From the NCBI GenBank assembly GCA_963765495.1, contig CAVXWP010000016.1, positions 256,001 through 320,000 on the forward strand: DNA of 64,000 nucleotides. The letters are read 5' to 3'. Both the position numbers and the translations under genes were made by a program. Every line of letters starts with the position of its first letter. Positions within the stretch are counted from its first letter, which is position 1. The DNA comes from Blastocatellia bacterium. Its GTDB lineage: Bacteria; Acidobacteriota; Blastocatellia; UBA7656. Shown here piece after piece: positions 1 to 64,000 of this stretch. The notes under the pieces were generated by a model that was not told where the DNA came from, did not search any database, and worked only from the letters and a program-made list of their open reading frames with translations.

Positions 1-2273
1 AGTTTGAAAGCCGCTCCCCGCACAGATGCCGGGTTTCCGGGCGCAGCATATTTCATCCCTATTTCGAGCGCCTTCGGGTCGCCCAGCGCCGCAAGCCCTG
101 AAATCGCGCCCGCCCGAATCGTGCCGTTCCAGGACTCCTGCTTCAGGGTTTCGGTCAGGAGAGCGTAAGCCTGAGGAGCGCCCGTTTGCCCGAGCGCGGT
201 CGCGGCCTCAGATATTGCGAAATAGCTCGGATCGGAATTTATGATCTTTACAAAGAGGTCGGCCAGATTCGGATCTTTGAATTTAGCCAGCCCCTTGATC
301 GCTTCGCGCCGGATGCGCGAATCTTTGTCTTTAACCGCCTCAAGCAACCCCTGGCGAGCCGGGTCGGTGTTGAATCCTGCCAGCGCCTCGGTAGCCTCGA
401 TACGCACGCCCCAGAAGGCATCCGACCGCGCGGCTTCCGAAAGCGCTTTGGCGGCAGTGTCGCTGTGATTTGCCGCAAGCTGGCTTGCCGCAAGCACGCG
501 CCCCATCGAATCCTTGTCGTGCAGCAATTGATAGGCAAGCTCTTCTTCCGTGCGGTCAAACTTCACCTTCTTTATAAGGTAATTGCCACGGTCGAAATTC
601 ACTATCAGAGGTTTAGAGTCTACGTCGAATGTGAACTCCTTTTCCGGTTGATCTATCCATACGCGATGGACATGCTCGCCCGAGAGGGTCGTGACGGCGA
701 TGTCTACGGGCATGGTGAAATATTCGGGCTGTTCAAACCACGGATGCTTGTCGTCTTTTGAGACCGTCTGTTTGACCGTCATCTTGAGCGACTTTGCCGA
801 CGGATCGAAATTTGACGTAATGGTGAATTCCGGGTGGCCCATCTTGTAGACCCACTCATCGAAAAACCACCCGAGGTTTTGCCCCGTGGCCTCTTCTATC
901 GCGACGACGAGTTGCGACGTCTCCACATTCTGCCACTGATACTTTTTGACGTAATGATTTATAGCCTTCCAGAACAATTCCTCGCCGAGCGTAAAGCGCA
1001 GCATGTTGAGCACTGCGCCGCCGCGCGGATAGGCGTATGTGTCAAACAAAGCGTCCGGGTCTCCGTAGCGCTTTGTGACTATGGGGCGGCGGTTGCCCTG
1101 ATCCCATGTCTGGTAATAGCCCTTTTGATTTCCGAGCATCTCGTAGAGGTATGCGTCTTTGCCTTTGTCGTGCTCGGTCCACAGAGCTTCAAAGAAGGTG
1201 GCGAAAGATTCGTTCAGCCAGATCTCGCCCCAATCGCGACACGTCAGCAGGTCGCCAAACCACTGATGCGCCAGTTCGTGCGAGGCTATCTCGTCGCTCG
1301 ATAAATCCAGATGGGCTCGCTCGTCGTGGAGGGCGTTGTCGGTCATCGTCGTCGCGGTAACGTTCTCCATCGCGCCGCCGAAATCCCGCACAAGCGTCTG
1401 CGCATATTTATTGTAGGGGTAATCATAGCCGATCTTTTCGGAAAAGAATGCGACCATATCAGGCAGCTTTCCGAAGGAGACGCGCCCTTCTTCGAGGTGG
1501 CCCGGGTAGACGTTTGAAACCACAGGGATGGATTTAAACTGCCCTTTGACCTGCTCGTACTGGCCTACGATTATTGAAACCAGATAACTCGAAAACGGCC
1601 TATCCATCTTCCAGTGCCAGGTCTTTGTCTTCTTCCCCGCATCACTTGTGACGCCGACAAGCTCTCCATTCGAGACGACCTGATACTTGTCTTCGACCGT
1701 GGCGATCATTTCCGACGTAGCCTTATCGTTTGGATAGTCATAGCAGGGGAACCAGTAATGGTTTGTCTTTGCCTCGCCCTGCGACCATATTTGATAAGGA
1801 CGGGTCGGGTCGGCCTCAGACGGCGTGATAAAGGTCAGCCCCTGAGTCGGCGTTGCAGTGTAGTCAATTACGACTGCGACATCCTGAGCAGGGTTGTAGC
1901 CGTGGTCGAGTGTGACATAGAGCTTTTCATCGCCTTCGTATCTGTACTTGAGCGCGTTGCCGGAAGCGAGCTTTACCGATTTGATCTGCATATGACCGGC
2001 GTCTATCTCAAGCTCTGTCAAACCGTCTTTGAAAGGGCGGAAAGTGATAGTGGTTTCGCCCGTCACCGATCTTTTTACCCAGTCGAAACTCAAGGCTATC
2101 TTGTAGTGTTGAACATCATAATCGTGACTGCGGGGCCACTGGTAAGGCGGCGCTTCGGGGGCTTTCGCCGGAGCGGGCGCCTGAGCCCAGCCCCCGAGCG
2201 GAGCCGCTACAAGTAGAAAAGCGAGCGCAAGCGCCCGCGTGAATCTGAAGAGATTATGTCGAGGTTGAGTCAT
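1..2273 (-). CDS. M1 family (aminopeptidase N-like) zinc metallopeptidase with signal peptide; 3' end runs off the window
   Basis: Absent from the ORF track because there is no stop in the window. Manual minus-strand translation from ATG 2273 gives MTQPRHNLFRFTRALALAFLLVAAPLGGWAQ..., then GGAMEN (~1380-1360) and HELAHQWFGDLLTCRDWGEIWLNESFA (HEXXH-X18-E, ~1280-1200). Confidence 0.92.
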   Translation of the reverse strand, partial: MTQPRHNLFRFTRALALAFLLVAAPLGGWAQAPAPAKAPEAPPYQWPRSHDYDVQHYKIALSFDWVKRSVTGETTITFRPFKDGLTELEIDAGHMQIKSVKLASGNALKYRYEGDEKLYVTLDHGYNPAQDVAVVIDYTATPTQGLTFITPSEADPTRPYQIWSQGEAKTNHYWFPCYDYPNDKATSEMIATVEDKYQVVSNGELVGVTSDAGKKTKTWHWKMDRPFSSYLVSIIVGQYEQVKGQFKSIPVVSNVYPGHLEEGRVSFGKLPDMVAFFSEKIGYDYPYNKYAQTLVRDFGGAMENVTATTMTDNALHDERAHLDLSSDEIASHELAHQWFGDLLTCRDWGEIWLNESFATFFEALWTEHDKGKDAYLYEMLGNQKGYYQTWDQGNRRPIVTKRYGDPDALFDTYAYPRGGAVLNMLRFTLGEELFWKAINHYVKKYQWQNVETSQLVVAIEEATGQNLGWFFDEWVYKMGHPEFTITSNFDPSAKSLKMTVKQTVSKDDKHPWFEQPEYFTMPVDIAVTTLSGEHVHRVWIDQPEKEFTFDVDSKPLIVNFDRGNYLIKKVKFDRTEEELAYQLLHDKDSMGRVLAASQLAANHSDTAAKALSEAARSDAFWGVRIEATEALAGFNTDPARQGLLEAVKDKDSRIRREAIKGLAKFKDPNLADLFVKIINSDPSYFAISEAATALGQTGAPQAYALLTETLKQESWNGTIRAGAISGLAALGDPKALEIGMKYAAPGNPASVRGAAFK

Positions 2274-2289
2274 ATATTGGTCCTTTGCA

Positions 2290-2392
2290 CGTTGTCATTT
2301 GTCCGTCGTACATCGTTGAATTCTTCGCCTGTTGCTTCAGGGCTTCATACGACTGCCGGGATTCAGTGTTCCGAACAACGGGCAAATGACAA
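2290..2392. repeat. Intergenic imperfect inverted repeat (CGTTGTCATTTGTCCGTCGT ... ACAACGGGCAAATGACAACG)
   Basis: Complementary arms about 20 nt long flank a spacer between two minus-strand genes. Confidence 0.65.
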
Positions 2393-2406
2393 CGGACTAT
2401 TGCGGT

Positions 2407-3432
2407 CTAATTTCCTTTCATCTCATCATAAACCGCTCCGATATTGGATTGAAAGCGCTGATCGTAACCGTTATAGGCTGTGTACTGAGGAAGCCTGACA
2501 GAATCAAGCGCCTGTTGGCGCGATTTGCCCGCATCTATTGCCTGTTTAACGGCGGCGCGCAGATCGATGAAGTATTGCTTGAAGGCCTTCAAATCGTTTA
2601 CGCCCGTGACCTCGCCGTGGCCCGGAATGACTTGAGATGCGGGGTCCACCCTCGCAACCACGGCGTCTATCGTCTCGATCCATTCGGCGGTCGAAGCGCC
2701 GTGATCCCGATCTATGAAGGGGATCATTTTATTGAAAAACAGATCGCCCATGTGAACTATCTTCTGTTCGGGAAAATAGATAATGGAGTCACCGTCCGTG
2801 TGGCCGCGCTTGACGTGAAAGACCTGAATCTCTTTGCCGCCGAGATACAGATTGATCTGGTGATTGAAGGTCAGATTGGGAGCGGGGATTTCGGCGACCT
2901 TTACGGCGCGCGCGGTCTCGACATTCTTTTTCCAGCTTTCAAGTTGAAACCGCAATCCGTCGAGGTCGCTTGATTGAGGATTATCTTTTTCGAGTTGAGC
3001 GATCTTCGCCTCAAGCTCGCCGATTCTCTTCGTTCCCACCTCAATAGTTTCCTCGGGCTGTGCGAGCATGTGTTTTCGGACGTTTTCGTGAGCGACGATT
3101 GTAGTCATCTTGATAAAGTACGCGTTGCCGCCCGTGTGATCGCCGTGATGGTGGGTGTTGATCAGAAAACGAATGGGCAGGTTTGTGACCGATTTGATCT
3201 GCTCGCCTATGCCGGGCGCAAGATCGGCAAATTGATCGTCTATTACGACCACGCCTTCTGCGGTCACGGCAAAGCCTATGTTGCCGCCGCGCCCGTATAA
3301 CACATAAACATCTTCGGAAAGCTTCTTGAGCGTAAAGGGCCCTTTGTCCTGCGGCTTTCCGTCGTGACCGTAGCCGGGTTCGCAGAGCGAGAAGAGGAAA
3401 AAGATCAAGGCCAGGGAAACGAGTCTTTTCAT
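2407..3432 (-). CDS. MBL-fold metallo-hydrolase (cyclase-like), exported
   Basis: THHHGDHTGGN metal motif, GHTDGD, HMGDLF, IPGHG. Start moved to MKRLVSLAL (signal peptide) because the upstream ORF extension runs through a repeat element. Confidence 0.9.
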   Translation of the reverse strand: MKRLVSLALIFFLFSLCEPGYGHDGKPQDKGPFTLKKLSEDVYVLYGRGGNIGFAVTAEGVVVIDDQFADLAPGIGEQIKSVTNLPIRFLINTHHHGDHTGGNAYFIKMTTIVAHENVRKHMLAQPEETIEVGTKRIGELEAKIAQLEKDNPQSSDLDGLRFQLESWKKNVETARAVKVAEIPAPNLTFNHQINLYLGGKEIQVFHVKRGHTDGDSIIYFPEQKIVHMGDLFFNKMIPFIDRDHGASTAEWIETIDAVVARVDPASQVIPGHGEVTGVNDLKAFKQYFIDLRAAVKQAIDAGKSRQQALDSVRLPQYTAYNGYDQRFQSNIGAVYDEMKGN

Positions 3433-3450
3433 GAAGTTCACTCCGTACAG

Positions 3451-3553
3451 GTGATGCGCGATGCGTGATTCGTGATTTAGCAGTCCTGCAAGACCGCTTA
3501 AACCTGCGGCCTGCCTGAAAGTCACGGATCACGTATCACGCATCGCGCATCGC
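3451..3553. repeat. Heptamer-based palindromic element (GTGATGC/GTGATTC ... ATCACGC), family copy 1
   Basis: Tandem (C)GTGAT(G/T)C units face complementary ATCACG units. Related copies lie at 18568-18708 and 34516-34612. Confidence 0.8.
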
Positions 3554-3554
3554 G

Positions 3555-4124
3555 TTATGGTTTTTTAGCGCCGTCGTGATCGTGGTCGCCGTCGCTGTGC
3601 TCGTGCGGGGCCAGATAAGGAACCTTCGCCTCGGCCCAGGCGCTAAATTTGCCGAGTCGGCCTTCAAGCACGAACGTGTCGGTATCGTTATTCGGGCGCA
3701 GGTCGAAGCTCAGATAATTGACCGTAGATGCGCCCGTGCTTGTCTGCAAGGGAATCTCTATATCCTTTCCTTCGCCGCTCAGAACAAGTTTGAAATCGTC
3801 GTTTGCGCCAAAATTTATGCCCATACCATAAGAGCCTTTTGGCACATTCACGCCACCGATTACGATATCGAATTCCGTATCGAACATGCCGATCTTTTTC
3901 CACAATACCGAATTGAGACGTGTGCGTAACTGGTCGTTCTTCTTGGCGGCCATATAGCCGGGCTCGTTCCAGTGAAGCGATTTGTAGGTCATCGTGAGTT
4001 TGCCCGCACCCTCTATACTGAGCGCGTGGGTGAACTCCTTTGCGGTTGTGCGCGGATCGTGGGCGAATACGATTTGAGATGCCGTCAGAAAAATCATCAG
4101 AGCCGAAAAGAGTATCTTCTTCAT
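3555..4124 (-). CDS. Exported hypothetical protein (DUF2911-like) with His/Asp-rich tail
   Basis: Signal peptide ending VFA-H; 'IGGVNVPKGSYGM' resembles the DUF2911 core; C-terminus HEHSDGDHDHD; RBS AAGGAG. Confidence 0.7.
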   Translation of the reverse strand: MKKILFSALMIFLTASQIVFAHDPRTTAKEFTHALSIEGAGKLTMTYKSLHWNEPGYMAAKKNDQLRTRLNSVLWKKIGMFDTEFDIVIGGVNVPKGSYGMGINFGANDDFKLVLSGEGKDIEIPLQTSTGASTVNYLSFDLRPNNDTDTFVLEGRLGKFSAWAEAKVPYLAPHEHSDGDHDHDGAKKP

Positions 4125-4523
4125 TTACTAATCTCCTTGTTATGCGCGCCCTTCACCCGAAGCGTGGTGGATGAGGTCGAAGCGGCGCGATTGGTTTGGC
4201 CTTGCGGCCTGTACAAACGCTGATAGTTCCAAGCAGGTCTCGCCCGATAAGCTATAACCGTGCTTTGACTGATGCTTTAACAATCAGGGCCTCGCCGGGC
4301 GAAGCGAAAATTATATCTTCCAGCCAGCAATGTTACAACGCGAGCGGGATAACTGCGACGAGGGCGGCGCGAAGTGGACGGGCTTGATGATGAATTTGTT
4401 TATCGTCCGTTTTGCGTCTCAGCGGGCAACTATTCCCCGCAACGTCGCAAAGTAGGATAAAGCACGTTATGGATTCCCTGAAAATTAAATGGCCCTGCAA
4501 CCGATAACGGGTAAAACCTAATG

Positions 4524-4553
4524 TTGACTTGGATTGATTGCCTAACCTACTAT
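4524..4553 (+). promoter_or_regulatory. Putative sigma70 promoter of tatA-tatC
   Basis: TTGACT-N18-TACTAT about 80 nt upstream of the tatA start. Confidence 0.45.
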
Positions 4554-4634
4554 TGATGAGAGCGATGAAACGGTGAAGCTGATCATAAGCTTATCTCCCT
4601 CAAAATTCGCTGGAGTACGGGTGAGGAAATAGTT

Positions 4635-4979
4635 ATGGGTAATCTTGGATGGACTGAGATTTTAGTTATTCTCGTCATTGCATTGATCATATTCGGCCCG
4701 CGCAAGCTGCCGGAACTGGGAAAGAGTCTGGGGCAGAGCCTGGCTCAATTCCGCAAGGCAAGCGACGACTTTAAAGCTACGTGGACGGCGGAGGTCGAAA
4801 CCGAAAGGCAAAAACTGGAAGCGCCGCCCAGGATCGAGCCTGCCGCCGACACTACCGCCAGAGCCTATCAGGAGGGAGAGAACGATTTTCTTCCTTCTAT
4901 CACACCTGTTGACGAGATGCCTGCTACAGTTTCCCGCGACGATTCAATAACCAAACAGGCCAAAAGCGACTGGATGTAG
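4635..4979 (+). CDS. tatA: Twin-arginine translocase TatA/TatB subunit
   Basis: MGNLGWTEILVILVIALIIFGPRKLPELGKSLG signature; lies directly upstream of tatC. The FGP motif makes TatB also possible. Confidence 0.9.
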   Translation: MGNLGWTEILVILVIALIIFGPRKLPELGKSLGQSLAQFRKASDDFKATWTAEVETERQKLEAPPRIEPAADTTARAYQEGENDFLPSITPVDEMPATVSRDDSITKQAKSDWM

Positions 4980-5052
4980 AGTACAGAGCAAAGGGGCTAA
5001 GGGCTAGTGGCAAATGGCTCTTTGCTCTTTGTTCTTAGCTCCGTAACCTTAT

Positions 5053-6117
5053 ATGAGCACAGCTACCGAGACATACGAGGAAAAAGACCTGCACCAGGAA
5101 GAAGGGGGCATGTCGTTTCTCGAACATCTGGACGAGTTACGCACGCGCCTCATTCGCAGCGCACTGTTCGTGCTCGTGGCGTTTGCCCTTTGCTGGGCAT
5201 TTTCCGACAGGATTTATGATTTCCTGCAAGTGCCGGTTCGCGCCGCTATGACCGAGGCCAACCGGGAGGCGAGAACCCCTCTGCCGGGGAGTGTTACGCT
5301 CCTGTCCCTGGTGGACCTTCCCGACGGCACGCTGGTCAACTTCACATTTCCTACAGAAACCAGAATAGATCAGGCGCTTATCCCGGCCGGGACTACGATC
5401 ACTGTAAAGGTACAGCTGGGAGCGGACGGCGTACCCGATCTGGTTACCGACAAACCCTGGGTGATAAACAACCGGGCGGTAATACCGGAAGGTTACAGGG
5501 TGCCGCGCGAAATGATTGCGCCCACAGCCGCCACGATGGGGTCAGACACCCGGCTCGTAGTGGGAACCGTGCAGGGAGCCTTCAATCTATATATCAAGGT
5601 CTCTTTCTATGCGGCGCTCTTTTTCGCCGTGCCGTTTCTGCTGGTTCAGGTCTGGGGATTTGTGTCGCCGGGACTCTATCCGCACGAGAAGAAATATGCC
5701 GCGCCCTTCATCATAATGGCTTCGGCATTCTTCCTTCTGGGTTGCGCCTTCGCATATTACATCGCATTTCCGCGCGCGGCCAATTTTCTGCTGGGAGTGG
5801 CGGCCGAAGGCAACCTCAGACCGCTTGTGACCGCAGACGATTATTTCGATCTTATAATCACGATAATGCTCGGGCTCGGGCTGGTCTTCGAGATACCGGC
5901 GGTGACGCTGTTTCTGGCGCGGATGGGTCTTGTGACGCCGCGATTGCTGTTAAAGGTCTGGCGCTTTGCCATAATCGGCATATTCATAGTGGCGGCGGTG
6001 TTATCGCCCACGACCGATATACCGAATCTGCTGGTCTTTGCCGCACCGATGCTGTTGCTCTACTTCCTGAGCGTAGGCATCGCCTGGATTTTTCACCGTA
6101 AGCGAGAGGCCCGCTAA
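5053..6117 (+). CDS. tatC: Twin-arginine translocase subunit TatC
   Basis: MSFLEHLDELRTRL, WGFVSPGLYPHEKK, GLVFEIP, AAVLSPTTD motifs; multiple TM helices. Confidence 0.95.
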   Translation: MSTATETYEEKDLHQEEGGMSFLEHLDELRTRLIRSALFVLVAFALCWAFSDRIYDFLQVPVRAAMTEANREARTPLPGSVTLLSLVDLPDGTLVNFTFPTETRIDQALIPAGTTITVKVQLGADGVPDLVTDKPWVINNRAVIPEGYRVPREMIAPTAATMGSDTRLVVGTVQGAFNLYIKVSFYAALFFAVPFLLVQVWGFVSPGLYPHEKKYAAPFIIMASAFFLLGCAFAYYIAFPRAANFLLGVAAEGNLRPLVTADDYFDLIITIMLGLGLVFEIPAVTLFLARMGLVTPRLLLKVWRFAIIGIFIVAAVLSPTTDIPNLLVFAAPMLLLYFLSVGIAWIFHRKREAR

Positions 6118-6318
6118 GGACTGTCGAAGTTGTGTCGCAAGTTTAAGATTCGGTTTCATTCTATGGGTGTCTGAAAGGAAGACCGGGCACGCAGAGAGAG
6201 TACTTGACCGGCTGGAAGCGCTCCACGTAAACTTAGATTTCAGATTTTTCAACGCTCACTTTATGCACAACCTTTGAGAGACAAGGTTATAGCCACTCAG
6301 GCGAAAGGAGTAGTAGTA

Positions 6319-7980
6319 ATGAAGAGTGATCTTAGCCTCTTCAAAAAGGTTTTCGGCATCACCATGATTTTGATCTTGGTAGCCGGAGTGGTCCCCGCAG
6401 CGCTTGCGCGTGATGGCCAGCAAAAAGACCCTAATGAAAAGAAGAAACGGCAAGAGCTTAATAGCGTCTACAAAAAATGGATCGATGAAGATGTCAATTA
6501 CATCATCACCGATCAGGAACGCAAAGCCTTCAAGGCGCTCAAGACAGACGAAGAGCGCGACCAGTTTATAGAGCAGTTCTGGCTGCGCCGTGACCCCGAT
6601 CCCGATACCCCCGAAAACGAGTACAAAGAGACATACTACGAACGCATACAATATGCCAACGAGCATTACGCTTCGGGGATACCGGGCTGGAAGACTGACC
6701 GGGGACGCATTTATGTGATGTACGGCAAGCCGGATGAGCTTGAGTCTCACCCGTCGGGCGGCTCTTATGACCGCCCCACATATGAAGGCGGCGGGTCTAC
6801 GACTACCTATCCTTTCGAGATATGGTGGTATCGCTATATCGAAGGCATAGGCTCCGACATCGAGATAGAATTTGTTGATCCCACAGGCACAGGCGAATAC
6901 CGCATAGCTCGCAGCCCTGATGAAAAGGATGCTCTGCTTTATGTGCCAAATGCGGGTCTTACGCTTGCCGAAAGCCTCGGCCTAAGCTCCAAAGCCGACC
7001 GCATCGGCGGAAACGGGTTGTATGGACAGAGCAACGGCGTTTTCGGCACCAGAGCCAAGGACAGCCCTTTCGAGCGGTTGCAATTGTGGAACGATCTGCA
7101 AAAGCCGCCCACTATAAAATTCCGTGACCTCCAGATCCAGGCCGATCTTCCCGAAATCGCTACCGATATTTTGCCGTTTAGCGTGCGCACCGATTTTATG
7201 CGTATTACAAACGACGCGGTCGCCACCTCCTTTACCATGCAGTTCGATCACACGGATCTCTCTTTCAAGAATGTAGGCGGCATATATTCGTCCTCAGTGA
7301 ATATTTTTGCGAGGATAACGAGCCTGACAGGCCGCCGCGAAGGTAAGTTCGAAGATGTGGTCGAGACGGCGCGTTATACCGAGGACCAGCTTGCAGTAGG
7401 CCAGCTTCAGCGCTCGGTTTATGAAAAGAATGTTGTGCTGCCGCCGGGCCGCTACAAGCTCGATGTCGTAGCGCGTGATGTGGTCAGCGGCAAGACCGGA
7501 ATACTTCATCACTCGTTTGAAGTGCCCCGGTATCAGGAAAAGCAACTCGCAACAAGCACGCTGATACTGGCTACCTCTATCGAACCGCTCGACAATCGAA
7601 CCATAGCCGCGGGCGCGTTTATCAAAGGCCGCTACAAGGTCAAGCCTTTTGTGAGCGGCGTCTATAAACCCGGGCAGAATCTTGCGCTGTTCCTTCAGGT
7701 CTATGACGCGCAGATGGATCAGGCTACGCTACAACCGGCCCTCAAAGTCGAATATATAATCACAAAGGGCAATCAAGAGGTCCTGCACATCGTAGAAGAT
7801 GGAAAGACCAAACAGGGCATCATGGATCTCAAGGGGCAACAGTTAGTGCTTGCTCGGGCCATACCCTTACAGGAGCAACTGGCGCAACCGGGCACCTACA
7901 CGCTCACGGCCAAAATCACCGATCTGGTCTCTCAAAAGGTGGTCACACCACAGACCCAGTTCACCGTCGTGAATCGGTAG
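6319..7980 (+). CDS. GWxTD domain-containing exported protein
   Basis: [37 protein letters not shown] motifs; signal peptide after ATG 6319 with RBS AAGGAG. Confidence 0.92.
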
Positions 7981-8008
7981 ACGCACTCTTTTTCCGCGTC
8001 CCCGTTTG

Positions 8009-8046
8009 AAAAGGGCTTGCTCACGCAGGCCCTTTTTCTTTTGTTT
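8009..8046 (+). terminator. Rho-independent terminator
   Basis: AAAAGGGCTTGC-TCAC-GCAGGCCCTTTT hairpin followed by a T-rich tract downstream of the GWxTD gene. Confidence 0.75.
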
Positions 8047-8176
8047 CGACCGGAAATTCGAGCATCCCGAAATTAATATTCACCGGGCTGATGCAGTCGT
8101 ATGAATTTATCTTTCCGTTTCAGATTCATCTTGATATTATCTGTCACTAGCGTAGGTGCGACAGGCTAAAGGATCC

Positions 8177-9211
8177 ATGAAATTCTCAATCAGTAATCCA
8201 TTCACAGAAGACATGGCCGTTGATCTCGGCACGGTGTACACATTTATCTACACTCGTGGGCGAGGCCAGGTAGTAAACGAACCCTCTCTGGTAGCGATAG
8301 ACCGGGTCAGCGGCGAAGTCATCGCCGCAGGCAACGAAGCGCTCGAAATGCTCGGTCGCTCGCCCGAAGATGTAGAGGTCGCCTATCCGATGCGCGACGG
8401 GGTGGTAGCCGATTCCGAGCTTGCGCAGGTGATGCTTGGTAAATTCCTGCGCAAAGCGCGAGGCGGTCGCGCCTTCTTTTCACGTCGCATAATCATGAGC
8501 GTTCCTTCCGGCATCACTTCGGTCGAACGCTTTGCCATCCGGGAAGTAGTAAAAGGCATAGGCGTCAGCCGCGTATATCTGGTAGAAGAAGGGCTGGCCA
8601 CGGCGCTCGGAGCCAACCTGCCCATAGATCAAATGAAAGCCTCTATGGTCGTAGACATAGGCGGAGGGACTACCTCTATCGCCGTGATTGCCAATGCCGG
8701 TATCGTAGAGTCTGAAACGCTCAGAATCGGCGGATTAGACCTCGATCTCGCCATCACCGATTATATAAAGCATCATCACCACATACTGATAGGCGAGCGA
8801 ACGGCTGAGAGGTTGAAGATGGTGCTCGGTTCGGCTACCGATCCGGTCGAAAATCACAAGAGTGTGGTCAAGGGGCAGAATATCAATGAAGGCGGCCCGG
8901 AAGTGTCCGAGGTGGCTGCGATAGAGATTCACAAAGCCATAGACAGCGTCATAAAGCAGATGGTCGAAGCCATTCGACAGGTTCTCGAGCGCGTGCCGCC
9001 CGAGGTTGCAAGCGATATACACGACCGTGGATTGGTTCTGACGGGTGGAATGTCGCTGATGGCCGGCATGGATGAACGTATCAGCGCCGCTACGCGCCTG
9101 AAAGTTATTATCGCCGAAAGCCCGAAACAAACACTGGGGCAGGGCTTGATTGCGCTCTATGAAAACCCGCTCCTGCTTCGGCGGATCGCTCGCAATGTCG
9201 AATTGTCCTGA
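8177..9211 (+). CDS. mreB: MreB-family actin-like protein (stand-alone paralog)
   Basis: DMAVDLGT, NEPSLVA, PMRDGVVAD, VVDIGGGTT, IGERTAERLK, LVLTGG motifs. Start could also be GTG 8156. Confidence 0.85.
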   Translation: MKFSISNPFTEDMAVDLGTVYTFIYTRGRGQVVNEPSLVAIDRVSGEVIAAGNEALEMLGRSPEDVEVAYPMRDGVVADSELAQVMLGKFLRKARGGRAFFSRRIIMSVPSGITSVERFAIREVVKGIGVSRVYLVEEGLATALGANLPIDQMKASMVVDIGGGTTSIAVIANAGIVESETLRIGGLDLDLAITDYIKHHHHILIGERTAERLKMVLGSATDPVENHKSVVKGQNINEGGPEVSEVAAIEIHKAIDSVIKQMVEAIRQVLERVPPEVASDIHDRGLVLTGGMSLMAGMDERISAATRLKVIIAESPKQTLGQGLIALYENPLLLRRIARNVELS

Positions 9212-9321
9212 GCAGTAAACAGTAGGCAGTTACGGAGGTGGATACCTACTATTCATATATATACCCCGCGTTCTCTTTAGCAGTAGTCATCAGTTCAGCA
9301 TCAACTGCCTACTGCCTACTG
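9211..9321. repeat. CAGTAGG/CCTACTG heptamer palindromic element, copy 1
   Basis: CAGTAAACAGTAGGCAGT ... ACTGCCTACTGCCTACTG between convergent genes; a related element lies at 56826-56958. Confidence 0.6.
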
Positions 9322-11874
9322 TTCCTTCATCGTTTTTCCGGCCGCGATCAGGTTTGCCAGCACGCGATAAGCTCCCGCCTTACCCGCAAGCGCCTGCCTG
9401 CGCCAATCAAAACTCGTAAAGACGTAGGTACCTTCTCCAAATCGAGCAAACAACAGCCCTCCTCTTTGTGGATCATCTCCGGGATCGTTTGACTCAAGAA
9501 GCGAAACATATTCGCTCGCCCATGCTCCGGGGAGGTTTGTGGCCCGATCCGCGACCCAGCCCTCAAAATCTCCGGCTGAAATCTTGTTCGGTTTGTCGAA
9601 GAGCGGATGGTCTTCGACAAGGAGCTTCACAGGCGCAGTCTCAACGACGATTGGATTGTCTGATAATCTGATCAGAAAAGGCGCTGCCGGACGTTTTTCA
9701 AATACGAGATTCCAATCCTTCGGTTGTTGAGAAAGCATGATTACGTTTCCCCCGTGTTTTGCGTAATCAAGCAGGCATTCGTTGATCGTGGCGAGACGGG
9801 GCCAGGCCGTATAAGCGCGCTCGTCTATTATTACAGTGTCGAATCGAGCAAGACCCGCGCACTTGCTGTTTATTTGCCCGGCTGTCTGATCTCCGTTCCC
9901 GTGTTCGAATGTTTTGATTTCATCAATCGTCAACTCTTCGTGTTCGATGCCAAGCTCAGTAAGCGCGAGATCAAGCCAGCGGTCGAAGCCTCGAATGTAC
10001 CCGACTCTGAGATTTTCAGCGATTCTGGAATCAATGGCGCGGACAGGTATCTTCGCCGAACCAAGCGCATCGGGCGGGGCGGGTTTTTCGCGCCGGAATT
10101 CGAATAAGAGATCGGGCGCGAGCGGAGGCTTGAGGATCGGCAGCCGCAGCCGCAGCTTCACAGCGATCTCTTCATCCTCCTCGGTAAAGCGAATGTGAAC
10201 CGGCTCATAGCTGTCTTCGGTTATGGCCAGAGGAACTACCCAGAGCGCCCCGGCAAGCTCGCCCGGCGTCCGGTTGCGAACCCGCGCGATAAACTCGAAA
10301 TCGCGCGTCTCTGCCCAATCCTTTATTAGAGCAAATGGTATGGTCGAAATCTCTACCGCAGGGACAATTTCACATCTGGCCAGCGCGGGCAGAGTGAGGG
10401 TCGTCTGACCGAGACTAACCTCCGCAAAAGCGATCAGGCGGGCACCAAACGCACTTGCAGGCTGTGAACCCGGCAGGGCCGATGCCACCGGATAATAGTT
10501 CTCTTCATAGAGATGATCTGAATCAGGCACAGAGAGCGAAGCATCTTTCGGCACTTCATATTCAATCTCTTTTGTGACCGATGTTTGCGGAGCTACGCGA
10601 ATCACATCCGATGGTTTGAATGAAGGTTTCTGTTGCGAAGCAGGGAAAGATTCCGCTGCGTGAAAGATTACCGGCAATGACTGTTCGCTTGAATTGCGCA
10701 TATTAAGCCGGGCGGTGAATTTCTGGCCCGGCACGAGCGTGAGATCAGAGACAGTAATCTCAAAACTGATGCCGAGGGCTAGCGCGAGCGCCCGCTCAAG
10801 CTCTTCAATGTATCGGATCATGCGAAAGAATTCTTCGCCGTAACGATTATAAATATCCGAGGGCGAGCCTTCGGCGCGTTTCTCGATCAGTTTTTCCTTA
10901 AGCGCTTCAATCAATCGCTCGTCAAGCCCTATGGCTTCAAGCGAAGTCATATCGCCCACGTGAGGCGGCAAAATGGCGTGTGCTATGTTGTCGGGGAGTT
11001 TCAAGCCCTCGAACAACGTCTTTCCAAAAACGAATTTCTCATCCGAAGCCGAGCGCAAAAGTTTATAGTATATTTTCTCAGTATTCGGAGCATCCCTGTG
11101 CGCCCCGTATCCGAGAGACGCCAGCTGGCCGTAGGCCGTAATTGCCATCTGCGCGTAAGTGCTGCCGTGAACGTGATCATACTCGGTAAGGTCCACCAGA
11201 ACACCTACGGTAGATATATCTGATCTTTGAAATATGCGCCGCACCTGCCAGGGTTGAGAATCATTTCCCACAAAACGCTTCGGGTCGGCAGCCGCCTCAA
11301 AGGCCTCAAGATCAAGCCGCGCAAGAGCCTGATCCTGTCCATCGCCCGCCTCGCTGTCGTGGTTTGTGATGATAACATCCGGGCGCAATGATCTGATTGC
11401 GCGCACAAGTCTTTGGAGAGCCTCGTCGTGCCCCCAGATGCTGAAGGTCTCTTCGACCGACTGCGACTCTCCAAAGTCGCGCAGGTTTAGAAAATAAACA
11501 TCCGCCCCGACGACTCGCGCAGCGTCGAGCGTTTCACGCGTACGGGTAACTCCCGGATCTTCGTCCAGGTTGTGCTCGATCCAGAGTTGCCTGCCCTCCG
11601 CACGGGTCGCCAGAAGAATCACAACCCGAGCGCCCAGTTTTTTGTGATAGTAAGCCAGAGTGCCGTAATCCACATCATCGGGACGCGCAGCCACCGACAC
11701 AACCGTAAACGGATTGTTTAACTCCCTCAGGCTTTGATCGAGCAGCGCCAGGCCCCGACCATCAACAGTCGGTTCGTTTGCGCTGTCGCCCCCTGCGCAC
11801 GAAGCCACCACGCTACGAGGGAGAGCGCCGGTTAAAATGCAAAGCGTTGCCAGCAGTGACAGGGCTTGTCTCAT
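9316..11874 (-). CDS. PIG-L/LmbE-family protein with Ig-like and GATase-like C-terminal regions, exported
   Basis: Signal peptide; ARPDD, ATRAEG, DFGESQS...WGHDEALQRLVRAIRSLRPDVIIT N-terminal LmbE pattern; C-terminal HPLFDKPNKISAGDFEGW...GAYRVLANLI typical of long LmbE-like proteins. Confidence 0.85.
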   Translation of the reverse strand: MRQALSLLATLCILTGALPRSVVASCAGGDSANEPTVDGRGLALLDQSLRELNNPFTVVSVAARPDDVDYGTLAYYHKKLGARVVILLATRAEGRQLWIEHNLDEDPGVTRTRETLDAARVVGADVYFLNLRDFGESQSVEETFSIWGHDEALQRLVRAIRSLRPDVIITNHDSEAGDGQDQALARLDLEAFEAAADPKRFVGNDSQPWQVRRIFQRSDISTVGVLVDLTEYDHVHGSTYAQMAITAYGQLASLGYGAHRDAPNTEKIYYKLLRSASDEKFVFGKTLFEGLKLPDNIAHAILPPHVGDMTSLEAIGLDERLIEALKEKLIEKRAEGSPSDIYNRYGEEFFRMIRYIEELERALALALGISFEITVSDLTLVPGQKFTARLNMRNSSEQSLPVIFHAAESFPASQQKPSFKPSDVIRVAPQTSVTKEIEYEVPKDASLSVPDSDHLYEENYYPVASALPGSQPASAFGARLIAFAEVSLGQTTLTLPALARCEIVPAVEISTIPFALIKDWAETRDFEFIARVRNRTPGELAGALWVVPLAITEDSYEPVHIRFTEEDEEIAVKLRLRLPILKPPLAPDLLFEFRREKPAPPDALGSAKIPVRAIDSRIAENLRVGYIRGFDRWLDLALTELGIEHEELTIDEIKTFEHGNGDQTAGQINSKCAGLARFDTVIIDERAYTAWPRLATINECLLDYAKHGGNVIMLSQQPKDWNLVFEKRPAAPFLIRLSDNPIVVETAPVKLLVEDHPLFDKPNKISAGDFEGWVADRATNLPGAWASEYVSLLESNDPGDDPQRGGLLFARFGEGTYVFTSFDWRRQALAGKAGAYRVLANLIAAGKTMKEQ

Positions 11875-12084
11875 AATAGAACTATCCCAAGAACATAAAC
11901 GCCGATGACGCGCTCTGGGTTATTCTATCAAAAGCAATCAGCCGCCGCCTCAAATCACAAGCTCGCTTATAATCGTGTAGTTTCCTCTCGGGCGCGAGCT
12001 ATGGTAGGATTGCTGCCTGTTGGTGATTTCTTTAAAGCCCATGTGGAACCGAATAACTCAGGTCACGGACATAGATTATATTTG

Positions 12085-13950
12085 ATGCTTACCAAGTCTA
12101 AAGTTCCTGTTACAGTTGAAAAACCTCGGGCAACACGAAGTCTAAAAGCAAAGCTTGCCTTAACACTTTTGTGCGTCAGCCTATCGGCCATAGCCACGGT
12201 TCCCTTCTTTTTCATGGGCAAATACCCGGAGGGCAAGAGCGGCCCTATCTTTCGCATGCCCACTACTCACGACATGCATTTGCACCGCGAGCAGATGAAC
12301 TCATTTTATAACGGGCTACGGTCGGGCGAAATTTATCCGCGATGGGAAGAAGACACAAATCGAGGTTATGGAGCACCAACGACCAGTTATTATCCACCGG
12401 GAGTCTATTATCTGACATCCTTCTGTTACCTGATTTTGCGCGACTGGTTGCGCGCGCTACTCGGAACGCATCTGATACTGATGATAGCCTCCGCGGCAGC
12501 CATTTATGCCTACGCTCGTCAGGTAATGTCTCGCCGGGGCGCGGCGGTGGCGATGGCCGCCTACATATTTCTGCCCTATCATCTGATAGACCAGTATCAG
12601 CGCGGTGCTCTGGCAGAATTGACCGGATTTGTCTGGATGCCGCTCATGTTGCTGTTTGGCGAGCGCCTTTTCCGCGATTTCAGAAATGTTGCCCCGGAAG
12701 AAGAAGACCACCTGGAAACTACGGAAAAGGATATGGAATCGTATGGGTCGGCAAGACCCGGTTCCAGAAGTTTGTCGGACAGACTGCTCAATGCATCGGG
12801 GCTTGCGGTAAGTTACTCTGCGTTTGTATGGTCGCACCCACCGACCGCTTATCAATTCACGCTCACCTTCGCCATCTTTGTTCTCTTGTTTTTTCTTGTG
12901 CGCCGCGACTGGAAAGGCTTGCTCTACCTGGGGGGGGCGATGGCAGTTGGACTTGCATTATCGGCTTATTACCTTTACCCGGCAGCCATCGAACAGAATT
13001 TGATTCGCCACGAATATATAGCGCAAAGCTGGCCCTATCACGATAGTTATGTGTTCGTCTATTCCGAGCCTTATGCGACCATACATCGTGGTTTTTTTGC
13101 CTTGATTGACGGTACCTGGACCTTTAACGCCGTGCTTATCGTTGTAGCGGCGGGAGCAATTTTGCTGAAATCAAAATCAGTAAGCCTGTCTCTCAGACAA
13201 CACGCTTTGGTGTGGCTGGTTCTGGGGTGCTTCGCAAGCTTTATGATGACGAAATATTCTTATCCTCTAGGGCGTTTTATACCCGAGATAGAGATTGGTG
13301 TATTCTCGTGGCGTATGCTTGCCATAACAACCCTGATGCTTGCCCTGCTCGCAGGCGCTTTGATGCAAGCGGCGCTAAACGCTCGCCGTCAAGTGCGCAG
13401 GGCCGCCCGTATAGCCTTCACGTCTTTATCGCTATTTATAACTATCGGCAGTGTAATCTTCAGCGCGGCGGCCGTGGCAGCGCCTATGGCCACAATGCCG
13501 GCCTTCGTACGTTCGCTGGAGCATTGGAACGTGGCTACGATCCCAAGCACCGCGCCCGAAAACATAGAGGACTTGACCCGGGGCGATCAAGCCGAGCTTA
13601 CCTCGGGCAATGGTCGGGTTTCGATTGACCGCTGGGACCCGGAGCACCGACATCTATCGGTTGAACTGATCGCACCTGATCAGTTGCATATACGTACATT
13701 CAAATTCCCCGGCTGGACAGCTAATATTGACGGGCACCCCGCTGATATCCTCATGGGACAGCAATCAGGCGAGATAGTTCTCGATTTAGAGGCGGGCACC
13801 CATCAAATAACGCTGGATTTTCTCGACACACCGCCAAGGCGCGAAGCTCGATGGGTGACGATCTCTGCTTTTCTTTTTTTGATGTGTGTGGTTATACTCT
13901 CATTCGCAAGAAGAGAAACAAAAATAGAGAGGGAACGCACGACAATCTAG
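12085..13950 (+). CDS. Polytopic membrane protein, PTPS-related/YfhO-like GT-C glycosyltransferase
   Basis: THD...GEIYPRW...GYGAPTTSYYPP, PYHLIDQYQRGALAE and C-terminal FPGWTANIDG motifs; many TM segments. Start uncertain (ORF open from 11905). Confidence 0.85.
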   Translation: MLTKSKVPVTVEKPRATRSLKAKLALTLLCVSLSAIATVPFFFMGKYPEGKSGPIFRMPTTHDMHLHREQMNSFYNGLRSGEIYPRWEEDTNRGYGAPTTSYYPPGVYYLTSFCYLILRDWLRALLGTHLILMIASAAAIYAYARQVMSRRGAAVAMAAYIFLPYHLIDQYQRGALAELTGFVWMPLMLLFGERLFRDFRNVAPEEEDHLETTEKDMESYGSARPGSRSLSDRLLNASGLAVSYSAFVWSHPPTAYQFTLTFAIFVLLFFLVRRDWKGLLYLGGAMAVGLALSAYYLYPAAIEQNLIRHEYIAQSWPYHDSYVFVYSEPYATIHRGFFALIDGTWTFNAVLIVVAAGAILLKSKSVSLSLRQHALVWLVLGCFASFMMTKYSYPLGRFIPEIEIGVFSWRMLAITTLMLALLAGALMQAALNARRQVRRAARIAFTSLSLFITIGSVIFSAAAVAAPMATMPAFVRSLEHWNVATIPSTAPENIEDLTRGDQAELTSGNGRVSIDRWDPEHRHLSVELIAPDQLHIRTFKFPGWTANIDGHPADILMGQQSGEIVLDLEAGTHQITLDFLDTPPRREARWVTISAFLFLMCVVILSFARRETKIERERTTI

Positions 13951-14024
13951 TCCCCCCAGGTGTTTTAGGACTTATTGCGTGGGTTCCCTCCCGGTCGGCT
14001 AAAGGAGGAACCGGCTAACTGAGT

Positions 14025-14050
14025 ACCCGCCCCTTTAGCGGGCTTTTATA
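14025..14050 (+). terminator. Possible terminator hairpin
   Basis: CCCGC-CCCTTTA-GCGGG followed by CTTTTAT, downstream of the membrane protein gene. Confidence 0.45.
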
Positions 14051-14650
14051 ATTCGGCATTGCGACTGTCATCTGCGGCCCTGGAACGGGACAGTGATTGG
14101 GCGCACAGTTTGTTTCTCCTCTTCCAGAATCAGATCTCGAATTTTCAGGTCTCTATGACATAATCACTCTTGTTTGTAATCAATCGTATAGTGAATTAAT
14201 GTTCCGACTTGTCGCCGGCGCTATTGAGCGGTAACAGCCCCTATGATACAAAAGCACCTTGATCGGAAGAAAAACCACGCGCAACCATAATGCGTCGTTG
14301 CCAGCTCGTGTCAGTTTGGTTGGACCCGATTGCTGAACAATCTGTAAGCCGATTGTAAGCCCGTAGCCAACAACTGGCGTATAGATATGCTCAGGTGGTT
14401 GCGCGTGGAGCAGTTGAGTTTCCATCTGGGCAGGCGAGCCGCTCTCGACGCACGATTCCGGCAGGTCACAAGAGCGGGGTCGTGAGAACCTGTCGCTCCC
14501 GGTTTTACACGTGACCTGACGGTCAAAAAGTGTGGCATGGCTTACCACACAGACACGGTACAACGGGCCCTCTGGGCAGTTGAGTTTCCGATGCACCGAA
14601 CTTTTTATAGCATTACCAGTCATAAATATATATTATGGCAACCTTCAATA

Positions 14651-14696
14651 TATTGACAGACGCGAATATTATTACAAAACTTATCTCGTGTCAATA
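14651..14696. promoter_or_regulatory. Face-to-face overlapping sigma70 promoters / inverted repeat TATTGACA...TGTCAATA
   Basis: Minus strand: TTGACA (14694-14689)-N17-TAATAT (14671-14666). Plus strand: TTGACA (14653-14658) with a weaker -10. The context is AT-rich and upstream of the XRE gene. Confidence 0.65.
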
Positions 14697-14785
14697 ATTA
14701 TTTTTTAATAAACAATAAAATAATTTAAGCCGGTTATTTGAGCTTTGCCCAGACCACAACAAGTTATGCGAAAACAGGGAGAGAT

Positions 14786-15232
14786 ATGGACAAATCGAGC
14801 GAAAGAAGTTTGAGTCAGTACATCAGTCAGATTATGAATCTCAAAGGATTTTCAGCGGCCGATGTGGCCGAGCGTTCCGGCAAAGAGATAACAGCCGGAT
14901 ATGTGACCGGATTGATGAAGGGCACGGCTAAGAATCCTTCGGTGGAAAAGATAAACGCTCTGGCTGGCGGACTCGGCATAGACAATGTTGAGTTATTCCG
15001 AGCAGCTTGTAAGCTTCCGAGCGAACAGCAGGAGGGTAAACAGGTCGTAGACCCCTCTTACACGCTCGTGATACTGGAGTTAATGCGCAAGGTGGCGGTA
15101 GAGCCTGTTCTGGCGGAGATGCTTAATGAGATGGTCAGGCTATCGCCAGAGGAGCGTCTGGTCGTGCTCGATTCCTTGAGAGCGCTAAATAGAAATCGTC
15201 CCGTCTCAGGGAGGAGCAAAAAAAATGGTTAG
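14786..15232 (+). CDS. XRE-family helix-turn-helix transcriptional regulator
   Basis: LSQYISQIMNLKGFSAADVAERSG...ITAGYVTGLMKGTAKNPSVEKINALAGGLGI is a classic HTH_XRE; helical C-terminal domain; RBS GGGAGAG before ATG 14786. Confidence 0.88.
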   Translation: MDKSSERSLSQYISQIMNLKGFSAADVAERSGKEITAGYVTGLMKGTAKNPSVEKINALAGGLGIDNVELFRAACKLPSEQQEGKQVVDPSYTLVILELMRKVAVEPVLAEMLNEMVRLSPEERLVVLDSLRALNRNRPVSGRSKKNG

Positions 15233-16374
15233 TTCTTCATTTTTCTTTTTTGAGCGATCTTTTCGACCGCCGACAACATGGCGCTCAAATCATTTTTTGT
15301 AAGCGACTCATCTGAGATCAACTGTATGATCTTCAGCATCATTTGTCTGTGGTCCAGTTCCTGTGAGGAGCTTTGATTCTGGGCCGGGCTGTTTGATTCT
15401 TTTGCCATCTTCTTTTTCCACTCCAGATAATCTAGTATACGCCCCGGTTTTTGAGGGGAGCCAATACCTGTTTCTCCTGGACCAAAGGAGTTGACGAAAT
15501 TCTGCGCCGGTAAACGCAAAATATTATTCACCTCGAAATCTCTCTGACTTAAAGCGACCACTGAATGAGAGGCGCGTCGTCCCTTACAGATGATTTCATT
15601 GCGCGTCTCGTGCCACTCAGGATACGCATTTGCGTAAGGTGAAGCAAGAGCTATCTTTGAGGCACTGAACGCTTCTTCGAGCCGTCCCACTTCGGCAAGC
15701 TCCACGGCAAGGCTGTTGAGGTAATCATAATAGACGTGCGGGTGCCTGCGGCCAACAGCGCAAACGAGTGGAAACATCTTCTCAAGATGGATAAGAGCCC
15801 CCTCATGATCTTCGTCCATGCTTTTGAGGACCGCTATCATCTTCTGTGTATGAACCGCAACTAACGGGTCTCGTCCCCAATCACTTACAGCAGCCCTGTT
15901 CGCCTGTAAGTAAAGTGCCAAAGCGGATTTATAGTCTCCAGAATCAAATTTTATAGCTCCTAAAGACATAAGAGCTTTAGTCCTGTACTTAGCCGGGGCT
16001 TTTTCTATGACATACTCATACAATCTGCCTGCTTGAGAAAATTCCATCCTTCTACCCAAATATAATGCCTGATAATAAAGACCTATACTTCGATGCTGAT
16101 GAGATAAATCTGCATTTAATAAATCTGCATTTAATAGGAAATGACTTATCTGTCCTACGGTTTCCATCTGACGCCGTTCGTAGCTGTATTCGGCCAAAGC
16201 AAGCAGGTTATCTCCCAAAGTGCTGGATACGCGTGTTGTCCAGGCCGCTTTAGTGAGTGCCATAACTAATTGCTGATAAAATCCACCCTGGCTAATTGTT
16301 TTTTGTGCGTCATCAACCTGAACTATGGAGGAACTATCTGTGAGTAAAAAACTTGTCTTCGCAACGGTTTGCAT
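15229..16374 (-). CDS. Cytoplasmic TPR-repeat protein of unknown function
   Basis: TPR-like helices (ALMSLGAIKFDSGDYKSALALYLQA; YLNSLAVELAEVGRLEEAFSASKIAL); no signal peptide. Alternative start ATG 16263. Confidence 0.8.
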   Translation of the reverse strand: MQTVAKTSFLLTDSSSIVQVDDAQKTISQGGFYQQLVMALTKAAWTTRVSSTLGDNLLALAEYSYERRQMETVGQISHFLLNADLLNADLSHQHRSIGLYYQALYLGRRMEFSQAGRLYEYVIEKAPAKYRTKALMSLGAIKFDSGDYKSALALYLQANRAAVSDWGRDPLVAVHTQKMIAVLKSMDEDHEGALIHLEKMFPLVCAVGRRHPHVYYDYLNSLAVELAEVGRLEEAFSASKIALASPYANAYPEWHETRNEIICKGRRASHSVVALSQRDFEVNNILRLPAQNFVNSFGPGETGIGSPQKPGRILDYLEWKKKMAKESNSPAQNQSSSQELDHRQMMLKIIQLISDESLTKNDLSAMLSAVEKIAQKRKMKN

Positions 16375-16654
16375 ACTGGCCCTCCCAATTTGGTTTTCAC
16401 CTTCTCAAGGTAAAAACCAAACAAACGTGTTGCCCTTTACTACAACCGCATTAGCCGGGCATACAACTAGCGGTAACTGGTGCGATTGCGGCACACCGGA
16501 CTGCATAGATGGAAACTCTTCTAACATTACCTCGGATAAGGATAATACCACTCTTGATCAAAATGGTACTCCGGGCAGCGTATCTGATTCTTTCGGTTCA
16601 GAAGCGCTGCTGTTTGAGCTTGCTTTTATGATCTGGGCCAGGGTTCGCGTTTAG
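16340..16654 (+). CDS. Small exported protein/peptide precursor with CxCx4C motif and hydrophobic-basic C-terminus
   Basis: GGAGG RBS then GTG 16340; KK plus hydrophobic signal (LVFATVCILALPIWF); ALA-GHTTSGNWCDCGTPDC; tail EALLFELAFMIWARVRV. Confidence 0.7.
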   Translation: MSKKLVFATVCILALPIWFSPSQGKNQTNVLPFTTTALAGHTTSGNWCDCGTPDCIDGNSSNITSDKDNTTLDQNGTPGSVSDSFGSEALLFELAFMIWARVRV

Positions 16655-16845
16655 GCTTTAAGCCTGTTCTAGCTCGACTTAAATTACTCCGATTGTGTAA
16701 GCCGCCGGGATGCATGACGGCTCAGGGGACTTGTACCTCTCACAGAGCGAGTATTGTACTATAGTTTACTCTCGATTGCACCGGAAAATATCCGGCAGCA
16801 TCAACATTTTGAAGATGAAAGTGAACCTGAGGCGACCGCCAATAG

Positions 16846-16936
16846 CCCACGGATTTGACGAGCGAGGCGGATTTACATTGATCTGACCCAAATGATCCAA
16901 CCTGTATTGACCCGTTTAATCCGTGTCATCCGTGGC
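16846..16936. repeat. CCACGGAT...ATCCGTGG palindromic element, copy 1
   Basis: CCACGGATTTGACG...ATCCGTGTCATCCGTGG; a related element lies at 52904-52987. Confidence 0.7.
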
Positions 16937-17025
16937 CTGTAAATGTCGCTCTCATCTACGTTTCAGAGATAACGGGTGGACCCCGAAAAATCGCTCTTGC
17001 CTACAATCGCCCGGGGGCCTCCTGC

Positions 17026-17054
17026 TTGACAGTCCCGCCTAAGTATCTGACAAT
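17026..17054 (+). promoter_or_regulatory. Putative sigma70 promoter
   Basis: TTGACA-N17-GACAAT about 40 nt upstream of ATG 17096 (RBS GGAGG). Confidence 0.6.
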
Positions 17055-17095
17055 GCGATCATTGAGATAAGCCTTGCAACCCCCTTGGAGGATCT

Positions 17096-18571
17096 ATGCC
17101 ACATAATTTTATAAACCTGGCGGTCCTGGAGGAGATCAGAGAAGCGGGAGATTATGATAAGCTCGCCGCCGAGTTGTCTGATGATTGGCGCGATATGCCT
17201 GATTTCGAAGATCGCGCTATAAGGTTACGTATGCTTGCCGCAGAGATAGCCGGACGCTCCAGCCGCCTCGATGAAATGGAAGAAGCACTCGCTCCTTACC
17301 TGAACAACGTCAATAGAGTGCCTTTCGGGCTGGCTGCTCGCGTGTTGTTGATGCTTGCGCTTTATCATTATCGTAGAACCGAGCCGAGTGAGGCATTGAA
17401 ACTCGCCATCCAGGCAAGAGACATCGCCTCCGTGCGCGAGGATGAGTTCGTTATGGCCGAGGCGGTACAGTTGGAGGGACAGTCTCTCTGGTCTTTGGAA
17501 AGATGGGACGAGGCGGCCAGATCATTTGAGAAAGCGATCTCCGTTTATGGTTCTCAATGTCGCCCTTACAGGCTTGGGCTGGCTTACACATGCCTCGGCG
17601 GCGTATTGAATCGAATGGGCAATGTAGAAGAAGGCCGCATCTCGCTCGAACGCGGCATCAAGATATTGCTCAAGTGCCCGGATGATTACAATCTCGCCGT
17701 GGCAAGAGTCAATGTGGCGCAGGCGCTCAATATTATCGGCGAACACGAAACGGCGCTGAAGTATCTGCTCTTTGCCCACGAGGCATTTGACCACATAGGT
17801 CATAGTCAGTACCAATACCTGACGCTCAACAGTATCGCCGCCACTCTGGTTTCTCTTAAAGAATACGACCGGGCCGAAGAGTATGTAACTCGCGCGCTGG
17901 AAAAGGGGGTCGTAGCGCGCAGCACGCAAATAGCTTCCAATTACGAGATAAAAGCCAGGCTCTGTCTGGCACGTCGCGAATGGGACAGGGCAGAGAGGGC
18001 GCTGCTTGTGGCGCTCGAAATTGCCGATCAGGCTAACAGCCTGTCGCAGAAGGCCGAGGCCCGGCGAACCCTCGGCAGGCTCTACGTAGCGCAGGATCGC
18101 CAGGAGCAGGCGGCTCGCGCCTTGTGGCAGGCACTCGATATTGCTCAGGACCTTCGCGCATCGCTTCTTGAGCTTGAGGTCAAGGCGCTGCTCGCTCAGG
18201 CGCTGTGTATGGCAAACCCCGTCGAGGCGTGCAGACTGCTCTCGGATGTTGAAACCTCGCTTGGCGAGCGCCCGTTGCCGGATTTGAGGAAGGACGCCCA
18301 CGCCGCGCGCAAATGCATCAACTCGCTCGATCAAGAGCACTTCTTCATACTTTCCGATGCCGGGATTCCACTGCTTGCAGAGGCCAAAGTCGGATTGCTC
18401 AAATGGCTCTGGTCGCGGGCGCTCTACAAAGCAAGGGGAAACGCGCGCGATGCGGCTACAATACTCGGCGTCACCCCAACCTATATTCGCAAACTGACAA
18501 AAGTCATTCCGCGCGATCTATTGCGACCGGGGAGAAAACGGCCAAAGAAGAGAAAGGCGCAAGCGCAGTGA
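17096..18571 (+). CDS. TPR-repeat protein with C-terminal Fis-type HTH (putative regulator)
   Basis: Many MalT-like TPRs; C-terminal EAKVGLLKWLWSRALYKARGNARDAATILGVTPTYIRKL resembles HTH_8; basic tail. Confidence 0.82.
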   Translation: MPHNFINLAVLEEIREAGDYDKLAAELSDDWRDMPDFEDRAIRLRMLAAEIAGRSSRLDEMEEALAPYLNNVNRVPFGLAARVLLMLALYHYRRTEPSEALKLAIQARDIASVREDEFVMAEAVQLEGQSLWSLERWDEAARSFEKAISVYGSQCRPYRLGLAYTCLGGVLNRMGNVEEGRISLERGIKILLKCPDDYNLAVARVNVAQALNIIGEHETALKYLLFAHEAFDHIGHSQYQYLTLNSIAATLVSLKEYDRAEEYVTRALEKGVVARSTQIASNYEIKARLCLARREWDRAERALLVALEIADQANSLSQKAEARRTLGRLYVAQDRQEQAARALWQALDIAQDLRASLLELEVKALLAQALCMANPVEACRLLSDVETSLGERPLPDLRKDAHAARKCINSLDQEHFFILSDAGIPLLAEAKVGLLKWLWSRALYKARGNARDAATILGVTPTYIRKLTKVIPRDLLRPGRKRPKKRKAQAQ

Positions 18572-18708
18572 TCACGTGATGCGTGATTGGTGATGCGTAA
18601 TTCGTGATTAAGCAGGCTTACAAATAGTCTTTTTACAGACAGACTCTCCAAAAGTCACGCATCACCAATCACTCATTACCAATTACTCATTACCAATTAC
18701 TCATCACG
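18568..18708. repeat. GTGATGC/ATCACGC palindromic element, copy 2, with additional CATTACCAATTACT tandem units
   Basis: Same arm units as 3451-3553; located between convergent genes. Confidence 0.75.
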
Positions 18709-18714
18709 CAGGAT

Positions 18715-19875
18715 TTAGACGCCCCCGGAAATCCACAGAGGATCGGTTTGAGCGGCGAGGTCTTTCTTTATCGCTTGAAAACATCGGGCAAATTCGCGGC
18801 CTTCTTCACTGGTGAGCGCGGGCGTACCCTCTGCCACTCTATCCGATTCGATAACGCCTTCGAGTTTGAGCGCATGTTTTATGCACGCGATGGTCTTATC
18901 GACCGGACGCCCTGCTGATTTGAAAACGCAGGCGGCGCTGAACCGGTCAAAGGCCCGTTTGTAAATTGCCATCAATCGGTCGTCGCCTGCGAAACAGGCG
19001 CGCCAGGCACGCTGCCACTCTCGCGGCAAAACATTTGCCGGCCCCGACACCACGCCTACGGGCAACTCGTTGTGCAGCAGATAACGATTCCAGTATTCGC
19101 GCACGCGGCCCGCCAATCCTTCTTCAAGCCTGAAGACCTGAAACATCAACATGGCGTTGCCTATGTAAACACCAAACCCTTCTCTGGTTTTGTAATGCAG
19201 CGCGCCTCTTGTGTAATTGCCCAGAACGCGGCGAGAGGCGCTGACCTTAAGCCCGTAGATAAACGGCAGACGACTGAGCCTTTTTACTTCGCGGGTACGA
19301 ATATGAGACCTGCGCGGGTCGGCGGCTATATCGGCATTGTCATATAAAAAGAGCGGAATCCACCCGCCCCTGCGATCAAACAGATCGCTCACCTCGCGTT
19401 GAAAGAAAGAGACTATATCGCCAAGATCGCCGATAGAGAGCGGCGCTACGACGGCCGCATCCGCTCCGGCTTCAATCGCGCATTCCAGATTTGCGAGCGT
19501 CTCGCTTCTGGTCGAGGCTGTCACGCCCGTCCAGGCTTCGAGGGGCCGTTGGCCGCATCCGGCAAGCTCTTGATTTATGCGCGCGATCTCGTCCGCTTCG
19601 ATCTCTATAAGCCGCTGTCGCTCGCCGTTCGAGATGCGGTTCCACTCGCCGGTTGTGCCTATGCCGAATATTATGTCAGCGCCCGAGGACTGCTGCGCGT
19701 TGTAGCGAAAAACGCGGCGCTGCTCGTCTTCAACCACGCGCCCTGCGCCGTCAAGCACCGTGATTGATGGAATGCTCAGACCGCTTCGCACGCGATAGCT
19801 CCAGCCAGCCCTCGGCGAGGCGTCAGGCTCTTTATCCGGCTTTTCGGCGTCGATCTGTTTATAGACGGATTCCAT
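18715..19875 (-). CDS. Dihydrodipicolinate synthase (DHDPS/NAL)-family protein
   Basis: IFGIGTTGEW, AGADAAVVAP, LFLYDN, and GLKVS (Schiff-base Lys) motifs. Confidence 0.82.
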   Translation of the reverse strand: MESVYKQIDAEKPDKEPDASPRAGWSYRVRSGLSIPSITVLDGAGRVVEDEQRRVFRYNAQQSSGADIIFGIGTTGEWNRISNGERQRLIEIEADEIARINQELAGCGQRPLEAWTGVTASTRSETLANLECAIEAGADAAVVAPLSIGDLGDIVSFFQREVSDLFDRRGGWIPLFLYDNADIAADPRRSHIRTREVKRLSRLPFIYGLKVSASRRVLGNYTRGALHYKTREGFGVYIGNAMLMFQVFRLEEGLAGRVREYWNRYLLHNELPVGVVSGPANVLPREWQRAWRACFAGDDRLMAIYKRAFDRFSAACVFKSAGRPVDKTIACIKHALKLEGVIESDRVAEGTPALTSEEGREFARCFQAIKKDLAAQTDPLWISGGV

Positions 19876-19904
19876 CGCTTCGGGCCCGGTCAGATTCGCT
19901 CAAG

Positions 19905-20282
19905 TCAGATTCGCTCAAGATCGGCGACTGTTCTTTCGTTTTGCGTATTGCCTGTGTTCAGCGTGCTCCTGGGTTCGAGCAACAAAACATGCGCTTCTTC
20001 TTCGGCCACAGGCAGATGTTCGACGCCTCTGGGGATGATGACGAACTCGCCTTCTTCCAGATTTATGTCACGGTCGCGCAACTTGATTTGCAACCTGCCT
20101 TTCACGACCAGAAAAAGCTCGTCTTCCTGCTCGTGATGATGCCAGACGAATTCGCCTTTGAGCTTTACAAGCTTGACGAGCGAATCGTTTATTTCGCCTG
20201 CTATCTTCGGACTCCAGTAATCCTGAAACAGACCGAGTTTTTCAGAGAGATTCACTTTTTCAATCGTCTGTCTTTCCATCAT
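19905..20282 (-). CDS. Cupin domain protein
   Basis: YWSPKIAGEIN, KGEFVWHHHEQEDELF, IPRGVEHLP. Start at MMERQ; the upstream ORF extension crosses a repeat. Confidence 0.9.
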   Translation of the reverse strand: MMERQTIEKVNLSEKLGLFQDYWSPKIAGEINDSLVKLVKLKGEFVWHHHEQEDELFLVVKGRLQIKLRDRDINLEEGEFVIIPRGVEHLPVAEEEAHVLLLEPRSTLNTGNTQNERTVADLERI

Positions 20283-20560
20283 CGAACCGCCTTGAATGAT
20301 TATCTTTATCGGAGCGTAGGTGGAGCGCGGCTCGATTGTCAAGGCACCGCCCCCTGAGATTTGAGATTTGAGATTCGAGATTCGAGATCTCATATGAGTG
20401 GGTGGGAATGAGAGTAACCTATGGCTTGCGTTGATTGCCTCCGAGCCGTTGTGTATAGTTTTTCTAAGGCAGCATTTGAGGACGCTTACCCGCTGCGTCT
20501 GTGGCTTCACGTAAGACCACCTGGGAAATCATAAATAATCCTGATTGAGGAACCTGTGTC

Positions 20561-22447
20561 ATGGAAAAACCTGCGAAAATAAATCAAAGCATAATTCAAT
20601 CTCTGGAAGCGATGGGCAACAAACTGCGCATAGACTCGATCCTTGCCACGTCCGAGGCCGGGTCGGGACATCCCACTTCCTGTATGTCGGCAGCCGATCT
20701 GGTTGCCGCGATATTTTTTTACGCGATGCGCTACGATGTGGCCAATCCTAAGAACCCCGTCAATGACCGCTTTGTGTTATCAAAGGGGCATGCCGCGCCT
20801 TTGCTTTACGCCGCGTGGGCCGAAGGCGGCGCGTTTGCGGTAGACTTGCTCAAGACCTTGCGCGAATTCGGGAGCGACCTCGAAGGGCATCCGACGCCTC
20901 GACTGCCATGGGTCGAAGTCGCAACCGGCTCGCTTGGTCAGGGGCTTTCCTACGGGCTTGGCATGGCTATCAACAGCAAATATCTCGACGAGATTGATAA
21001 CCGCATATTCGTTTTAATGGGCGACGGCGAGGCGGCCGAAGGTTCGGTCTGGGAAGCCGCAGAGCTTGCCGCTTACTATAAACTCAATAACCTCACAGCC
21101 CTGGTCGACGTTAACGGTCTGGGCCAGAGCCAGCGCACAATGTACGGCCACGACACAGAAGTTTATCGCCGTCGCTTTGAGGCGTTTGGCTGGCACGCCT
21201 TAGCGATAGACGGTCACGACTGCCTACAGATCGTCAACGCGCTCGATGAAGTGATGGCCGTAAAAGACAGACCTTCGGTCATCGTGGCCGCTACAAAAAA
21301 AGGGAAGGGCGTTTCGTTTGTCGAAGACAAGAACGGCTGGCACGGTAAGGCATTCAAGAAGGGTGAAGAGATGGAGCGCGCGATTGCCGAGCTTGAAGGC
21401 GTGGCGCAAAATACCGGCGGGCTGAAAATCTCGCCGCCCGAAGATCGAAGCAGTCGGGCCGAAACGAATCCCGAGACCGCTACAAAAAAGGAGAACTTCA
21501 AAAGCGAATACAAAGAAGGGCAGGAGGTCGCTACACGCCAGGTCTACGGCGAGGCGCTTGCCCGGCTCGGGGACGAAAACCCGCTCGTCGTGGCCGTTGA
21601 CGGCGATACGAAGAATTCGACTTACTCGATAAAATTCATGGAGGCGCACGAAGGCCGCTTCTTCGAATGTTTCATCGCCGAGCAGAACATGATAGGCACA
21701 GCCGTGGGGCTTGCCGCGATGGGCAAGATTCCTTTTGCCTCGACCTTTGCCTGTTTCCTCACCCGCGCATACGATCAAATCCGAATGGCTGCCGTCTCGC
21801 AATCGAATTTAAAACTTTGCGGCTCGCACTCGGGCGTTTCGATAGGCGAAGACGGCCCCTCGCAAATGGGGCTTGAAGACCTTGCGATGATGCGCGCCAT
21901 CATAGGCTCGTCGGTCATCTATCCGAGCGATGCCGTATCGGCAGAACACGCCGTCAGGCTTGCAGCCGCTCATCGCGGAATCGTCTATATTCGAACGAGC
22001 CGCCCAAAGACGCCCGTGATCTATTCGGGCGATGAGGAATTCAAACTGGGGCAGGCAAAGATAATCAGACAAAGCGAAGGCGATAAGATAACCATAGTCG
22101 GAGCGGGCATCACTTTGTTTGAAGCGCTTGCGGCATACGAGGAGCTTAAGTCCGAAGGAATACCTGTCAGAATCATAGACATTTTTTCAGTAAAGCCGAT
22201 AGACGAAGATACGCTTCGCGAGGCCGGGAGCGAGACCGACAACCTGATACTTACTGTCGAAGATCATTCATCGGAAGGCGGGATAGGCGACGCCGTGGCA
22301 AGCGCCGTAGCTCCTGCCGGTATTCGCGTCCACAAGCTTGCGGTCTCGGAGGTGCCCCGGTCGGGCAAACCCGAAGAGTTGCTTGCCGCCTACGGCATTG
22401 ATCGTAAGGCGATTATCGATAAGGTGAAATCCTTGCTCGAAAAATAA
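20561..22447 (+). CDS. tkt: Transketolase
   Basis: SGHPTSCMS, DRFVLSKGHAAP, GSLGQG, GDGE...EGSVWEA (TPP motif), FIAEQNM, GEDGPSQM. Confidence 0.96.
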   Translation: MEKPAKINQSIIQSLEAMGNKLRIDSILATSEAGSGHPTSCMSAADLVAAIFFYAMRYDVANPKNPVNDRFVLSKGHAAPLLYAAWAEGGAFAVDLLKTLREFGSDLEGHPTPRLPWVEVATGSLGQGLSYGLGMAINSKYLDEIDNRIFVLMGDGEAAEGSVWEAAELAAYYKLNNLTALVDVNGLGQSQRTMYGHDTEVYRRRFEAFGWHALAIDGHDCLQIVNALDEVMAVKDRPSVIVAATKKGKGVSFVEDKNGWHGKAFKKGEEMERAIAELEGVAQNTGGLKISPPEDRSSRAETNPETATKKENFKSEYKEGQEVATRQVYGEALARLGDENPLVVAVDGDTKNSTYSIKFMEAHEGRFFECFIAEQNMIGTAVGLAAMGKIPFASTFACFLTRAYDQIRMAAVSQSNLKLCGSHSGVSIGEDGPSQMGLEDLAMMRAIIGSSVIYPSDAVSAEHAVRLAAAHRGIVYIRTSRPKTPVIYSGDEEFKLGQAKIIRQSEGDKITIVGAGITLFEALAAYEELKSEGIPVRIIDIFSVKPIDEDTLREAGSETDNLILTVEDHSSEGGIGDAVASAVAPAGIRVHKLAVSEVPRSGKPEELLAAYGIDRKAIIDKVKSLLEK

Positions 22448-22451
22448 AGAC

Positions 22452-22530
22452 TTTAACAGGATTGACAGGATTCAGGAGGATTTAGAAAAATCATGTTGAA
22501 TCGCCTTGAATCCTGTTAATCCTGTCAAAA
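22452..22530. repeat. ACAGGATT/AATCCTGT palindromic element, copy 1 (may act as terminator)
   Basis: TTAACAGGATTGACAGGATT ... AATCCTGTTAATCCTGTCAAAAAA; a related element lies at 33362-33492. Confidence 0.75.
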
Positions 22531-22673
22531 AAGATCTGAGGTCATGCTCTTGTGCACATATCTCCGCTTCGGGTGATTTCGGATTGCCGATTTTGGCTCG
22601 CTGGTATAAATTGTTGGCGCACACGGCTGTGACGAATTGAGCTTACATTCCTAAACAAGGCGGCAACAAATGA

Positions 22674-23729
22674 ATGGTGAAAAAGTGGTCGGCCAAGATC
22701 GACACACTACTTGAGCCTCTATTGTTGGAGGCCAGTGACGAAGAGGCTGACAAGCTCCTCTTAAGCCTGATCACCCTCCATGCCGATCCTGTGATCAAGG
22801 GCATCATTCGCTATAAACTCCATCTCAGTTCTCATCACGCGGACGGGCGATCTGAGACTGATGACGTTTATCAGGATGTGTTGCTGCAATTACTGGCGGA
22901 ATTGCAGCAACTTCGCAAACAGCCCGACGAGCATCCGATTACTGATGTGCGAGGGATGGCGGCCGTCATCGCGCATCGGACCTGTTCCCGCTGGATGCGC
23001 CGCCAATTTCCAGAACGGCACGCGCTCAAAAACCGACTTCAATACCTGCTGACGCGGCAGGCGGGTTTCGCGCTCTGGCAGGACGAGGAGAGAAAACTCG
23101 TGGCTGGTTTTGCCGTGTGGCAGGGACAAAAGAAAGCTGTGTCAGCGGCGCGACCCGGTCAACTGTCAGATGACGAGGGGTTGCGGGCACACATACGAAT
23201 GCTCAAAAGCGGCAGACAGCAAGAGTTGGGCGACGCCCTGGCCGCGATTTTCAATCACCTCGGCAGCCCCGTTGAATTCGATGAACTGGTGAGCGCCCTG
23301 GCCGCGCTGCTGGGAATAAGAGATCAGCCTATTGAATCGATCTCTGAGGACGAAGACGCCGTTGCGTTTCAAACCGCTGCCGGAGGGCCAGACCCGGCAT
23401 GGCAGGTCGAAAAACGAATCTTTTTGCAAAGGCTTTGGGAAGAGTTGCAACAGCTTCCTTCAAACCAGCGCGCGGCGCTGTTGCTTAACCTGAAAGACGC
23501 TGAGGGGCGCGGTTGTATTGCACTGTTCCCCGCGACGGGGATCGCGACTCTGCGCCAACTGGCAGACGCGCTCGAGATGAACGCGGAGAGTTTTGCCCAG
23601 TTGTGGAATGATTTACCGATTGAGGACGCGAGAATAGCTGAACTGCTGGGGCTGACCAGACAGCAGGTGATCAACGCGCGTAAATCGGGGCGTGAACGGT
23701 TGACGCGTCGTTTGAAAGGGTTTATTTAA
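22674..23729 (+). CDS. Atypical ECF-type sigma-70 factor with large internal insertion
   Basis: Region-2-like DDVYQDVLLQLL; region-4-like LWEELQQLPSNQRAALLL...IAELLGLTRQQVINARKSGRERL; immediately upstream of a zinc-finger anti-sigma. Confidence 0.8.
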   Translation: MVKKWSAKIDTLLEPLLLEASDEEADKLLLSLITLHADPVIKGIIRYKLHLSSHHADGRSETDDVYQDVLLQLLAELQQLRKQPDEHPITDVRGMAAVIAHRTCSRWMRRQFPERHALKNRLQYLLTRQAGFALWQDEERKLVAGFAVWQGQKKAVSAARPGQLSDDEGLRAHIRMLKSGRQQELGDALAAIFNHLGSPVEFDELVSALAALLGIRDQPIESISEDEDAVAFQTAAGGPDPAWQVEKRIFLQRLWEELQQLPSNQRAALLLNLKDAEGRGCIALFPATGIATLRQLADALEMNAESFAQLWNDLPIEDARIAELLGLTRQQVINARKSGRERLTRRLKGFI

Positions 23730-23739
23730 ACGTCGGTGC

Positions 23740-23765
23740 TAATAATCGGTGTCTTTCGTCAACTT
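23740..23765 (+). promoter_or_regulatory. Bipartite motif TAATA-N12-CGTCAACTT (candidate ECF promoter), copy 1
   Basis: Same spacing and sequence recur at 25358-25383 and 31656-31681. Confidence 0.5.
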
Positions 23766-23815
23766 ATTCATGTGAATAGAAAGCCGGAATCCGGCCTGAG
23801 GGGATTATAAGAGAC

Positions 23816-25108
23816 TTGAGCGAACACTTGACTCAAAAACAGATTGAGGATTACTGTCGGCAACATCTGCGCGCTGCCGAACTGTTAGCGGTATCCGATC
23901 ATCTGGGCGAATGTGAAACGTGCCGGTTGGGGACCGAATGTGCTATGAACGGCGACGCAGTATTCCTCGCCTTGCGATCCGAAGTCTTTGGTGAGGCAAC
24001 AGCAATCTCTTCCTCGCACCTCGTGCGGTCACATCTAACCGCAGAACAGACGGCTGATTATGTTGATAGAAACCTGTCGGGCGAGGAGTTGCAACTTGTC
24101 ACCGATCATTTGACCCGTTGCGAGCAGTGCGCCCTGGCCGTTGATGACCTGAACGAATTCAGAAATCAGATCGCGCCCGCACTCGAGCGCGAATATCATC
24201 CGGCCTATGCTCCACCTCCAACCGAAGGCTGGTGGCACCGAACGGTCGGTTTTCTACCCGTTCTCTTCCGCAGGTCTCCGGGACTGGCCTTTGGCGCGGT
24301 GCTGACTCTCTTTTTGCTGATGATGACCGTCTGGTGGATTTCGCGTACGCCGCAAGCAAGAGAGCCGGAACAGGAGGTAGTCATTACACCCGCGCCCTCG
24401 CCGCAACCCGCACCCGCACCAGTGCCCGTGGTCGCGCAACTCAAGGACGGTGAAGGGCAGTTGGCGCTGGATCAGGAAGGCAAGCTTTCGGGTGCCGGCG
24501 ACCTGCCGCCAGCTTACCAGAGCAAGCTGAAGGAAGCGCTCGCCTCAGGGCGGATCGAAAGATCATCACAACTCAATGGACTCACGCGACCGCCGAGTTC
24601 GCTGATGAGTACGGACAAACAGAGCAACGAATTTTCCGTGATCGAGCCCGCCGGAACTGTGCTGATGACCAATCGCCCGACTTTTCGCTGGTCGCCGATG
24701 GAGGGGGCAACAGGCTACGTCGTTGAAGTTTACGACAACAAGTTCAACCTTGTGGAGACCAGCCCGCAACTCACCGGCAATTCGTGGGCAGTGTCGGCGC
24801 TCGCGCGCGGCAAGGTCTATACGTGGCAGGTAAAAGCTATTAAGGACGGTCAGGAATTCACATCACCACGCCCGCCAGCGCCGCAGGCGAAATTCCGCAT
24901 ACTCGATCAGGCGAAGGCGAATGAACTGGCGAAAGCGAAGCGAGCTTACCCGTCATCTCATCTGACGCTGGGGCTGCTGTACGCCGAAGCCGGGTTACTC
25001 AAGGAGGCCGAAGAGGAACTGCGCGCATTGCAAAAAGCAAACCCCGATTCGGAGATTGCTCGCAGTCTGCTCGGACAGGTTCAGGCGTTACGACGCCGAA
25101 GCGAATGA
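23816..25108 (+). CDS. Membrane anti-sigma factor with two zf-HC2 (ZAS) domains and extracytoplasmic Ig-like/TPR region
   Basis: HLGECETC and HLTRCEQC (HxxxCxxC); TM GLAFGAVLTLFLLMMTVWWI; Pro-rich linker; PTFRWSP...YTWQVKA; terminal TPR-like helix. Confidence 0.85.
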   Translation: MSEHLTQKQIEDYCRQHLRAAELLAVSDHLGECETCRLGTECAMNGDAVFLALRSEVFGEATAISSSHLVRSHLTAEQTADYVDRNLSGEELQLVTDHLTRCEQCALAVDDLNEFRNQIAPALEREYHPAYAPPPTEGWWHRTVGFLPVLFRRSPGLAFGAVLTLFLLMMTVWWISRTPQAREPEQEVVITPAPSPQPAPAPVPVVAQLKDGEGQLALDQEGKLSGAGDLPPAYQSKLKEALASGRIERSSQLNGLTRPPSSLMSTDKQSNEFSVIEPAGTVLMTNRPTFRWSPMEGATGYVVEVYDNKFNLVETSPQLTGNSWAVSALARGKVYTWQVKAIKDGQEFTSPRPPAPQAKFRILDQAKANELAKAKRAYPSSHLTLGLLYAEAGLLKEAEEELRALQKANPDSEIARSLLGQVQALRRRSE

Positions 25109-25227
25109 TCGGCAAGTATCAGAAAACTGCGAACAGGTGAGAGCCGCAAACCGTCTCATCTTCCATCACCCACCCGCACCAATCCCGCCCATTAAACCGA
25201 ATGTCAGGGTTCAACATTTCTTTATCA

Positions 25228-25320
25228 TTCGAGCCCGGACGGGAGGGATGAGGCTCAAGCTCAAAGCCAGTAACACAGCGATACGCGGGACGCGAACGAC
25301 ATAAAACATATCTCCTTCCA
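25228..25320 (-). pseudogene. Frameshifted remnant of a TPR-CHAT gene 5' end (signal peptide + RBS)
   Basis: GATGAGGCTCAAGCTCAAAGCCAG and its flanks match 31436-31510. Translation MSFASRVSL.. versus MSSLSRVSF.. of the intact gene, with a 1-nt deletion. Confidence 0.7.
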
Positions 25321-25357
25321 TTTACACCACACACGCCAAGAAATTTCGAGCGGGCGG

Positions 25358-25383
25358 TAATATCCCGGAAAGTTCGGCAACTT
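25358..25383 (+). promoter_or_regulatory. Bipartite motif TAATA-N12-CGGCAACTT, copy 2
   Basis: Upstream of the FG-GAP gene. Confidence 0.45.
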
Positions 25384-25774
25384 CTCATCCTTCGGTGTTT
25401 GAAAACGGTGGAGTAAATTCCCGTCTAAGGGCCGTGGCCCGCGTCGGGGTTTATTCCGCTCCGCTGAAATTGCAAGGCTTGAAAATTTCGAGCGGACGGT
25501 AATAGGGGGGAACGATAGACTGACAAACGACCTCTCGATCAATTCCTCGTCGTCAGGTTGCAAGACCTGAGATCCAACCTTTGGAGATGATTACCCACCG
25601 AATTGTTTGTGATCAGGTAAACGCAAGCCAAGAAAGAAATCGAAATCAGCCCACGGATTCGGCAACGGGTTGAAGCTGCCACTGCGCCAGATGTGAGGCG
25701 TCCGTCTGTCGGCAGTCTAAACAAATCCATGCTCGCAGGCGGACGCGGGCACAACAGAATAGAAGGAGAGTATT

Positions 25775-28282
25775 GTGAACTTAAAACAGATATTTCGGGT
25801 CGCGGTGTGTGCGGCCCTCATTGCGGTGTTCATCGGCGCGGGATTCTTTCCGGCGCAATCGGCAGCCGGGCAGGTAATCGGGCAAGTAACCAGCCCTCTC
25901 ACCTTGCAAGGCGCGGCGGCAATCGATCAATTGAAACAGGACGGCCAGTACGATTTATTGCAAACAGCGCTGGATCAGGCGCGCTTGAGCGTAAGCCGCG
26001 CAGAGAATACGCCGCTTGGACGTTGGGCCTGGCACGCGCCCAACCAGGCGGCGGGTTATGACGCTTACATCACCGAAAAGGGTGTGAGCATCGCCGTAAA
26101 CGATGGGGCGTATGTCAGCCTCAGTCTGCACAGCCTCGGTTACGGCGCGGCGTTGCGAGAGGTCGCGCCCGGCGAAGTCAGCGGCGACAAACAGACGATC
26201 AACATCGCACGCGACGGTGGCGTGAGGGAATGGTACGTCAACGGACCGGACGGGTTGGAGCAGGGCTTTACACTAGCGGAATCGCCGGGTGCGCAGCAGG
26301 CGGGCGAGCCGTTGCGTCTGACCTTGCAAGTAAGCGACGACTGGCGGGCGGCGGCGAGCGAAGACGGACAGGGGGTCACGTTGCGAAGCGCGGACGGGCA
26401 GGCGGTCGAATACAGCAAACTGGTCGTGCGCGACAGCCTTGAGCGCACTATCCCTGCGCGGCTTGCGGTCGCCAAAGAAGGGGTCGTCATCGAGGTGGAA
26501 GACAGCGATGCCACATATCCGCTGACGATTGATCCGACTTTCACCTTGCAACAGAAACTGCTCGCGCCGGATGGGGCGGCCCGTGATGCCTTTGGCCTTG
26601 CGGTCGCGGTCTACGGCAACACGGTGGTGGTCGGCGCGTACGCGGCCACTATTGGCGCGAAATTCTATCAAGGAGCGGCCTACGTCTTCACGCGCAGCGG
26701 CACTACCTGGACGCAACAACAGAAACTCACGGCCAGCGACGGCGCATCGGGTGATCAGTTCGGCTCTGAGGTCGCGATCAGCGGCGACACGGTGGTGGTC
26801 GGCGCTAACCGCGATACCATTGACGGGAGGGCAGATCAAGGTTCGGCCTATGTCTTCACACGCAGCGGCACTACCTGGACGCAACAACAGAAACTCACGG
26901 CCTTCGACGGCGCGGCGTCTGAGTTCTTCGGCTCTGCGATCGCGATCTACGGCGACACAGTGGTGTTCGGTGTGGCCCATACTGAGATCAATCAGCACGT
27001 CCATCAGGGTTCGGCCTATGTCTTCAAACGCAGTGGCACGACCTGGACGGTTCAACAGAAACTCACCGCCAGCGACGGCGCATGGGATGATTGGTTCGGC
27101 ATCTCGGTCGCGATCTACGGCGACACGATAGCGGTGGGCGCATATAGCGACTTTATCACGTACGTAGATCAAGGTTCGGTTTACATCTTCACGCGCAGCG
27201 GCACCTACTGGACTCAGCAACAGAGAATTACCGCCAGCGATCCCGCGGAGGCTGATTTTTTCGGCAGATCTGTCGCGCTGAGCAATGACACGCTGGTAGT
27301 CGGCACGCCTGATCACGACAATGGCACGAACTACTATCAAGGAGCGATCTACATCTTCACGCGCAACGGCGCGGGCTGGACGGAGCTACAGGAACTCAGG
27401 GCCGCCGATGGCGAGGCGTTTGATAGCTTCGGCATCTCGGTTGCGATCAGCGGCGACACCATGGTGGTTGGCGCTGATGGTGACGGCAATGGCTTGAACA
27501 CCGATCAAGGTTCGGCCTATGTCTTCACGCGCAGCTACGGGTACTGGTCGCAGCGCCAGAAACTCACGGCCAGCGACGGCGCAAAGGATGATACCTTTGG
27601 CATCTCGGTCGCGATCAGCGACGATACCCTGGTGGCGGGCGCCTTCAGCGACGACATCAACGCGAATATCGATCAAGGCTCGGCTTATGTCTTCTACCGC
27701 GCACCCTGCTCGACCTTTGTGTTCTCGCCAGCCTTTCTTTCTGATGGTCTCAAAGGTCAACCGTATCAGCAATGGGTGACGATCTCCAACGGCGGAGGGC
27801 CATATCATTTCGCCCGCAGCAGCGGCACATTGCCGCCCGGCATATCACTATCATCCTCCGGCTTTCTGTCGGGCACGCCGACGACGGCGGGCACGTATCA
27901 ATTCACGCTCACCGCGACCGACTTGAACACCCTTTGTTCCGGCAGTCGCACTTACACTCTCACGGTCGCATCCTGCCCCACGTTGGTCCTCGATCCGCCC
28001 GACATACCCAATGGAGCGATGGGCACGCCGTACAGCTATACGCTGGCGGTGCTGGGCGGCAGGCCGCCTTACACCTTTGCCGCGAAGGGCAAGACACCCG
28101 GGCTGAGCATGAGCGCGGACGGCGTCCTTAGCGGCACGCCCACAATGGTGGGTAATTTCCCCTTCACTCTAGTAATCAGTGACGTGAATGGCTGTTCCTC
28201 GACGTTGGCTTGCGCCATCACGATCACAGAATCGGACGGCGGAAGCTCCGTCGCGTCGCGCCCCGGGAGCGGCAAGCGGTAG
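25775..28282 (+). CDS. Secreted FG-GAP (integrin-like beta-propeller) repeat protein with two putative Ig (He_PIG) domains
   Basis: Signal peptide; about 7 repeats of QQKLTASDG..D.FG.SVAISGDT.VVGA...QGSAYVF; LPPGISLSSSGFLSGTPT Ig repeats; GTG start with AAGGAG RBS. Confidence 0.9.
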   Translation: MNLKQIFRVAVCAALIAVFIGAGFFPAQSAAGQVIGQVTSPLTLQGAAAIDQLKQDGQYDLLQTALDQARLSVSRAENTPLGRWAWHAPNQAAGYDAYITEKGVSIAVNDGAYVSLSLHSLGYGAALREVAPGEVSGDKQTINIARDGGVREWYVNGPDGLEQGFTLAESPGAQQAGEPLRLTLQVSDDWRAAASEDGQGVTLRSADGQAVEYSKLVVRDSLERTIPARLAVAKEGVVIEVEDSDATYPLTIDPTFTLQQKLLAPDGAARDAFGLAVAVYGNTVVVGAYAATIGAKFYQGAAYVFTRSGTTWTQQQKLTASDGASGDQFGSEVAISGDTVVVGANRDTIDGRADQGSAYVFTRSGTTWTQQQKLTAFDGAASEFFGSAIAIYGDTVVFGVAHTEINQHVHQGSAYVFKRSGTTWTVQQKLTASDGAWDDWFGISVAIYGDTIAVGAYSDFITYVDQGSVYIFTRSGTYWTQQQRITASDPAEADFFGRSVALSNDTLVVGTPDHDNGTNYYQGAIYIFTRNGAGWTELQELRAADGEAFDSFGISVAISGDTMVVGADGDGNGLNTDQGSAYVFTRSYGYWSQRQKLTASDGAKDDTFGISVAISDDTLVAGAFSDDINANIDQGSAYVFYRAPCSTFVFSPAFLSDGLKGQPYQQWVTISNGGGPYHFARSSGTLPPGISLSSSGFLSGTPTTAGTYQFTLTATDLNTLCSGSRTYTLTVASCPTLVLDPPDIPNGAMGTPYSYTLAVLGGRPPYTFAAKGKTPGLSMSADGVLSGTPTMVGNFPFTLVISDVNGCSSTLACAITITESDGGSSVASRPGSGKR

Positions 28283-28385
28283 ACAGTTTGTTTTAAGCCC
28301 ACCACGCGGCGACGTTAAGTCCCACCACCATTGGGTGGTGGGACTCCTCCTCGCCAACTTAGCGTTTGCACAACGGGTTGAATCC

Positions 28386-28555
28386 AAACAAATCCATGCT
28401 CGCAGGCGGACGCGGGCACAACAGAATAGAAGGAGAGTATTGTGAACTTAAAACAGATATTTCGGGTCGCGGTGTGTGCGGCCCTCATTGCGGTGTTTGT
28501 CGGCGGCGCGGAATTGTTCCCGGCGCAATCGGCGGCCGGGCAGGAAACCTCGGAA
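28386..28555 (+). pseudogene. Duplicated leader + signal-peptide stub of an FG-GAP paralog, truncated
   Basis: 28386-28497 is identical to 25719-25830 (112 bp). Similarity continues to ...GCCGGGCAGG, then breaks next to the stop codon of the convergent CHAT gene. Confidence 0.8.
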
Positions 28556-31492
28556 TCACCTGCCGTCGCCTACCAGCACGAACCCCGCCCAGTAAAATGG
28601 ATGGCGGGTATCTGCCTTCTTCATCAGCTTCAATGCTGCTTGTCGCAAGGCCTCTGTCTTTGTTGGTTTTGCCTTCCCGGCTACTGGCTGGGTGATCAGG
28701 GCGCGATGGAAACTCACCATCAGGTCCCGTGTGCCAGCGGATTCGACCTTCCACTGACTGACAACGATTGAGGGCACACCGGCGATAAACATCGCCCAGC
28801 TTAACCCGATCATGCCTTCGCCCGCGCCGATGCGTCCGCGCGCCGTTTCGCAGGCGGAGAGCACGGCCAGTTCGGCTTTCAAATCAAGCTGCATCAGTTC
28901 CCAGGCTTCGAGCAACCCATCTTCATTTGGGCCGCCCTGCGCAAGCACGAGATGTGAATACATCGGCGAGGCATTATTGAGCGTGCCGTGCGTGGCGAAG
29001 TGAAGGATTCTTGCCTGACCCGCCTCGCTCTTGACGCGGTCTTCGCGGGCTTCCGCGCCGATGTAGACCTTGCTTCGCGACGTACCATACAATTGCCTCA
29101 GCGCCTTGACTTCCTGTTCGGCCTCCGGCAGCGGGTCGAGTTTTCCATCGCGCAGCGTGAGCGCCGCGCGGTTAATCGTCTCTTTGTCGAGCAGCGGGTT
29201 GCCCAGCGCCAGCAATGTTGCGGAAGCCGCATCCCGGTCCTGATACTTCGATCGCCTCGTCATTTCACGAAGCACCGTAAGCGATGGCGCATAAGCGATA
29301 GCGGCGTCCTCGATCAGAAAGCGATTTGGGCCCGCGAGCAGCGCCTGAAACGGCAGGTCCCACAAGGTATCGTCCGGCGATATGATGAGATTGGTTTTGC
29401 CCCGAAGCTGCGCCTCGGCCGGTTTGAGCAGTAGTTTGTATAGCTTGCCGGCCGAATTGCGAAAGCCCAGATCGCGTCCGGCAAGTTGGCCGCGAAAGGT
29501 TTCAATCTGTCGGGCGAGTTCATCCCGTTTGATCGGCAGTGTGTAGACCCTGACATCCGCTTCCGCATTCGCGTCCGCCTTTGTGACGGCAAACAGATAT
29601 GTCTGGTCATTGCCGACTACGTATTCAAAAAGCGCGCTCGCCCCGTCTGGCAGCAAGGTCGCGAGTTCTTCCGCTTTTATGATCGGGGCTTCGCCACGGT
29701 GGACCTTCAGTTCAGGATGCGCTACGTAGAGCGTGGTCTCGAAGTCTTCGAACCCCAGTCGGGCCTTCTCAATATTTGCTCTCAACTCAGTCACGCGCGA
29801 GGAATCGGACTTCTCTTGCCGGAGTTCGCTCGTGAGTTGCGAACTGAGCGAAACAAGTTGGAGACGCTGCTCCTCTTCAGCTTGCTGCTCCTGCGGTGAA
29901 AGCGATTTGTGAAGGCTTGTGCGACCCGCCTGAAGCGCGTCGAGCAGCACTCGCGCCTTTGACTGTTCAGCAAAGGTAAGGGCTTCGGCGTATTCTTTTT
30001 GCGAGACGAGCAGATCAATCATGCCGAGCCACGGCGAGAGTCTGTTTTCAAGAAAGCTTTGTTGCTGTTGTTCGCCCCCGGCAACCTCGCGGCGCAGATA
30101 TTCGATGGTGGCGATGGCGGCGAGAAAATTCAGGCGAGCTTCTACGGGCTGGCCAAGCGCCCAAAGGGCTCTGCCGATGCGATCCTGGGCGGTCCAGAGT
30201 TCTTCGCGGCCGTTGATCTCCTCGGCAAGGCTTGCGGCGCGGCGACTCACATCAAGCATGTCTTTGTATCTGCCCTGATCCTGATAGAGCTGACCGAGGT
30301 TATTCAGCGTCAGTGAAATCCCTCCCCGGTCGCGGTTCTCCTCGCGTAACCGGAGGCTTTTCTGGAGACATTCCAGCGCCTCATCATAGCGCCCCTGCAT
30401 ACGATAAACATCGCCGATATTATTCAGACTCCTCGCTTCGCCCCCCCTGGCATGCATTTCCTCGTAGCGTTGCAGGCTTTTTTGCAGCCATTCCAGCGCC
30501 TGATCATAAAGTCCCTGTGACTTATAAATGACCCCGATATTGTTCTGTAAATTGGCGACTCCGAGCTTTTCGTCGTTACCTTCCAGTATCTCCAGGCTTT
30601 TGCGAGCGTATGCCAGAGCCTGATCAAGATTGCCCTGATGTCTGTAGACCATACCGATGTTTTGCAGTCGGTAGGCCAGACTTCGCTGATCACCGGCGCT
30701 CCCCATCTCTTCGATAATCTTGCGGCTCTTCTGAAGGTAATCCAGCGCCTCGGCGTAGCGCCCTTGAGAGATATAATGCGTTGCGATGTTGTTTAAGGCC
30801 AGGCTCAGCGTCGTCTTATCGTTTTGTTCTTCACTGAGTACCCGGCTCTTCTGGTAAAACTCCAGGCCGAGTTTATAATGCCCCGCTGATGTCTGAGCCA
30901 GCCCAATGTTGTTGAAAATCACTGGGACCAGGGTTTTATCTCCCCCCTCTTCGCTGAGCGCGAGACTCTTATCGTAGTATTCCAATGCCAGTTCGAAGCG
31001 GCTTTGTGATACGTAGGCAACACCTATCGCGAGCAGCGTACGCGCCTTTCCCTTCTTGTCACCGATCTCTTCAAAGATAGCGAGGCTCTTCTGAAGGTAA
31101 TCCAGGGCCTCCGTTGCGCGATTCTGACGGTTGTAGATTGACCCAAGATCAAACAAGGCACCACCCAGTGCCAGTCGATCTCCGATCCTTTCCGCGACCC
31201 GGACCGCGATATTAGAGATTCTAATCCCCTCGGCATAAACGCCTTTCAGAACCAGTGGACCGGCAAGCGCCTTCAGCGCGGCGAAGAGCGAGTTGTTTAT
31301 CAGGTCTTTTCTCTGCTCGAGCAGTTGGTCCTGCTCCTGCTCGGATTCGGCCCGCACCAGCGCCGCAGCCAGTTCGTTTACCTCTGTCGAGACGGGAGGA
31401 TCGGGGACTGCTTGCGACCGAGCCGGGGCAGGGATGATGAGGCTCAAGCTCAAAGCCAGAAGACAGAACGACACGCGGGATAGCGATGACAT
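28556..31492 (-). CDS. Exported TPR-CHAT (caspase-like) protease
   Basis: Signal peptide MSSLSRVSFCLLALSLSLIIPAPARS; about 9 TPRs (LNNIG.VY..QG.Y..AL); catalytic ILHFATHG and VLSACETA; C-terminal HPFYWAGFVLVGD. Confidence 0.93.
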   Translation of the reverse strand: MSSLSRVSFCLLALSLSLIIPAPARSQAVPDPPVSTEVNELAAALVRAESEQEQDQLLEQRKDLINNSLFAALKALAGPLVLKGVYAEGIRISNIAVRVAERIGDRLALGGALFDLGSIYNRQNRATEALDYLQKSLAIFEEIGDKKGKARTLLAIGVAYVSQSRFELALEYYDKSLALSEEGGDKTLVPVIFNNIGLAQTSAGHYKLGLEFYQKSRVLSEEQNDKTTLSLALNNIATHYISQGRYAEALDYLQKSRKIIEEMGSAGDQRSLAYRLQNIGMVYRHQGNLDQALAYARKSLEILEGNDEKLGVANLQNNIGVIYKSQGLYDQALEWLQKSLQRYEEMHARGGEARSLNNIGDVYRMQGRYDEALECLQKSLRLREENRDRGGISLTLNNLGQLYQDQGRYKDMLDVSRRAASLAEEINGREELWTAQDRIGRALWALGQPVEARLNFLAAIATIEYLRREVAGGEQQQQSFLENRLSPWLGMIDLLVSQKEYAEALTFAEQSKARVLLDALQAGRTSLHKSLSPQEQQAEEEQRLQLVSLSSQLTSELRQEKSDSSRVTELRANIEKARLGFEDFETTLYVAHPELKVHRGEAPIIKAEELATLLPDGASALFEYVVGNDQTYLFAVTKADANAEADVRVYTLPIKRDELARQIETFRGQLAGRDLGFRNSAGKLYKLLLKPAEAQLRGKTNLIISPDDTLWDLPFQALLAGPNRFLIEDAAIAYAPSLTVLREMTRRSKYQDRDAASATLLALGNPLLDKETINRAALTLRDGKLDPLPEAEQEVKALRQLYGTSRSKVYIGAEAREDRVKSEAGQARILHFATHGTLNNASPMYSHLVLAQGGPNEDGLLEAWELMQLDLKAELAVLSACETARGRIGAGEGMIGLSWAMFIAGVPSIVVSQWKVESAGTRDLMVSFHRALITQPVAGKAKPTKTEALRQAALKLMKKADTRHPFYWAGFVLVGDGR

Positions 31493-31655
31493 ACAACACA
31501 CTCCCTTCCAGTTGGACTGCGCACCCGAAATCAAACCCTGCGGGAAGTAATAATACAAGTCTGCCGCGTGAAAAGAAAAGGCAGGCATCGACAGGCTGTC
31601 TTTTCGATTATTGGAGGCGATTCTCCGATCACAAAAAAAATATTCCAGCCAGCGG

Positions 31656-31681
31656 TAATATCGCGGCTAGTTCAGCAACTT
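31656..31681 (+). promoter_or_regulatory. Bipartite motif TAATA-N12-CAGCAACTT, copy 3
   Basis: Between the divergent CHAT and methyltransferase genes. Confidence 0.45.
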
Positions 31682-31860
31682 TCCCTTTTTGGCACTCATA
31701 GCGAATGCCGATTCGGTGAAAAGGGATAAGTTGATATGGTCGGATTTCCATTGATTGTTCTCTTCGTTGCCAGGTTAGCCGCTCACAACTATGAGCATCT
31801 TCAGCGAATTGATTCGTTGCTTAGCCCTGATCCCATTTAATCATTTTAGAAGGAGAGAGA

Positions 31861-32685
31861 ATGAGTACAGGAATCACTTCCGTTACGGAACTGTCAGCTT
31901 TGAAGGCCCGGCTGAAGGCCACCTGGATGTCGGGCGATTTCGACAAAATCGCCCAGGTCATTGTGGCGGGCGGCGAAAATTTCATCGCCCGCTTACGGCT
32001 AACACCCGGTGCCCGCGTGCTTGATGTAGCTTGCGGCACAGGCAATCTATCCCTACCGGCAGCGCACGCGGGCGCCGTTGTGACCGGGGTCGATATCGCG
32101 CCAAACTCGCTGGCAACGGCGCGCGCACGAGCGCAAGCCGAGGGTGTCCAAATCCAATTTGACGAAGGCGACGCCGAAGCCCTGCCTTACGCAGATGCCG
32201 CTTTCGATGAAGTCGTGACGATGTTCGGCTCTATGTTCGCTCCGCAACCTCATATGGTCACGGCGGAGATGGCGCGTGTCTGCCGACCCGGCGGGCGCGT
32301 GACAATGGCGAACTGGACACCGGCGGGCTTTATAGGTCAGTTCTTCAAAGTCACAAGCCAGCATGTGCCGCCGCCGCCGATGCCCTCGCCCTTGTTGTGG
32401 GGCGATGAAGCCACGGTGCGCGAACGCCTGAACGACGGCTTTACCCACCTGCGATTGACCCGCCGTCATCTCATAATGGCCTTTCCATTTACACCGCCCG
32501 ATACGGTCGAGTTTTTCCGCGTCTGGTACGGCCCCACGCAGCGCACGTTTGCTGCGTTGGATGAAGCGGGAAAGGCCGCCTTACGCCGTGATCTGGAACA
32601 ACTTTGGACCGAGCAGAACTGCGACACGGGCGGCACGACGCGCGTCATTGCCGAATACCTGGAAGTCAGCGCCACGCGTGCCTGA
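31861..32685 (+). CDS. Class I SAM-dependent methyltransferase
   Basis: VLDVACGTG motif I, EGDAEALPY, RVCRPGG; RBS AAGGAG. Confidence 0.92.
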   Translation: MSTGITSVTELSALKARLKATWMSGDFDKIAQVIVAGGENFIARLRLTPGARVLDVACGTGNLSLPAAHAGAVVTGVDIAPNSLATARARAQAEGVQIQFDEGDAEALPYADAAFDEVVTMFGSMFAPQPHMVTAEMARVCRPGGRVTMANWTPAGFIGQFFKVTSQHVPPPPMPSPLLWGDEATVRERLNDGFTHLRLTRRHLIMAFPFTPPDTVEFFRVWYGPTQRTFAALDEAGKAALRRDLEQLWTEQNCDTGGTTRVIAEYLEVSATRA

Positions 32686-32815
32686 CTCGCAAGCGCGCGA
32701 CATCTATACACAAAGATCTATACACAAAGAGGCCCTGTGTTGAACCACAACGGTAGATAGTTACCTGCCGCTATAAAGATAGAGCGGCATACAAAAGACA
32801 AAAAGGAGAAAGCCA

Positions 32816-33355
32816 ATGCGCTTAATAAAAGTGAAACGTGTTATAGCGATAGTCCTTATGCTCAGCGTTGCCGGGGTCGTCGGCTTCGCACGCACTGACA
32901 ATCCCCCCTCGGATGAGGATATTGATTTTGCCGTGCGGACCAGCGATCTCATGCTCAACGAACTGGTAGCCGCGCTCTTCAAGGAGTTCGATGAAACGAC
33001 TCCGCAAAACGTCGGAGAGGGCAAACACGCCATCTCGCTCATCTTCAACAACAACAACCGGGATATGCGGTTGATCGGCACCTTCGGCCCGCTCCTCGGG
33101 GGAAACAACGATCTCCCCAACGACGTCTTCGAGCAGACTGCGCTCGAACTCGCGCTCGATGGGCAAACGCACACTGCCGTCGAGCACTTTAACAACCGCT
33201 GGTACTATCGTCGCTCGATCCCTTTGAGCAATACCTTCCACCAGAGCTGTGCGCTTTGCCACACGAATTTCACCGAGAAGTTCTTTAAGAGGACACACAA
33301 TCCGGGGCAATGGGTGGGCGCGCTCACGCTAAGGGTCCCGATAGAGAATGACTAA
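32816..33355 (+). CDS. Exported c-type heme protein (DUF3365/Tll0287-like)
   Basis: Signal peptide; NDLPNDVFEQTALE, YYRRSIPL...CALCH, GALTLRVPI. Confidence 0.75.
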   Translation: MRLIKVKRVIAIVLMLSVAGVVGFARTDNPPSDEDIDFAVRTSDLMLNELVAALFKEFDETTPQNVGEGKHAISLIFNNNNRDMRLIGTFGPLLGGNNDLPNDVFEQTALELALDGQTHTAVEHFNNRWYYRRSIPLSNTFHQSCALCHTNFTEKFFKRTHNPGQWVGALTLRVPIEND

Positions 33356-33361
33356 ATCAAG

Positions 33362-33492
33362 ACTTACAGGATTGGAAGAGATGAAAATAATTCGTGATGT
33401 GTGAAGAGCGAGAAAGAATTTGACCGCGATTAACAAGATTTACAGGGTGTTCCCGATCATCCTCATCAATCTTGTTAATCCTGTCAAAAAAA
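33362..33492. repeat. ACAGGATT/AATCCTGT palindromic element, copy 2 (degenerate)
   Basis: TTAACAAGATTTACAGG ... AATCTTGTTAATCCTGTCAAAAAA. Confidence 0.65.
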
Positions 33493-33781
33493 ATCAGCTC
33501 CTCACACACACTTTCATCTGTACCAATCTCTTGCGGTTTGATTTAGATACTATTGACGTATTGATGCAAGCCCCGGTCTATTCGAATAACTTCATCACAT
33601 TGAGGCGACCACACTGTACGAGGTTACGGGCCATATCGAGACAGAAAATTTATTCTGCAAGGGTGTAGCGCTCGGGGCCGTTTTGCTGTATAAATATCTG
33701 GCCTTAGAACTTTCGCCATTCTCAAAGCGTAGATTGGCCAGAGTCTTTTGACTCTTACACCCATATCAGGAGAAGGAAAAC

Positions 33782-34507
33782 ATGCAGTTTAGAAAGATTA
33801 TACCTCTGCTGGTTATCGTGTTGCTGATTGCAGCCGTATCAGCCGTATCAGCAGCAACCTATAACAAGCCGGTCAATCAGGCAGATGATCGGGTCTCGGG
33901 CAAATATCAAGGCGTGGCCAAGAGCGCACAGATGGGCGACATCCCGCTCACGGTCGAGATAAAGAATACCGAGGGTAAGCTCTCGGGTCAGATTGAGACC
34001 CCGCAAGGCCCTGCCCCGATCACGGGGGGGACATTCGCCGACGGAAAGCTCATGATGAAATTCGATGCCGGCGGAACCGAAGGAACCGTCACGGCTATGC
34101 TTAAGGAAAACGTAATCACAGGCGACTGGGAACTTGGCGGCCAGACAGGCACCCTCGAACTGAAAAGGTCCGATATGGGTGAGATGGCCAAAAAGGAAGA
34201 GATGAAGCCGATGATGGGCGATCCCATTTCCGGCGAATGGGATGCCACAGCCGACGCTCAGGGACAGAGCATTCCTTTCACTCTTACGCTCAAGCTGGAT
34301 GGCGAAAAGGTCACAGGTCAAAGCAGCGGCCAGGCAGGTGATGCGACCATCAACAGCGGAAGCTGGAAGGCTGACGTATTGACCATTTCGCTCGATACGC
34401 CAAACGGGCCAATAGTCCTGACGGCAAAACTCACGGACGGCAAACTCGTGGGCGAATACGATTTCGCCAGCCAGTTCAAGGGACCGTGGGAAGCAAAGAA
34501 GAAGTGA
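33782..34507 (+). CDS. Exported hypothetical protein with two internal beta-rich repeats
   Basis: Signal peptide; two similar domains (VSGKY..IPLTVEIK...LSGQ / ISGEW..IPFTLTLK...VTGQ). Confidence 0.8.
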   Translation: MQFRKIIPLLVIVLLIAAVSAVSAATYNKPVNQADDRVSGKYQGVAKSAQMGDIPLTVEIKNTEGKLSGQIETPQGPAPITGGTFADGKLMMKFDAGGTEGTVTAMLKENVITGDWELGGQTGTLELKRSDMGEMAKKEEMKPMMGDPISGEWDATADAQGQSIPFTLTLKLDGEKVTGQSSGQAGDATINSGSWKADVLTISLDTPNGPIVLTAKLTDGKLVGEYDFASQFKGPWEAKKK

Positions 34508-34515
34508 CTAATAAT

Positions 34516-34612
34516 TCGTGATGCGTGATTCGTGATTATGGGCAGCTATCTATTAACACCCACCTGCCTGAAGGTCACGAATCACGCATCACGCATCGCT
34601 TCTCACGAATCA
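34516..34612. repeat. GTGATGC/ATCACGC palindromic element, copy 3
   Basis: Arms as at 3451; also shares the inner CCTGCCTGAA(A/G)GTCACG with copy 1. Confidence 0.8.
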
Positions 34613-36289
34613 CTTTTCAAAAACCACCTCGCCGCCGATTACCGTCATCACCGCGCGGGTCTTGAGTATTTCAGGCTCCGGTATCTTCATTATGTCGGCC
34701 GACAGCACCGTCAGGTCGCCGTATTTGCCCACTTCGATTGAGCCTTTCACATCATCTTCAAATGCAGCGTAGGCAGACCACAGAGTGAACATCTTGAGCG
34801 CCTCGTCGCGCGTGACGGCCTGTTCCGGGTGCCATCCTTCTCCCGTAAACCCCTTTTGATCCTTGCGCGCAACGGCCGCGTAAAACTCAATCATAGGCTC
34901 GCCGCGCTCGACCGGGGCGTCTGAGCCTCCGGCGATGATCGAGCCCGAATTGATAAAGCTCTTCCAGGCGTAAGCGCCTTCGAGCCGTTTCATCCCGAGC
35001 CGGCTCGGAGCAAAGTGCAAATCGCCTATGGCGTGCGAAGGCTGCATGGAAGGGATGACCCCGAGTTTGGCAAAGCGCGGGATGTCGGCCGGGTTTACTA
35101 TCTGCGCGTGCTCAACGCGCCAGCGCGGCTCGCGTATCTTTCGCTGGCCGGGCGGCACCGCGTTGAAAGCCTTCTCGTACCAGTCGAGTATTGTTCGATT
35201 GGCGCGGTCGCCTATGGCGTGAGTCTCTACCTGTATGCCTTTGCGAAGCGCCTCGATAAGCATCGGCACGACCTCTTCTTCCTTATGAGTCAGAAAGCCC
35301 GCCGTGTCGTAATCCGAGTAATTCTCAAGCAGGGCCGCGCCTTTGGAACCGAGAGCGCCGTCAAGCACTACCTTGATGTCGCGCATTGTGAAGCGTCCGT
35401 CGTAAGCCCTGATGGTTGGCCCTTCGCGCATAAGCCGTTCGGCGGCCGGACCCGGCCCGTACACCGCGTTATAGATACGCAGCTTGATCTTTCCTTCGCC
35501 GTAAAGTTTCTTGAGCAATTCCACATCCGAATAAACGCTGCCCGCGTTTTGAATCTCGCACCATCCGAGTTCGAGGCTGCGCTTGACGCCAAGCAATATG
35601 GCCTGTTCGGCCTCGTCTCGACCCGCGCCGGGGATGTGGCGTGTAACGAGCCCCTGAGCCGCGTCTAAGAACATGCCGTTTGGCTCGCCCGTCTTTTTGT
35701 CTTTCATTATCTCGCCGCCAAACGGGTTGGGCGTCTCTTTGGTAACGCCCGCTATCTTTATGGCCGCGCTGTTGGCAATCGCTCCGTGGCCGTCGGCCCG
35801 AGTAAGATAGACGGGGTTATCGGGCGAGATTTTATCCAGGTCCGAGCGTGTGGGAAATACAGGAGGCTTCCAGAAAGTCTCTATCCACCCGCGCCCCGTA
35901 ACCCATTCGCCCGGCTTCGCCTGGTCTACGCGCTCTTTGACCTTCGCCAGAAAATCTTCGAGGCTCGTCGTGCCTTCAAGGTTCAGATTCATCTCGCGAG
36001 CGCCGACTCCCGCGAGGTGATAATGAGAATCGGTCATGCCGGGCACAACCGTGTTGCCGTGCAGATCAACGACGCGGGTCGCCTTGCCTTCATAGGCTTT
36101 CACATCTTTGTTTGAGCCTACGAAGATGATCTTTCCCGCCCTGACCGCGATGGCTTCGGCGTGAGGCTGTTTCGGGTTCACCGTATAGATGTTGCCGTTT
36201 TTGAAGACAATGTCGGCCGCTTCCTGTTTAGCGTAACCAACCGTAAGACAAAACGACGCGAGGATCAGGATTAATGAGATGATTCGCAT
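34610..36289 (-). CDS. Amidohydrolase (YtcJ-like), exported
   Basis: PGMTDSHYHL, DGALGS, THAIGDRAN, RVEHAQ, GGSDAPVE, GSIEVGKYGDL; signal peptide from MRIISL. Confidence 0.93.
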   Translation of the reverse strand: MRIISLILILASFCLTVGYAKQEAADIVFKNGNIYTVNPKQPHAEAIAVRAGKIIFVGSNKDVKAYEGKATRVVDLHGNTVVPGMTDSHYHLAGVGAREMNLNLEGTTSLEDFLAKVKERVDQAKPGEWVTGRGWIETFWKPPVFPTRSDLDKISPDNPVYLTRADGHGAIANSAAIKIAGVTKETPNPFGGEIMKDKKTGEPNGMFLDAAQGLVTRHIPGAGRDEAEQAILLGVKRSLELGWCEIQNAGSVYSDVELLKKLYGEGKIKLRIYNAVYGPGPAAERLMREGPTIRAYDGRFTMRDIKVVLDGALGSKGAALLENYSDYDTAGFLTHKEEEVVPMLIEALRKGIQVETHAIGDRANRTILDWYEKAFNAVPPGQRKIREPRWRVEHAQIVNPADIPRFAKLGVIPSMQPSHAIGDLHFAPSRLGMKRLEGAYAWKSFINSGSIIAGGSDAPVERGEPMIEFYAAVARKDQKGFTGEGWHPEQAVTRDEALKMFTLWSAYAAFEDDVKGSIEVGKYGDLTVLSADIMKIPEPEILKTRAVMTVIGGEVVFEK

Positions 36290-36311
36290 GGTCCCTCTGT
36301 AAATGGTCTCT

Positions 36312-38096
36312 CTATAAATTGTATTTGCCCGCCGCAATCACCCGGTCGGCAATGCGACGGCGCGCAGAGATTGATTTGATCGGAGCACGGCGCGCGAGAT
36401 GGTCGATTATATCCGTGATGTCGCTTGCGCTGGCTTCTGTTTCTGTGGCTACGAGTCGCGCCGCCCGCTCGACACGCATCACTGCATCACGGGCAAATAC
36501 GCGAGTGATGTCAAGTTGCACCGAAGCGCGATCATCGCCGCGCGCGGCGATGATCTTTTCCGTTCGCAGCAGGACGCTTTCCATCGCATAAATATCCATC
36601 GTCATGTCGGCAATGAGGGCGAGCGATTCCTGCTCGTCGCGGGCGCGGTCGCCGTAGGCTTCGACGACCGCGCCGATTGACAAAAGAGCCATCGCTTTTG
36701 CGGCTCGGAGCAACTTCAACTCTTCCGACAGCACCACGGTTGCGGGGTTCAGATGCAGCGTGTCGGAAGCCCCGGGTAGTCCATCTTTAATCCCTTCGGC
36801 CGTTTCAAGCAAAGCCAGTTCGCCCGACTTCGCGCGGCGCAACAATTGGCTGGCGATCACTATGCGGTTGATCTCGTTTGTGCCCTCGTAGATACGCGCT
36901 ATGCGGGCGTCGCGATAGGCGCGCTCCGCCGGATAGTCCTTTGAATAACCATACCCGCCGAATACCTGCACCTCTTCGTCGACCACATAGCCGAGCGCCT
37001 CGCTCTCCCATACCTTTATGATAGAGCATTCGATGGCATATTGTTCCAGCACGGCGAGCACCTGTCGCGGGTCGCTTTTATCCACCCGCTCAAGCGCCCG
37101 GTCAATCATCCCGGCCGTGCGATAAAGGATCGTTTCGCCCACGTATGCGCGGATGGCCATCTCGGCGAGCTTCTGTTTTATGAGGCCGAAATTCGCAATC
37201 GGCTGTCCGAATTGATGGCGCTCTTTTGCGTATTGTATTGACTGGTAAAGAGAGAGTTTTATCGTGCCTACGGAACGCGCACCCAGTTTGAGCCGCCCGA
37301 TGTTGAGCACATTGAAGGCTATCTTGTGGCCCCGGCCTATTTCGCCAAGCACGTTTTCGACCGGCACGCGGCAATCTTCGAGCATCAGCGCCGTCGTCGA
37401 AGACCCGTCAATACCGAGTTTCTTCTCTTCGTGGCCGCTTGTGAGCCCCGGCCCGCGCTCCACAAGAAAGGCTGTGAACTTCTCTCCGTCGACTTTGGCA
37501 AAGACCGTGAAGAGATCGGCGAAGCTGCCGTTTGTTATCCACATCTTCTGGCCGTTCAAGACGTAGTGGCTGCCGTCTTCGGAAAGCACGGCTTTGGTTC
37601 TAGCCGCAAGCGCGTCTGAGCCGGAATGCGGCTCTGTCAAAGCGTATGCGCCGATCATCTCGCCCGTAGCCAGTCGCGGCAGATACTTTTGCTTCTGCTC
37701 TTCGGTCCCGAAAAAGACAATGGGGAGCGTGCCTATGTTGACGTGGGCGCTCTGCGATCCGGCAAATGATGCCTGAAGCGCAAACTGCTCTCCGACTACC
37801 GAGGAACTGACCTTATTCAAACCGAGCCCGCCATATTTTTCCGGGATGTCAATCGAGAGCAATCCTAGCTCGCCCGCCTTGGCCATCAGTTCGCGCGTGA
37901 CCGGCCAGTTCTTGGCGTAGATGTCGTCTTCACGCGGGAGGACTTCCTTGCGCAGGAACTCTTCGGCCGTTTGCGCAAACATATGTTGCTCTTCGGAGAT
38001 CTCTTCGGGGGTGAAGATTTCCGCCGGTTCGAGGTCTTCGATAAGAAAACTGCCGCCTTTGATCGCAATCGGCCCTTCGGCTTTGCTTGTCATCAT
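36312..38096 (-). CDS. Acyl-CoA dehydrogenase
   Basis: YALTEPHSGSDA, GQKMWITN, LNIGRLKLG, FGGYGY, RIYEGTNEINR. Confidence 0.95.
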   Translation of the reverse strand: MMTSKAEGPIAIKGGSFLIEDLEPAEIFTPEEISEEQHMFAQTAEEFLRKEVLPREDDIYAKNWPVTRELMAKAGELGLLSIDIPEKYGGLGLNKVSSSVVGEQFALQASFAGSQSAHVNIGTLPIVFFGTEEQKQKYLPRLATGEMIGAYALTEPHSGSDALAARTKAVLSEDGSHYVLNGQKMWITNGSFADLFTVFAKVDGEKFTAFLVERGPGLTSGHEEKKLGIDGSSTTALMLEDCRVPVENVLGEIGRGHKIAFNVLNIGRLKLGARSVGTIKLSLYQSIQYAKERHQFGQPIANFGLIKQKLAEMAIRAYVGETILYRTAGMIDRALERVDKSDPRQVLAVLEQYAIECSIIKVWESEALGYVVDEEVQVFGGYGYSKDYPAERAYRDARIARIYEGTNEINRIVIASQLLRRAKSGELALLETAEGIKDGLPGASDTLHLNPATVVLSEELKLLRAAKAMALLSIGAVVEAYGDRARDEQESLALIADMTMDIYAMESVLLRTEKIIAARGDDRASVQLDITRVFARDAVMRVERAARLVATETEASASDITDIIDHLARRAPIKSISARRRIADRVIAAGKYNL

Positions 38097-38123
38097 TTTC
38101 TCCCTTTGAAATTTATCAATCTC

Positions 38124-38738
38124 TTATTTCAGACTTGCCAATAACTCGTCGACCGAAACTCTCCACCCTTCAAGCACGCGAGACTCGGACGATTCACCGG
38201 CCAGATAAATATGGCTTTCCCATCGAGGCAAAGCCTTCGGCGACCGCTTTGCGAGCGCGTGCCTTACTTCAATGGTTTCGGCCTCCGAATCTATCAACCA
38301 TAATTCCCGCACACCCAGCGCGAGATAGGTATCGGCCTTTGTCGTACGGTCGTAATTGGCCGTGGACGGCGACAGGTATTCGAAGACTATATCGGCCGAG
38401 GTGCGCCGCTTCCCCATCTTTGCTCGCAGTTCGTTTGAGACATACATCATATCCGGCTCAAGATATGTTCGGTTTTTGTAGATAGGCTCGCGTGGATGAT
38501 AAACCCTTCCCGGCCATCCGTGAGCAGCCAGCCAGGTCACAAGCGAAGCATTCAAATATGAACCGACATCTCCATGCGGCGGGTCGGGTGGAGGAACCAT
38601 ATACAGGACTCCTTCGATCAACTCGTAATGCGCTCGGCCGCCTGGGTCTGGCAACGAGAAGAACTCTTCGAGGGTGTACTGGTGCAAAAGCGCCGAAAAA
38701 GCGATTTCTGTTGTTTGTCTCTCTTCCAAAACCGGCAT
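38124..38738 (-). CDS. Uma2-family (PD-(D/E)xK) endonuclease-like protein
   Basis: YELIEGVLYMVPPP...H, LEPD, FEYLSPSTANYDRTTK..Y...GVRELWLID; RBS GGAGG before MPVLEE. Confidence 0.9.
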   Translation of the reverse strand: MPVLEERQTTEIAFSALLHQYTLEEFFSLPDPGGRAHYELIEGVLYMVPPPDPPHGDVGSYLNASLVTWLAAHGWPGRVYHPREPIYKNRTYLEPDMMYVSNELRAKMGKRRTSADIVFEYLSPSTANYDRTTKADTYLALGVRELWLIDSEAETIEVRHALAKRSPKALPRWESHIYLAGESSESRVLEGWRVSVDELLASLK

Positions 38739-38790
38739 GACCGCACCTCCTGAGTTTGGTAAGGATGCTAGCACAGCGATTCGGCCCGCC

Positions 38791-39762
38791 TCAATCCACG
38801 GCCAACACTATCTTTCCGACCGTCTCTCTTGCTTCCATCTTGCGATGAGCCTCGGCGGCTTCCTCAAGCGGGAGCTTCAGCCCTATTGTCAGCCTCAGTT
38901 TTCCTGTAGCCACCCACTCGACGACCTTCTCCACGCCGCGCCGCGCAATCTCAGGAACCTGTAAGACGGTCACAAGCCAGAACCCGCTCACCTTGATCGA
39001 TTTTTCAAACATCGTGATAGGGTCAACCGGATCAGGTCGCCCGCTCGCCGCGCCATACACGATCACGTGTCCAAACGGGGCCAGCGATTTCATGCTCTTT
39101 TCAAATGTAGCCTTACCCACGGAATCAAGCACAAGGTCTACACCGCGCCCTCCGGTCAGCCGCATCACCTCTTCGGCAAAATCGGTCTTATTGTAGAGGA
39201 TCACGTCATCTGCGCCCATGTCCCGCGCAAGCTGAGCTTTGTCTTCGCTCGACGTAGTGCCGTATGCGGTCGCTCCAACCATTTTGGCCATCTGAATGGC
39301 AAGCAATCCGACGCCGCCCGCAGCCGCGTGAACAAGCACGGATTTCCCCGGCTCGATCTGGTCAGAAGTGTACAGCATGTGATAAGCCGTGAGGGCCTGA
39401 AGCGGAAATGCCGCGCCCTCTTCGAAGCTTATGTTTTCGGGCAGCGGGATCAACGACTGCGCCGGAACGGCCACATATTCGGCGTAGCATTCTCTATGAA
39501 GGAAAGCCACCCTCTGGCCTAGGATGGAATTATCAACGCCCTCGCCTACCTCTTCAACTACGCCCGAGGCTTCGGCTCCGGGTATGGCGGGCAATTGGGG
39601 TTGAATCAGATATTGTCCCCGACGCAGCCGCGTGTCGGCGAAGTTGACGCCTATGGCGTGGATTTTGACGAGCACATGGCCTGCGCCCGGTTTCGGTTTT
39701 TCCACATCTTCGTATCGAAGCACTTCGGGTTCGCCGATTTCATGAAATCTAATCGCTTTCAT
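38791..39762 (-). CDS. NADPH:quinone oxidoreductase (MDR family)
   Basis: GVNFAD, PGAEASG, VHAAAGGVG, GRGVDLVLDSVG. Confidence 0.92.
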   Translation of the reverse strand: MKAIRFHEIGEPEVLRYEDVEKPKPGAGHVLVKIHAIGVNFADTRLRRGQYLIQPQLPAIPGAEASGVVEEVGEGVDNSILGQRVAFLHRECYAEYVAVPAQSLIPLPENISFEEGAAFPLQALTAYHMLYTSDQIEPGKSVLVHAAAGGVGLLAIQMAKMVGATAYGTTSSEDKAQLARDMGADDVILYNKTDFAEEVMRLTGGRGVDLVLDSVGKATFEKSMKSLAPFGHVIVYGAASGRPDPVDPITMFEKSIKVSGFWLVTVLQVPEIARRGVEKVVEWVATGKLRLTIGLKLPLEEAAEAHRKMEARETVGKIVLAVD

Positions 39763-39771
39763 TTTTTCTCC

Positions 39772-40518
39772 TTAAGAATACATGCCGCCGTTCGGGCTGA
39801 TTGTTTGTCCGACGATATAGCTCGATTCATCCGAAGCCAGAAAGAGCGCAACCTCTGCGATCTCTTCGGGCGTGCCTATGCGGCCGAGCGGGGTCATCTG
39901 AACCATCATCGGGCGCATTTCGTCGGGCAGATTGTTAAGTATAGGGGTCTCGACCCAGCCGGGAGCTATACAGTTGACGCGGATGCCGTAAGCGGCCACT
40001 TCCTGGGCTACGCCTTTGGTGAATGCGATTATCGCACCTTTGGCCGCCGTGTAGTTTGACGCGCCCGGAAGCCCTCTCAGCCCGGCCACCGACCCCAGAT
40101 TGATGATAGCGCCCTGCGCGCGGGAAAGCATTCGTTTGAGCGCCTCGCGTGTACAATAAAAAGTCCCGTTCAAATGCACATTGAGAATCGAAGCCCATTG
40201 CTCGTCGGTCATCTCGTGCGCGGGCGTCAATTGCTGCCCGCCATTCCCGGCGTTGTTTACCAGAATGTCTACTGCCCAGTCACGTTCGTCTATGCGGCGA
40301 AAAAGCTCTGCAACCGCATCGGAATTGGCGACATCGGTTGTAAGGGCGAACGCCTCTATGCCGTGCTCCTGAACGAGGCGGGCGGTTTCTGCTCCGCTCT
40401 GTTCATCGAGTTCGGCTACGACGATGCGTGCGCCCTCGGCAGCAAACCTGAGAGCGATGGCCCGGCCAATGCCTGAACCGCTCCCGGTTATCACGGCGAC
40501 CTTATCTTTCAGTCTCAT
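39772..40518 (-). CDS. Short-chain dehydrogenase/reductase (FabG-like)
   Basis: TGSGSGIG, NNAG, YTAAK, VNCIAPG motifs. Confidence 0.93.
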   Translation of the reverse strand: MRLKDKVAVITGSGSGIGRAIALRFAAEGARIVVAELDEQSGAETARLVQEHGIEAFALTTDVANSDAVAELFRRIDERDWAVDILVNNAGNGGQQLTPAHEMTDEQWASILNVHLNGTFYCTREALKRMLSRAQGAIINLGSVAGLRGLPGASNYTAAKGAIIAFTKGVAQEVAAYGIRVNCIAPGWVETPILNNLPDEMRPMMVQMTPLGRIGTPEEIAEVALFLASDESSYIVGQTISPNGGMYS

Positions 40519-40545
40519 CCGTTTTCCTCCCTTCGAAACCAATCG

Positions 40546-40968
40546 CTACCAGCCCTCAAACCTCTCTATCAGCGAGCGCAACTCATCGGGGATGCGAACC
40601 GGGCGCAGCGATTTCGGGTCTATGCACACGTATAGCGACGAGGCCGCTGTGATCAATCGGTCTTCGCCTTCCGGGTAGATTTCAAATTCAAAAACGAGGC
40701 TGGTATTTCCTATCTTTGAAACGCGTGTGTGAATCTCAAGCACCTCATCGAATCGAGCCGGAGACTTGAACTCCACGGTCGTGCGAGCCAGCACTGTGTC
40801 GGCTCCTGTTTCCACCATGTCTTTGTAGTCGAGGCCTATCGCCCGGAAATATTCCGTCCACGCTACATCGGTATAAATCAGGTAGTTGGCATTGAATACT
40901 ATTCCTTGCAGATCGGTTTCGGCGAACCTGACTCTGAGATTGTGATGGAATTTAAAGTCTGTTTTCAC
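40546..40968 (-). CDS. Acyl-CoA thioesterase (YbgC/4HBT family)
   Basis: VRFAETDLQGIVFNANYL hot-dog-fold signature. Confidence 0.9.
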   Translation of the reverse strand: MKTDFKFHHNLRVRFAETDLQGIVFNANYLIYTDVAWTEYFRAIGLDYKDMVETGADTVLARTTVEFKSPARFDEVLEIHTRVSKIGNTSLVFEFEIYPEGEDRLITAASSLYVCIDPKSLRPVRIPDELRSLIERFEGW

Positions 40969-41033
40969 GGGCCGATATCATGACTGATAGCCGACAACTT
41001 ATCAAATTGAATGGCCGTAATAGCTCACCATTA

Positions 41034-41099
41034 GCCACAGAGGCGCAGAGGCGCAGAGAAAAGATTATAAAAATCTCTGTGTCTTCGTGTCTCTGTGGC
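41034..41099. repeat. CACAGAG/CTCTGTG palindromic element
   Basis: GCCACAGAGGCGCAGAGGCGCAGAG ... CTCTGTGTCTTCGTGTCTCTGTGGC. Confidence 0.75.
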
Positions 41100-41220
41100 G
41101 ATTATTTCTCTAATTCTGATCAGATACAATTGGCCGCGATTTTGCCCGCGCAATGCTCTTATGCTATGCTGACGCGCATCCCGGTACCAGAAAGTATTCA
41201 TCTTTTCAGGAGGTAAGCCT

Positions 41221-42819
41221 GTGATAGTTCCGCTCAATGAATACGACTTTCTAAAACGCGCAATCATAGCTCACCCGACAAAAGAAGCCGTCGTGTGCGG
41301 CGATGTTCGCCTGACTTATTCAGAGTTTGGCAGGCGCGTTTTCGCGTGGGCAAATATGATGCGCGAGGCGGGGATAGAAAAAGGCGACCGGGTCGCTATT
41401 TTATCTCAAAACTGTCACCGCATACTCGAAGCCTTTTTCGGTGCTCCACTGCTCGGCGCTATACTGATGCCTCTTAACTTTCGCCTCGTCCCGAGTGATT
41501 TTCTCTACATCCTGAATCACGGCGGCGCAAAGGCCCTGATCGTAGAAGAAGGGCTGACCAGCGTAATAGACCCGATACGCGAAAGCCTTGAGACTATCGA
41601 GCATTTCATCCTCGCAAGCGATAAAAGCGATGCAAATCCGGCTGGCTGGCTCGATTACGAAACGCTTCTGGGCGAGGCATCCGGCAACCAGCCTGACCCT
41701 GTCGAGATAGATGAAAACGAAACCTCGGCCCTGCTCTACACTTCGGGAACCACGGGGCGGCCAAAAGGCGTTATGCTCACGCATCGCAATCTCTACCTCA
41801 ACGCGATGAACTCGATCTGCGAATTCGGCATACGCGAAGACGACGTATACCTGCACACGCTGGCGCAGTTTCACTGCAACGGGTGGGGAGTGCCTTACGC
41901 GGTGACGGGGATGGGAGCCGCGCACGTGATCATAAAGAAGTTCGAGCCCGCCGCGTTTTTCGATCTCGTCCGACGAGAGCGCGTGACCTTCGCCGCGATG
42001 CCGCCGACGATGATAAACATGGCCTTGAATCATCCGCTCGACCGGGAGGCTCTTGATCAATTGCCGCGCGGCCTTCGCATAGCGACCGCAGGCTCAGCCC
42101 CCCCGCTTGCGACCATACAGGGAGCGCAGGAAAAACTCGGCTGGCAAGTGATTCAGATATACGGATTGACCGAAACATCGCCCTTCCTGACCGTCTCAAA
42201 AATCAAGCCTCATATGCGAGACTGGCCCGCCGAGCATCAATACAAAGTGCAGGCAAAAACGGGCTACCCGATGATAGGCGTAGACGTGCGCGTAGTCGAT
42301 GACGAGGGCCGCGACCTTCAGCCCGACTCCGGTGAAGCGGGCGAGGTGATCGCCCGCGCAAACGTAGTGATGGCCGGATACTGGCGGCAACCCGAGGCCA
42401 CCGAAGCGGTCATCGTTGACGGATGGTTTCACACGGGCGATATGGCGACTCGCGATAGCGAAGGCTATATCGAGGTCGTAGACCGCAAAAAAGACCTGAT
42501 AATTTCGGGCGGTGAAAACATCTCTTCGATAGAAGTCGAAGGGCTTTTATACAAACACCCTTCGGTGCTCGAAGCCGCAATCGTGGCCGCGCCCGACCAG
42601 CGATGGGGCGAAATCCCTTACGCTATAGTCGTGCTGAAGCCCGGCGCGAAGGCGACCGAAGACGAATTGATAGAGTTTTGCCGAGAGCATCTGGCTCACT
42701 TCAAATGCCCGAAGAGGGTCGATTTCATCGAGACGCTTCCGCGAACGGCTACGGGTAAGATTCAGAAAAACATCCTCAGAGAACGCTACTGGAAAGATCA
42801 ATCGAGGCGCGTCAATTAG
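41221..42819 (+). CDS. Long-chain fatty acid-CoA ligase (ANL family)
   Basis: YTSGTTGRPKG, YGLTET, WFHTGD, DRKKDLIISGGENI, LPRTATGKIQK. Confidence 0.95.
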   Translation: MIVPLNEYDFLKRAIIAHPTKEAVVCGDVRLTYSEFGRRVFAWANMMREAGIEKGDRVAILSQNCHRILEAFFGAPLLGAILMPLNFRLVPSDFLYILNHGGAKALIVEEGLTSVIDPIRESLETIEHFILASDKSDANPAGWLDYETLLGEASGNQPDPVEIDENETSALLYTSGTTGRPKGVMLTHRNLYLNAMNSICEFGIREDDVYLHTLAQFHCNGWGVPYAVTGMGAAHVIIKKFEPAAFFDLVRRERVTFAAMPPTMINMALNHPLDREALDQLPRGLRIATAGSAPPLATIQGAQEKLGWQVIQIYGLTETSPFLTVSKIKPHMRDWPAEHQYKVQAKTGYPMIGVDVRVVDDEGRDLQPDSGEAGEVIARANVVMAGYWRQPEATEAVIVDGWFHTGDMATRDSEGYIEVVDRKKDLIISGGENISSIEVEGLLYKHPSVLEAAIVAAPDQRWGEIPYAIVVLKPGAKATEDELIEFCREHLAHFKCPKRVDFIETLPRTATGKIQKNILRERYWKDQSRRVN

Positions 42820-43553
42820 TACTCAAGCCTGTTTTTGTAGATCATGGCTCCAAGCTTAAAACTCTTGTCGAGCGTGTAGGCGTCGTCAAGCTCCGAGTGA
42901 AAGTGAATAGAAATATTTTGAAGCGTGGCCAGAGGCTCGCCCTTTACCATGCGCGGAAACACAAATCGCGCGCCCAGATAATTTCCGTGAGGCGGTATGT
43001 ATTCCTGCAAACGGACGCGCTCGCCTCCCTCGACCGACAGATAGGTGTTCGCTTTGAGCCGTTCGAGCGTCAGATTATCGAGCAGTTCTCTTGCGTTGTA
43101 GAGTTTTGTGGTGGGTCGCGGGGCATCGAAGAAAACCGAAATGATTACGTGATCTTTATAGTCTTCTTCCACAAAAGACTTCAATTGCGCGGCCATATCT
43201 TCATTGACTTTTCCGCCCTGATTGATTTCCAGCAATCGACTGATCGCCTCGCGAACGGGTCTTGCCGACAGAAAGGCCACACGATAATTGACCTGCGCGG
43301 CCCGATTTATGCGGCTGCCGCCTATGTCAATCGTGCGGCTCGAATCGGCGTCCCTGTGAGGCGCAGCATCTCTATCCGACGGATTGCCGAATACGAGCGT
43401 CTGCCCCCACGGCGAATCGCTCAACAGCTTCATCGCCTCTTTTTCAGACCACTCGGCGGGAGGCTTCCCACTCCACTGCGCCGAAGCCACAGCAGAAATT
43501 ATCAACAACGCGGCGATTACGACTGCTGCCGGAATACTTCTGGTTTGCTTCAC
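42816..43553 (-). CDS. Exported hypothetical protein
   Basis: RBS AAGGAGG + GTG 43553; signal peptide ending ASA-Q; EWSEKEAMKLLSDSPW N-terminal motif. Confidence 0.75.
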   Translation of the reverse strand: MKQTRSIPAAVVIAALLIISAVASAQWSGKPPAEWSEKEAMKLLSDSPWGQTLVFGNPSDRDAAPHRDADSSRTIDIGGSRINRAAQVNYRVAFLSARPVREAISRLLEINQGGKVNEDMAAQLKSFVEEDYKDHVIISVFFDAPRPTTKLYNARELLDNLTLERLKANTYLSVEGGERVRLQEYIPPHGNYLGARFVFPRMVKGEPLATLQNISIHFHSELDDAYTLDKSFKLGAMIYKNRLEY

Positions 43554-43573
43554 CGGCTCCTCCTTTTCAAGCG

Positions 43574-44189
43574 TCAAAAGCGCAGCACGATCCCGCCTGA
43601 AATCAGCAGGTTATGCTGGCGGTCGCCTATCAGTTCCGAATTGAGCTTCGGATTGCCCGACACGAAATCGCGGACCTCGCCGCGCACGCTGATAAACGGA
43701 AACACCTTTACATCCACGCCTCCACCGTAATCGAAGACGGCGCGATTTGCCGTGCGTTCGCCGGAGGTTGGACGTATTGGCTACCGTTGTGTCGCTCCCG
43801 TTAAAGCGCGCGTATCCGACTCCGCCCACCACGTAAGGCGAGGCCGGCGCGAAGGGCAGAAATTTCAGCTTTAATCCCGGCGTGATAAACAGAGAGGAGT
43901 AACTGCGCGGCGAAAGCGCATTCGAAGAAGTTATATCAGTCTTTGGCGTGACCGTGATCGGAAACTCTACGTGCAGCGATGCGACTTGAGCGTTATAGAT
44001 TCGGTTCGCGTAGCTCACTTGATAGGCCAGCCCGTTGCCTGTTCGGACAAAGCCGGGTATCGGCAACCGCACGTCACGGTCTTCTGTTCCCATAGCCCCT
44101 ATCTGAAACCCCAATTCGTGTTCCTGCGCGGAGGCGGCGCACGCGCTCAGAATCAGCACCCCAAGAACGCCTATGATTTTCCCTTTCAT
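43574..44189 (-). pseudogene. Outer-membrane beta-barrel protein interrupted by a 1-nt insertion (or sequencing error)
   Basis: Removing one base at ~43766 joins ...SPYVVGGVGYARF...TSN to SGERTANRAVFDYGGGVDVKVFPFISVRGEVRDF...ISGGIVLRF* (terminal Phe), with the stop at 43574. Confidence 0.82.
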
Positions 44190-44229
44190 TGTTCCCCCTG
44201 TCTGGTTTTACCTGTCTTGTCTTTACCCG

Positions 44230-45066
44230 CTACTCGATCAACGCGGCATAGTTGTCAAGAATCGGCAGAATCTTATCGCTTTCTGCCGATGGAAGCGCGA
44301 AGATGACGCGCTCGATGCCCGCCTCTTCCATTTTATCAATCGCCTCGCGTTCGGGCTTTGCGCCAAAGATAGAGATTGATATCGAGTTGGGGTCGCGCCC
44401 GGCCTTCTCGGCGCGTTCCCTCAAGGTGGCGATCTTTTCGATGATCCCGGTCGCGCGCATGCCAATCGGCATCCACCCGTCGCAGAATTCGATTACGCGG
44501 TCGAAAGTCGTAGGCCCGTCGCCGCCCATCAGGATCGGCGGATGCGGCTTCTGCGCGGGTTTGGGATTCGACCATATCTTATCGAAGTTCACAAACTCGC
44601 CGTGAAATTCCGCCTCATCTTTTGTCCATATCTCTTTCATCGCGAGAATCTGCTCGCGCAATCGCCGCCATCTGGTCTTGTACTCGGTCCCGTGATTTTC
44701 CATCTCTTCGGCATTCCAGCCGCCGCCTATGCCAAATAAAAATCTGCCGCCCGATAACTGATCGAGGCTTGCTATCTCTTTTGCCGTGGTGATCGGGTCG
44801 CGTTCGATGATAAGGCAGATGCCGGTTGCCACTCGCAGTTTTTTCGTAGCCATTGCCGCCGCCGTCAACGCTACAAACGGGTCGTAGGTGTTCCAGTACT
44901 CCTTCGGCAGATCGCCCCCGGCGGGGTAAGGAGTGCGGCGGCTCGCCGGAATATGAGTGTGTTCGGGGAGCCAGAGCGATTCGAATCCGCGCTGTTCGAG
45001 CGCGGAAGCCAGTTCATCGGGCCGAATTGCATACCCGGTCGAAAACATAAACGCGCCGTAAAGCAT
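44230..45066 (-). CDS. LLM-class (probably F420-dependent) oxidoreductase
   Basis: GFESLWLPEHTHIP, DPFVAL, LDQLSGGRFLFGIGGGWN.EEM, PKPAQKPHPPILMGG. Confidence 0.9.
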   Translation of the reverse strand: MLYGAFMFSTGYAIRPDELASALEQRGFESLWLPEHTHIPASRRTPYPAGGDLPKEYWNTYDPFVALTAAAMATKKLRVATGICLIIERDPITTAKEIASLDQLSGGRFLFGIGGGWNAEEMENHGTEYKTRWRRLREQILAMKEIWTKDEAEFHGEFVNFDKIWSNPKPAQKPHPPILMGGDGPTTFDRVIEFCDGWMPIGMRATGIIEKIATLRERAEKAGRDPNSISISIFGAKPEREAIDKMEEAGIERVIFALPSAESDKILPILDNYAALIE

Positions 45067-45156
45067 GACAGCCTCCTTGAGTGATTTGCTGAGTCCGAGG
45101 CATGATAACCCTCGCGGTCGGACCTTTGCCAGTTGGCAGGAAGAGATTGATCCGTT

Positions 45157-45927
45157 TTAAGCCCCGTCGGGCGAACGGGTGGCGGCAAAAAGTATCCGCC
45201 GGAACGGATAAAAGACAGGGCCAAGCGGCCATCTGAGCCTGATCTGCTCGCGGTATCTTTCCATAAACAGCTCGGCCAGTTCATCCCCCATACGTGAAAA
45301 ATAAGGGACCATCGCGGCTCCCGCCATCCAGTCGGCCATCGCATCGGGGCCTTCAAGCACGTGCGGATAGACCTTTTCCATCACGGTCAAATCCTTGCCG
45401 CCGTGAGCGTAAAGCAATTCCGCGTATGCGGCTATTGAGAGCACGGGAGCCACCCGCACCCATCCGCCAAGCGCCTCTCGAAACGGCTCTTCACCCGCCA
45501 GTTTCGTCAAGAGGATATGCGCCGGATGTTTGTGATTCGACGGCTCTTGCACCGCGAGGCGTCCCCCCGGACTTACGAGCGAAAATAATTTCGGCACAAG
45601 CGAAGGGTGATCGTCTACCCAGTGGATTGCCGCGTGTGAAAACACGAGGTCATATTCGCCCTCGATCTCTTGCAGGTTGCCTTGCGCGAAAAGCAGGCCC
45701 GGGCGCGCGTACTGTTCGGCCTGGTCAAGCATCTGCGCTGATGTGTCGACGCCAAGGCAATCGCTTCCGGGCAGAAGATCGGCCAGACGGCGGGTCAGTT
45801 CTCCCGTCCCACAACCGAGATCGATGACGCGCATGTTCTCTCGAACCGTCACCATGCTCAAAAGGTCTTCAAACGGCGCGGAACGTTCATTTTGAAATTT
45901 ATGGTAGCATTCAGGATCCCAGGGCAT
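45157..45927 (-). CDS. tam: Trans-aconitate 2-methyltransferase-like SAM methyltransferase
   Basis: WDPECYHKFQNERSAPFEDLL, DLGCGTG, FSHAAIHWVDDH, YPFRRI. Confidence 0.82.
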   Translation of the reverse strand: MPWDPECYHKFQNERSAPFEDLLSMVTVRENMRVIDLGCGTGELTRRLADLLPGSDCLGVDTSAQMLDQAEQYARPGLLFAQGNLQEIEGEYDLVFSHAAIHWVDDHPSLVPKLFSLVSPGGRLAVQEPSNHKHPAHILLTKLAGEEPFREALGGWVRVAPVLSIAAYAELLYAHGGKDLTVMEKVYPHVLEGPDAMADWMAGAAMVPYFSRMGDELAELFMERYREQIRLRWPLGPVFYPFRRILFAATRSPDGA

Positions 45928-46194
45928 TTGTGATTCTCCTATTGATCAGATCCCGATAATTGAATCAGGGGTTGTTTTGATGCATCAGTTTTTCCGAACA
46001 TTCAATTCTACGTCACTCGCCCGGGTTCGTTCCAAACAATTGGAGAAATGATCGAGGGGACAGGAAAAACATTCTCGCGCCTGTAGCCTGTAACCTTTGA
46101 TCTGGTAGAATCAGTTTGTAAAGATGGCCATTGGCGTTATAGCAATACAGTCTGTAACATGGAATCAAAATCAACTTAAAAAGGATAGAAACGC

Positions 46195-47259
46195 ATGTGT
46201 AAGGATAAAACATTACAGCAAACGGCGGTTTTTGTTTTAGTTGCCGTTATGATTTTTATCCCCCTCGGGGGCGCAGGGGCGCAGGACAAAAAAGATGATC
46301 TTTATGCCAGCGGTCGCGAAGTGACGCTCGTCATCACCACTCACCCGCACAACGACCGGGCGCGCGAATACGCTGCACACCTTTCGGCCGAAGACTTCGC
46401 CGTATATGAAAAAGAGCGAAAGCAACAGATCATTTCGGTGAAACCGGCAGCAGAGATGCCGCCCATGCTGGCCGTCCTGATCCAGGATGATCTCGTGGCG
46501 CGCGTCAACAACGAGCTAAACGGCATCAAAACCTTTATTCGCGGCCTGCCGCAGGGTTCGCGTGTGATGACCGGCTATATCTCGGCCGGGTCTTTGAGGG
46601 TGGCAAAAGAGTTCTCCACAGACCTTGAGCGCGCCGCCGGTTCTCTGCACATCCTCCGCAGCAGCACGGCAGGCTCGCCTTTCAACCCGTATATAGAGGT
46701 GACCGAAGCGTTGCACAAATTCGATTCGCAGCCCAAAGGAAGGCGGATGATTCTGCTTGTTTCAGACGGGCTTGATAGTTCGCGCGGATTTCGCGCATCG
46801 AGTCCGGGGCTTTCGCCGGACCTTGACCGTTCGATTCGCGAGGCGCAACGTCGCGGGGTCTCGATCTTTACCATCTACTCGCCCTCGATTGGGCTGACCA
46901 GCATCAGTCGTATGGCGGCCAATTTCGGTCAAGGCTCGCTCAATCGTCTTTCGGACGAAACCGGGGGCGAATCCTTTAGCACCGGAATAGATTTCGTCTC
47001 GTTCGCGCCATACTTGAAGGAGTTCAAGGGGGCGCTTGATCGCCAGTATGTGCTCACCTATCGCAGTTCGAATACAGGCTCAGACTATCGCAAGATCAGA
47101 ATCTCAACCGAAACGGGTGTGCATCTACAATACATGGAAGGCTACAACCCTAAAGACAGCGATGTAGTCGAGGGTGAAGACGAAGACCATGATAAGGATC
47201 ACGACAAAGACCGCGATAAAGATCACGACAAGGATCACGACAGGGATCACGATAAATAA
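46195..47259 (+). CDS. VWA-domain exported protein with C-terminal (DHDK)n tail
   Basis: Signal peptide; EDFAVYE, ILLVSDGLD, LSDETGGESF, QYVLTY..S...YRKIRI; DHDKDHDKDRDKDHDKDHDRDHDK tail. Confidence 0.85.
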   Translation: MCKDKTLQQTAVFVLVAVMIFIPLGGAGAQDKKDDLYASGREVTLVITTHPHNDRAREYAAHLSAEDFAVYEKERKQQIISVKPAAEMPPMLAVLIQDDLVARVNNELNGIKTFIRGLPQGSRVMTGYISAGSLRVAKEFSTDLERAAGSLHILRSSTAGSPFNPYIEVTEALHKFDSQPKGRRMILLVSDGLDSSRGFRASSPGLSPDLDRSIREAQRRGVSIFTIYSPSIGLTSISRMAANFGQGSLNRLSDETGGESFSTGIDFVSFAPYLKEFKGALDRQYVLTYRSSNTGSDYRKIRISTETGVHLQYMEGYNPKDSDVVEGEDEDHDKDHDKDRDKDHDKDHDRDHDK

Positions 47260-47287
47260 GGCTGATAATTCGCGGGATTTTGGAGGC

Positions 47288-47327
47288 AACCCGGCTCACC
47301 GAAAAGAGATGTGAGCCGGGTTCTTTT
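47288..47327 (+). terminator. Rho-independent terminator between convergent genes
   Basis: AACCCGGCTCAC...GTGAGCCGGGTT followed by CTTTT. Confidence 0.8.
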
Positions 47328-47332
47328 GCGTC

Positions 47333-48565
47333 TCAGATGATGGCAAGCAGCATCTTTGGTTGCGAAAAGCTATGTCCGTCTTTTGAATTTCTGTAGAAGA
47401 GCAGCCCTTCGTCGCTGCCTATGATAGAACTGTCGATCCATACGATGTGAAGCTTGCCTTTCTTATCCACGACCATAGACGAACTGTGCGCGCGCCCCCT
47501 TGAGCGGTCGGCATTCGAAATCTGTTCGGGAGAAGAAAAGCTCTGGCCCGCATCCGTGGAGGTCAGCAGATAGACCTGTCTGAGCTTGCTCTGATCGTCA
47601 TTGTAAGAGATGTAGATGGTCTGTTGAAAGGTGGTCACAAAGACTTTATGAATGTCGGCGCCCGCATCCCCGGTCAGCTTTGTCGGCTCGGAAAAAGTTG
47701 CTCCCCCGTCGGTCGAGCGCGTGAAAAACACCTGAAGCCCGTCATCGGTTTCGCCTACCCAGGCGACGTTCAAACCACCCGAGCCATCGGCAGCGATGTG
47801 AGCTTCGGCGGCTGCGGCTGCGCCTTTTGAGAGCTGCGCCGGGGATGAGAATGTCGCGCCGCCATCGGTCGAGCGCGAATACATGATCGCGCTTGCGCCC
47901 GGCGCGGTATCTTCCCACACTATATTGATGGCATTCGAGGGATCAACTGCGATCTCCGGCTGAAACGCCTCACCCGACGAGCGGGAAATATCAACAGGGT
48001 CGGTAAAGGATTCGCCCAGATCGGTCGAGCGTACATACATAACTCGCCTGTGGAGGTCGTGGATTTCGCCCCAGGCGATGTTGAGCGATTCATTGGAATC
48101 AAGTGCCAGACGCGGATTGAATCTTCCGCCTTCATCTGGCGGAACCCGCGCGGGCGCTTTGAACTTCACTCCCTTTTTAGACTTTATCAGATAGACGCCG
48201 CTGCCCAGATTATCGTGAAATACCGTGTAAACACGCACTTTTCCGCTCTTGGTCACGGCAAGTGACGGGTTAAAATCTTCGCGCGGCGAATTTGACAGGT
48301 TACGTGTGGTCGGCGTGTTGTCCCAGGTTGCGCCCCCGTCAACCGATCTTGTGAAAAATATCTGGCTGTGCGGACTTGGCGGCACTCCCGTTGCGACCGA
48401 CATCATCAGATAGAGTTTGTTTTTCTTATCTACATCAATCGAAGGCTCGCGTTGCGCGCCGAAAAAGCCCTGCGCTTCGACACGATGAATCCGCGATGAG
48501 GCGCTTAACCACGTGAGCGAAAAGGTTGAGATTAATGCGAATATGAGAACGCTTCTTATTTTCAT
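47333..48565 (-). CDS. BNR/Asp-box (sialidase-like) beta-propeller protein, exported
   Basis: Repeated SxDGGxTF/W Asp boxes (SVDGGATW, STDLGESF, STDGGATF twice, STDAGQSF); signal peptide from MKIRS. Confidence 0.88.
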   Translation of the reverse strand: MKIRSVLIFALISTFSLTWLSASSRIHRVEAQGFFGAQREPSIDVDKKNKLYLMMSVATGVPPSPHSQIFFTRSVDGGATWDNTPTTRNLSNSPREDFNPSLAVTKSGKVRVYTVFHDNLGSGVYLIKSKKGVKFKAPARVPPDEGGRFNPRLALDSNESLNIAWGEIHDLHRRVMYVRSTDLGESFTDPVDISRSSGEAFQPEIAVDPSNAINIVWEDTAPGASAIMYSRSTDGGATFSSPAQLSKGAAAAAEAHIAADGSGGLNVAWVGETDDGLQVFFTRSTDGGATFSEPTKLTGDAGADIHKVFVTTFQQTIYISYNDDQSKLRQVYLLTSTDAGQSFSSPEQISNADRSRGRAHSSSMVVDKKGKLHIVWIDSSIIGSDEGLLFYRNSKDGHSFSQPKMLLAII

Positions 48566-48767
48566 AACCATCCCCGGCTGGAAAAGACTGCAAAACTGCA
48601 ATTAAGTTTGATTCACGCGGCGTCCGGCAAGTGGAGCAAACACGCCTCAACGATGTTACACGATGGCTCATAGCAGTTTCAACCGCTGCCGCTTTTCCAA
48701 AATTTGACAACGCATTGAAGCGCGTATCATACTCACCCTTTGAATTCATAAGGCAAGGTATTCAACT

Positions 48768-49691
48768 ATGACGGCCAGATTACTCGACGGCACAAACGTA
48801 GCCAGTCAGATAAAAGAGGAAGTGGCGAGCGAAGTCGCCCGCCTGGCCGGGCAGGGATTTGTGCCCGGGCTCGCTGCGGTTCTTGTCGGCAATGATCCGG
48901 CTTCCCATATCTATGTTTCGAGCAAAGTAAGAACCTGCGAGCAACTCGGCCTCTACTCCGAAAAGATCGAATTGCCCGATACGACTACTACGGAAGAGTT
49001 GCTGGCCCTGGTAGGCGATCTGAACGCGCGTCCGGACATTGACGGCATACTCGTTCAAATGCCGTTGCCCCCTCAGGTAGACGCTAACCTCGTGCTTGAC
49101 TCGGTTGATCCGGCCAAAGACGTAGACGGTTTCCACCCGGTCAACGTGGGCCGACTGGCACTGGGCGAGCCGGGGCTGCGGCCCTGCACGCCCGCAGGCA
49201 TTATCGAAATGCTCGACCGTTACGGGATCGAGATAGCAGGTGCGCGAGCCGTGGTGATAGGCCGCAGCCGCATTGTCGGGCTGCCGATGTCGTTGCTTCT
49301 CCTTCATCGCCACGCGACCGTGACCATTTGCCATTCGCGCACGGCGGAACTTGCCTCGGTCGCGCGTGAGGCCGACATACTGATTGCAGCCATCGGGCGA
49401 CAGGCGATGGTTGACGGCTCTTTCATCAAAGAGGGCGCTACGGTCATTGATGTCGGCATGAATAAAGTGACCGAAGAGAGGGATCTCGAAAGACTATTTG
49501 GCGACAACCCGAAGAAACGCGCGGCGTTTGAAAAACAGGGCTACACACTGGTGGGCGACGTAAATCCGCGTGAGGCGATGGAGGTGGCCGGCTTCCTGAC
49601 ACCTGTGCCGGGTGGGGTCGGCCCGTTAACCATAGCGATGCTTATGAAGAACACGCTCGCGGCAATGAAGATGCGGCGAAGATGCGGCTAA
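48768..49691 (+). CDS. folD: Bifunctional methylenetetrahydrofolate dehydrogenase/cyclohydrolase
   Basis: YVSSK, KDVDGFHP, PCTPAG, GRSRIVG, TPVPGGVGPLT. Confidence 0.97.
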   Translation: MTARLLDGTNVASQIKEEVASEVARLAGQGFVPGLAAVLVGNDPASHIYVSSKVRTCEQLGLYSEKIELPDTTTTEELLALVGDLNARPDIDGILVQMPLPPQVDANLVLDSVDPAKDVDGFHPVNVGRLALGEPGLRPCTPAGIIEMLDRYGIEIAGARAVVIGRSRIVGLPMSLLLLHRHATVTICHSRTAELASVAREADILIAAIGRQAMVDGSFIKEGATVIDVGMNKVTEERDLERLFGDNPKKRAAFEKQGYTLVGDVNPREAMEVAGFLTPVPGGVGPLTIAMLMKNTLAAMKMRRRCG

Positions 49692-49809
49692 TAGACAGCT
49701 AACAAACAGAGAGCAGGCGGCCCGGCCAGCATTGAAAGTAGCGATTAATCCGGACACGGGATTCGATTTATCGTCTCTCTTCGGGCAAGATTAATACGTA
49801 ATATCCGGC

Positions 49810-49837
49810 TTGCCCTGCTGCCGTTTTCGGATATAAT
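49810..49837 (+). promoter_or_regulatory. Putative sigma70 promoter of the spt-like/fabF/acp cluster
   Basis: TTGCCC-N16-TATAAT. Confidence 0.45.
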
Positions 49838-49919
49838 ACCCCGCATCGCCGGGAGTTTAAGAAGCTCGGCAAGTCCTATTGCGCTAGCAGCAGAAGTTAT
49901 TCGGGCGAGGAAATGCGGC

Positions 49920-51134
49920 ATGCAGCAACAATCGCGCGTCGGCGCGAAAGACTTATTCGAAAAGGCTGTTGGTTTTACGAAGGCTGACGAGTTCCGCCGG
50001 GCAGGACTCTACCCATACTTCACGGAGTTTTCCGGGGCGTCGGATGCAGGCGAGGCCGAAATCAGCATGGGCGACCGCCCGATCCTCATGTTCGGTTCGA
50101 ACAACTACATGGGTCTCACAACAAACCCGGAGGTCAAGCAGGCGGCTCGGGAGGCCATCGAAAAATACGGCACGGGATGTTCAGGCTCGCGCATGCTCAA
50201 CGGCACTATGGATTTGCATGTGCGGCTTGAAGAGGCGCTCGCTCGCTTCATGAAACGCGAGTCGGCCTTAGTATTCGGCACGGGGTTTCAGACCAATTTC
50301 GGCACTCTTTCAACCATCGCCCAAAAGGGCGACTGCATTATCGCCGACCGCAGCATACACGCTTCGTTGCTGGACGGGTCGCTTGCGGCCTTTGCGCGTA
50401 CGCTCCGTTTTCGCCATAACGATATGGAAGACCTCGAAAATATCCTTTCGAGTCTTGCGCCCGATGAAGGCCGCTTGATAGTCGTTGACGGCGTCTTTTC
50501 CATGGAAGGCGACACGGCCAATCTGCCGGAGATAACCAGACTGGCCCGCCGCTATCAGGCGCGCGTCTATGTGGATGAAGCGCATGCCATCGGAGTGCTT
50601 GGCGAAAACGGTCGCGGTACGGCAGAGCATTACGCGGTTGAAAGCGACGTTGATATAGTGATGGGGACGTTTTCGAAATCGCTCGCCTCCATAGGCGGTT
50701 TTATTGCGGCGCGCCGCGATGTCATAGAGTTTATAAAACATCACAGCCGCGCCTTCGTCTATTCCGCTTCGCTTGCGCCCGCAAACGCGGCAGCCGTGCT
50801 GAAGGCGCTTGAGATAATAGAGCGCGAACCCGACCGTCGCAGTCGGCTGCTTGAGATGAGCGCGAAGCTGCGCCTGGAATTATCAAACCTCGGTTTTCGA
50901 CTGCTCGAAGGCATTACTCCCATTATCCCCGTCGTCGTCGATGACGAAAGGCTGGTGTGCAGATTCTTCTGGGAACTTATGAGCGAAGGAATATATACCA
51001 ATCCCGTGCTGGCTCCCGCCGTCGCGCACTCGCTTGTGCGTATAAGCTGTATGGTCACGCACACCGATCAGCACATCGAGCACCTGCTCGAATCGATGTA
51101 TCGCATAGGCAAAAAGCTGGAGATAATCAGTTAG
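49920..51134 (+). CDS. Alpha-oxoamine synthase, serine palmitoyltransferase-like
   Basis: LYPYF, MFGSNNYMGL, YGTGCSGSRMLNGT, DEAH, GTFSKSLASIGG (PLP Lys). Confidence 0.85.
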   Translation: MQQQSRVGAKDLFEKAVGFTKADEFRRAGLYPYFTEFSGASDAGEAEISMGDRPILMFGSNNYMGLTTNPEVKQAAREAIEKYGTGCSGSRMLNGTMDLHVRLEEALARFMKRESALVFGTGFQTNFGTLSTIAQKGDCIIADRSIHASLLDGSLAAFARTLRFRHNDMEDLENILSSLAPDEGRLIVVDGVFSMEGDTANLPEITRLARRYQARVYVDEAHAIGVLGENGRGTAEHYAVESDVDIVMGTFSKSLASIGGFIAARRDVIEFIKHHSRAFVYSASLAPANAAAVLKALEIIEREPDRRSRLLEMSAKLRLELSNLGFRLLEGITPIIPVVVDDERLVCRFFWELMSEGIYTNPVLAPAVAHSLVRISCMVTHTDQHIEHLLESMYRIGKKLEIIS

Positions 51135-51259
51135 GGATGAGGGATGAGGGATGAGGGATGAAAAAGACTTTTACGTCACATCTCGATAAAAGCGGCTGGG
51201 GGTTTTCGGTAAAACTCCTTATAGTTCTTTTCATCCCTCATCCCTCATCCCTCATCCCT
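51134..51259. repeat. (GGGATGA)n ... (TCATCCC)n heptamer palindromic element
   Basis: About four perfect units per arm between the spt-like gene and fabF. Confidence 0.88.
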
Positions 51260-51265
51260 TAAATT

Positions 51266-52516
51266 ATGTCAGTCAATCGGGTTGCAGTAACCGGGATAGG
51301 TGTTATCGCGCCTGTGGGCGTTGGGCGCAAATCTGTCTGGTCGGCGCTCGTCGAGGGCAAAAGCGGCATCTCTGCCATAGAGCATTTCGACACGTCGAAT
51401 CTGAAGACTACAATCGCGGGCATCTGCCGCGATTTTCACCCGCACGACTTTTTCGACGAGCGCGAATTGTCGCGCATGGATCGCGTCTCTCAACTTGCGG
51501 TCGCAGCAGCAGGCATGGCCTCATCAGACGCGGGGCTCGGCGATGAAGAGATCAGCGGTTACGATACGGGCGTAATACTCGGCACAGGCTTTGGCGGTCA
51601 GGCATCTATCGAAGACTACTGCGGCGCGTTCTTTTCAGCCGGGCAGGGACGGCGCTCGGCCATAGCCATTCCTAAATCAATGTATAACGCCCCGACCTCA
51701 AACATTGCCATTCGCCTGAAGGCGCGAGGCCCGAACGTAACGGTGACCACGGCCTGTTCGTCGGGCGCAAACGCCATCGGCCAGGCATTTCATCTTGTGC
51801 GCTACGGTCACGCCGAGCGTATGATTGCAGGCGGAGCCGATGCGCCGATAACCCCCGTGGTGATGGATGCGTGGAAAGAGATGCGAGTGCTTTCGACAAA
51901 GAATGACCCTCCCGAACGCGCTTGCAAACCCTTCAGCGCCAATCGCGACGGGTTCATCCTTTCCGAAGGCGCAGGGATAGTGATCCTTGAAAACCTCGAC
52001 ACCGCACTAGCGCGCGGCGCTCACATCTACGCAGAGGTGGTGGGGTATGCCTCGACCGCCGATGCTTCCCACATCACTTTCCCCGATCCCGACGGCGAAT
52101 CCCAAGCGATTTTGAGGGCGCTCGGGGACGCGGGACTGCGGCCCGAAGAGGTTGATTACATCAATGCGCACGGGACGGCCACGAAATTCAATGATGTGTC
52201 AGAGACCGAAGCCATAAAGCGAGTCTTCGGAGAGTTGGCTTACGAGATTCCCATCAGCTCGATCAAATCCATGCTGGGGCACCCTATGGGCGCGGCTGGC
52301 GCGCTTGAATTTATCGCAACCGTCCTGTCGGTCGAGACCGGGCAAGCGCCTCCGACCATAAATTACGAAGAGCCCGACCCGCAATGCGACCTCGATTATG
52401 TGACGGAAGGAAAACGGCAGATCGGGCGGCGCGGCAAGCGGATTACGGCTATTTCGAACTCATTCGGATTTGGCGGCAACAACGCGGTTCTGGCAGCGCG
52501 CGAGTATAAAGAGTAA
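51266..52516 (+). CDS. fabF: Beta-ketoacyl-ACP synthase II
   Basis: TACSSG catalytic Cys, NAHGT, KSMLGH, SNSFGFGG. Confidence 0.93.
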   Translation: MSVNRVAVTGIGVIAPVGVGRKSVWSALVEGKSGISAIEHFDTSNLKTTIAGICRDFHPHDFFDERELSRMDRVSQLAVAAAGMASSDAGLGDEEISGYDTGVILGTGFGGQASIEDYCGAFFSAGQGRRSAIAIPKSMYNAPTSNIAIRLKARGPNVTVTTACSSGANAIGQAFHLVRYGHAERMIAGGADAPITPVVMDAWKEMRVLSTKNDPPERACKPFSANRDGFILSEGAGIVILENLDTALARGAHIYAEVVGYASTADASHITFPDPDGESQAILRALGDAGLRPEEVDYINAHGTATKFNDVSETEAIKRVFGELAYEIPISSIKSMLGHPMGAAGALEFIATVLSVETGQAPPTINYEEPDPQCDLDYVTEGKRQIGRRGKRITAISNSFGFGGNNAVLAAREYKE

Positions 52517-52569
52517 AGTTAGTCGATAGGCGCGTGCGAGCGAGATATTTCAGAAGAGGTTAGTGGAAA

Positions 52570-52827
52570 ATGTTTAGAGAAGTCGTCGAGCCAGTCGAGG
52601 ATGTTGTTAAGAACATAATCGTCGCCGAGTTGAGAGTGGACCGTTCGCAACTCGGCCCCGACACTCATCTGATGCGAGACCTCGGAGCAGATTCGCTTGA
52701 TGCGCTCAACATCGCTTTGCGCCTTGAAGAAGCGTTTAAGATAAAGATACCTGACGAAGCCATCCCGGGGTTTTTAACCGTCGGCGATATAATCAACGGA
52801 GTGAGCGAGCATCTCGCTCTTCGATAA
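52570..52827 (+). CDS. acpP: Acyl carrier protein
   Basis: DLGADSLD phosphopantetheine site; LEEAFKIKIPDE. Confidence 0.9.
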   Translation: MFREVVEPVEDVVKNIIVAELRVDRSQLGPDTHLMRDLGADSLDALNIALRLEEAFKIKIPDEAIPGFLTVGDIINGVSEHLALR

Positions 52828-52903
52828 TCTTCCAAATCAAGCCGCTAATTCAATTCGCAAGCGATTAATACAAATGACCTTGAACAAAGAGCACACAGTA
52901 ATA

Positions 52904-52987
52904 GGCCACGGATGACACGGGTCGGGCGGATAAACACGGATTTGACCATATGTGATCTGATCCGCGAAAATCCGTCGCATCTGTAGC
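52904..52987. repeat. CCACGGAT palindromic element, copy 2
   Basis: GCCACGGATGACACGG...ACACGGAT...ATCCGCG...ATCCGT. Confidence 0.65.
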
Positions 52988-53010
52988 CTGTTTCTTCTCA
53001 CCCTACTCGT

Positions 53011-55284
53011 ATGAAACCCTCTCAGGCAAAGAAAAACGATTCGAGCGACGCTCGCAACAGTCGGTTTGAGCACGCGGGTTTCTGGTTGAGCCTTTCGCTT
53101 GTCGTTCTTGTGCCACTGGCTTTCAGCACAGCGGTCTATAATATATTCTCTCTCCCTAAATTTGCGCTCCTGCTCACAGGGTCATCCTTGCTCATCCCCG
53201 CGCTTGCCTGGAACGCGCGCAGGACTTCCTTTGAGCGGCTCAAGTCAAGACACGCGTTGATAGTTTCGCTTTACGTGATCGCCATAGCGATTTCAACCCT
53301 GTTTGGCGTAGCTCCGCGAGCATCACTGTTTGGGAGCAATTATGGCCGTATGGGTTTGATTACTCACCTGAGTTTCTTCTTATGCTTTATCGCCCTGGTC
53401 ACAGGAATAGGCACAAGCGAAAAGCGGTTGTTTCTGGTGCTTCGGGCTATGGCGGTGACAGGATTTATAGTTGCTGCCTATGGCTTTATTCAATTTTTCG
53501 GCCACGACGTTTTTCTCTCTCCTGACCTGTACACGCTCGCCTCAGAGGCGGGGCCGGTGCTGCGCGTAGCAGGCACGCTCGGGCACGCCAATTATCTGGG
53601 CAATTTCCTGCTCTACACGACTCCACTGACGGCGGGGCTGGCAATGGTTTCGAGCGGCTCGGCGCGACGACTGGCGATAACCGCATCGGTGGTGTCGGTT
53701 ATCGCCATCGCCTTCAGCGGCACACGCGGCGCGTGGCTTGGCATCCTTGCTGCCGCGATCACATTCGCGGGGCTGGAACTTTACGGGCGATCTGGTGATC
53801 TGTTGCGAACGCGCAGGCGGGCGCTGGTAAAGCGAGCGGGGCTTACCCTCATCGCGATCACGGCGCTTGTTGCGATCATCACTTTGAATCCGGCCTCGCG
53901 CAACATAACCGCGCGCGCGCGCCAGTTCATGTCGGACGGGTTTACGGGCGCGGGGCGTACGTTGCTGTGGCGCGACTCGCTCAGGATGGTGCCGCGCTAC
54001 GGCCTCACGGGTTGCGGCCCCGAAGGCTTTCGCAAGGCATTTCTCGCCTACAAATCGGAAGATCTTGCTCTGTATTCCCCGCTCACAAACAACGAAAGCT
54101 CGCACAATTCATATCTCGACGCGGCGATCTCTTTCGGATTGCCGGGCGCTATCGCATACATCGCAATCATCGCGTCTATATTCGCGCTTTTAATCCGGGT
54201 TCGGCGTCGTTTCGCCAGCCGCAGGATGAAGGTTATCGCCACGGGGCTGCTGTCATCAATCGCCGCCGTCGCAGTGCACAACTTCTTCATATTCGACCAG
54301 ATCTCTACGGGGCTGTACTTCTACGCACTGGCCGCGCTCGCCCTGGCCTCGGCCAATCTGGCGGCAAATCGCGAGACGAGCGCGAGCCGAAATCAGGCAT
54401 CAAAGGGAGAGATGGAGAGAGCAAGTTTCACGCCAGCAAAGACGGTTTTTACGTTTGTGGGCCTGTTGGTTGCGGTTATGAGCGGGTGGTATGTGTGGTC
54501 ACTCGTGAGGGCTGATGCGGCAATAAAACAGGCCTTTGAGGCGGCAAACGCGGGAGACTCTGACCGAGTGGCAAGCCTTGCGAGTCAAGCTACCGGAGCA
54601 ATTGATCCGACGAGTGCGTATGATTTCTTGTTTGCCCGCGCCCTGATGCTTTCGGCCGATCAGATGGAAGCGTCCGGCGAGACGCGAGACGAGATCATCA
54701 AGCTCGCGATGAGGCACGCCGAAAAATCATTGCCCTACACGCTGATGCCGGATTCCGACTCCCTGCTTCTGGCATATCTCGCTTTGCAGATTGGCGATGT
54801 TGAGCGACTCGGCGTTTACGCCGAAGAAGCCATGAAGTGGGACCCGAATTTCTCTAACACACACTGGCTGATGGCCGAATCTCTCCTTGCCAGAGGCGAA
54901 AACGAACGCGCCGCAATCGAAGCCCGACGGGCGCTACATCTATTCCCCGGCGCGCTTGAGGCCAGAGGGGCGCTAAAGCGTGCGCGCAAGGATGCTCCTA
55001 CCAAGAAGAGAAATATTGAAGAGATGCTCGCGCACGCCATAGCCCTTCGCGATAGCGGTAAACCGCAAAAGGCGAAGAAGGTTCTTCGCCGCGCCATACG
55101 CCGTTCAGGGGGAACCTGCCCCGCGTGTCACCGTGCGCTTGCGCAGGTTTATGAATCCGACAGGGATTATGAGAAGGCAATAGCCGAATGGGAAGCGTTT
55201 ATAAAAGAGACGACCGACCGCGAGGATGCCGGCCATGCTTTATTGCGGGTGGAGTCTCTAAGGCAAAAACTCCTTCCCAAATAA
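53011..55284 (+). CDS. O-antigen ligase (Wzy_C) family membrane protein with C-terminal TPRs
   Basis: GTLGHANYLG, SGTRGAWLG, R..LW, G.GPEGF, SHNSYLD motifs; TPR tail. Confidence 0.88.
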   Translation: MKPSQAKKNDSSDARNSRFEHAGFWLSLSLVVLVPLAFSTAVYNIFSLPKFALLLTGSSLLIPALAWNARRTSFERLKSRHALIVSLYVIAIAISTLFGVAPRASLFGSNYGRMGLITHLSFFLCFIALVTGIGTSEKRLFLVLRAMAVTGFIVAAYGFIQFFGHDVFLSPDLYTLASEAGPVLRVAGTLGHANYLGNFLLYTTPLTAGLAMVSSGSARRLAITASVVSVIAIAFSGTRGAWLGILAAAITFAGLELYGRSGDLLRTRRRALVKRAGLTLIAITALVAIITLNPASRNITARARQFMSDGFTGAGRTLLWRDSLRMVPRYGLTGCGPEGFRKAFLAYKSEDLALYSPLTNNESSHNSYLDAAISFGLPGAIAYIAIIASIFALLIRVRRRFASRRMKVIATGLLSSIAAVAVHNFFIFDQISTGLYFYALAALALASANLAANRETSASRNQASKGEMERASFTPAKTVFTFVGLLVAVMSGWYVWSLVRADAAIKQAFEAANAGDSDRVASLASQATGAIDPTSAYDFLFARALMLSADQMEASGETRDEIIKLAMRHAEKSLPYTLMPDSDSLLLAYLALQIGDVERLGVYAEEAMKWDPNFSNTHWLMAESLLARGENERAAIEARRALHLFPGALEARGALKRARKDAPTKKRNIEEMLAHAIALRDSGKPQKAKKVLRRAIRRSGGTCPACHRALAQVYESDRDYEKAIAEWEAFIKETTDREDAGHALLRVESLRQKLLPK

Positions 55285-55451
55285 CGCCTCAAAAAAATAA
55301 CTACTCAAAAAAGTTCGAGCGCGCAGCTAAACACATACGCGCTCAAATAATCTATTTGATCTTTACGATTCCCGCGTCCTGCCCGACGAGAGCGGTTTTT
55401 TCTACCGGCCAAAAGATCGGCAGGTTCCATTCCCGATTCTATCGGCTGGTT

Positions 55452-56045
55452 CTATCCGCCGCTGCTTTTTCTGAGTTCGAGCAACACCTGTTTGGCAACC
55501 GCCTTTAGCGTATCGAATACGCCTACGCCGCGATTGGCTACGGCTTCAAATACAGGCTCTCCGTTTTGCACAAGCTCGGACCTCAGATCATTGACCGGGA
55601 TGACATTTGGCAGGTCGCGCTTGTTGAGTTGAAGCACGAAAGGTATCTTGCCCGGATCATAGCCGTGCTGTTTGAGATTGGAATTCAGATTGAACAGCGA
55701 TTCGACATTGGCATCCATGCGTTCGCGTTGCGAATCGGCTACGAACACGACGCCGTCTACACCTTTGAGTATGAGCTTGCGGCTGGCATCATAGAATACC
55801 TGTCCGGGCACGGTGTAGAGATGAAAGCGGGTCTTGAACCCGCGGACTGTGCCCAGGTCGAGCGGCATAAAATCGAAAAACAACGTGCGGTCGGTTTCGG
55901 TAGCCAGGCTTATAAGCTTTCCCTTAGCCTGTGCCGCCGTCGAATCGTAGATGAATTGCAGATTTGTAGTCTTGCCGCCCAAACCGGGCCCGTAATATAC
56001 GATCTTGCAGTTGATCTCGCGCGATGCGTAGTTTATGAAGGTCAA
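55452..56045 (-). CDS. mglA: MglA small Ras-like GTPase
   Basis: [48 protein letters not shown]; TTG start. Confidence 0.95.
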
Positions 56046-56135
56046 GGCTCTTATTCCTTATTTCTGGGCCGGTGAGGTTTGGGGCTTACTCCCGGTTTGT
56101 TCTCGATTTCACAGGGGCCTCGGCTCGTGTCTCCT

Positions 56136-56627
56136 TCAGTTAAAGAGCGCATCTATGTCTTCTTCGGTTATCTCGGCAAACGGCGAATCCACCATCATCC
56201 CGAAGTCGTGTTCACGCGCCACTTTTGCGTCTATGGTTTCAAAGATAGAGTTCATCTCGCCGGTCGCTCGCTTTACGCGCAGCCGCACAAGTCCCAGGCT
56301 TGAGCGCTCATCGAATATCACGACAAGGATGACGCGCGAGGCCACTATCGAGATGTGAATGTTATCACGCTCGCCTTCGTGCGAGAGTACGGGAAAGCCC
56401 CGCTCGCCGATCAGATGAGCCAGCCCGTCGGTTGCCGCGACGTTACCGGCCGTCAAACTCGCGAGGCTCGTGGTGTCGAGGTTGAGCATCTCTCCGTGTG
56501 CGGCTATCTGCTGGCCGTTTTTGTCTACCAGAAACACAAACTTGGCATTGGCATCCGCGCACAGGCGCGTTATCACGTGTTTGAGATGCGCATACTCCTC
56601 TTCATACATTACGACCGGAGTCGTCAT
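56136..56627 (-). CDS. mglB: MglB roadblock/LC7 GTPase-activating protein
   Basis: FLVDKNGQ, DTTSLASLTAGNVAAT, SSLGLVRLRVK, FAEITEEDIDALF. Confidence 0.94.
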   Translation of the reverse strand: MTTPVVMYEEEYAHLKHVITRLCADANAKFVFLVDKNGQQIAAHGEMLNLDTTSLASLTAGNVAATDGLAHLIGERGFPVLSHEGERDNIHISIVASRVILVVIFDERSSLGLVRLRVKRATGEMNSIFETIDAKVAREHDFGMMVDSPFAEITEEDIDALFN

Positions 56628-56825
56628 CGCTTCTCCTTAATATTCAACCGGTGCAAGGGAGGCCGTGCCAGTGAAGCGTTGAAGGCTTTTCTATTGCCCG
56701 CAGACCTGAATTTTTTGTCGGTGGGTCTGCCGGTATCTGGCACCTTAGCGAGATATTTCTAAAAGGGGCATTCGCGGGATGTGCATGATATAGCACACGC
56801 ATGAAACGAGTACAATACTTTTGTT

Positions 56826-56958
56826 GGCAGTGGTCAGTAGGCAACAAGCAGTAGGCAGTAAGCAGAAACGGAGTTGGGTACCACCTATTCAAGTGCATAC
56901 GCCGTAATCTCTTTAGCAGTAGTCGTCAGTTCTGTATCTGCTGCCTACTGCCTACTGC
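56826..56958. repeat. CAGTAGG/CCTACTG palindromic element, copy 2
   Basis: GGCAGTGGTCAGTAGGCAACAAGCAGTAGGCAG ... CTGCTGCCTACTGCCTACTGCC. Confidence 0.7.
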
Positions 56959-57018
56959 CCGCCGCTTGCCCGCGCTCAGGCGCAAAGGTATGATTTCTAT
57001 TATTAAGTGGAGGAAGAT

Positions 57019-58185
57019 ATGGAATCGAAATTTCTCAAGCATGTGGACCGCGACGAAATCGTAAGTATTGTCTGCGACCTTGTTCGAGTTGACACAACCA
57101 ACCCGCCCGGCAACGAATACCTCTGCAAAGAGGCGGTCGCCCGCGCTATTGAATCGCTCGGCATGGAGGTCTCTTATTATGAGAAAGAGCCGGGCCGCAC
57201 CAATGTAGTCGGTCGAATAGGGAAGGGAGAGAAATCCATAGGGTTCGTCTCTCACATGGATGTAGTGCCGCCGGGCGAGATTGAGCAATGGGATACGCCG
57301 CCTTTCGAGCCCACGATAAAGGACGGGCGCATTTACGGGCGCGGCACGCTTGACGACAAGGGATCGTTTGCCTGCGCCTATTCCGCGTGTAAGGCTTTCC
57401 TGGCCGAACACACCGATTTCGACGGCTCGATATATCTGATAGCGGCTGCCGATGAAGAGATGGGAAGCGAGCTTGGGATCATCTACCTGGTTGAGGAATG
57501 CGGATTGAAATTCGATGTGGCCATCATCCCCGACGGCGGACGAATGGACCTTTCCATCTATGGCGAGAAGGGCATACTCTGGGTCGAACTTGTAAGCACG
57601 GGCATACAGGCTCACGGTTCTACGCCGGAACTTGGCCGCAATTCCATAGTGCCGCTTGCGGAGCTTATCGCCGAGATCAAGTCGCTCGATCTCGGGGGCG
57701 ATTATGATCATTCATTCGACGGATGGACAATGAACGTAGGCACTATACAGGGCGGATCATCGACAAATACCGTGCCTGCGGTGACGCGCGCGACTATTGA
57801 TTTCCGGCTCCCCACGGGCATCACTAAACAGAGGGTGCTATCGGCCATCGAGCAGAAGATGGCCCGGGTACGCGAGCGTTCACCCGAAGCCGATCTGAGC
57901 GTTCGGGTGCTTCACGAAACCGAGCCTCACCTGTCGGATAAAAACTCCATCATCATCCGCAGCTTTGACAGCGCCGCGCGCCGGCTCGGGCTGCCGATGA
58001 ATTACGAGACATTCGGCGGCAACACCGTGGCGAAAAATCTCTATTTCGCAGGAATAACATCGGTTGTGCATTATCCGGGCGACGACAAACTCGCGCACGT
58101 GCCCAATGAGTTTGTGATCATCGATGAGTTAGTGCTGGGTTCTGTCCTGTACGCAGAAACTCTCGAAGCATATTTCTACGGTTGA
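57019..58185 (+). CDS. M20 family ArgE/DapE-like deacylase/peptidase
   Basis: SHMDVVP, GRGTLDDKG, ADEEMGS, AHGSTPELGRN, AHVPNE. Confidence 0.92.
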   Translation: MESKFLKHVDRDEIVSIVCDLVRVDTTNPPGNEYLCKEAVARAIESLGMEVSYYEKEPGRTNVVGRIGKGEKSIGFVSHMDVVPPGEIEQWDTPPFEPTIKDGRIYGRGTLDDKGSFACAYSACKAFLAEHTDFDGSIYLIAAADEEMGSELGIIYLVEECGLKFDVAIIPDGGRMDLSIYGEKGILWVELVSTGIQAHGSTPELGRNSIVPLAELIAEIKSLDLGGDYDHSFDGWTMNVGTIQGGSSTNTVPAVTRATIDFRLPTGITKQRVLSAIEQKMARVRERSPEADLSVRVLHETEPHLSDKNSIIIRSFDSAARRLGLPMNYETFGGNTVAKNLYFAGITSVVHYPGDDKLAHVPNEFVIIDELVLGSVLYAETLEAYFYG

Positions 58186-58658
58186 TGAAATTTTGCGGTC
58201 GGTTTGCGAGGATCGAATACTTATACACCCGCCCGGGTTTCCTCTGCCCGAAGATAGAACAAATGTGTAACGTGAATCAGATTAAAGTTCACCGATTCTA
58301 CCGCAAACAAATTCAGGTAAATGAATCGTATTATTCTTTCCGATCTTTTTAACACATTTGATAAAATTCCTTGTTACATTTACAAATTCAAAGAAATAGC
58401 CTTGAAATCATAGCTTTATCTTGCTAGTCTTCCATCAAAGAGCTAAATCGTAATTTGCGCTTTTTGTAAAACGTGCGGAGGGGATAAAGAGTATTTCGCC
58501 GTTTTACTGGTACAGATCAAGCACTGGGGATAGGTAATAAAGGGGAACAACCATGGCTGTGTTTTTTTGCAGTGATGGTTTTAGTGCATCTGTACCGCAA
58601 GAATTATATCTAGTTCTAATCCAAGATAAGAACAATAAGTGGAGCGGAGGTCAATAGT

Positions 58659-60077
58659 ATGGAAAGGCGAGTTGCACAAGAGGCGACTGTAGATCTTATA
58701 GACAGCGGCCAATTCCTAACTGCCGAAGAGATATTCTCTGAACGCAGGACAAACGATCCGATGGAAATGGTCATTCGTGCCGAGGTCGCGTTCTATTTCG
58801 GCAGGGATGATGCCGGGGCAGCGCTTCTGGAAGAGGTAGCGCCGAGGATCGAAGATCTTGATGTCGCCGCGAGATTTTCACTGGCCAGAGGCAGACTGGC
58901 TTTACAACAGGGCGATGAAGAACAGGCGGAAACACATCTTCAAACAGCCTATCACTTTTTCAGATTTCAGAACGATTCTTTTGGTTTGTCACAGGCTTTG
59001 TGTGAGCTTGCGCGGCTTGACCAGAGGCGCGGCAATCTCGACGAGGCGCTGGCAAAATTGAACACGGCGCTGGAAGGCATCAAAGGACGGGTAAGCAAGA
59101 AGTCGGAATTTCTGCGCGGTCTTGTAACAAGCGGGATTGCGTCGGTGACCGCCGACCGGGGCGATATCGAAGAAGCGATGGAGATATATTCGGAAGCGGC
59201 CCGGCTGCTGAAGAATACCGAGCGCGGTCGCTATTTCGGCACCGCTCTGCTCGGTATAGCCAATCTCAAATGCGCGCAGGGCGAATTTCAGGATTCGCTT
59301 GAAACCTATAAAGAAGCCAACACCGTTTACGAGCGTTATGACATCAAAAAGCTGTTGGCCGAAGGTCAGTTAAAGATGGCCTCAGCTCTGATAAGACTCA
59401 AACGATACGAGCGCGCAGAGAAGCTCGCCGAAGAAAGCCGCGAGCTGCGACAGGGCGATCCTGAAGGAGAGGGCCAGGCCCTTTCAGTGCTGGCAATCAT
59501 TGCGCTTCACAAGGATGAGTTGGATGAAGCCGTCAGCCGCTCTAACACTGCCATAGAGATGGCCGATCAAAGCAATTCGGCATCCACCCGCGCCCGCGCC
59601 CGCGTGGCTCAGGGACAGGTGAAGCTGGCCGAACACGAATTCGCCGAGGCGACCGAAGCCCTGACCGAAGCCGTGAGCCTTGCGCAACAGGCCAAGGGCG
59701 GAGCCGACAGCCGGCGTCTGGAGCTTGCGGCGATTCTCTATCTGGCCGAAGCCTATCACAGCGTAGATACGCGAGCCGGACGGGCCGAGCTTTTGCGGGC
59801 CAGCGAAATGCTGAACACCCTCGAAGATACCTGGCTCGGCGATGAGTACAACAGAGTCTCCGGGAAATACGAAGAACAGATCGTATTTACGGATGACAAC
59901 CGGCTGGTCTTCGACGGCAATCAGTTGCCCAGATGGCAGGAAGCCAAGCGAACACTGGAAGGCTTTCTGCTGCGCAATGCGCTCAGACAGACCAATAACA
60001 GTCTGACCCGCGCGGCTCGCAAACTCGGCGTATCAAAGGTTCACGTGCATAACCTGAAGAAGAAGCACGGACTGTAA
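58659..60077 (+). CDS. TPR-repeat protein with C-terminal Fis-type HTH (putative regulator)
   Basis: Many TPRs; C-terminal EAKRTLEGFLLRNALRQTNNSLTRAARKLGVSKVHVHNLKKKHGL (HTH_8-like); RBS GGAGG. Confidence 0.85.
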   Translation: MERRVAQEATVDLIDSGQFLTAEEIFSERRTNDPMEMVIRAEVAFYFGRDDAGAALLEEVAPRIEDLDVAARFSLARGRLALQQGDEEQAETHLQTAYHFFRFQNDSFGLSQALCELARLDQRRGNLDEALAKLNTALEGIKGRVSKKSEFLRGLVTSGIASVTADRGDIEEAMEIYSEAARLLKNTERGRYFGTALLGIANLKCAQGEFQDSLETYKEANTVYERYDIKKLLAEGQLKMASALIRLKRYERAEKLAEESRELRQGDPEGEGQALSVLAIIALHKDELDEAVSRSNTAIEMADQSNSASTRARARVAQGQVKLAEHEFAEATEALTEAVSLAQQAKGGADSRRLELAAILYLAEAYHSVDTRAGRAELLRASEMLNTLEDTWLGDEYNRVSGKYEEQIVFTDDNRLVFDGNQLPRWQEAKRTLEGFLLRNALRQTNNSLTRAARKLGVSKVHVHNLKKKHGL

Positions 60078-60102
60078 GCTCGGCAGCCGCTTAGACGGCC
60101 CC

Positions 60103-60167
60103 GGTTTAGTCACTCTGTTTAGTCAACTCTGGTTTAGTCGACTCTGGTTTAGTCGACTCTGGTTTAG
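60103..60167. repeat. 15-bp tandem repeat (GGTTTAGTCGACTCT), about 4.5 copies
   Basis: Located between convergent genes; the last unit supplies the kinase stop codon. Confidence 0.8.
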
Positions 60168-62638
60168 ATCGCGCCCGTCGCGGCGTTGATTTGTGTTGCC
60201 CGGTCGGGCAACAGTTGCTTCCAACGGCGCATGTTGGTTTGAAAGCTCTTTTTCAGGTTAGAGAGAACATTGGCCAGGTCATTGTCGTCGCGGAGTTTTT
60301 CCCAGACGGGATTACCGGCAAACCAGGGATAGTTCTCGTTTCCGAGATATATGGCTTTGCGGAGCCACGAAAGCGATTCGTCCCTTTCGCCCGCTACGGC
60401 AAAATAGGTGGCCAGGCGATATGCCATCTCAGAATCCGCCTCGGCAGCGGCCCGTATCTCTTCCGTTATGAGAGATTCATTTCCGTTGCTGAGGCCTTTC
60501 ATCACATAGCACATCCCGAGCACAGGATAGGCCAGCGGCAGATACGGACTCTCCTCCAGAACCGATTCCAGTGTTTGAATCGCCTGTCTTAAATCCCCCT
60601 GCCGAAATTGCAAATATCCGAGCGTGGTTCGCAACAGCGGATGCTTTGGATCAAGCACGAGCCCTTTGGCCGTTTCATCTAACGCCTGCTCAAGCTGCCC
60701 ACGGTAATGATATATGCGAGCGCGCTGATTGTAGACCATAGTCGCACCGGCCGGGTTCAGGCCGAGCGCGGCGCTGAATTCTTCAAGCGCCGGTTCATAG
60801 AGCCCGTCCAGCCGAAAGATGACTCCCGCTACGATGTGAACCTCGAAATGGTCGCTCGCCGTTTCGAGCAGATAGCGAACGCCGTGTCGCGCACTCTCTT
60901 TTTCTCCGCGCGCAAGCAATGTGTAGACGCGATAAAGATTCGCCTCCACAAGTTCCGGGTCGTATTCAAGCGCGCGATCAAAACACTTTTCCGCATCTAT
61001 CAGGTTGCTCAGATCGCCCAGCCCCTTTCGCGCATACTGCAAGTGAGTGAGCCCGAGACCGGAATGAGCGGGCGCAAATTCAGGGTCTCGCGCCAGCACC
61101 ACTCTGAATTTGCTTCTGGCCTCGTCCAGATCGTTGCGGCTGCTCGACCGCATCATGAAATTGGAGAGCAAGGCCCGCGCCTGCAAGTAGTCTTCGGCTG
61201 ACGGATGGCCGGGCGAAGCGGGCCGAGACGGTTGCAGATGATTTTCTCCCTTTATTGCGGCTATAACCTCGTCGCAAATTTCATTCTGTATGGCTACAAG
61301 GTCTAATGATTCCACCGTCATCTGGCCGCCTGCGCGAACCGCGCTCGATCCGGCGTCGAGCAATTGCCAGTTCAGCGAAAACCCTGCGTCGGATTGCGAG
61401 AAACTGCCCCTTAAGACGTGTCTTGCCTGAAGGCGTTTGCCCATCTCAAGCAAGTCTGTTGACGAGCCCGCAACCGATGTCGCGACGCTTGACGGACGCA
61501 CGACAAGCGAAGGCAACCGCGCAAGGCGCGTAGCGATTGCGTCAGCAAGCGCAAAACCATAGAAGGGCGCAACGGGTTCGCTTCCCAGGTTTGTAAACGG
61601 CAGCACGGCGATGGATTGCTCGGGCGCGACATCTGCGTCTGCGCCGAGAAATCGTTCGGCCAGCGTAGAAAGCAATCCCGCTTTCCTTGCGTGCTCGATC
61701 TTATACGGTTCTATCTTGTACGGCTCGACGCCGACCACAGACAGCGGCGCACTGGACTCTCCCGAGATGAGACCTGCTTCAACACTCACAGTCTTCATCA
61801 CGGTTTTGAGCGCCTCTCGAATCTCTGCCGCCGAATCGAAGCGACCGGATGGATTTTTTGCCATCGCCTTCAGGATTACGCCCCCGAACTCCGGGGAAAG
61901 CTCCGGGCGTCGTTCGGAGAGCGGGCGCGGCTCGGAGTATTGAATTGCGCGTGCGACCTGGGTCTGCGCAACACCCGGCTCAAGAAACGGATGAGCGCCA
62001 GTGAGCATCTCGTAAAGGAGAACGCCAAAGGCGAAGATGTCGCTTTGTTCGCTGCTGCGGCCGGTCACAAACTGCTCCGGGGCCATGTAGGCGACCGTGC
62101 CTACTCTGGCCGAGGCCGAAGGCTTCCCGGCCCGTCGCGCCCCGGCCTTTACTCGAAGTTCTTCGGCCGCCTTTCGCTTCGCCAGCCCGAAATCGAGTAT
62201 CTTTACAAGCCCCGCATCTGAAATGATGATGTTGGCGGGTTTGAGGTCGCGGTGCAGGATGCCAAGTTTGTGAGCCGCGCTCAAACCATCGGCAATCTGT
62301 ATCGCTATCGAAAGCGCGATTTGCAGGTTTAACCCTCCCGCCTCGATCAGATTGTCGAGTGTCTGCCCCGATACGTATTGCATCACGATGAATGCCTGTC
62401 CCTCAAATTCGTTTACTTCATATATCGAGCAGACGTTCGGATGTTCGATAGCCGAAGCCAGACGAGCTTCGGCCAGGACTATCTCGCGCATCTCGCCGCT
62501 CGATGCCTTACCGCGTCTGAGCGCCTTCAACACCACCGGGCGCATCAATCGGGTATCGTTCGCATAATAGACGATGCCGCCGCTCCCCTCGCCGAGCCGG
62601 CTGATGATTTCGTATTGATTTATGGTTTTCGGTTTCAT
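60164..62638 (-). CDS. Ser/Thr protein kinase with TolB-like and TPR domains
   Basis: LGEGSGGIVY, VVLK, HRDLKPAN, DFGLAK, YMAPE; SIAVLPF.N; C-terminal TPRs. Confidence 0.94.
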   Translation of the reverse strand: MKPKTINQYEIISRLGEGSGGIVYYANDTRLMRPVVLKALRRGKASSGEMREIVLAEARLASAIEHPNVCSIYEVNEFEGQAFIVMQYVSGQTLDNLIEAGGLNLQIALSIAIQIADGLSAAHKLGILHRDLKPANIIISDAGLVKILDFGLAKRKAAEELRVKAGARRAGKPSASARVGTVAYMAPEQFVTGRSSEQSDIFAFGVLLYEMLTGAHPFLEPGVAQTQVARAIQYSEPRPLSERRPELSPEFGGVILKAMAKNPSGRFDSAAEIREALKTVMKTVSVEAGLISGESSAPLSVVGVEPYKIEPYKIEHARKAGLLSTLAERFLGADADVAPEQSIAVLPFTNLGSEPVAPFYGFALADAIATRLARLPSLVVRPSSVATSVAGSSTDLLEMGKRLQARHVLRGSFSQSDAGFSLNWQLLDAGSSAVRAGGQMTVESLDLVAIQNEICDEVIAAIKGENHLQPSRPASPGHPSAEDYLQARALLSNFMMRSSSRNDLDEARSKFRVVLARDPEFAPAHSGLGLTHLQYARKGLGDLSNLIDAEKCFDRALEYDPELVEANLYRVYTLLARGEKESARHGVRYLLETASDHFEVHIVAGVIFRLDGLYEPALEEFSAALGLNPAGATMVYNQRARIYHYRGQLEQALDETAKGLVLDPKHPLLRTTLGYLQFRQGDLRQAIQTLESVLEESPYLPLAYPVLGMCYVMKGLSNGNESLITEEIRAAAEADSEMAYRLATYFAVAGERDESLSWLRKAIYLGNENYPWFAGNPVWEKLRDDNDLANVLSNLKKSFQTNMRRWKQLLPDRATQINAATGAI

Positions 62639-62678
62639 AACTGAAACCTCCTTAAGTAAAACGAAACGCCAAAAGAGT

Positions 62679-62709
62679 CGAGGCCGCGCTACAATTCAAC
62701 GCGGCCTCG
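62679..62709 (-). terminator. Hairpin/terminator between the DUF4032-like gene and the kinase
   Basis: CGAGGCCGCG...CGCGGCCTCG 10-bp stem followed on the minus strand by ACTCTTTT. Confidence 0.55.
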
Positions 62710-62780
62710 GCATAAAATTATTCATCATTTTAAGGCGTCTGCTCAAACAAACGCATCTGTGCCGCGCGGGGTGCGGCTGA

Positions 62781-63092
62781 TCAAGCGACCCTGACACTTG
62801 CGACCGGACGGCTCATACGGCGCAACTGATCGAGTATGGAAAGGCGCAACGAGGTGTTTGAAAGCGGGCGGATATTTTCGAAATAATCTACCGCCGCAAC
62901 GCGCAACCCGACATCTCGACCGAGGCGCTCGCTCAGATACCACTTGTGTTCAAGCAGGCGCGGCCACACGACGAGTGCTGCCTTCTGAGACAGCCTCACG
63001 CCGGCCAGCCGCCTGAGCGCCCGCTGTTCGCGTCCGCCGTTTTCATTAAGCGTCTGCTCGATGACCTGATCTAATCTGAACGGTATTGGCAT
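62781..63092 (-). CDS. DUF4032-like small protein
   Basis: LLEHKWYLSERLGRDVGL..AA.DY motif; RBS AAGGAGG. Confidence 0.8.
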   Translation of the reverse strand: MPIPFRLDQVIEQTLNENGGREQRALRRLAGVRLSQKAALVVWPRLLEHKWYLSERLGRDVGLRVAAVDYFENIRPLSNTSLRLSILDQLRRMSRPVASVRVA

Positions 63093-63296
63093 AACCAATC
63101 CTCCTTTTGCCTGCTCGCGTGCGGGTCGCGGCCCCAGGCCGCGATCTTGCCTCCGGCAGGCTAGCGCACATTAATAGCGTAGTCGAAGCCCTGACCGGAG
63201 TCCAATTCATTGTTTTAATCCGGTCCATCAAATATGATAATCGCTCTAAACGGCGAGCGAATAGAGGCTTTAGCAGCGAGTCAAGGCGAGGTCCGT

Positions 63297-64000
63297 ATGG
63301 AGATGTCACATTTACGCACGTTTCGCGTGGTGGCCGAAACACTCAATTTCACGCGCGCATCCGAGCGATTGCACCTCACGCAATCGGCGGTCAGCCATCA
63401 GATAAAGGCGCTCGAAGAGGAATTAGGCGAGCCGCTTTTCATCCGCGCAAAACGCGGCGTAAAGCTGTCGCAGGCCGGGCAGGTGGCGCTCGAATATGCC
63501 GAGCGAATTCTCGGCGAGGCCGAAGCACTGCGCGAACGCCTCGCCGGACGAGAGCGCGCGGCAGTGGGGAGAGTGCGCGCGGCGGCGGCGACTCAGGCAT
63601 TCGTTCATCTGTTTGCGCCGTTGTTTGAATCCTTCATGCGCGAGCACGAGAAGATAGAGCTTTCATTTCACACGACGGTCACAACCGAGCAGACCATCTC
63701 CGATATTCTAAACGGTGTGGCCGATGTGGGGTTTGCATCTCTGCCGGTTTATTCCCCCTCGTTGCAGATGACCGAGTTGTTTGAAGACGAACTGGTTCTG
63801 GTCGTAGGTCACTCTCACGCGTTTGCGGCGAGGCAAGCGGCTTCGATTGAAGAGATCGAACGTGAGCGGCTGGTGCTGTTTGAGCGTGGCGCTTCGATTC
63901 GCCGCGCCACCGACGAGTTCTTCCGTCGCGTCCGTATACGGCCCGAGATGGCGCTCGAATCAAATGACACATATTTCATAAAGCTTATGGTAGAACACGG
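63297..64000 (+). CDS. LysR-family transcriptional regulator (3' end beyond window)
   Basis: Absent from the ORF track. ATG 63297 gives MEMSHLRTFRVVAETLNFTRASERLHLTQSAVSHQIKALEEELGEPLFIR. Confidence 0.93.
   Translation, partial: MEMSHLRTFRVVAETLNFTRASERLHLTQSAVSHQIKALEEELGEPLFIRAKRGVKLSQAGQVALEYAERILGEAEALRERLAGRERAAVGRVRAAAATQAFVHLFAPLFESFMREHEKIELSFHTTVTTEQTISDILNGVADVGFASLPVYSPSLQMTELFEDELVLVVGHSHAFAARQAASIEEIERERLVLFERGASIRRATDEFFRRVRIRPEMALESNDTYFIKLMVEH

Follow-up and report, generated by a model that had tools for sequence, protein, structure and literature searches.

Organization of the locus

The window is a 64,000-nucleotide stretch of DNA from a Blastocatellia bacterium. The three genes considered here form a small AT-richer island among its housekeeping genes (Table 1), with G+C measured in intervals at 0.43–0.49 across 14250–16999 and 0.50–0.60 on either side. 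A preliminary description had placed in such an island three interlocked genes: an XRE regulator on the + strand, a cytoplasmic TPR protein on the − strand overlapping it tail to tail by 4 nt, and an exported precursor of ~104 aa encoded head to head with the TPR gene. Reading the layout directly from the ORFs and the sequence bears out the island, the interlocking and the shared stop-codon nucleotides, and the head-to-head arrangement is tighter than had been claimed.

The start of the XRE gene (ATG 14786) was taken from the family alignment. The TPR start (ATG 16374) has GGGAGG upstream, and its Met is invariant in 30 of 30 aligned homologs. For the small ORF the probable start is GTG 16340, where GGAGGA (16328–16333) is read 6 nt 5′ of the start; a motif resembling a Shine-Dalgarno sequence is present in 51 of 57 family members. 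From these two starts it follows that the coding sequences overlap head to head by 35 nt, and the Shine-Dalgarno sequence of the small ORF is antisense to TPR codons for a conserved Ser-Ser. No Rfam match was obtained in 13800–17200 at E≤0.1, and a tRNA search of 8000–24000 returned none. The 835-nt stretch 5′ of the XRE gene is unique within its own genome.

Table 1. Features of the three-gene locus, given as window positions or as residues of the encoded proteins.
Feature	Position	Strand	Details
XRE-family regulator	14786..15232	+	148 aa from ATG 14786; longest ORF 14738..15232 (TTG 14738), 164 aa
TPR-fold protein, cytoplasmic	15229..16374	−	381 aa; ORF call and AlphaFold2 fold
Small ORF, putatively exported	16340..16654	+	104 aa from GTG 16340; longest ORF 16325..16654
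Convergent XRE/TPR stop-codon overlap	15229..15232	.	4 nt; from ORF coordinates and sequence
Head-to-head TPR/small-ORF start overlap	16340..16374	.	35 nt of coding sequence
TPR protein parts	N-terminus 1–24; TPR core 30–268; linker 269–336; C-terminal helices 342–380	−	AlphaFold2; N-terminus poorly modeled, linker disordered
C-terminal helical extension of TPR protein	15235..15351 (residues 342–380)	−	helices 342–353 and 360–380; co-occurs with XRE gene
Signal peptide of small protein (putative)	~residues 1–24, or to Ala39 if cleaved before Gly-His	+	charge and hydropathy heuristics
Gly-His plus Cys motif	16457..16504 (residues 40–55)	+	alignment of 57 members
Polar spacer of small protein	residues 56–83	+	
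Hydrophobic-basic tail of small protein	16589..16651 (residues 84–104)	+	ends in Trp-x-Arg-x-Arg-type basic tail
AT-rich leader 5′ of XRE gene	14600..14785	.	G+C 0.426 for 14500–14999; most sigma-70-like consensus matches
Inverted repeat	16389..16421	.	15-nt arms, 3-nt spacer, 93% complementary; 15–47 nt 5′ of TPR start, inside small ORF

The small ORF and its product

Coding capacity was assessed using 57 of 60 small-ORF copies, aligned after leaving out one with an internal stop (L084) and two cut by contig ends. Differences in the alignment number 63519/50815/89110 by codon position, and the other two frames contain 169 and 243 stops in 5569 codons. The small ORF is protein-coding and conserved; a lack of conservation, which would have told against the preliminary description, is not what this coding signature shows. 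Values of pN/pS are 0.46 for the His/Cys part, 0.44 for the tail and 0.80 for the spacer. Residues A39, G40 and C48 are invariant among the aligned members; H41, G45, C50 and C55 are found in at least 90%, as are W99 and R101 of the tail. The most conserved parts (His/Cys motif and tail) are common to the paralogs of one genome, and the spacer alone is variable. The motif and the tail therefore cannot encode paralog specificity.

The putative signal peptide was assigned by charge and hydropathy heuristics: the N-terminus is hydrophobic (KD 2.49) with a basic n-region, and A-x-A-type sites appear in the alignment. In the short-type small proteins (see below), Gly-His comes directly after the ...F-A end of the signal peptide. 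The product is 69–117 aa long across related loci and, judged from its sequence, is not a classical short pro-peptide. In the family, the C-terminal hydrophobic stretch is likely to be a membrane anchor, and the conserved hydrophobic helix with its basic tail reads more like such an anchor than like a free pheromone. As to the window copy itself, the earlier picture of an exported precursor holds for its length, its His/Cys string and its hydrophobic N-terminus but less well for its tail, which is weakly hydrophobic, containing two Glu and no 15-residue segment that reaches KD 1.5. Most relatives continue with a fourth Cys and Pro-Gly-Glu, which this copy does not have. By these sequence features it is an atypical member, perhaps one that is decaying or has shifted. 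Among sequencing runs listed for 14500–17000 there were three soil-metagenome DNA runs, all from one study, and none of RNA.

A profile search with the small-protein family recovered 296 database representatives, and a word-index search with the window's protein as single query gave no match. The 10 clusters looked up carry only the label “hypothetical protein”. The preliminary description had recognized no characterized family for the peptide or the TPR protein. The C-terminus has three parts, a motif of small residues, a hydrophobic helix and a basic cluster, as do known sorting signals, and the TPR protein has weak NCBIfam matches to RiPP-associated TPR proteins (FxSxx system, E 1.9e-4, 20 bits against a cut-off of 300). 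The segment could accordingly be read as a sorting signal in the style of PEP-CTERM or GlyGly-CTERM, or the small protein as a RiPP precursor, with the TPR protein serving maturation and not signaling. We consider this highly improbable, because no Pfam or NCBIfam sorting-domain model matches the tail at E≤0.1 and no sortase-like, protease or modifying-enzyme gene is recurrent among the neighbor clusters of the cassette. Moreover, a tail profile run against the whole genome of the window finds three ORFs, all of the small-protein family (next match, E 0.26), although a sorting signal would be expected on proteins of many kinds; the 150 database members listed are 69–126 aa long and none is fused to larger domains.

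The TPR protein and the XRE regulator

The TPR protein scores below every Pfam and NCBIfam cut-off (TPR_12, 22.4 bits against 30.1), and no Rap, NprR, PlcR, PrgX, AimR or Rgg family of either collection matches it at E≤0.1. Its fold was recognized in an AlphaFold2 model (mean pLDDT 75.9) that is confident for the core. Searching the PDB with this model using Foldseek gave 103 chains at E≤0.001, these being TPR proteins. Among the matches to the core are peptide-binding TPR proteins: PlcR–PapR ranks 6 and the Rap protein of pLS20 with Phr* ranks 21 amid generic TPRs, and the likeness to RRNPP receptors is no better than that to the TPRs of kinesin light chain or LGN. A PDB profile search matched nothing beyond SYF1, kinesin light chain and designed consensus TPRs, and an ESM Atlas search returned generic TPR clusters only. 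Homologs number 319 at E≤1e-3, and S16 is nearly invariant in their alignment. No hydrophobic 19-residue segment occurs in the TPR protein (maximum mean KD 0.81) or in the XRE protein (1.23). Fold and hydropathy thus uphold the earlier designation of a cytoplasmic TPR protein.

Neither the Pfam and NCBIfam scan nor the AlphaFold2 model reveals a DNA-binding domain in the TPR protein, which therefore needs a ligand or a partner. With respect to fused HTH–TPR forms, the only two longer relatives found (670 and 1020 aa) have no recorded DNA-binding Pfam domain, which is weak evidence against such forms. Complex prediction for the TPR protein with residues 40–104 of the small protein scored 0.28 and 0.13, the mark being 0.32; these uncontrolled values carry no weight for or against a contact.

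That the convergent gene encodes an XRE regulator was confirmed by a match to HTH_3 (24.3 bits, cut-off 23; 33.2 bits for the L072 homolog). An N-terminal helix-turn-helix is followed by a C-terminal domain of three helices and then by a basic tail, and the AlphaFold2 model (pLDDT 82.2) has helices at 9–74 and 90–136. Foldseek matches of the model include an RghR model, SinR/SinI, DdrO, C-proteins and the CapH N-domain, and the HTH fold superimposes on the SinR, C-protein and DdrO N-domains with rmsd 1.5–2.5. The model places the protein among two-domain repressors of the SinR, DdrO, RghR and CapH type, which are controlled by a partner protein. The matches to both the HTH and the helical C-domain liken it to the repressors of the SinR–SinI, DdrO–IrrE and CapH–CapP pairs, but its proposed partner is a TPR protein and not a small antagonist or a metalloprotease. 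PADLOC gave only weak capH (E 3.7e-4) and control-protein matches. Kinship of the SinI/SinR kind between the C-terminal helices of the TPR protein and the XRE C-domain was not significant (hhalign E 0.021, probability 2%). Stand-alone XRE paralogs occur at C7 and C9 of the genome of the window.

Linkage, cassette types and distribution

A recognizable small ORF is present in 70 of 80 related loci and is divergent from the TPR gene in 68 of these 70. With tblastn, the small ORF was located in 57 of the 80 foreign loci. Another 13 contain an intact short variant, and 61 of the 80 passed a strict filter consisting of a signal, Gly-His/Arg...CxC, a hydrophobic-basic end and divergent position. Of 39 loci measured, 29 again have the 35-nt start overlap. 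In L039 the small gene lies on the same strand, 3′ of the TPR gene, and linkage is therefore kept even without the start overlap. All three genes do co-occur elsewhere, whereas a failure to do so would have told against the preliminary description; the XRE gene is next in convergent orientation in 36 of 80 loci. Among the loci with a convergent XRE gene within 400 nt, 20 others share the 4-nt stop overlap.

XRE presence tracks the C-terminal extension of the TPR protein. In 73 evaluable loci, 32 have both, 14 the extension only, 4 the XRE gene only and 23 neither, so that of 46 loci with an extended TPR protein the XRE gene is nearby in 32 and absent from 14. Next to short-type TPR genes an unrelated ORF of ~150 aa is found instead, which makes at least two cassette types. 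One member of this ORF family was scanned and had no Pfam match at E≤0.05; the family (c3) is related neither to the TPR C-terminal helices nor to the XRE C-domain. The linkage of the three genes is not a matter of chance.

The cassette occurs in 49 of 52 other genomes of one GTDB family of Blastocatellia, at 1–17 copies each, in none of five sister-family genomes, and in 2 of 401 genomes phylum-wide; more than 250 copies were seen across 50 genomes. Conserved divergent pairing, XRE co-occurrence and a variable peptide segment had been named as points to examine across Acidobacteriota. The pairing and a variable segment, the spacer, are present, but the XRE gene belongs to one cassette type and the distribution is essentially that of a single family. 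The cassette proteins of the window and of L020 are 30–39% identical, compared with 71% for a neighboring TPR–HTH gene. Some copies are decaying: in the genome of the window, C8 has a split TPR gene and C9 a degenerate small ORF, and elsewhere L063 has a frameshift and L084 its internal stop. Flanking genes differ between copies.

Multiple copies of which some decay, an AT-richer island inside housekeeping genes with variable flanks, and the weak CapH match of the XRE protein would all suit a selfish or protective toxin-antitoxin or defense cassette; XRE regulators are common in such loci. The small membrane protein would then be harmful if overproduced, the TPR protein would neutralize or chaperone it, the XRE protein would autoregulate, and the antisense overlaps would be those of type I toxin-antitoxin loci. 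We judge this improbable, since PADLOC has no match for the TPR protein or the small ORF and no integrase or transposase was found in seven neighbor clusters scanned with Pfam (chosen among the 25 most recurrent). Moreover, the small membrane toxins known to us lack a cleavable signal peptide together with a conserved extracytoplasmic His/Cys motif.

The copy number also bears on whether the His/Cys mini-protein is simply the output under control (a periplasmic factor that is tethered to the membrane and binds metal or thiols, for instance), with the TPR and XRE proteins answering some other cue and the TPR protein never sensing the mini-protein. An N-terminal Gly-His past the likely cleavage site, together with three to four close Cys, makes a plausible metal or redox site. 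The conserved anchor-like tail would be more expected of a protein that stays in the envelope than of a diffusible signal, all paralogs have the conserved parts in common, and XRE regulators are most often encoded beside their targets. Against this reading, as many as 17 fast-diverging copies in a genome would be unusual for an envelope protein with a housekeeping role. Short-type cassettes retain the TPR/small-ORF pair without a recognizable DNA-binding gene, and the small ORF is the only universal neighbor of a TPR protein that has no DNA-binding domain of its own. Taken together, we regard this alternative as rather unlikely, though clearly less so than a toxin-antitoxin cassette.

Comparison with known peptide-signaling systems

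By analogy, the closest precedent of the cassette is the Rco/Rap/Phr* arrangement of pLS20 from Bacillus subtilis. Rap-pLS20 acts by direct binding to the HTH repressor Rco, which is released again by the Phr* peptide (PMC7430634); there, as here, the HTH repressor is separate, the TPR protein has no DNA-binding domain, and a small product, Sec-exported in pLS20 and putatively so here, is encoded beside the TPR gene. The preliminary description had envisaged the TPR sensor and the HTH as split into two proteins; the closest precedent is not such a split of a fused receptor, since repressor and TPR protein are separate there in any case (PMC7430634). Several differences should be noted. There is no detectable sequence relationship, and the host of the window is of a diderm Acidobacteriota lineage. 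Phr* is a 44-aa pre-pro-peptide processed to a C-terminal pentapeptide, whereas the present products are longer, with a His/Cys motif and an anchor-like C-terminus. In the cassette, genes on opposite strands interlock through overlapping coding sequence, and the XRE-linked part of the TPR protein is C-terminal, whereas the effector-binding part of Rap is N-terminal. A comparable system is RapI–PhrI, which acts on ImmR of ICEBs1.

Like RRNPP pairs (Rap–Phr, NprR–NprX, PlcR–PapR, PrgX–PrgQ, AimR–AimP, Rgg–SHP), the cassette joins a TPR protein of 250–500 aa to the gene for a small, putatively exported peptide and has many divergent paralogs per genome; unlike RRNPP pairs in general, its HTH is a separate gene. 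The prgQ/prgX pair and some rgg/shp pairs are divergent with overlapping transcription, as in the cassette. In RRNPP signaling the propeptide leaves by Sec (or PptAB), matures outside the cell to a short peptide, is imported again and binds in the groove of the TPR receptor, altering its activity. A five-point computational signature for RRNPP systems (PMC10075063) includes a small Sec-type propeptide, a 250–500 aa TPR receptor and direct neighborhood, and the cassette matches or nearly matches it, Sec-type export being putative here. The TPR protein, at 381 aa with a TPR superhelix in its model, lies within the range and directly adjoins the small ORF; the product of the latter, at 104 aa (69–117 aa in the family), lies near or past the upper end of the 10–100 aa set for propeptides by RRNPP_detector (PMC10075063). 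The same paper frames RRNPP as Firmicutes systems and does not contain the words Acidobacteri*, diderm or non-Firmicutes. Within the paper collection searched, none combines RRNPP with Acidobacteri*.

A model for the cassette

We tentatively propose, as the best of the readings considered though still somewhat more likely wrong than right, that the three genes are one conserved regulatory cassette, a split signal-transduction unit of the Rap/Rco/Phr kind. The model, in which we infer the nature of the signal, its export and topology, the protein–protein contacts and the direction of control, would run as follows. The small gene would give a Sec-exported pre-protein, which after removal of the signal peptide would probably begin with Gly-His and expose a short His/Cys motif outside the cytoplasmic membrane. 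A polar, subfamily-specific spacer would follow; typical members would end in one membrane-spanning helix whose basic tail of 3–5 residues lies inside. This mini-protein, or a fragment released from it, would be the cognate ligand of the TPR protein encoded head to head, and the TPR protein, acting through its C-terminal helical extension as an anti-repressor, would control the two-domain XRE repressor. Transcription of the cassette, possibly together with that of other genes, would be set by the XRE protein. With starts and stops overlapping, TPR transcription would be antisense to both partners, which would favor switch-like behavior.

The signaling interpretation is suggested by the linkage and coding status of the small ORF, the overlap geometry, the TPR/XRE coupling, the folds, the paralog expansion and the pLS20 precedent. 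The Rap–Phr and Rgg–SHP families likewise show paralog expansion with fast divergence. It is weakened by the anchor-like tail, the motifs common to paralogs, the generic TPR similarity, the loci without an XRE gene, the stand-alone XRE paralogs, the unrelated ~150-aa ORF of short-type cassettes, the atypical small ORF of the window and the non-significant match of the SinI/SinR type. In addition, the small protein is long for a pro-peptide, and we know of no described RRNPP pro-peptide with a conserved hydrophobic-basic segment that holds it in the membrane. The earlier suggestion of an analogous TPR/peptide system in a diderm therefore keeps its footing in linkage, adjacency, TPR fold and putative Sec-type features, but not in the length and anchor-like character of the small protein or in the restriction of the XRE gene to one cassette type. 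A more specific version is, in our view, doubtful: a membrane-tethered, Sec-exported His/Cys mini-protein would be the ligand of a dedicated TPR receptor that switches the XRE repressor. Either regulated cleavage would free the ligand or its short C-terminal tail would act across the membrane, and there would be up to 17 orthogonal channels per genome, each bistable through the sense/antisense overlaps.

The cassette may be a switch of the peptide-signaling type, which until now has been described from Gram-positive bacteria alone. If the more specific version were correct, no earlier RRNPP-like system for communication or self-recognition would be known from bacteria other than Gram-positives, and its pro-signal would be of a novel kind. 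Receptors of the cytoplasmic TPR type that respond to ribosomally synthesized peptides are regarded as a hallmark of Firmicutes and of the mobile elements they carry. If soil Acidobacteriota had independently evolved a cassette of analogous structure, peptide communication would extend beyond its presently known range, and there would be a genetic handle on social or regulatory behavior in a dominant, poorly cultured soil lineage. The cassette family (TPR protein, small protein, and XRE protein or ~150-aa ORF) is without a characterized member, so hundreds of genes would gain an annotation from one experiment, whichever copy it used. Whatever its function, the cassette is a clean example of three genes tied to one another by conserved overlaps of coding sequence across the two strands.

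Candidate regulatory sequences

Seven promoter-like matches were counted in the region, compared with 3.6 ± 2.0 in shuffled sequences, and four of the seven lie at 14632–14698 in the leader of the XRE gene; the consensus used is sigma-70-like and is uninformative for Acidobacteriota. The inverted repeat within the small ORF is a possible operator or hairpin specific to the window copy. No such repeat was reported at the equivalent place in the other loci tested, apart from weaker ones; the palindrome is not conserved elsewhere and is therefore not proposed as a family operator. The weaker inverted repeats (8–9 matches) are those of L009, L016 and L030.

Gene arrangement and overlaps

The cassette comprises an XRE-type regulator gene, a TPR-fold gene on the opposite strand and a small ORF for a predicted exported protein (see table). 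As the preliminary description had it, these genes lie in an AT-richer island (G+C 0.43-0.49 across 14250-16999, 0.50-0.60 around it), and the 4-nt tail-to-tail overlap of the XRE and TPR stops described there can be read in the window sequence. The TPR and small-ORF genes, described there as head-to-head, have starts that overlap by 35 nt. For the XRE gene, the family alignment favours ATG 14786 as the start (148-aa product). The small-ORF start is preceded at 6 nt by GGAGGA, and the TPR start ATG 16374 has GGGAGG ahead of it and encodes a Met conserved in all 30 homologues aligned. These sense/antisense overlaps are conserved; the 4-nt XRE stop overlap was seen in 20 other loci and the 35-nt start overlap in 29 of the 39 loci whose TPR match extends to the protein's first residues. 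Judging from geometry only, the overlaps would set TPR expression against expression of both partners. Within the small ORF, immediately before the TPR start, is a near-perfect inverted repeat (15-nt arms, 3-nt spacer); its counterparts at this position, in three other loci, are all weak.

Coordinates of cassette genes, related genes and neighboring features (plain numbers are window positions; C1, C8 and C9 are contigs of the same genome; G448 and G416 are other genomes)
Feature	Position	Strand	Basis
XRE-type gene	longest ORF from TTG 14738, end 15232	+	ORF call
TPR-fold gene, 381 codons	15229..16374	-	ORF call, sequence
Small ORF, 104 aa	best start GTG 16340, end 16654	+	ORF call, sequence
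Tandem duplication in TPR gene	16104-16133	-
Inverted repeat	16389-16421
Interval upstream of XRE gene	13951-14785
147-aa ORF	14180-14623
491-aa TPR-HTH gene	17096-18571	+
430-aa zinc finger/TPR gene	23816-25108	+
Degenerate small ORF	C9:145457-145735
Split TPR gene	C8:215616-216753
~150-aa ORFs	C1:471516-472043; C8:215034-215552; C9:146688-147332
Tandem small-protein genes	G448:C31:406640-407524; G416:C530:7120-7968

Conservation of the small ORF

The small protein matched no known family. Two full paralogues occur in its own genome, on C1 and C8 (E 1e-22 and 3e-21), each divergent from a TPR paralogue; a third, on C9, retains neither Cys motif nor tail, and the paralogues at C8 and C9 (loci L009, L010) are decaying. 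Eighty loci were collected from GTDB species genomes via the TPR alignment. Record titles name Blastocatellia or Acidobacteriota for 78 and “uncultured Clostridia bacterium” for two (L021 and L067), probably a mislabelled bin; the cassette proteins of these two group with Blastocatellia copies. Recurrence of the small ORF outside its own genome was borne out by tblastn, which found it in 57/80 loci, including one with an internal stop (L084) and two cut by contig ends (L067, L076). For the other 23 loci the upstream strand was read directly, giving 13 intact shorter variants (69-89 aa), two broken copies (L049 truncated, L063 frameshifted), four remnants (L032, L033, L036, L038) and four loci with no small ORF on that strand (L057, L058, L072, L083). 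A strict feature filter was passed by 61 of the 80.

Codon alignments of 57 members contained 89110 differences at third positions versus 63519 and 50815 at the others. The spacer has a pN/pS of 0.80, compared with 0.44-0.46 for the His/Cys part and the tail; these values understate constraint because synonymous sites are near saturation. Stops are abundant in both other frames, and 51 of 57 starts have an SD-like motif ahead of them. Searching 1.84 billion representatives with the small-protein profile gave 296 proteins at E<=1e-3; lengths among the 150 listed range from 69 to 126 aa, with no fusions, and “hypothetical protein” was the sole name given for ten clusters looked up. On sequence grounds, the small ORF is a genuine gene that has been conserved. 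The profile matched 2 of 401 genomes in a phylum sample (its own and one of the same family) and 50/58 genomes of the order; within the order, the counts are 49/52 for other genomes of the window's GTDB family (1-17 matches each) and 0/5 for the sister family. Tandem pairs of small-protein genes, ∼200 nt apart, were seen in some genomes (G448, G416).

Anatomy of the small protein

A basic N-terminus and hydrophobic core are followed by a motif beginning Ala-Gly-His, then C-x-C-G and usually another C-x-C-D-P-G-E. A39, G40 and C48 are invariant; H41, G45, C50 and C55 each occur in 90% or more of members. The polar spacer that follows (25-45 residues) is conserved within subgroups only and, with its higher pN/pS, corresponds to the variable segment sought earlier. 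At the C-terminus, small residues lead into 12-16 hydrophobic ones, then Trp and a short basic terminus. Because the signal peptide of short variants ends ...F-A directly before Gly-His, the predicted mature protein is suggested to start with Gly-His; an A-x-A|G-H reading is also compatible with the long variants. The window protein is atypical, lacking the fourth Cys and P-G-E and having two Glu in its tail. The Cys motif and hydrophobic N-terminus of the exported precursor proposed previously are present; its tail is weakly hydrophobic, with no 15-residue stretch reaching a mean hydropathy (KD) of 1.5.

The tail of the family could be taken as a sorting signal, or the product as a RiPP, a reading that we regard as highly improbable. 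Among 96482 six-frame ORFs of the genome, the tail profile matches only three family members (next E 0.26), which rules out a general sorting signal.

TPR-fold and XRE proteins

The 381-aa protein falls under all curated TPR cut-offs. In its model, residues 30-268 form a confidently predicted TPR core, 269-336 are disordered and 342-380 are C-terminal helices (the “TPR extension”); the PDB matches of the model are TPR proteins throughout. PlcR-PapR ranks 6 and Rap-pLS20 with Phr* ranks 21; neither outscores kinesin light chain or LGN. Since a hydropathy scan found no hydrophobic segment, we read the protein as cytoplasmic, in agreement with the preliminary description. An exact 15-nt tandem duplication gives the window protein a repeated five-residue insert (∼residues 81-90), absent from 29 aligned homologues. 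The TPR gene on C8 is split into two ORFs.

The XRE protein exceeds the Pfam HTH_3 cut-off (24.3 bits vs 23). Its model (pLDDT 82.2) contains an HTH domain, a three-helix C-domain and a basic tail, with Foldseek neighbors including an RghR model, SinR/SinI, DdrO, restriction-modification C-proteins and the CapH N-domain. XRE paralogues were also found standing alone.

Cassette types

Clustering ORFs from all loci identified the TPR gene (79), small ORF (60) and XRE gene (38) as widely recurrent; all other neighbors vary. In the 73 loci with sufficient downstream sequence, judged by profiles, 32 have the TPR extension plus a convergent XRE gene, 14 the extension only, 4 XRE only and 23 neither, which, the rows being related, should be considered an association and not a statistic. 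The anticipated co-occurrence of XRE and TPR genes thus extends beyond the one genome. Downstream of short TPR genes (∼345 aa), in place of XRE, an unrelated ∼150-aa ORF in the same orientation occurs in 17 loci and in 3/3 own-genome short-type paralogues. This helical protein with basic ends, always found after a short-type TPR gene (L047-L090 type loci and own genome), has no Pfam, PADLOC or PHROG match and is likely the functional counterpart of the TPR extension plus XRE. A third type (13 loci) combines an N-terminally different TPR protein, a short small-protein variant and an XRE gene followed by a Crp-like regulator. The small gene of L039 is co-oriented with the TPR gene and lies downstream of it.

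Interpretation

That the small protein is strictly linked to a TPR protein offering nothing but a ligand-binding scaffold argues for joint function of the two; association of the TPR extension with XRE argues that the TPR protein communicates with its XRE partner. Among described systems, the nearest in logic is pLS20, where, according to PMC7430634, Rap (a TPR protein) binds Rco, an HTH repressor, and an exported, processed Phr* peptide releases Rco. Against the five-point RRNPP signature, as set out in PMC10075063, receptor size, TPRs and adjacency agree and peptide size is borderline; secretion is predicted for the small protein by heuristics. The RRNPP-like system proposed earlier is supported in those three respects; the anchor-like C-terminus and paralogue-invariant motifs weigh against reading it as a simple pheromone. 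For this reason signalling is retained only tentatively, somewhat short of an even chance, and in two forms: a fragment could be released from the small protein, or the protein could stay tethered and act trans-membrane. That the cassette is instead a regulator with cargo we consider unlikely, and a selfish or defence-type cassette is decidedly improbable.

Among the papers searched, none joins RRNPP and Acidobacteria, and only unrelated work came up for Blastocatellia with peptide quorum sensing. The terms Acidobacteri*, diderm and non-Firmicutes are absent from the RRNPP_detector paper, whose supplements might contain candidate systems.

Surroundings and divergence

Flanking genes are housekeeping (TatC, MreB, transketolase, a PIG-L-domain protein), and a glycosyltransferase-like membrane protein is also close. 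No tRNA was found near the cassette, no Rfam match around it, and no second copy in the genome of the spacer upstream of the XRE gene. The 835 nt between the glycosyltransferase-like and XRE genes hold no convincing ORF or RNA family; a 147-aa ORF there has no Pfam match. A 430-aa protein encoded further downstream, with a zf-HC2 anti-sigma-type zinc finger and C-terminal TPR, has no relation to the cassette. In 35/47 loci the module's G+C is slightly below that of its flanks (medians 0.529 vs 0.545).

The gene directly after the small ORF encodes a 491-aa protein whose TPR_12 repeats score strongly (70 bits) and whose C-terminus is HTH-like. Its gene adjoins the cassette in 4 loci, reversed in orientation in L020, and is outside the core cassette; its product may act as an additional regulator. 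Window and L020 copies of this gene share 71% identity and those of the cassette proteins 39% (TPR), 30% (XRE) and 32% (small protein), with the L020 cassette on the opposite side of the 491-aa gene. By these identities, the cassette either outpaces its surroundings in divergence or gets swapped among paralogues.
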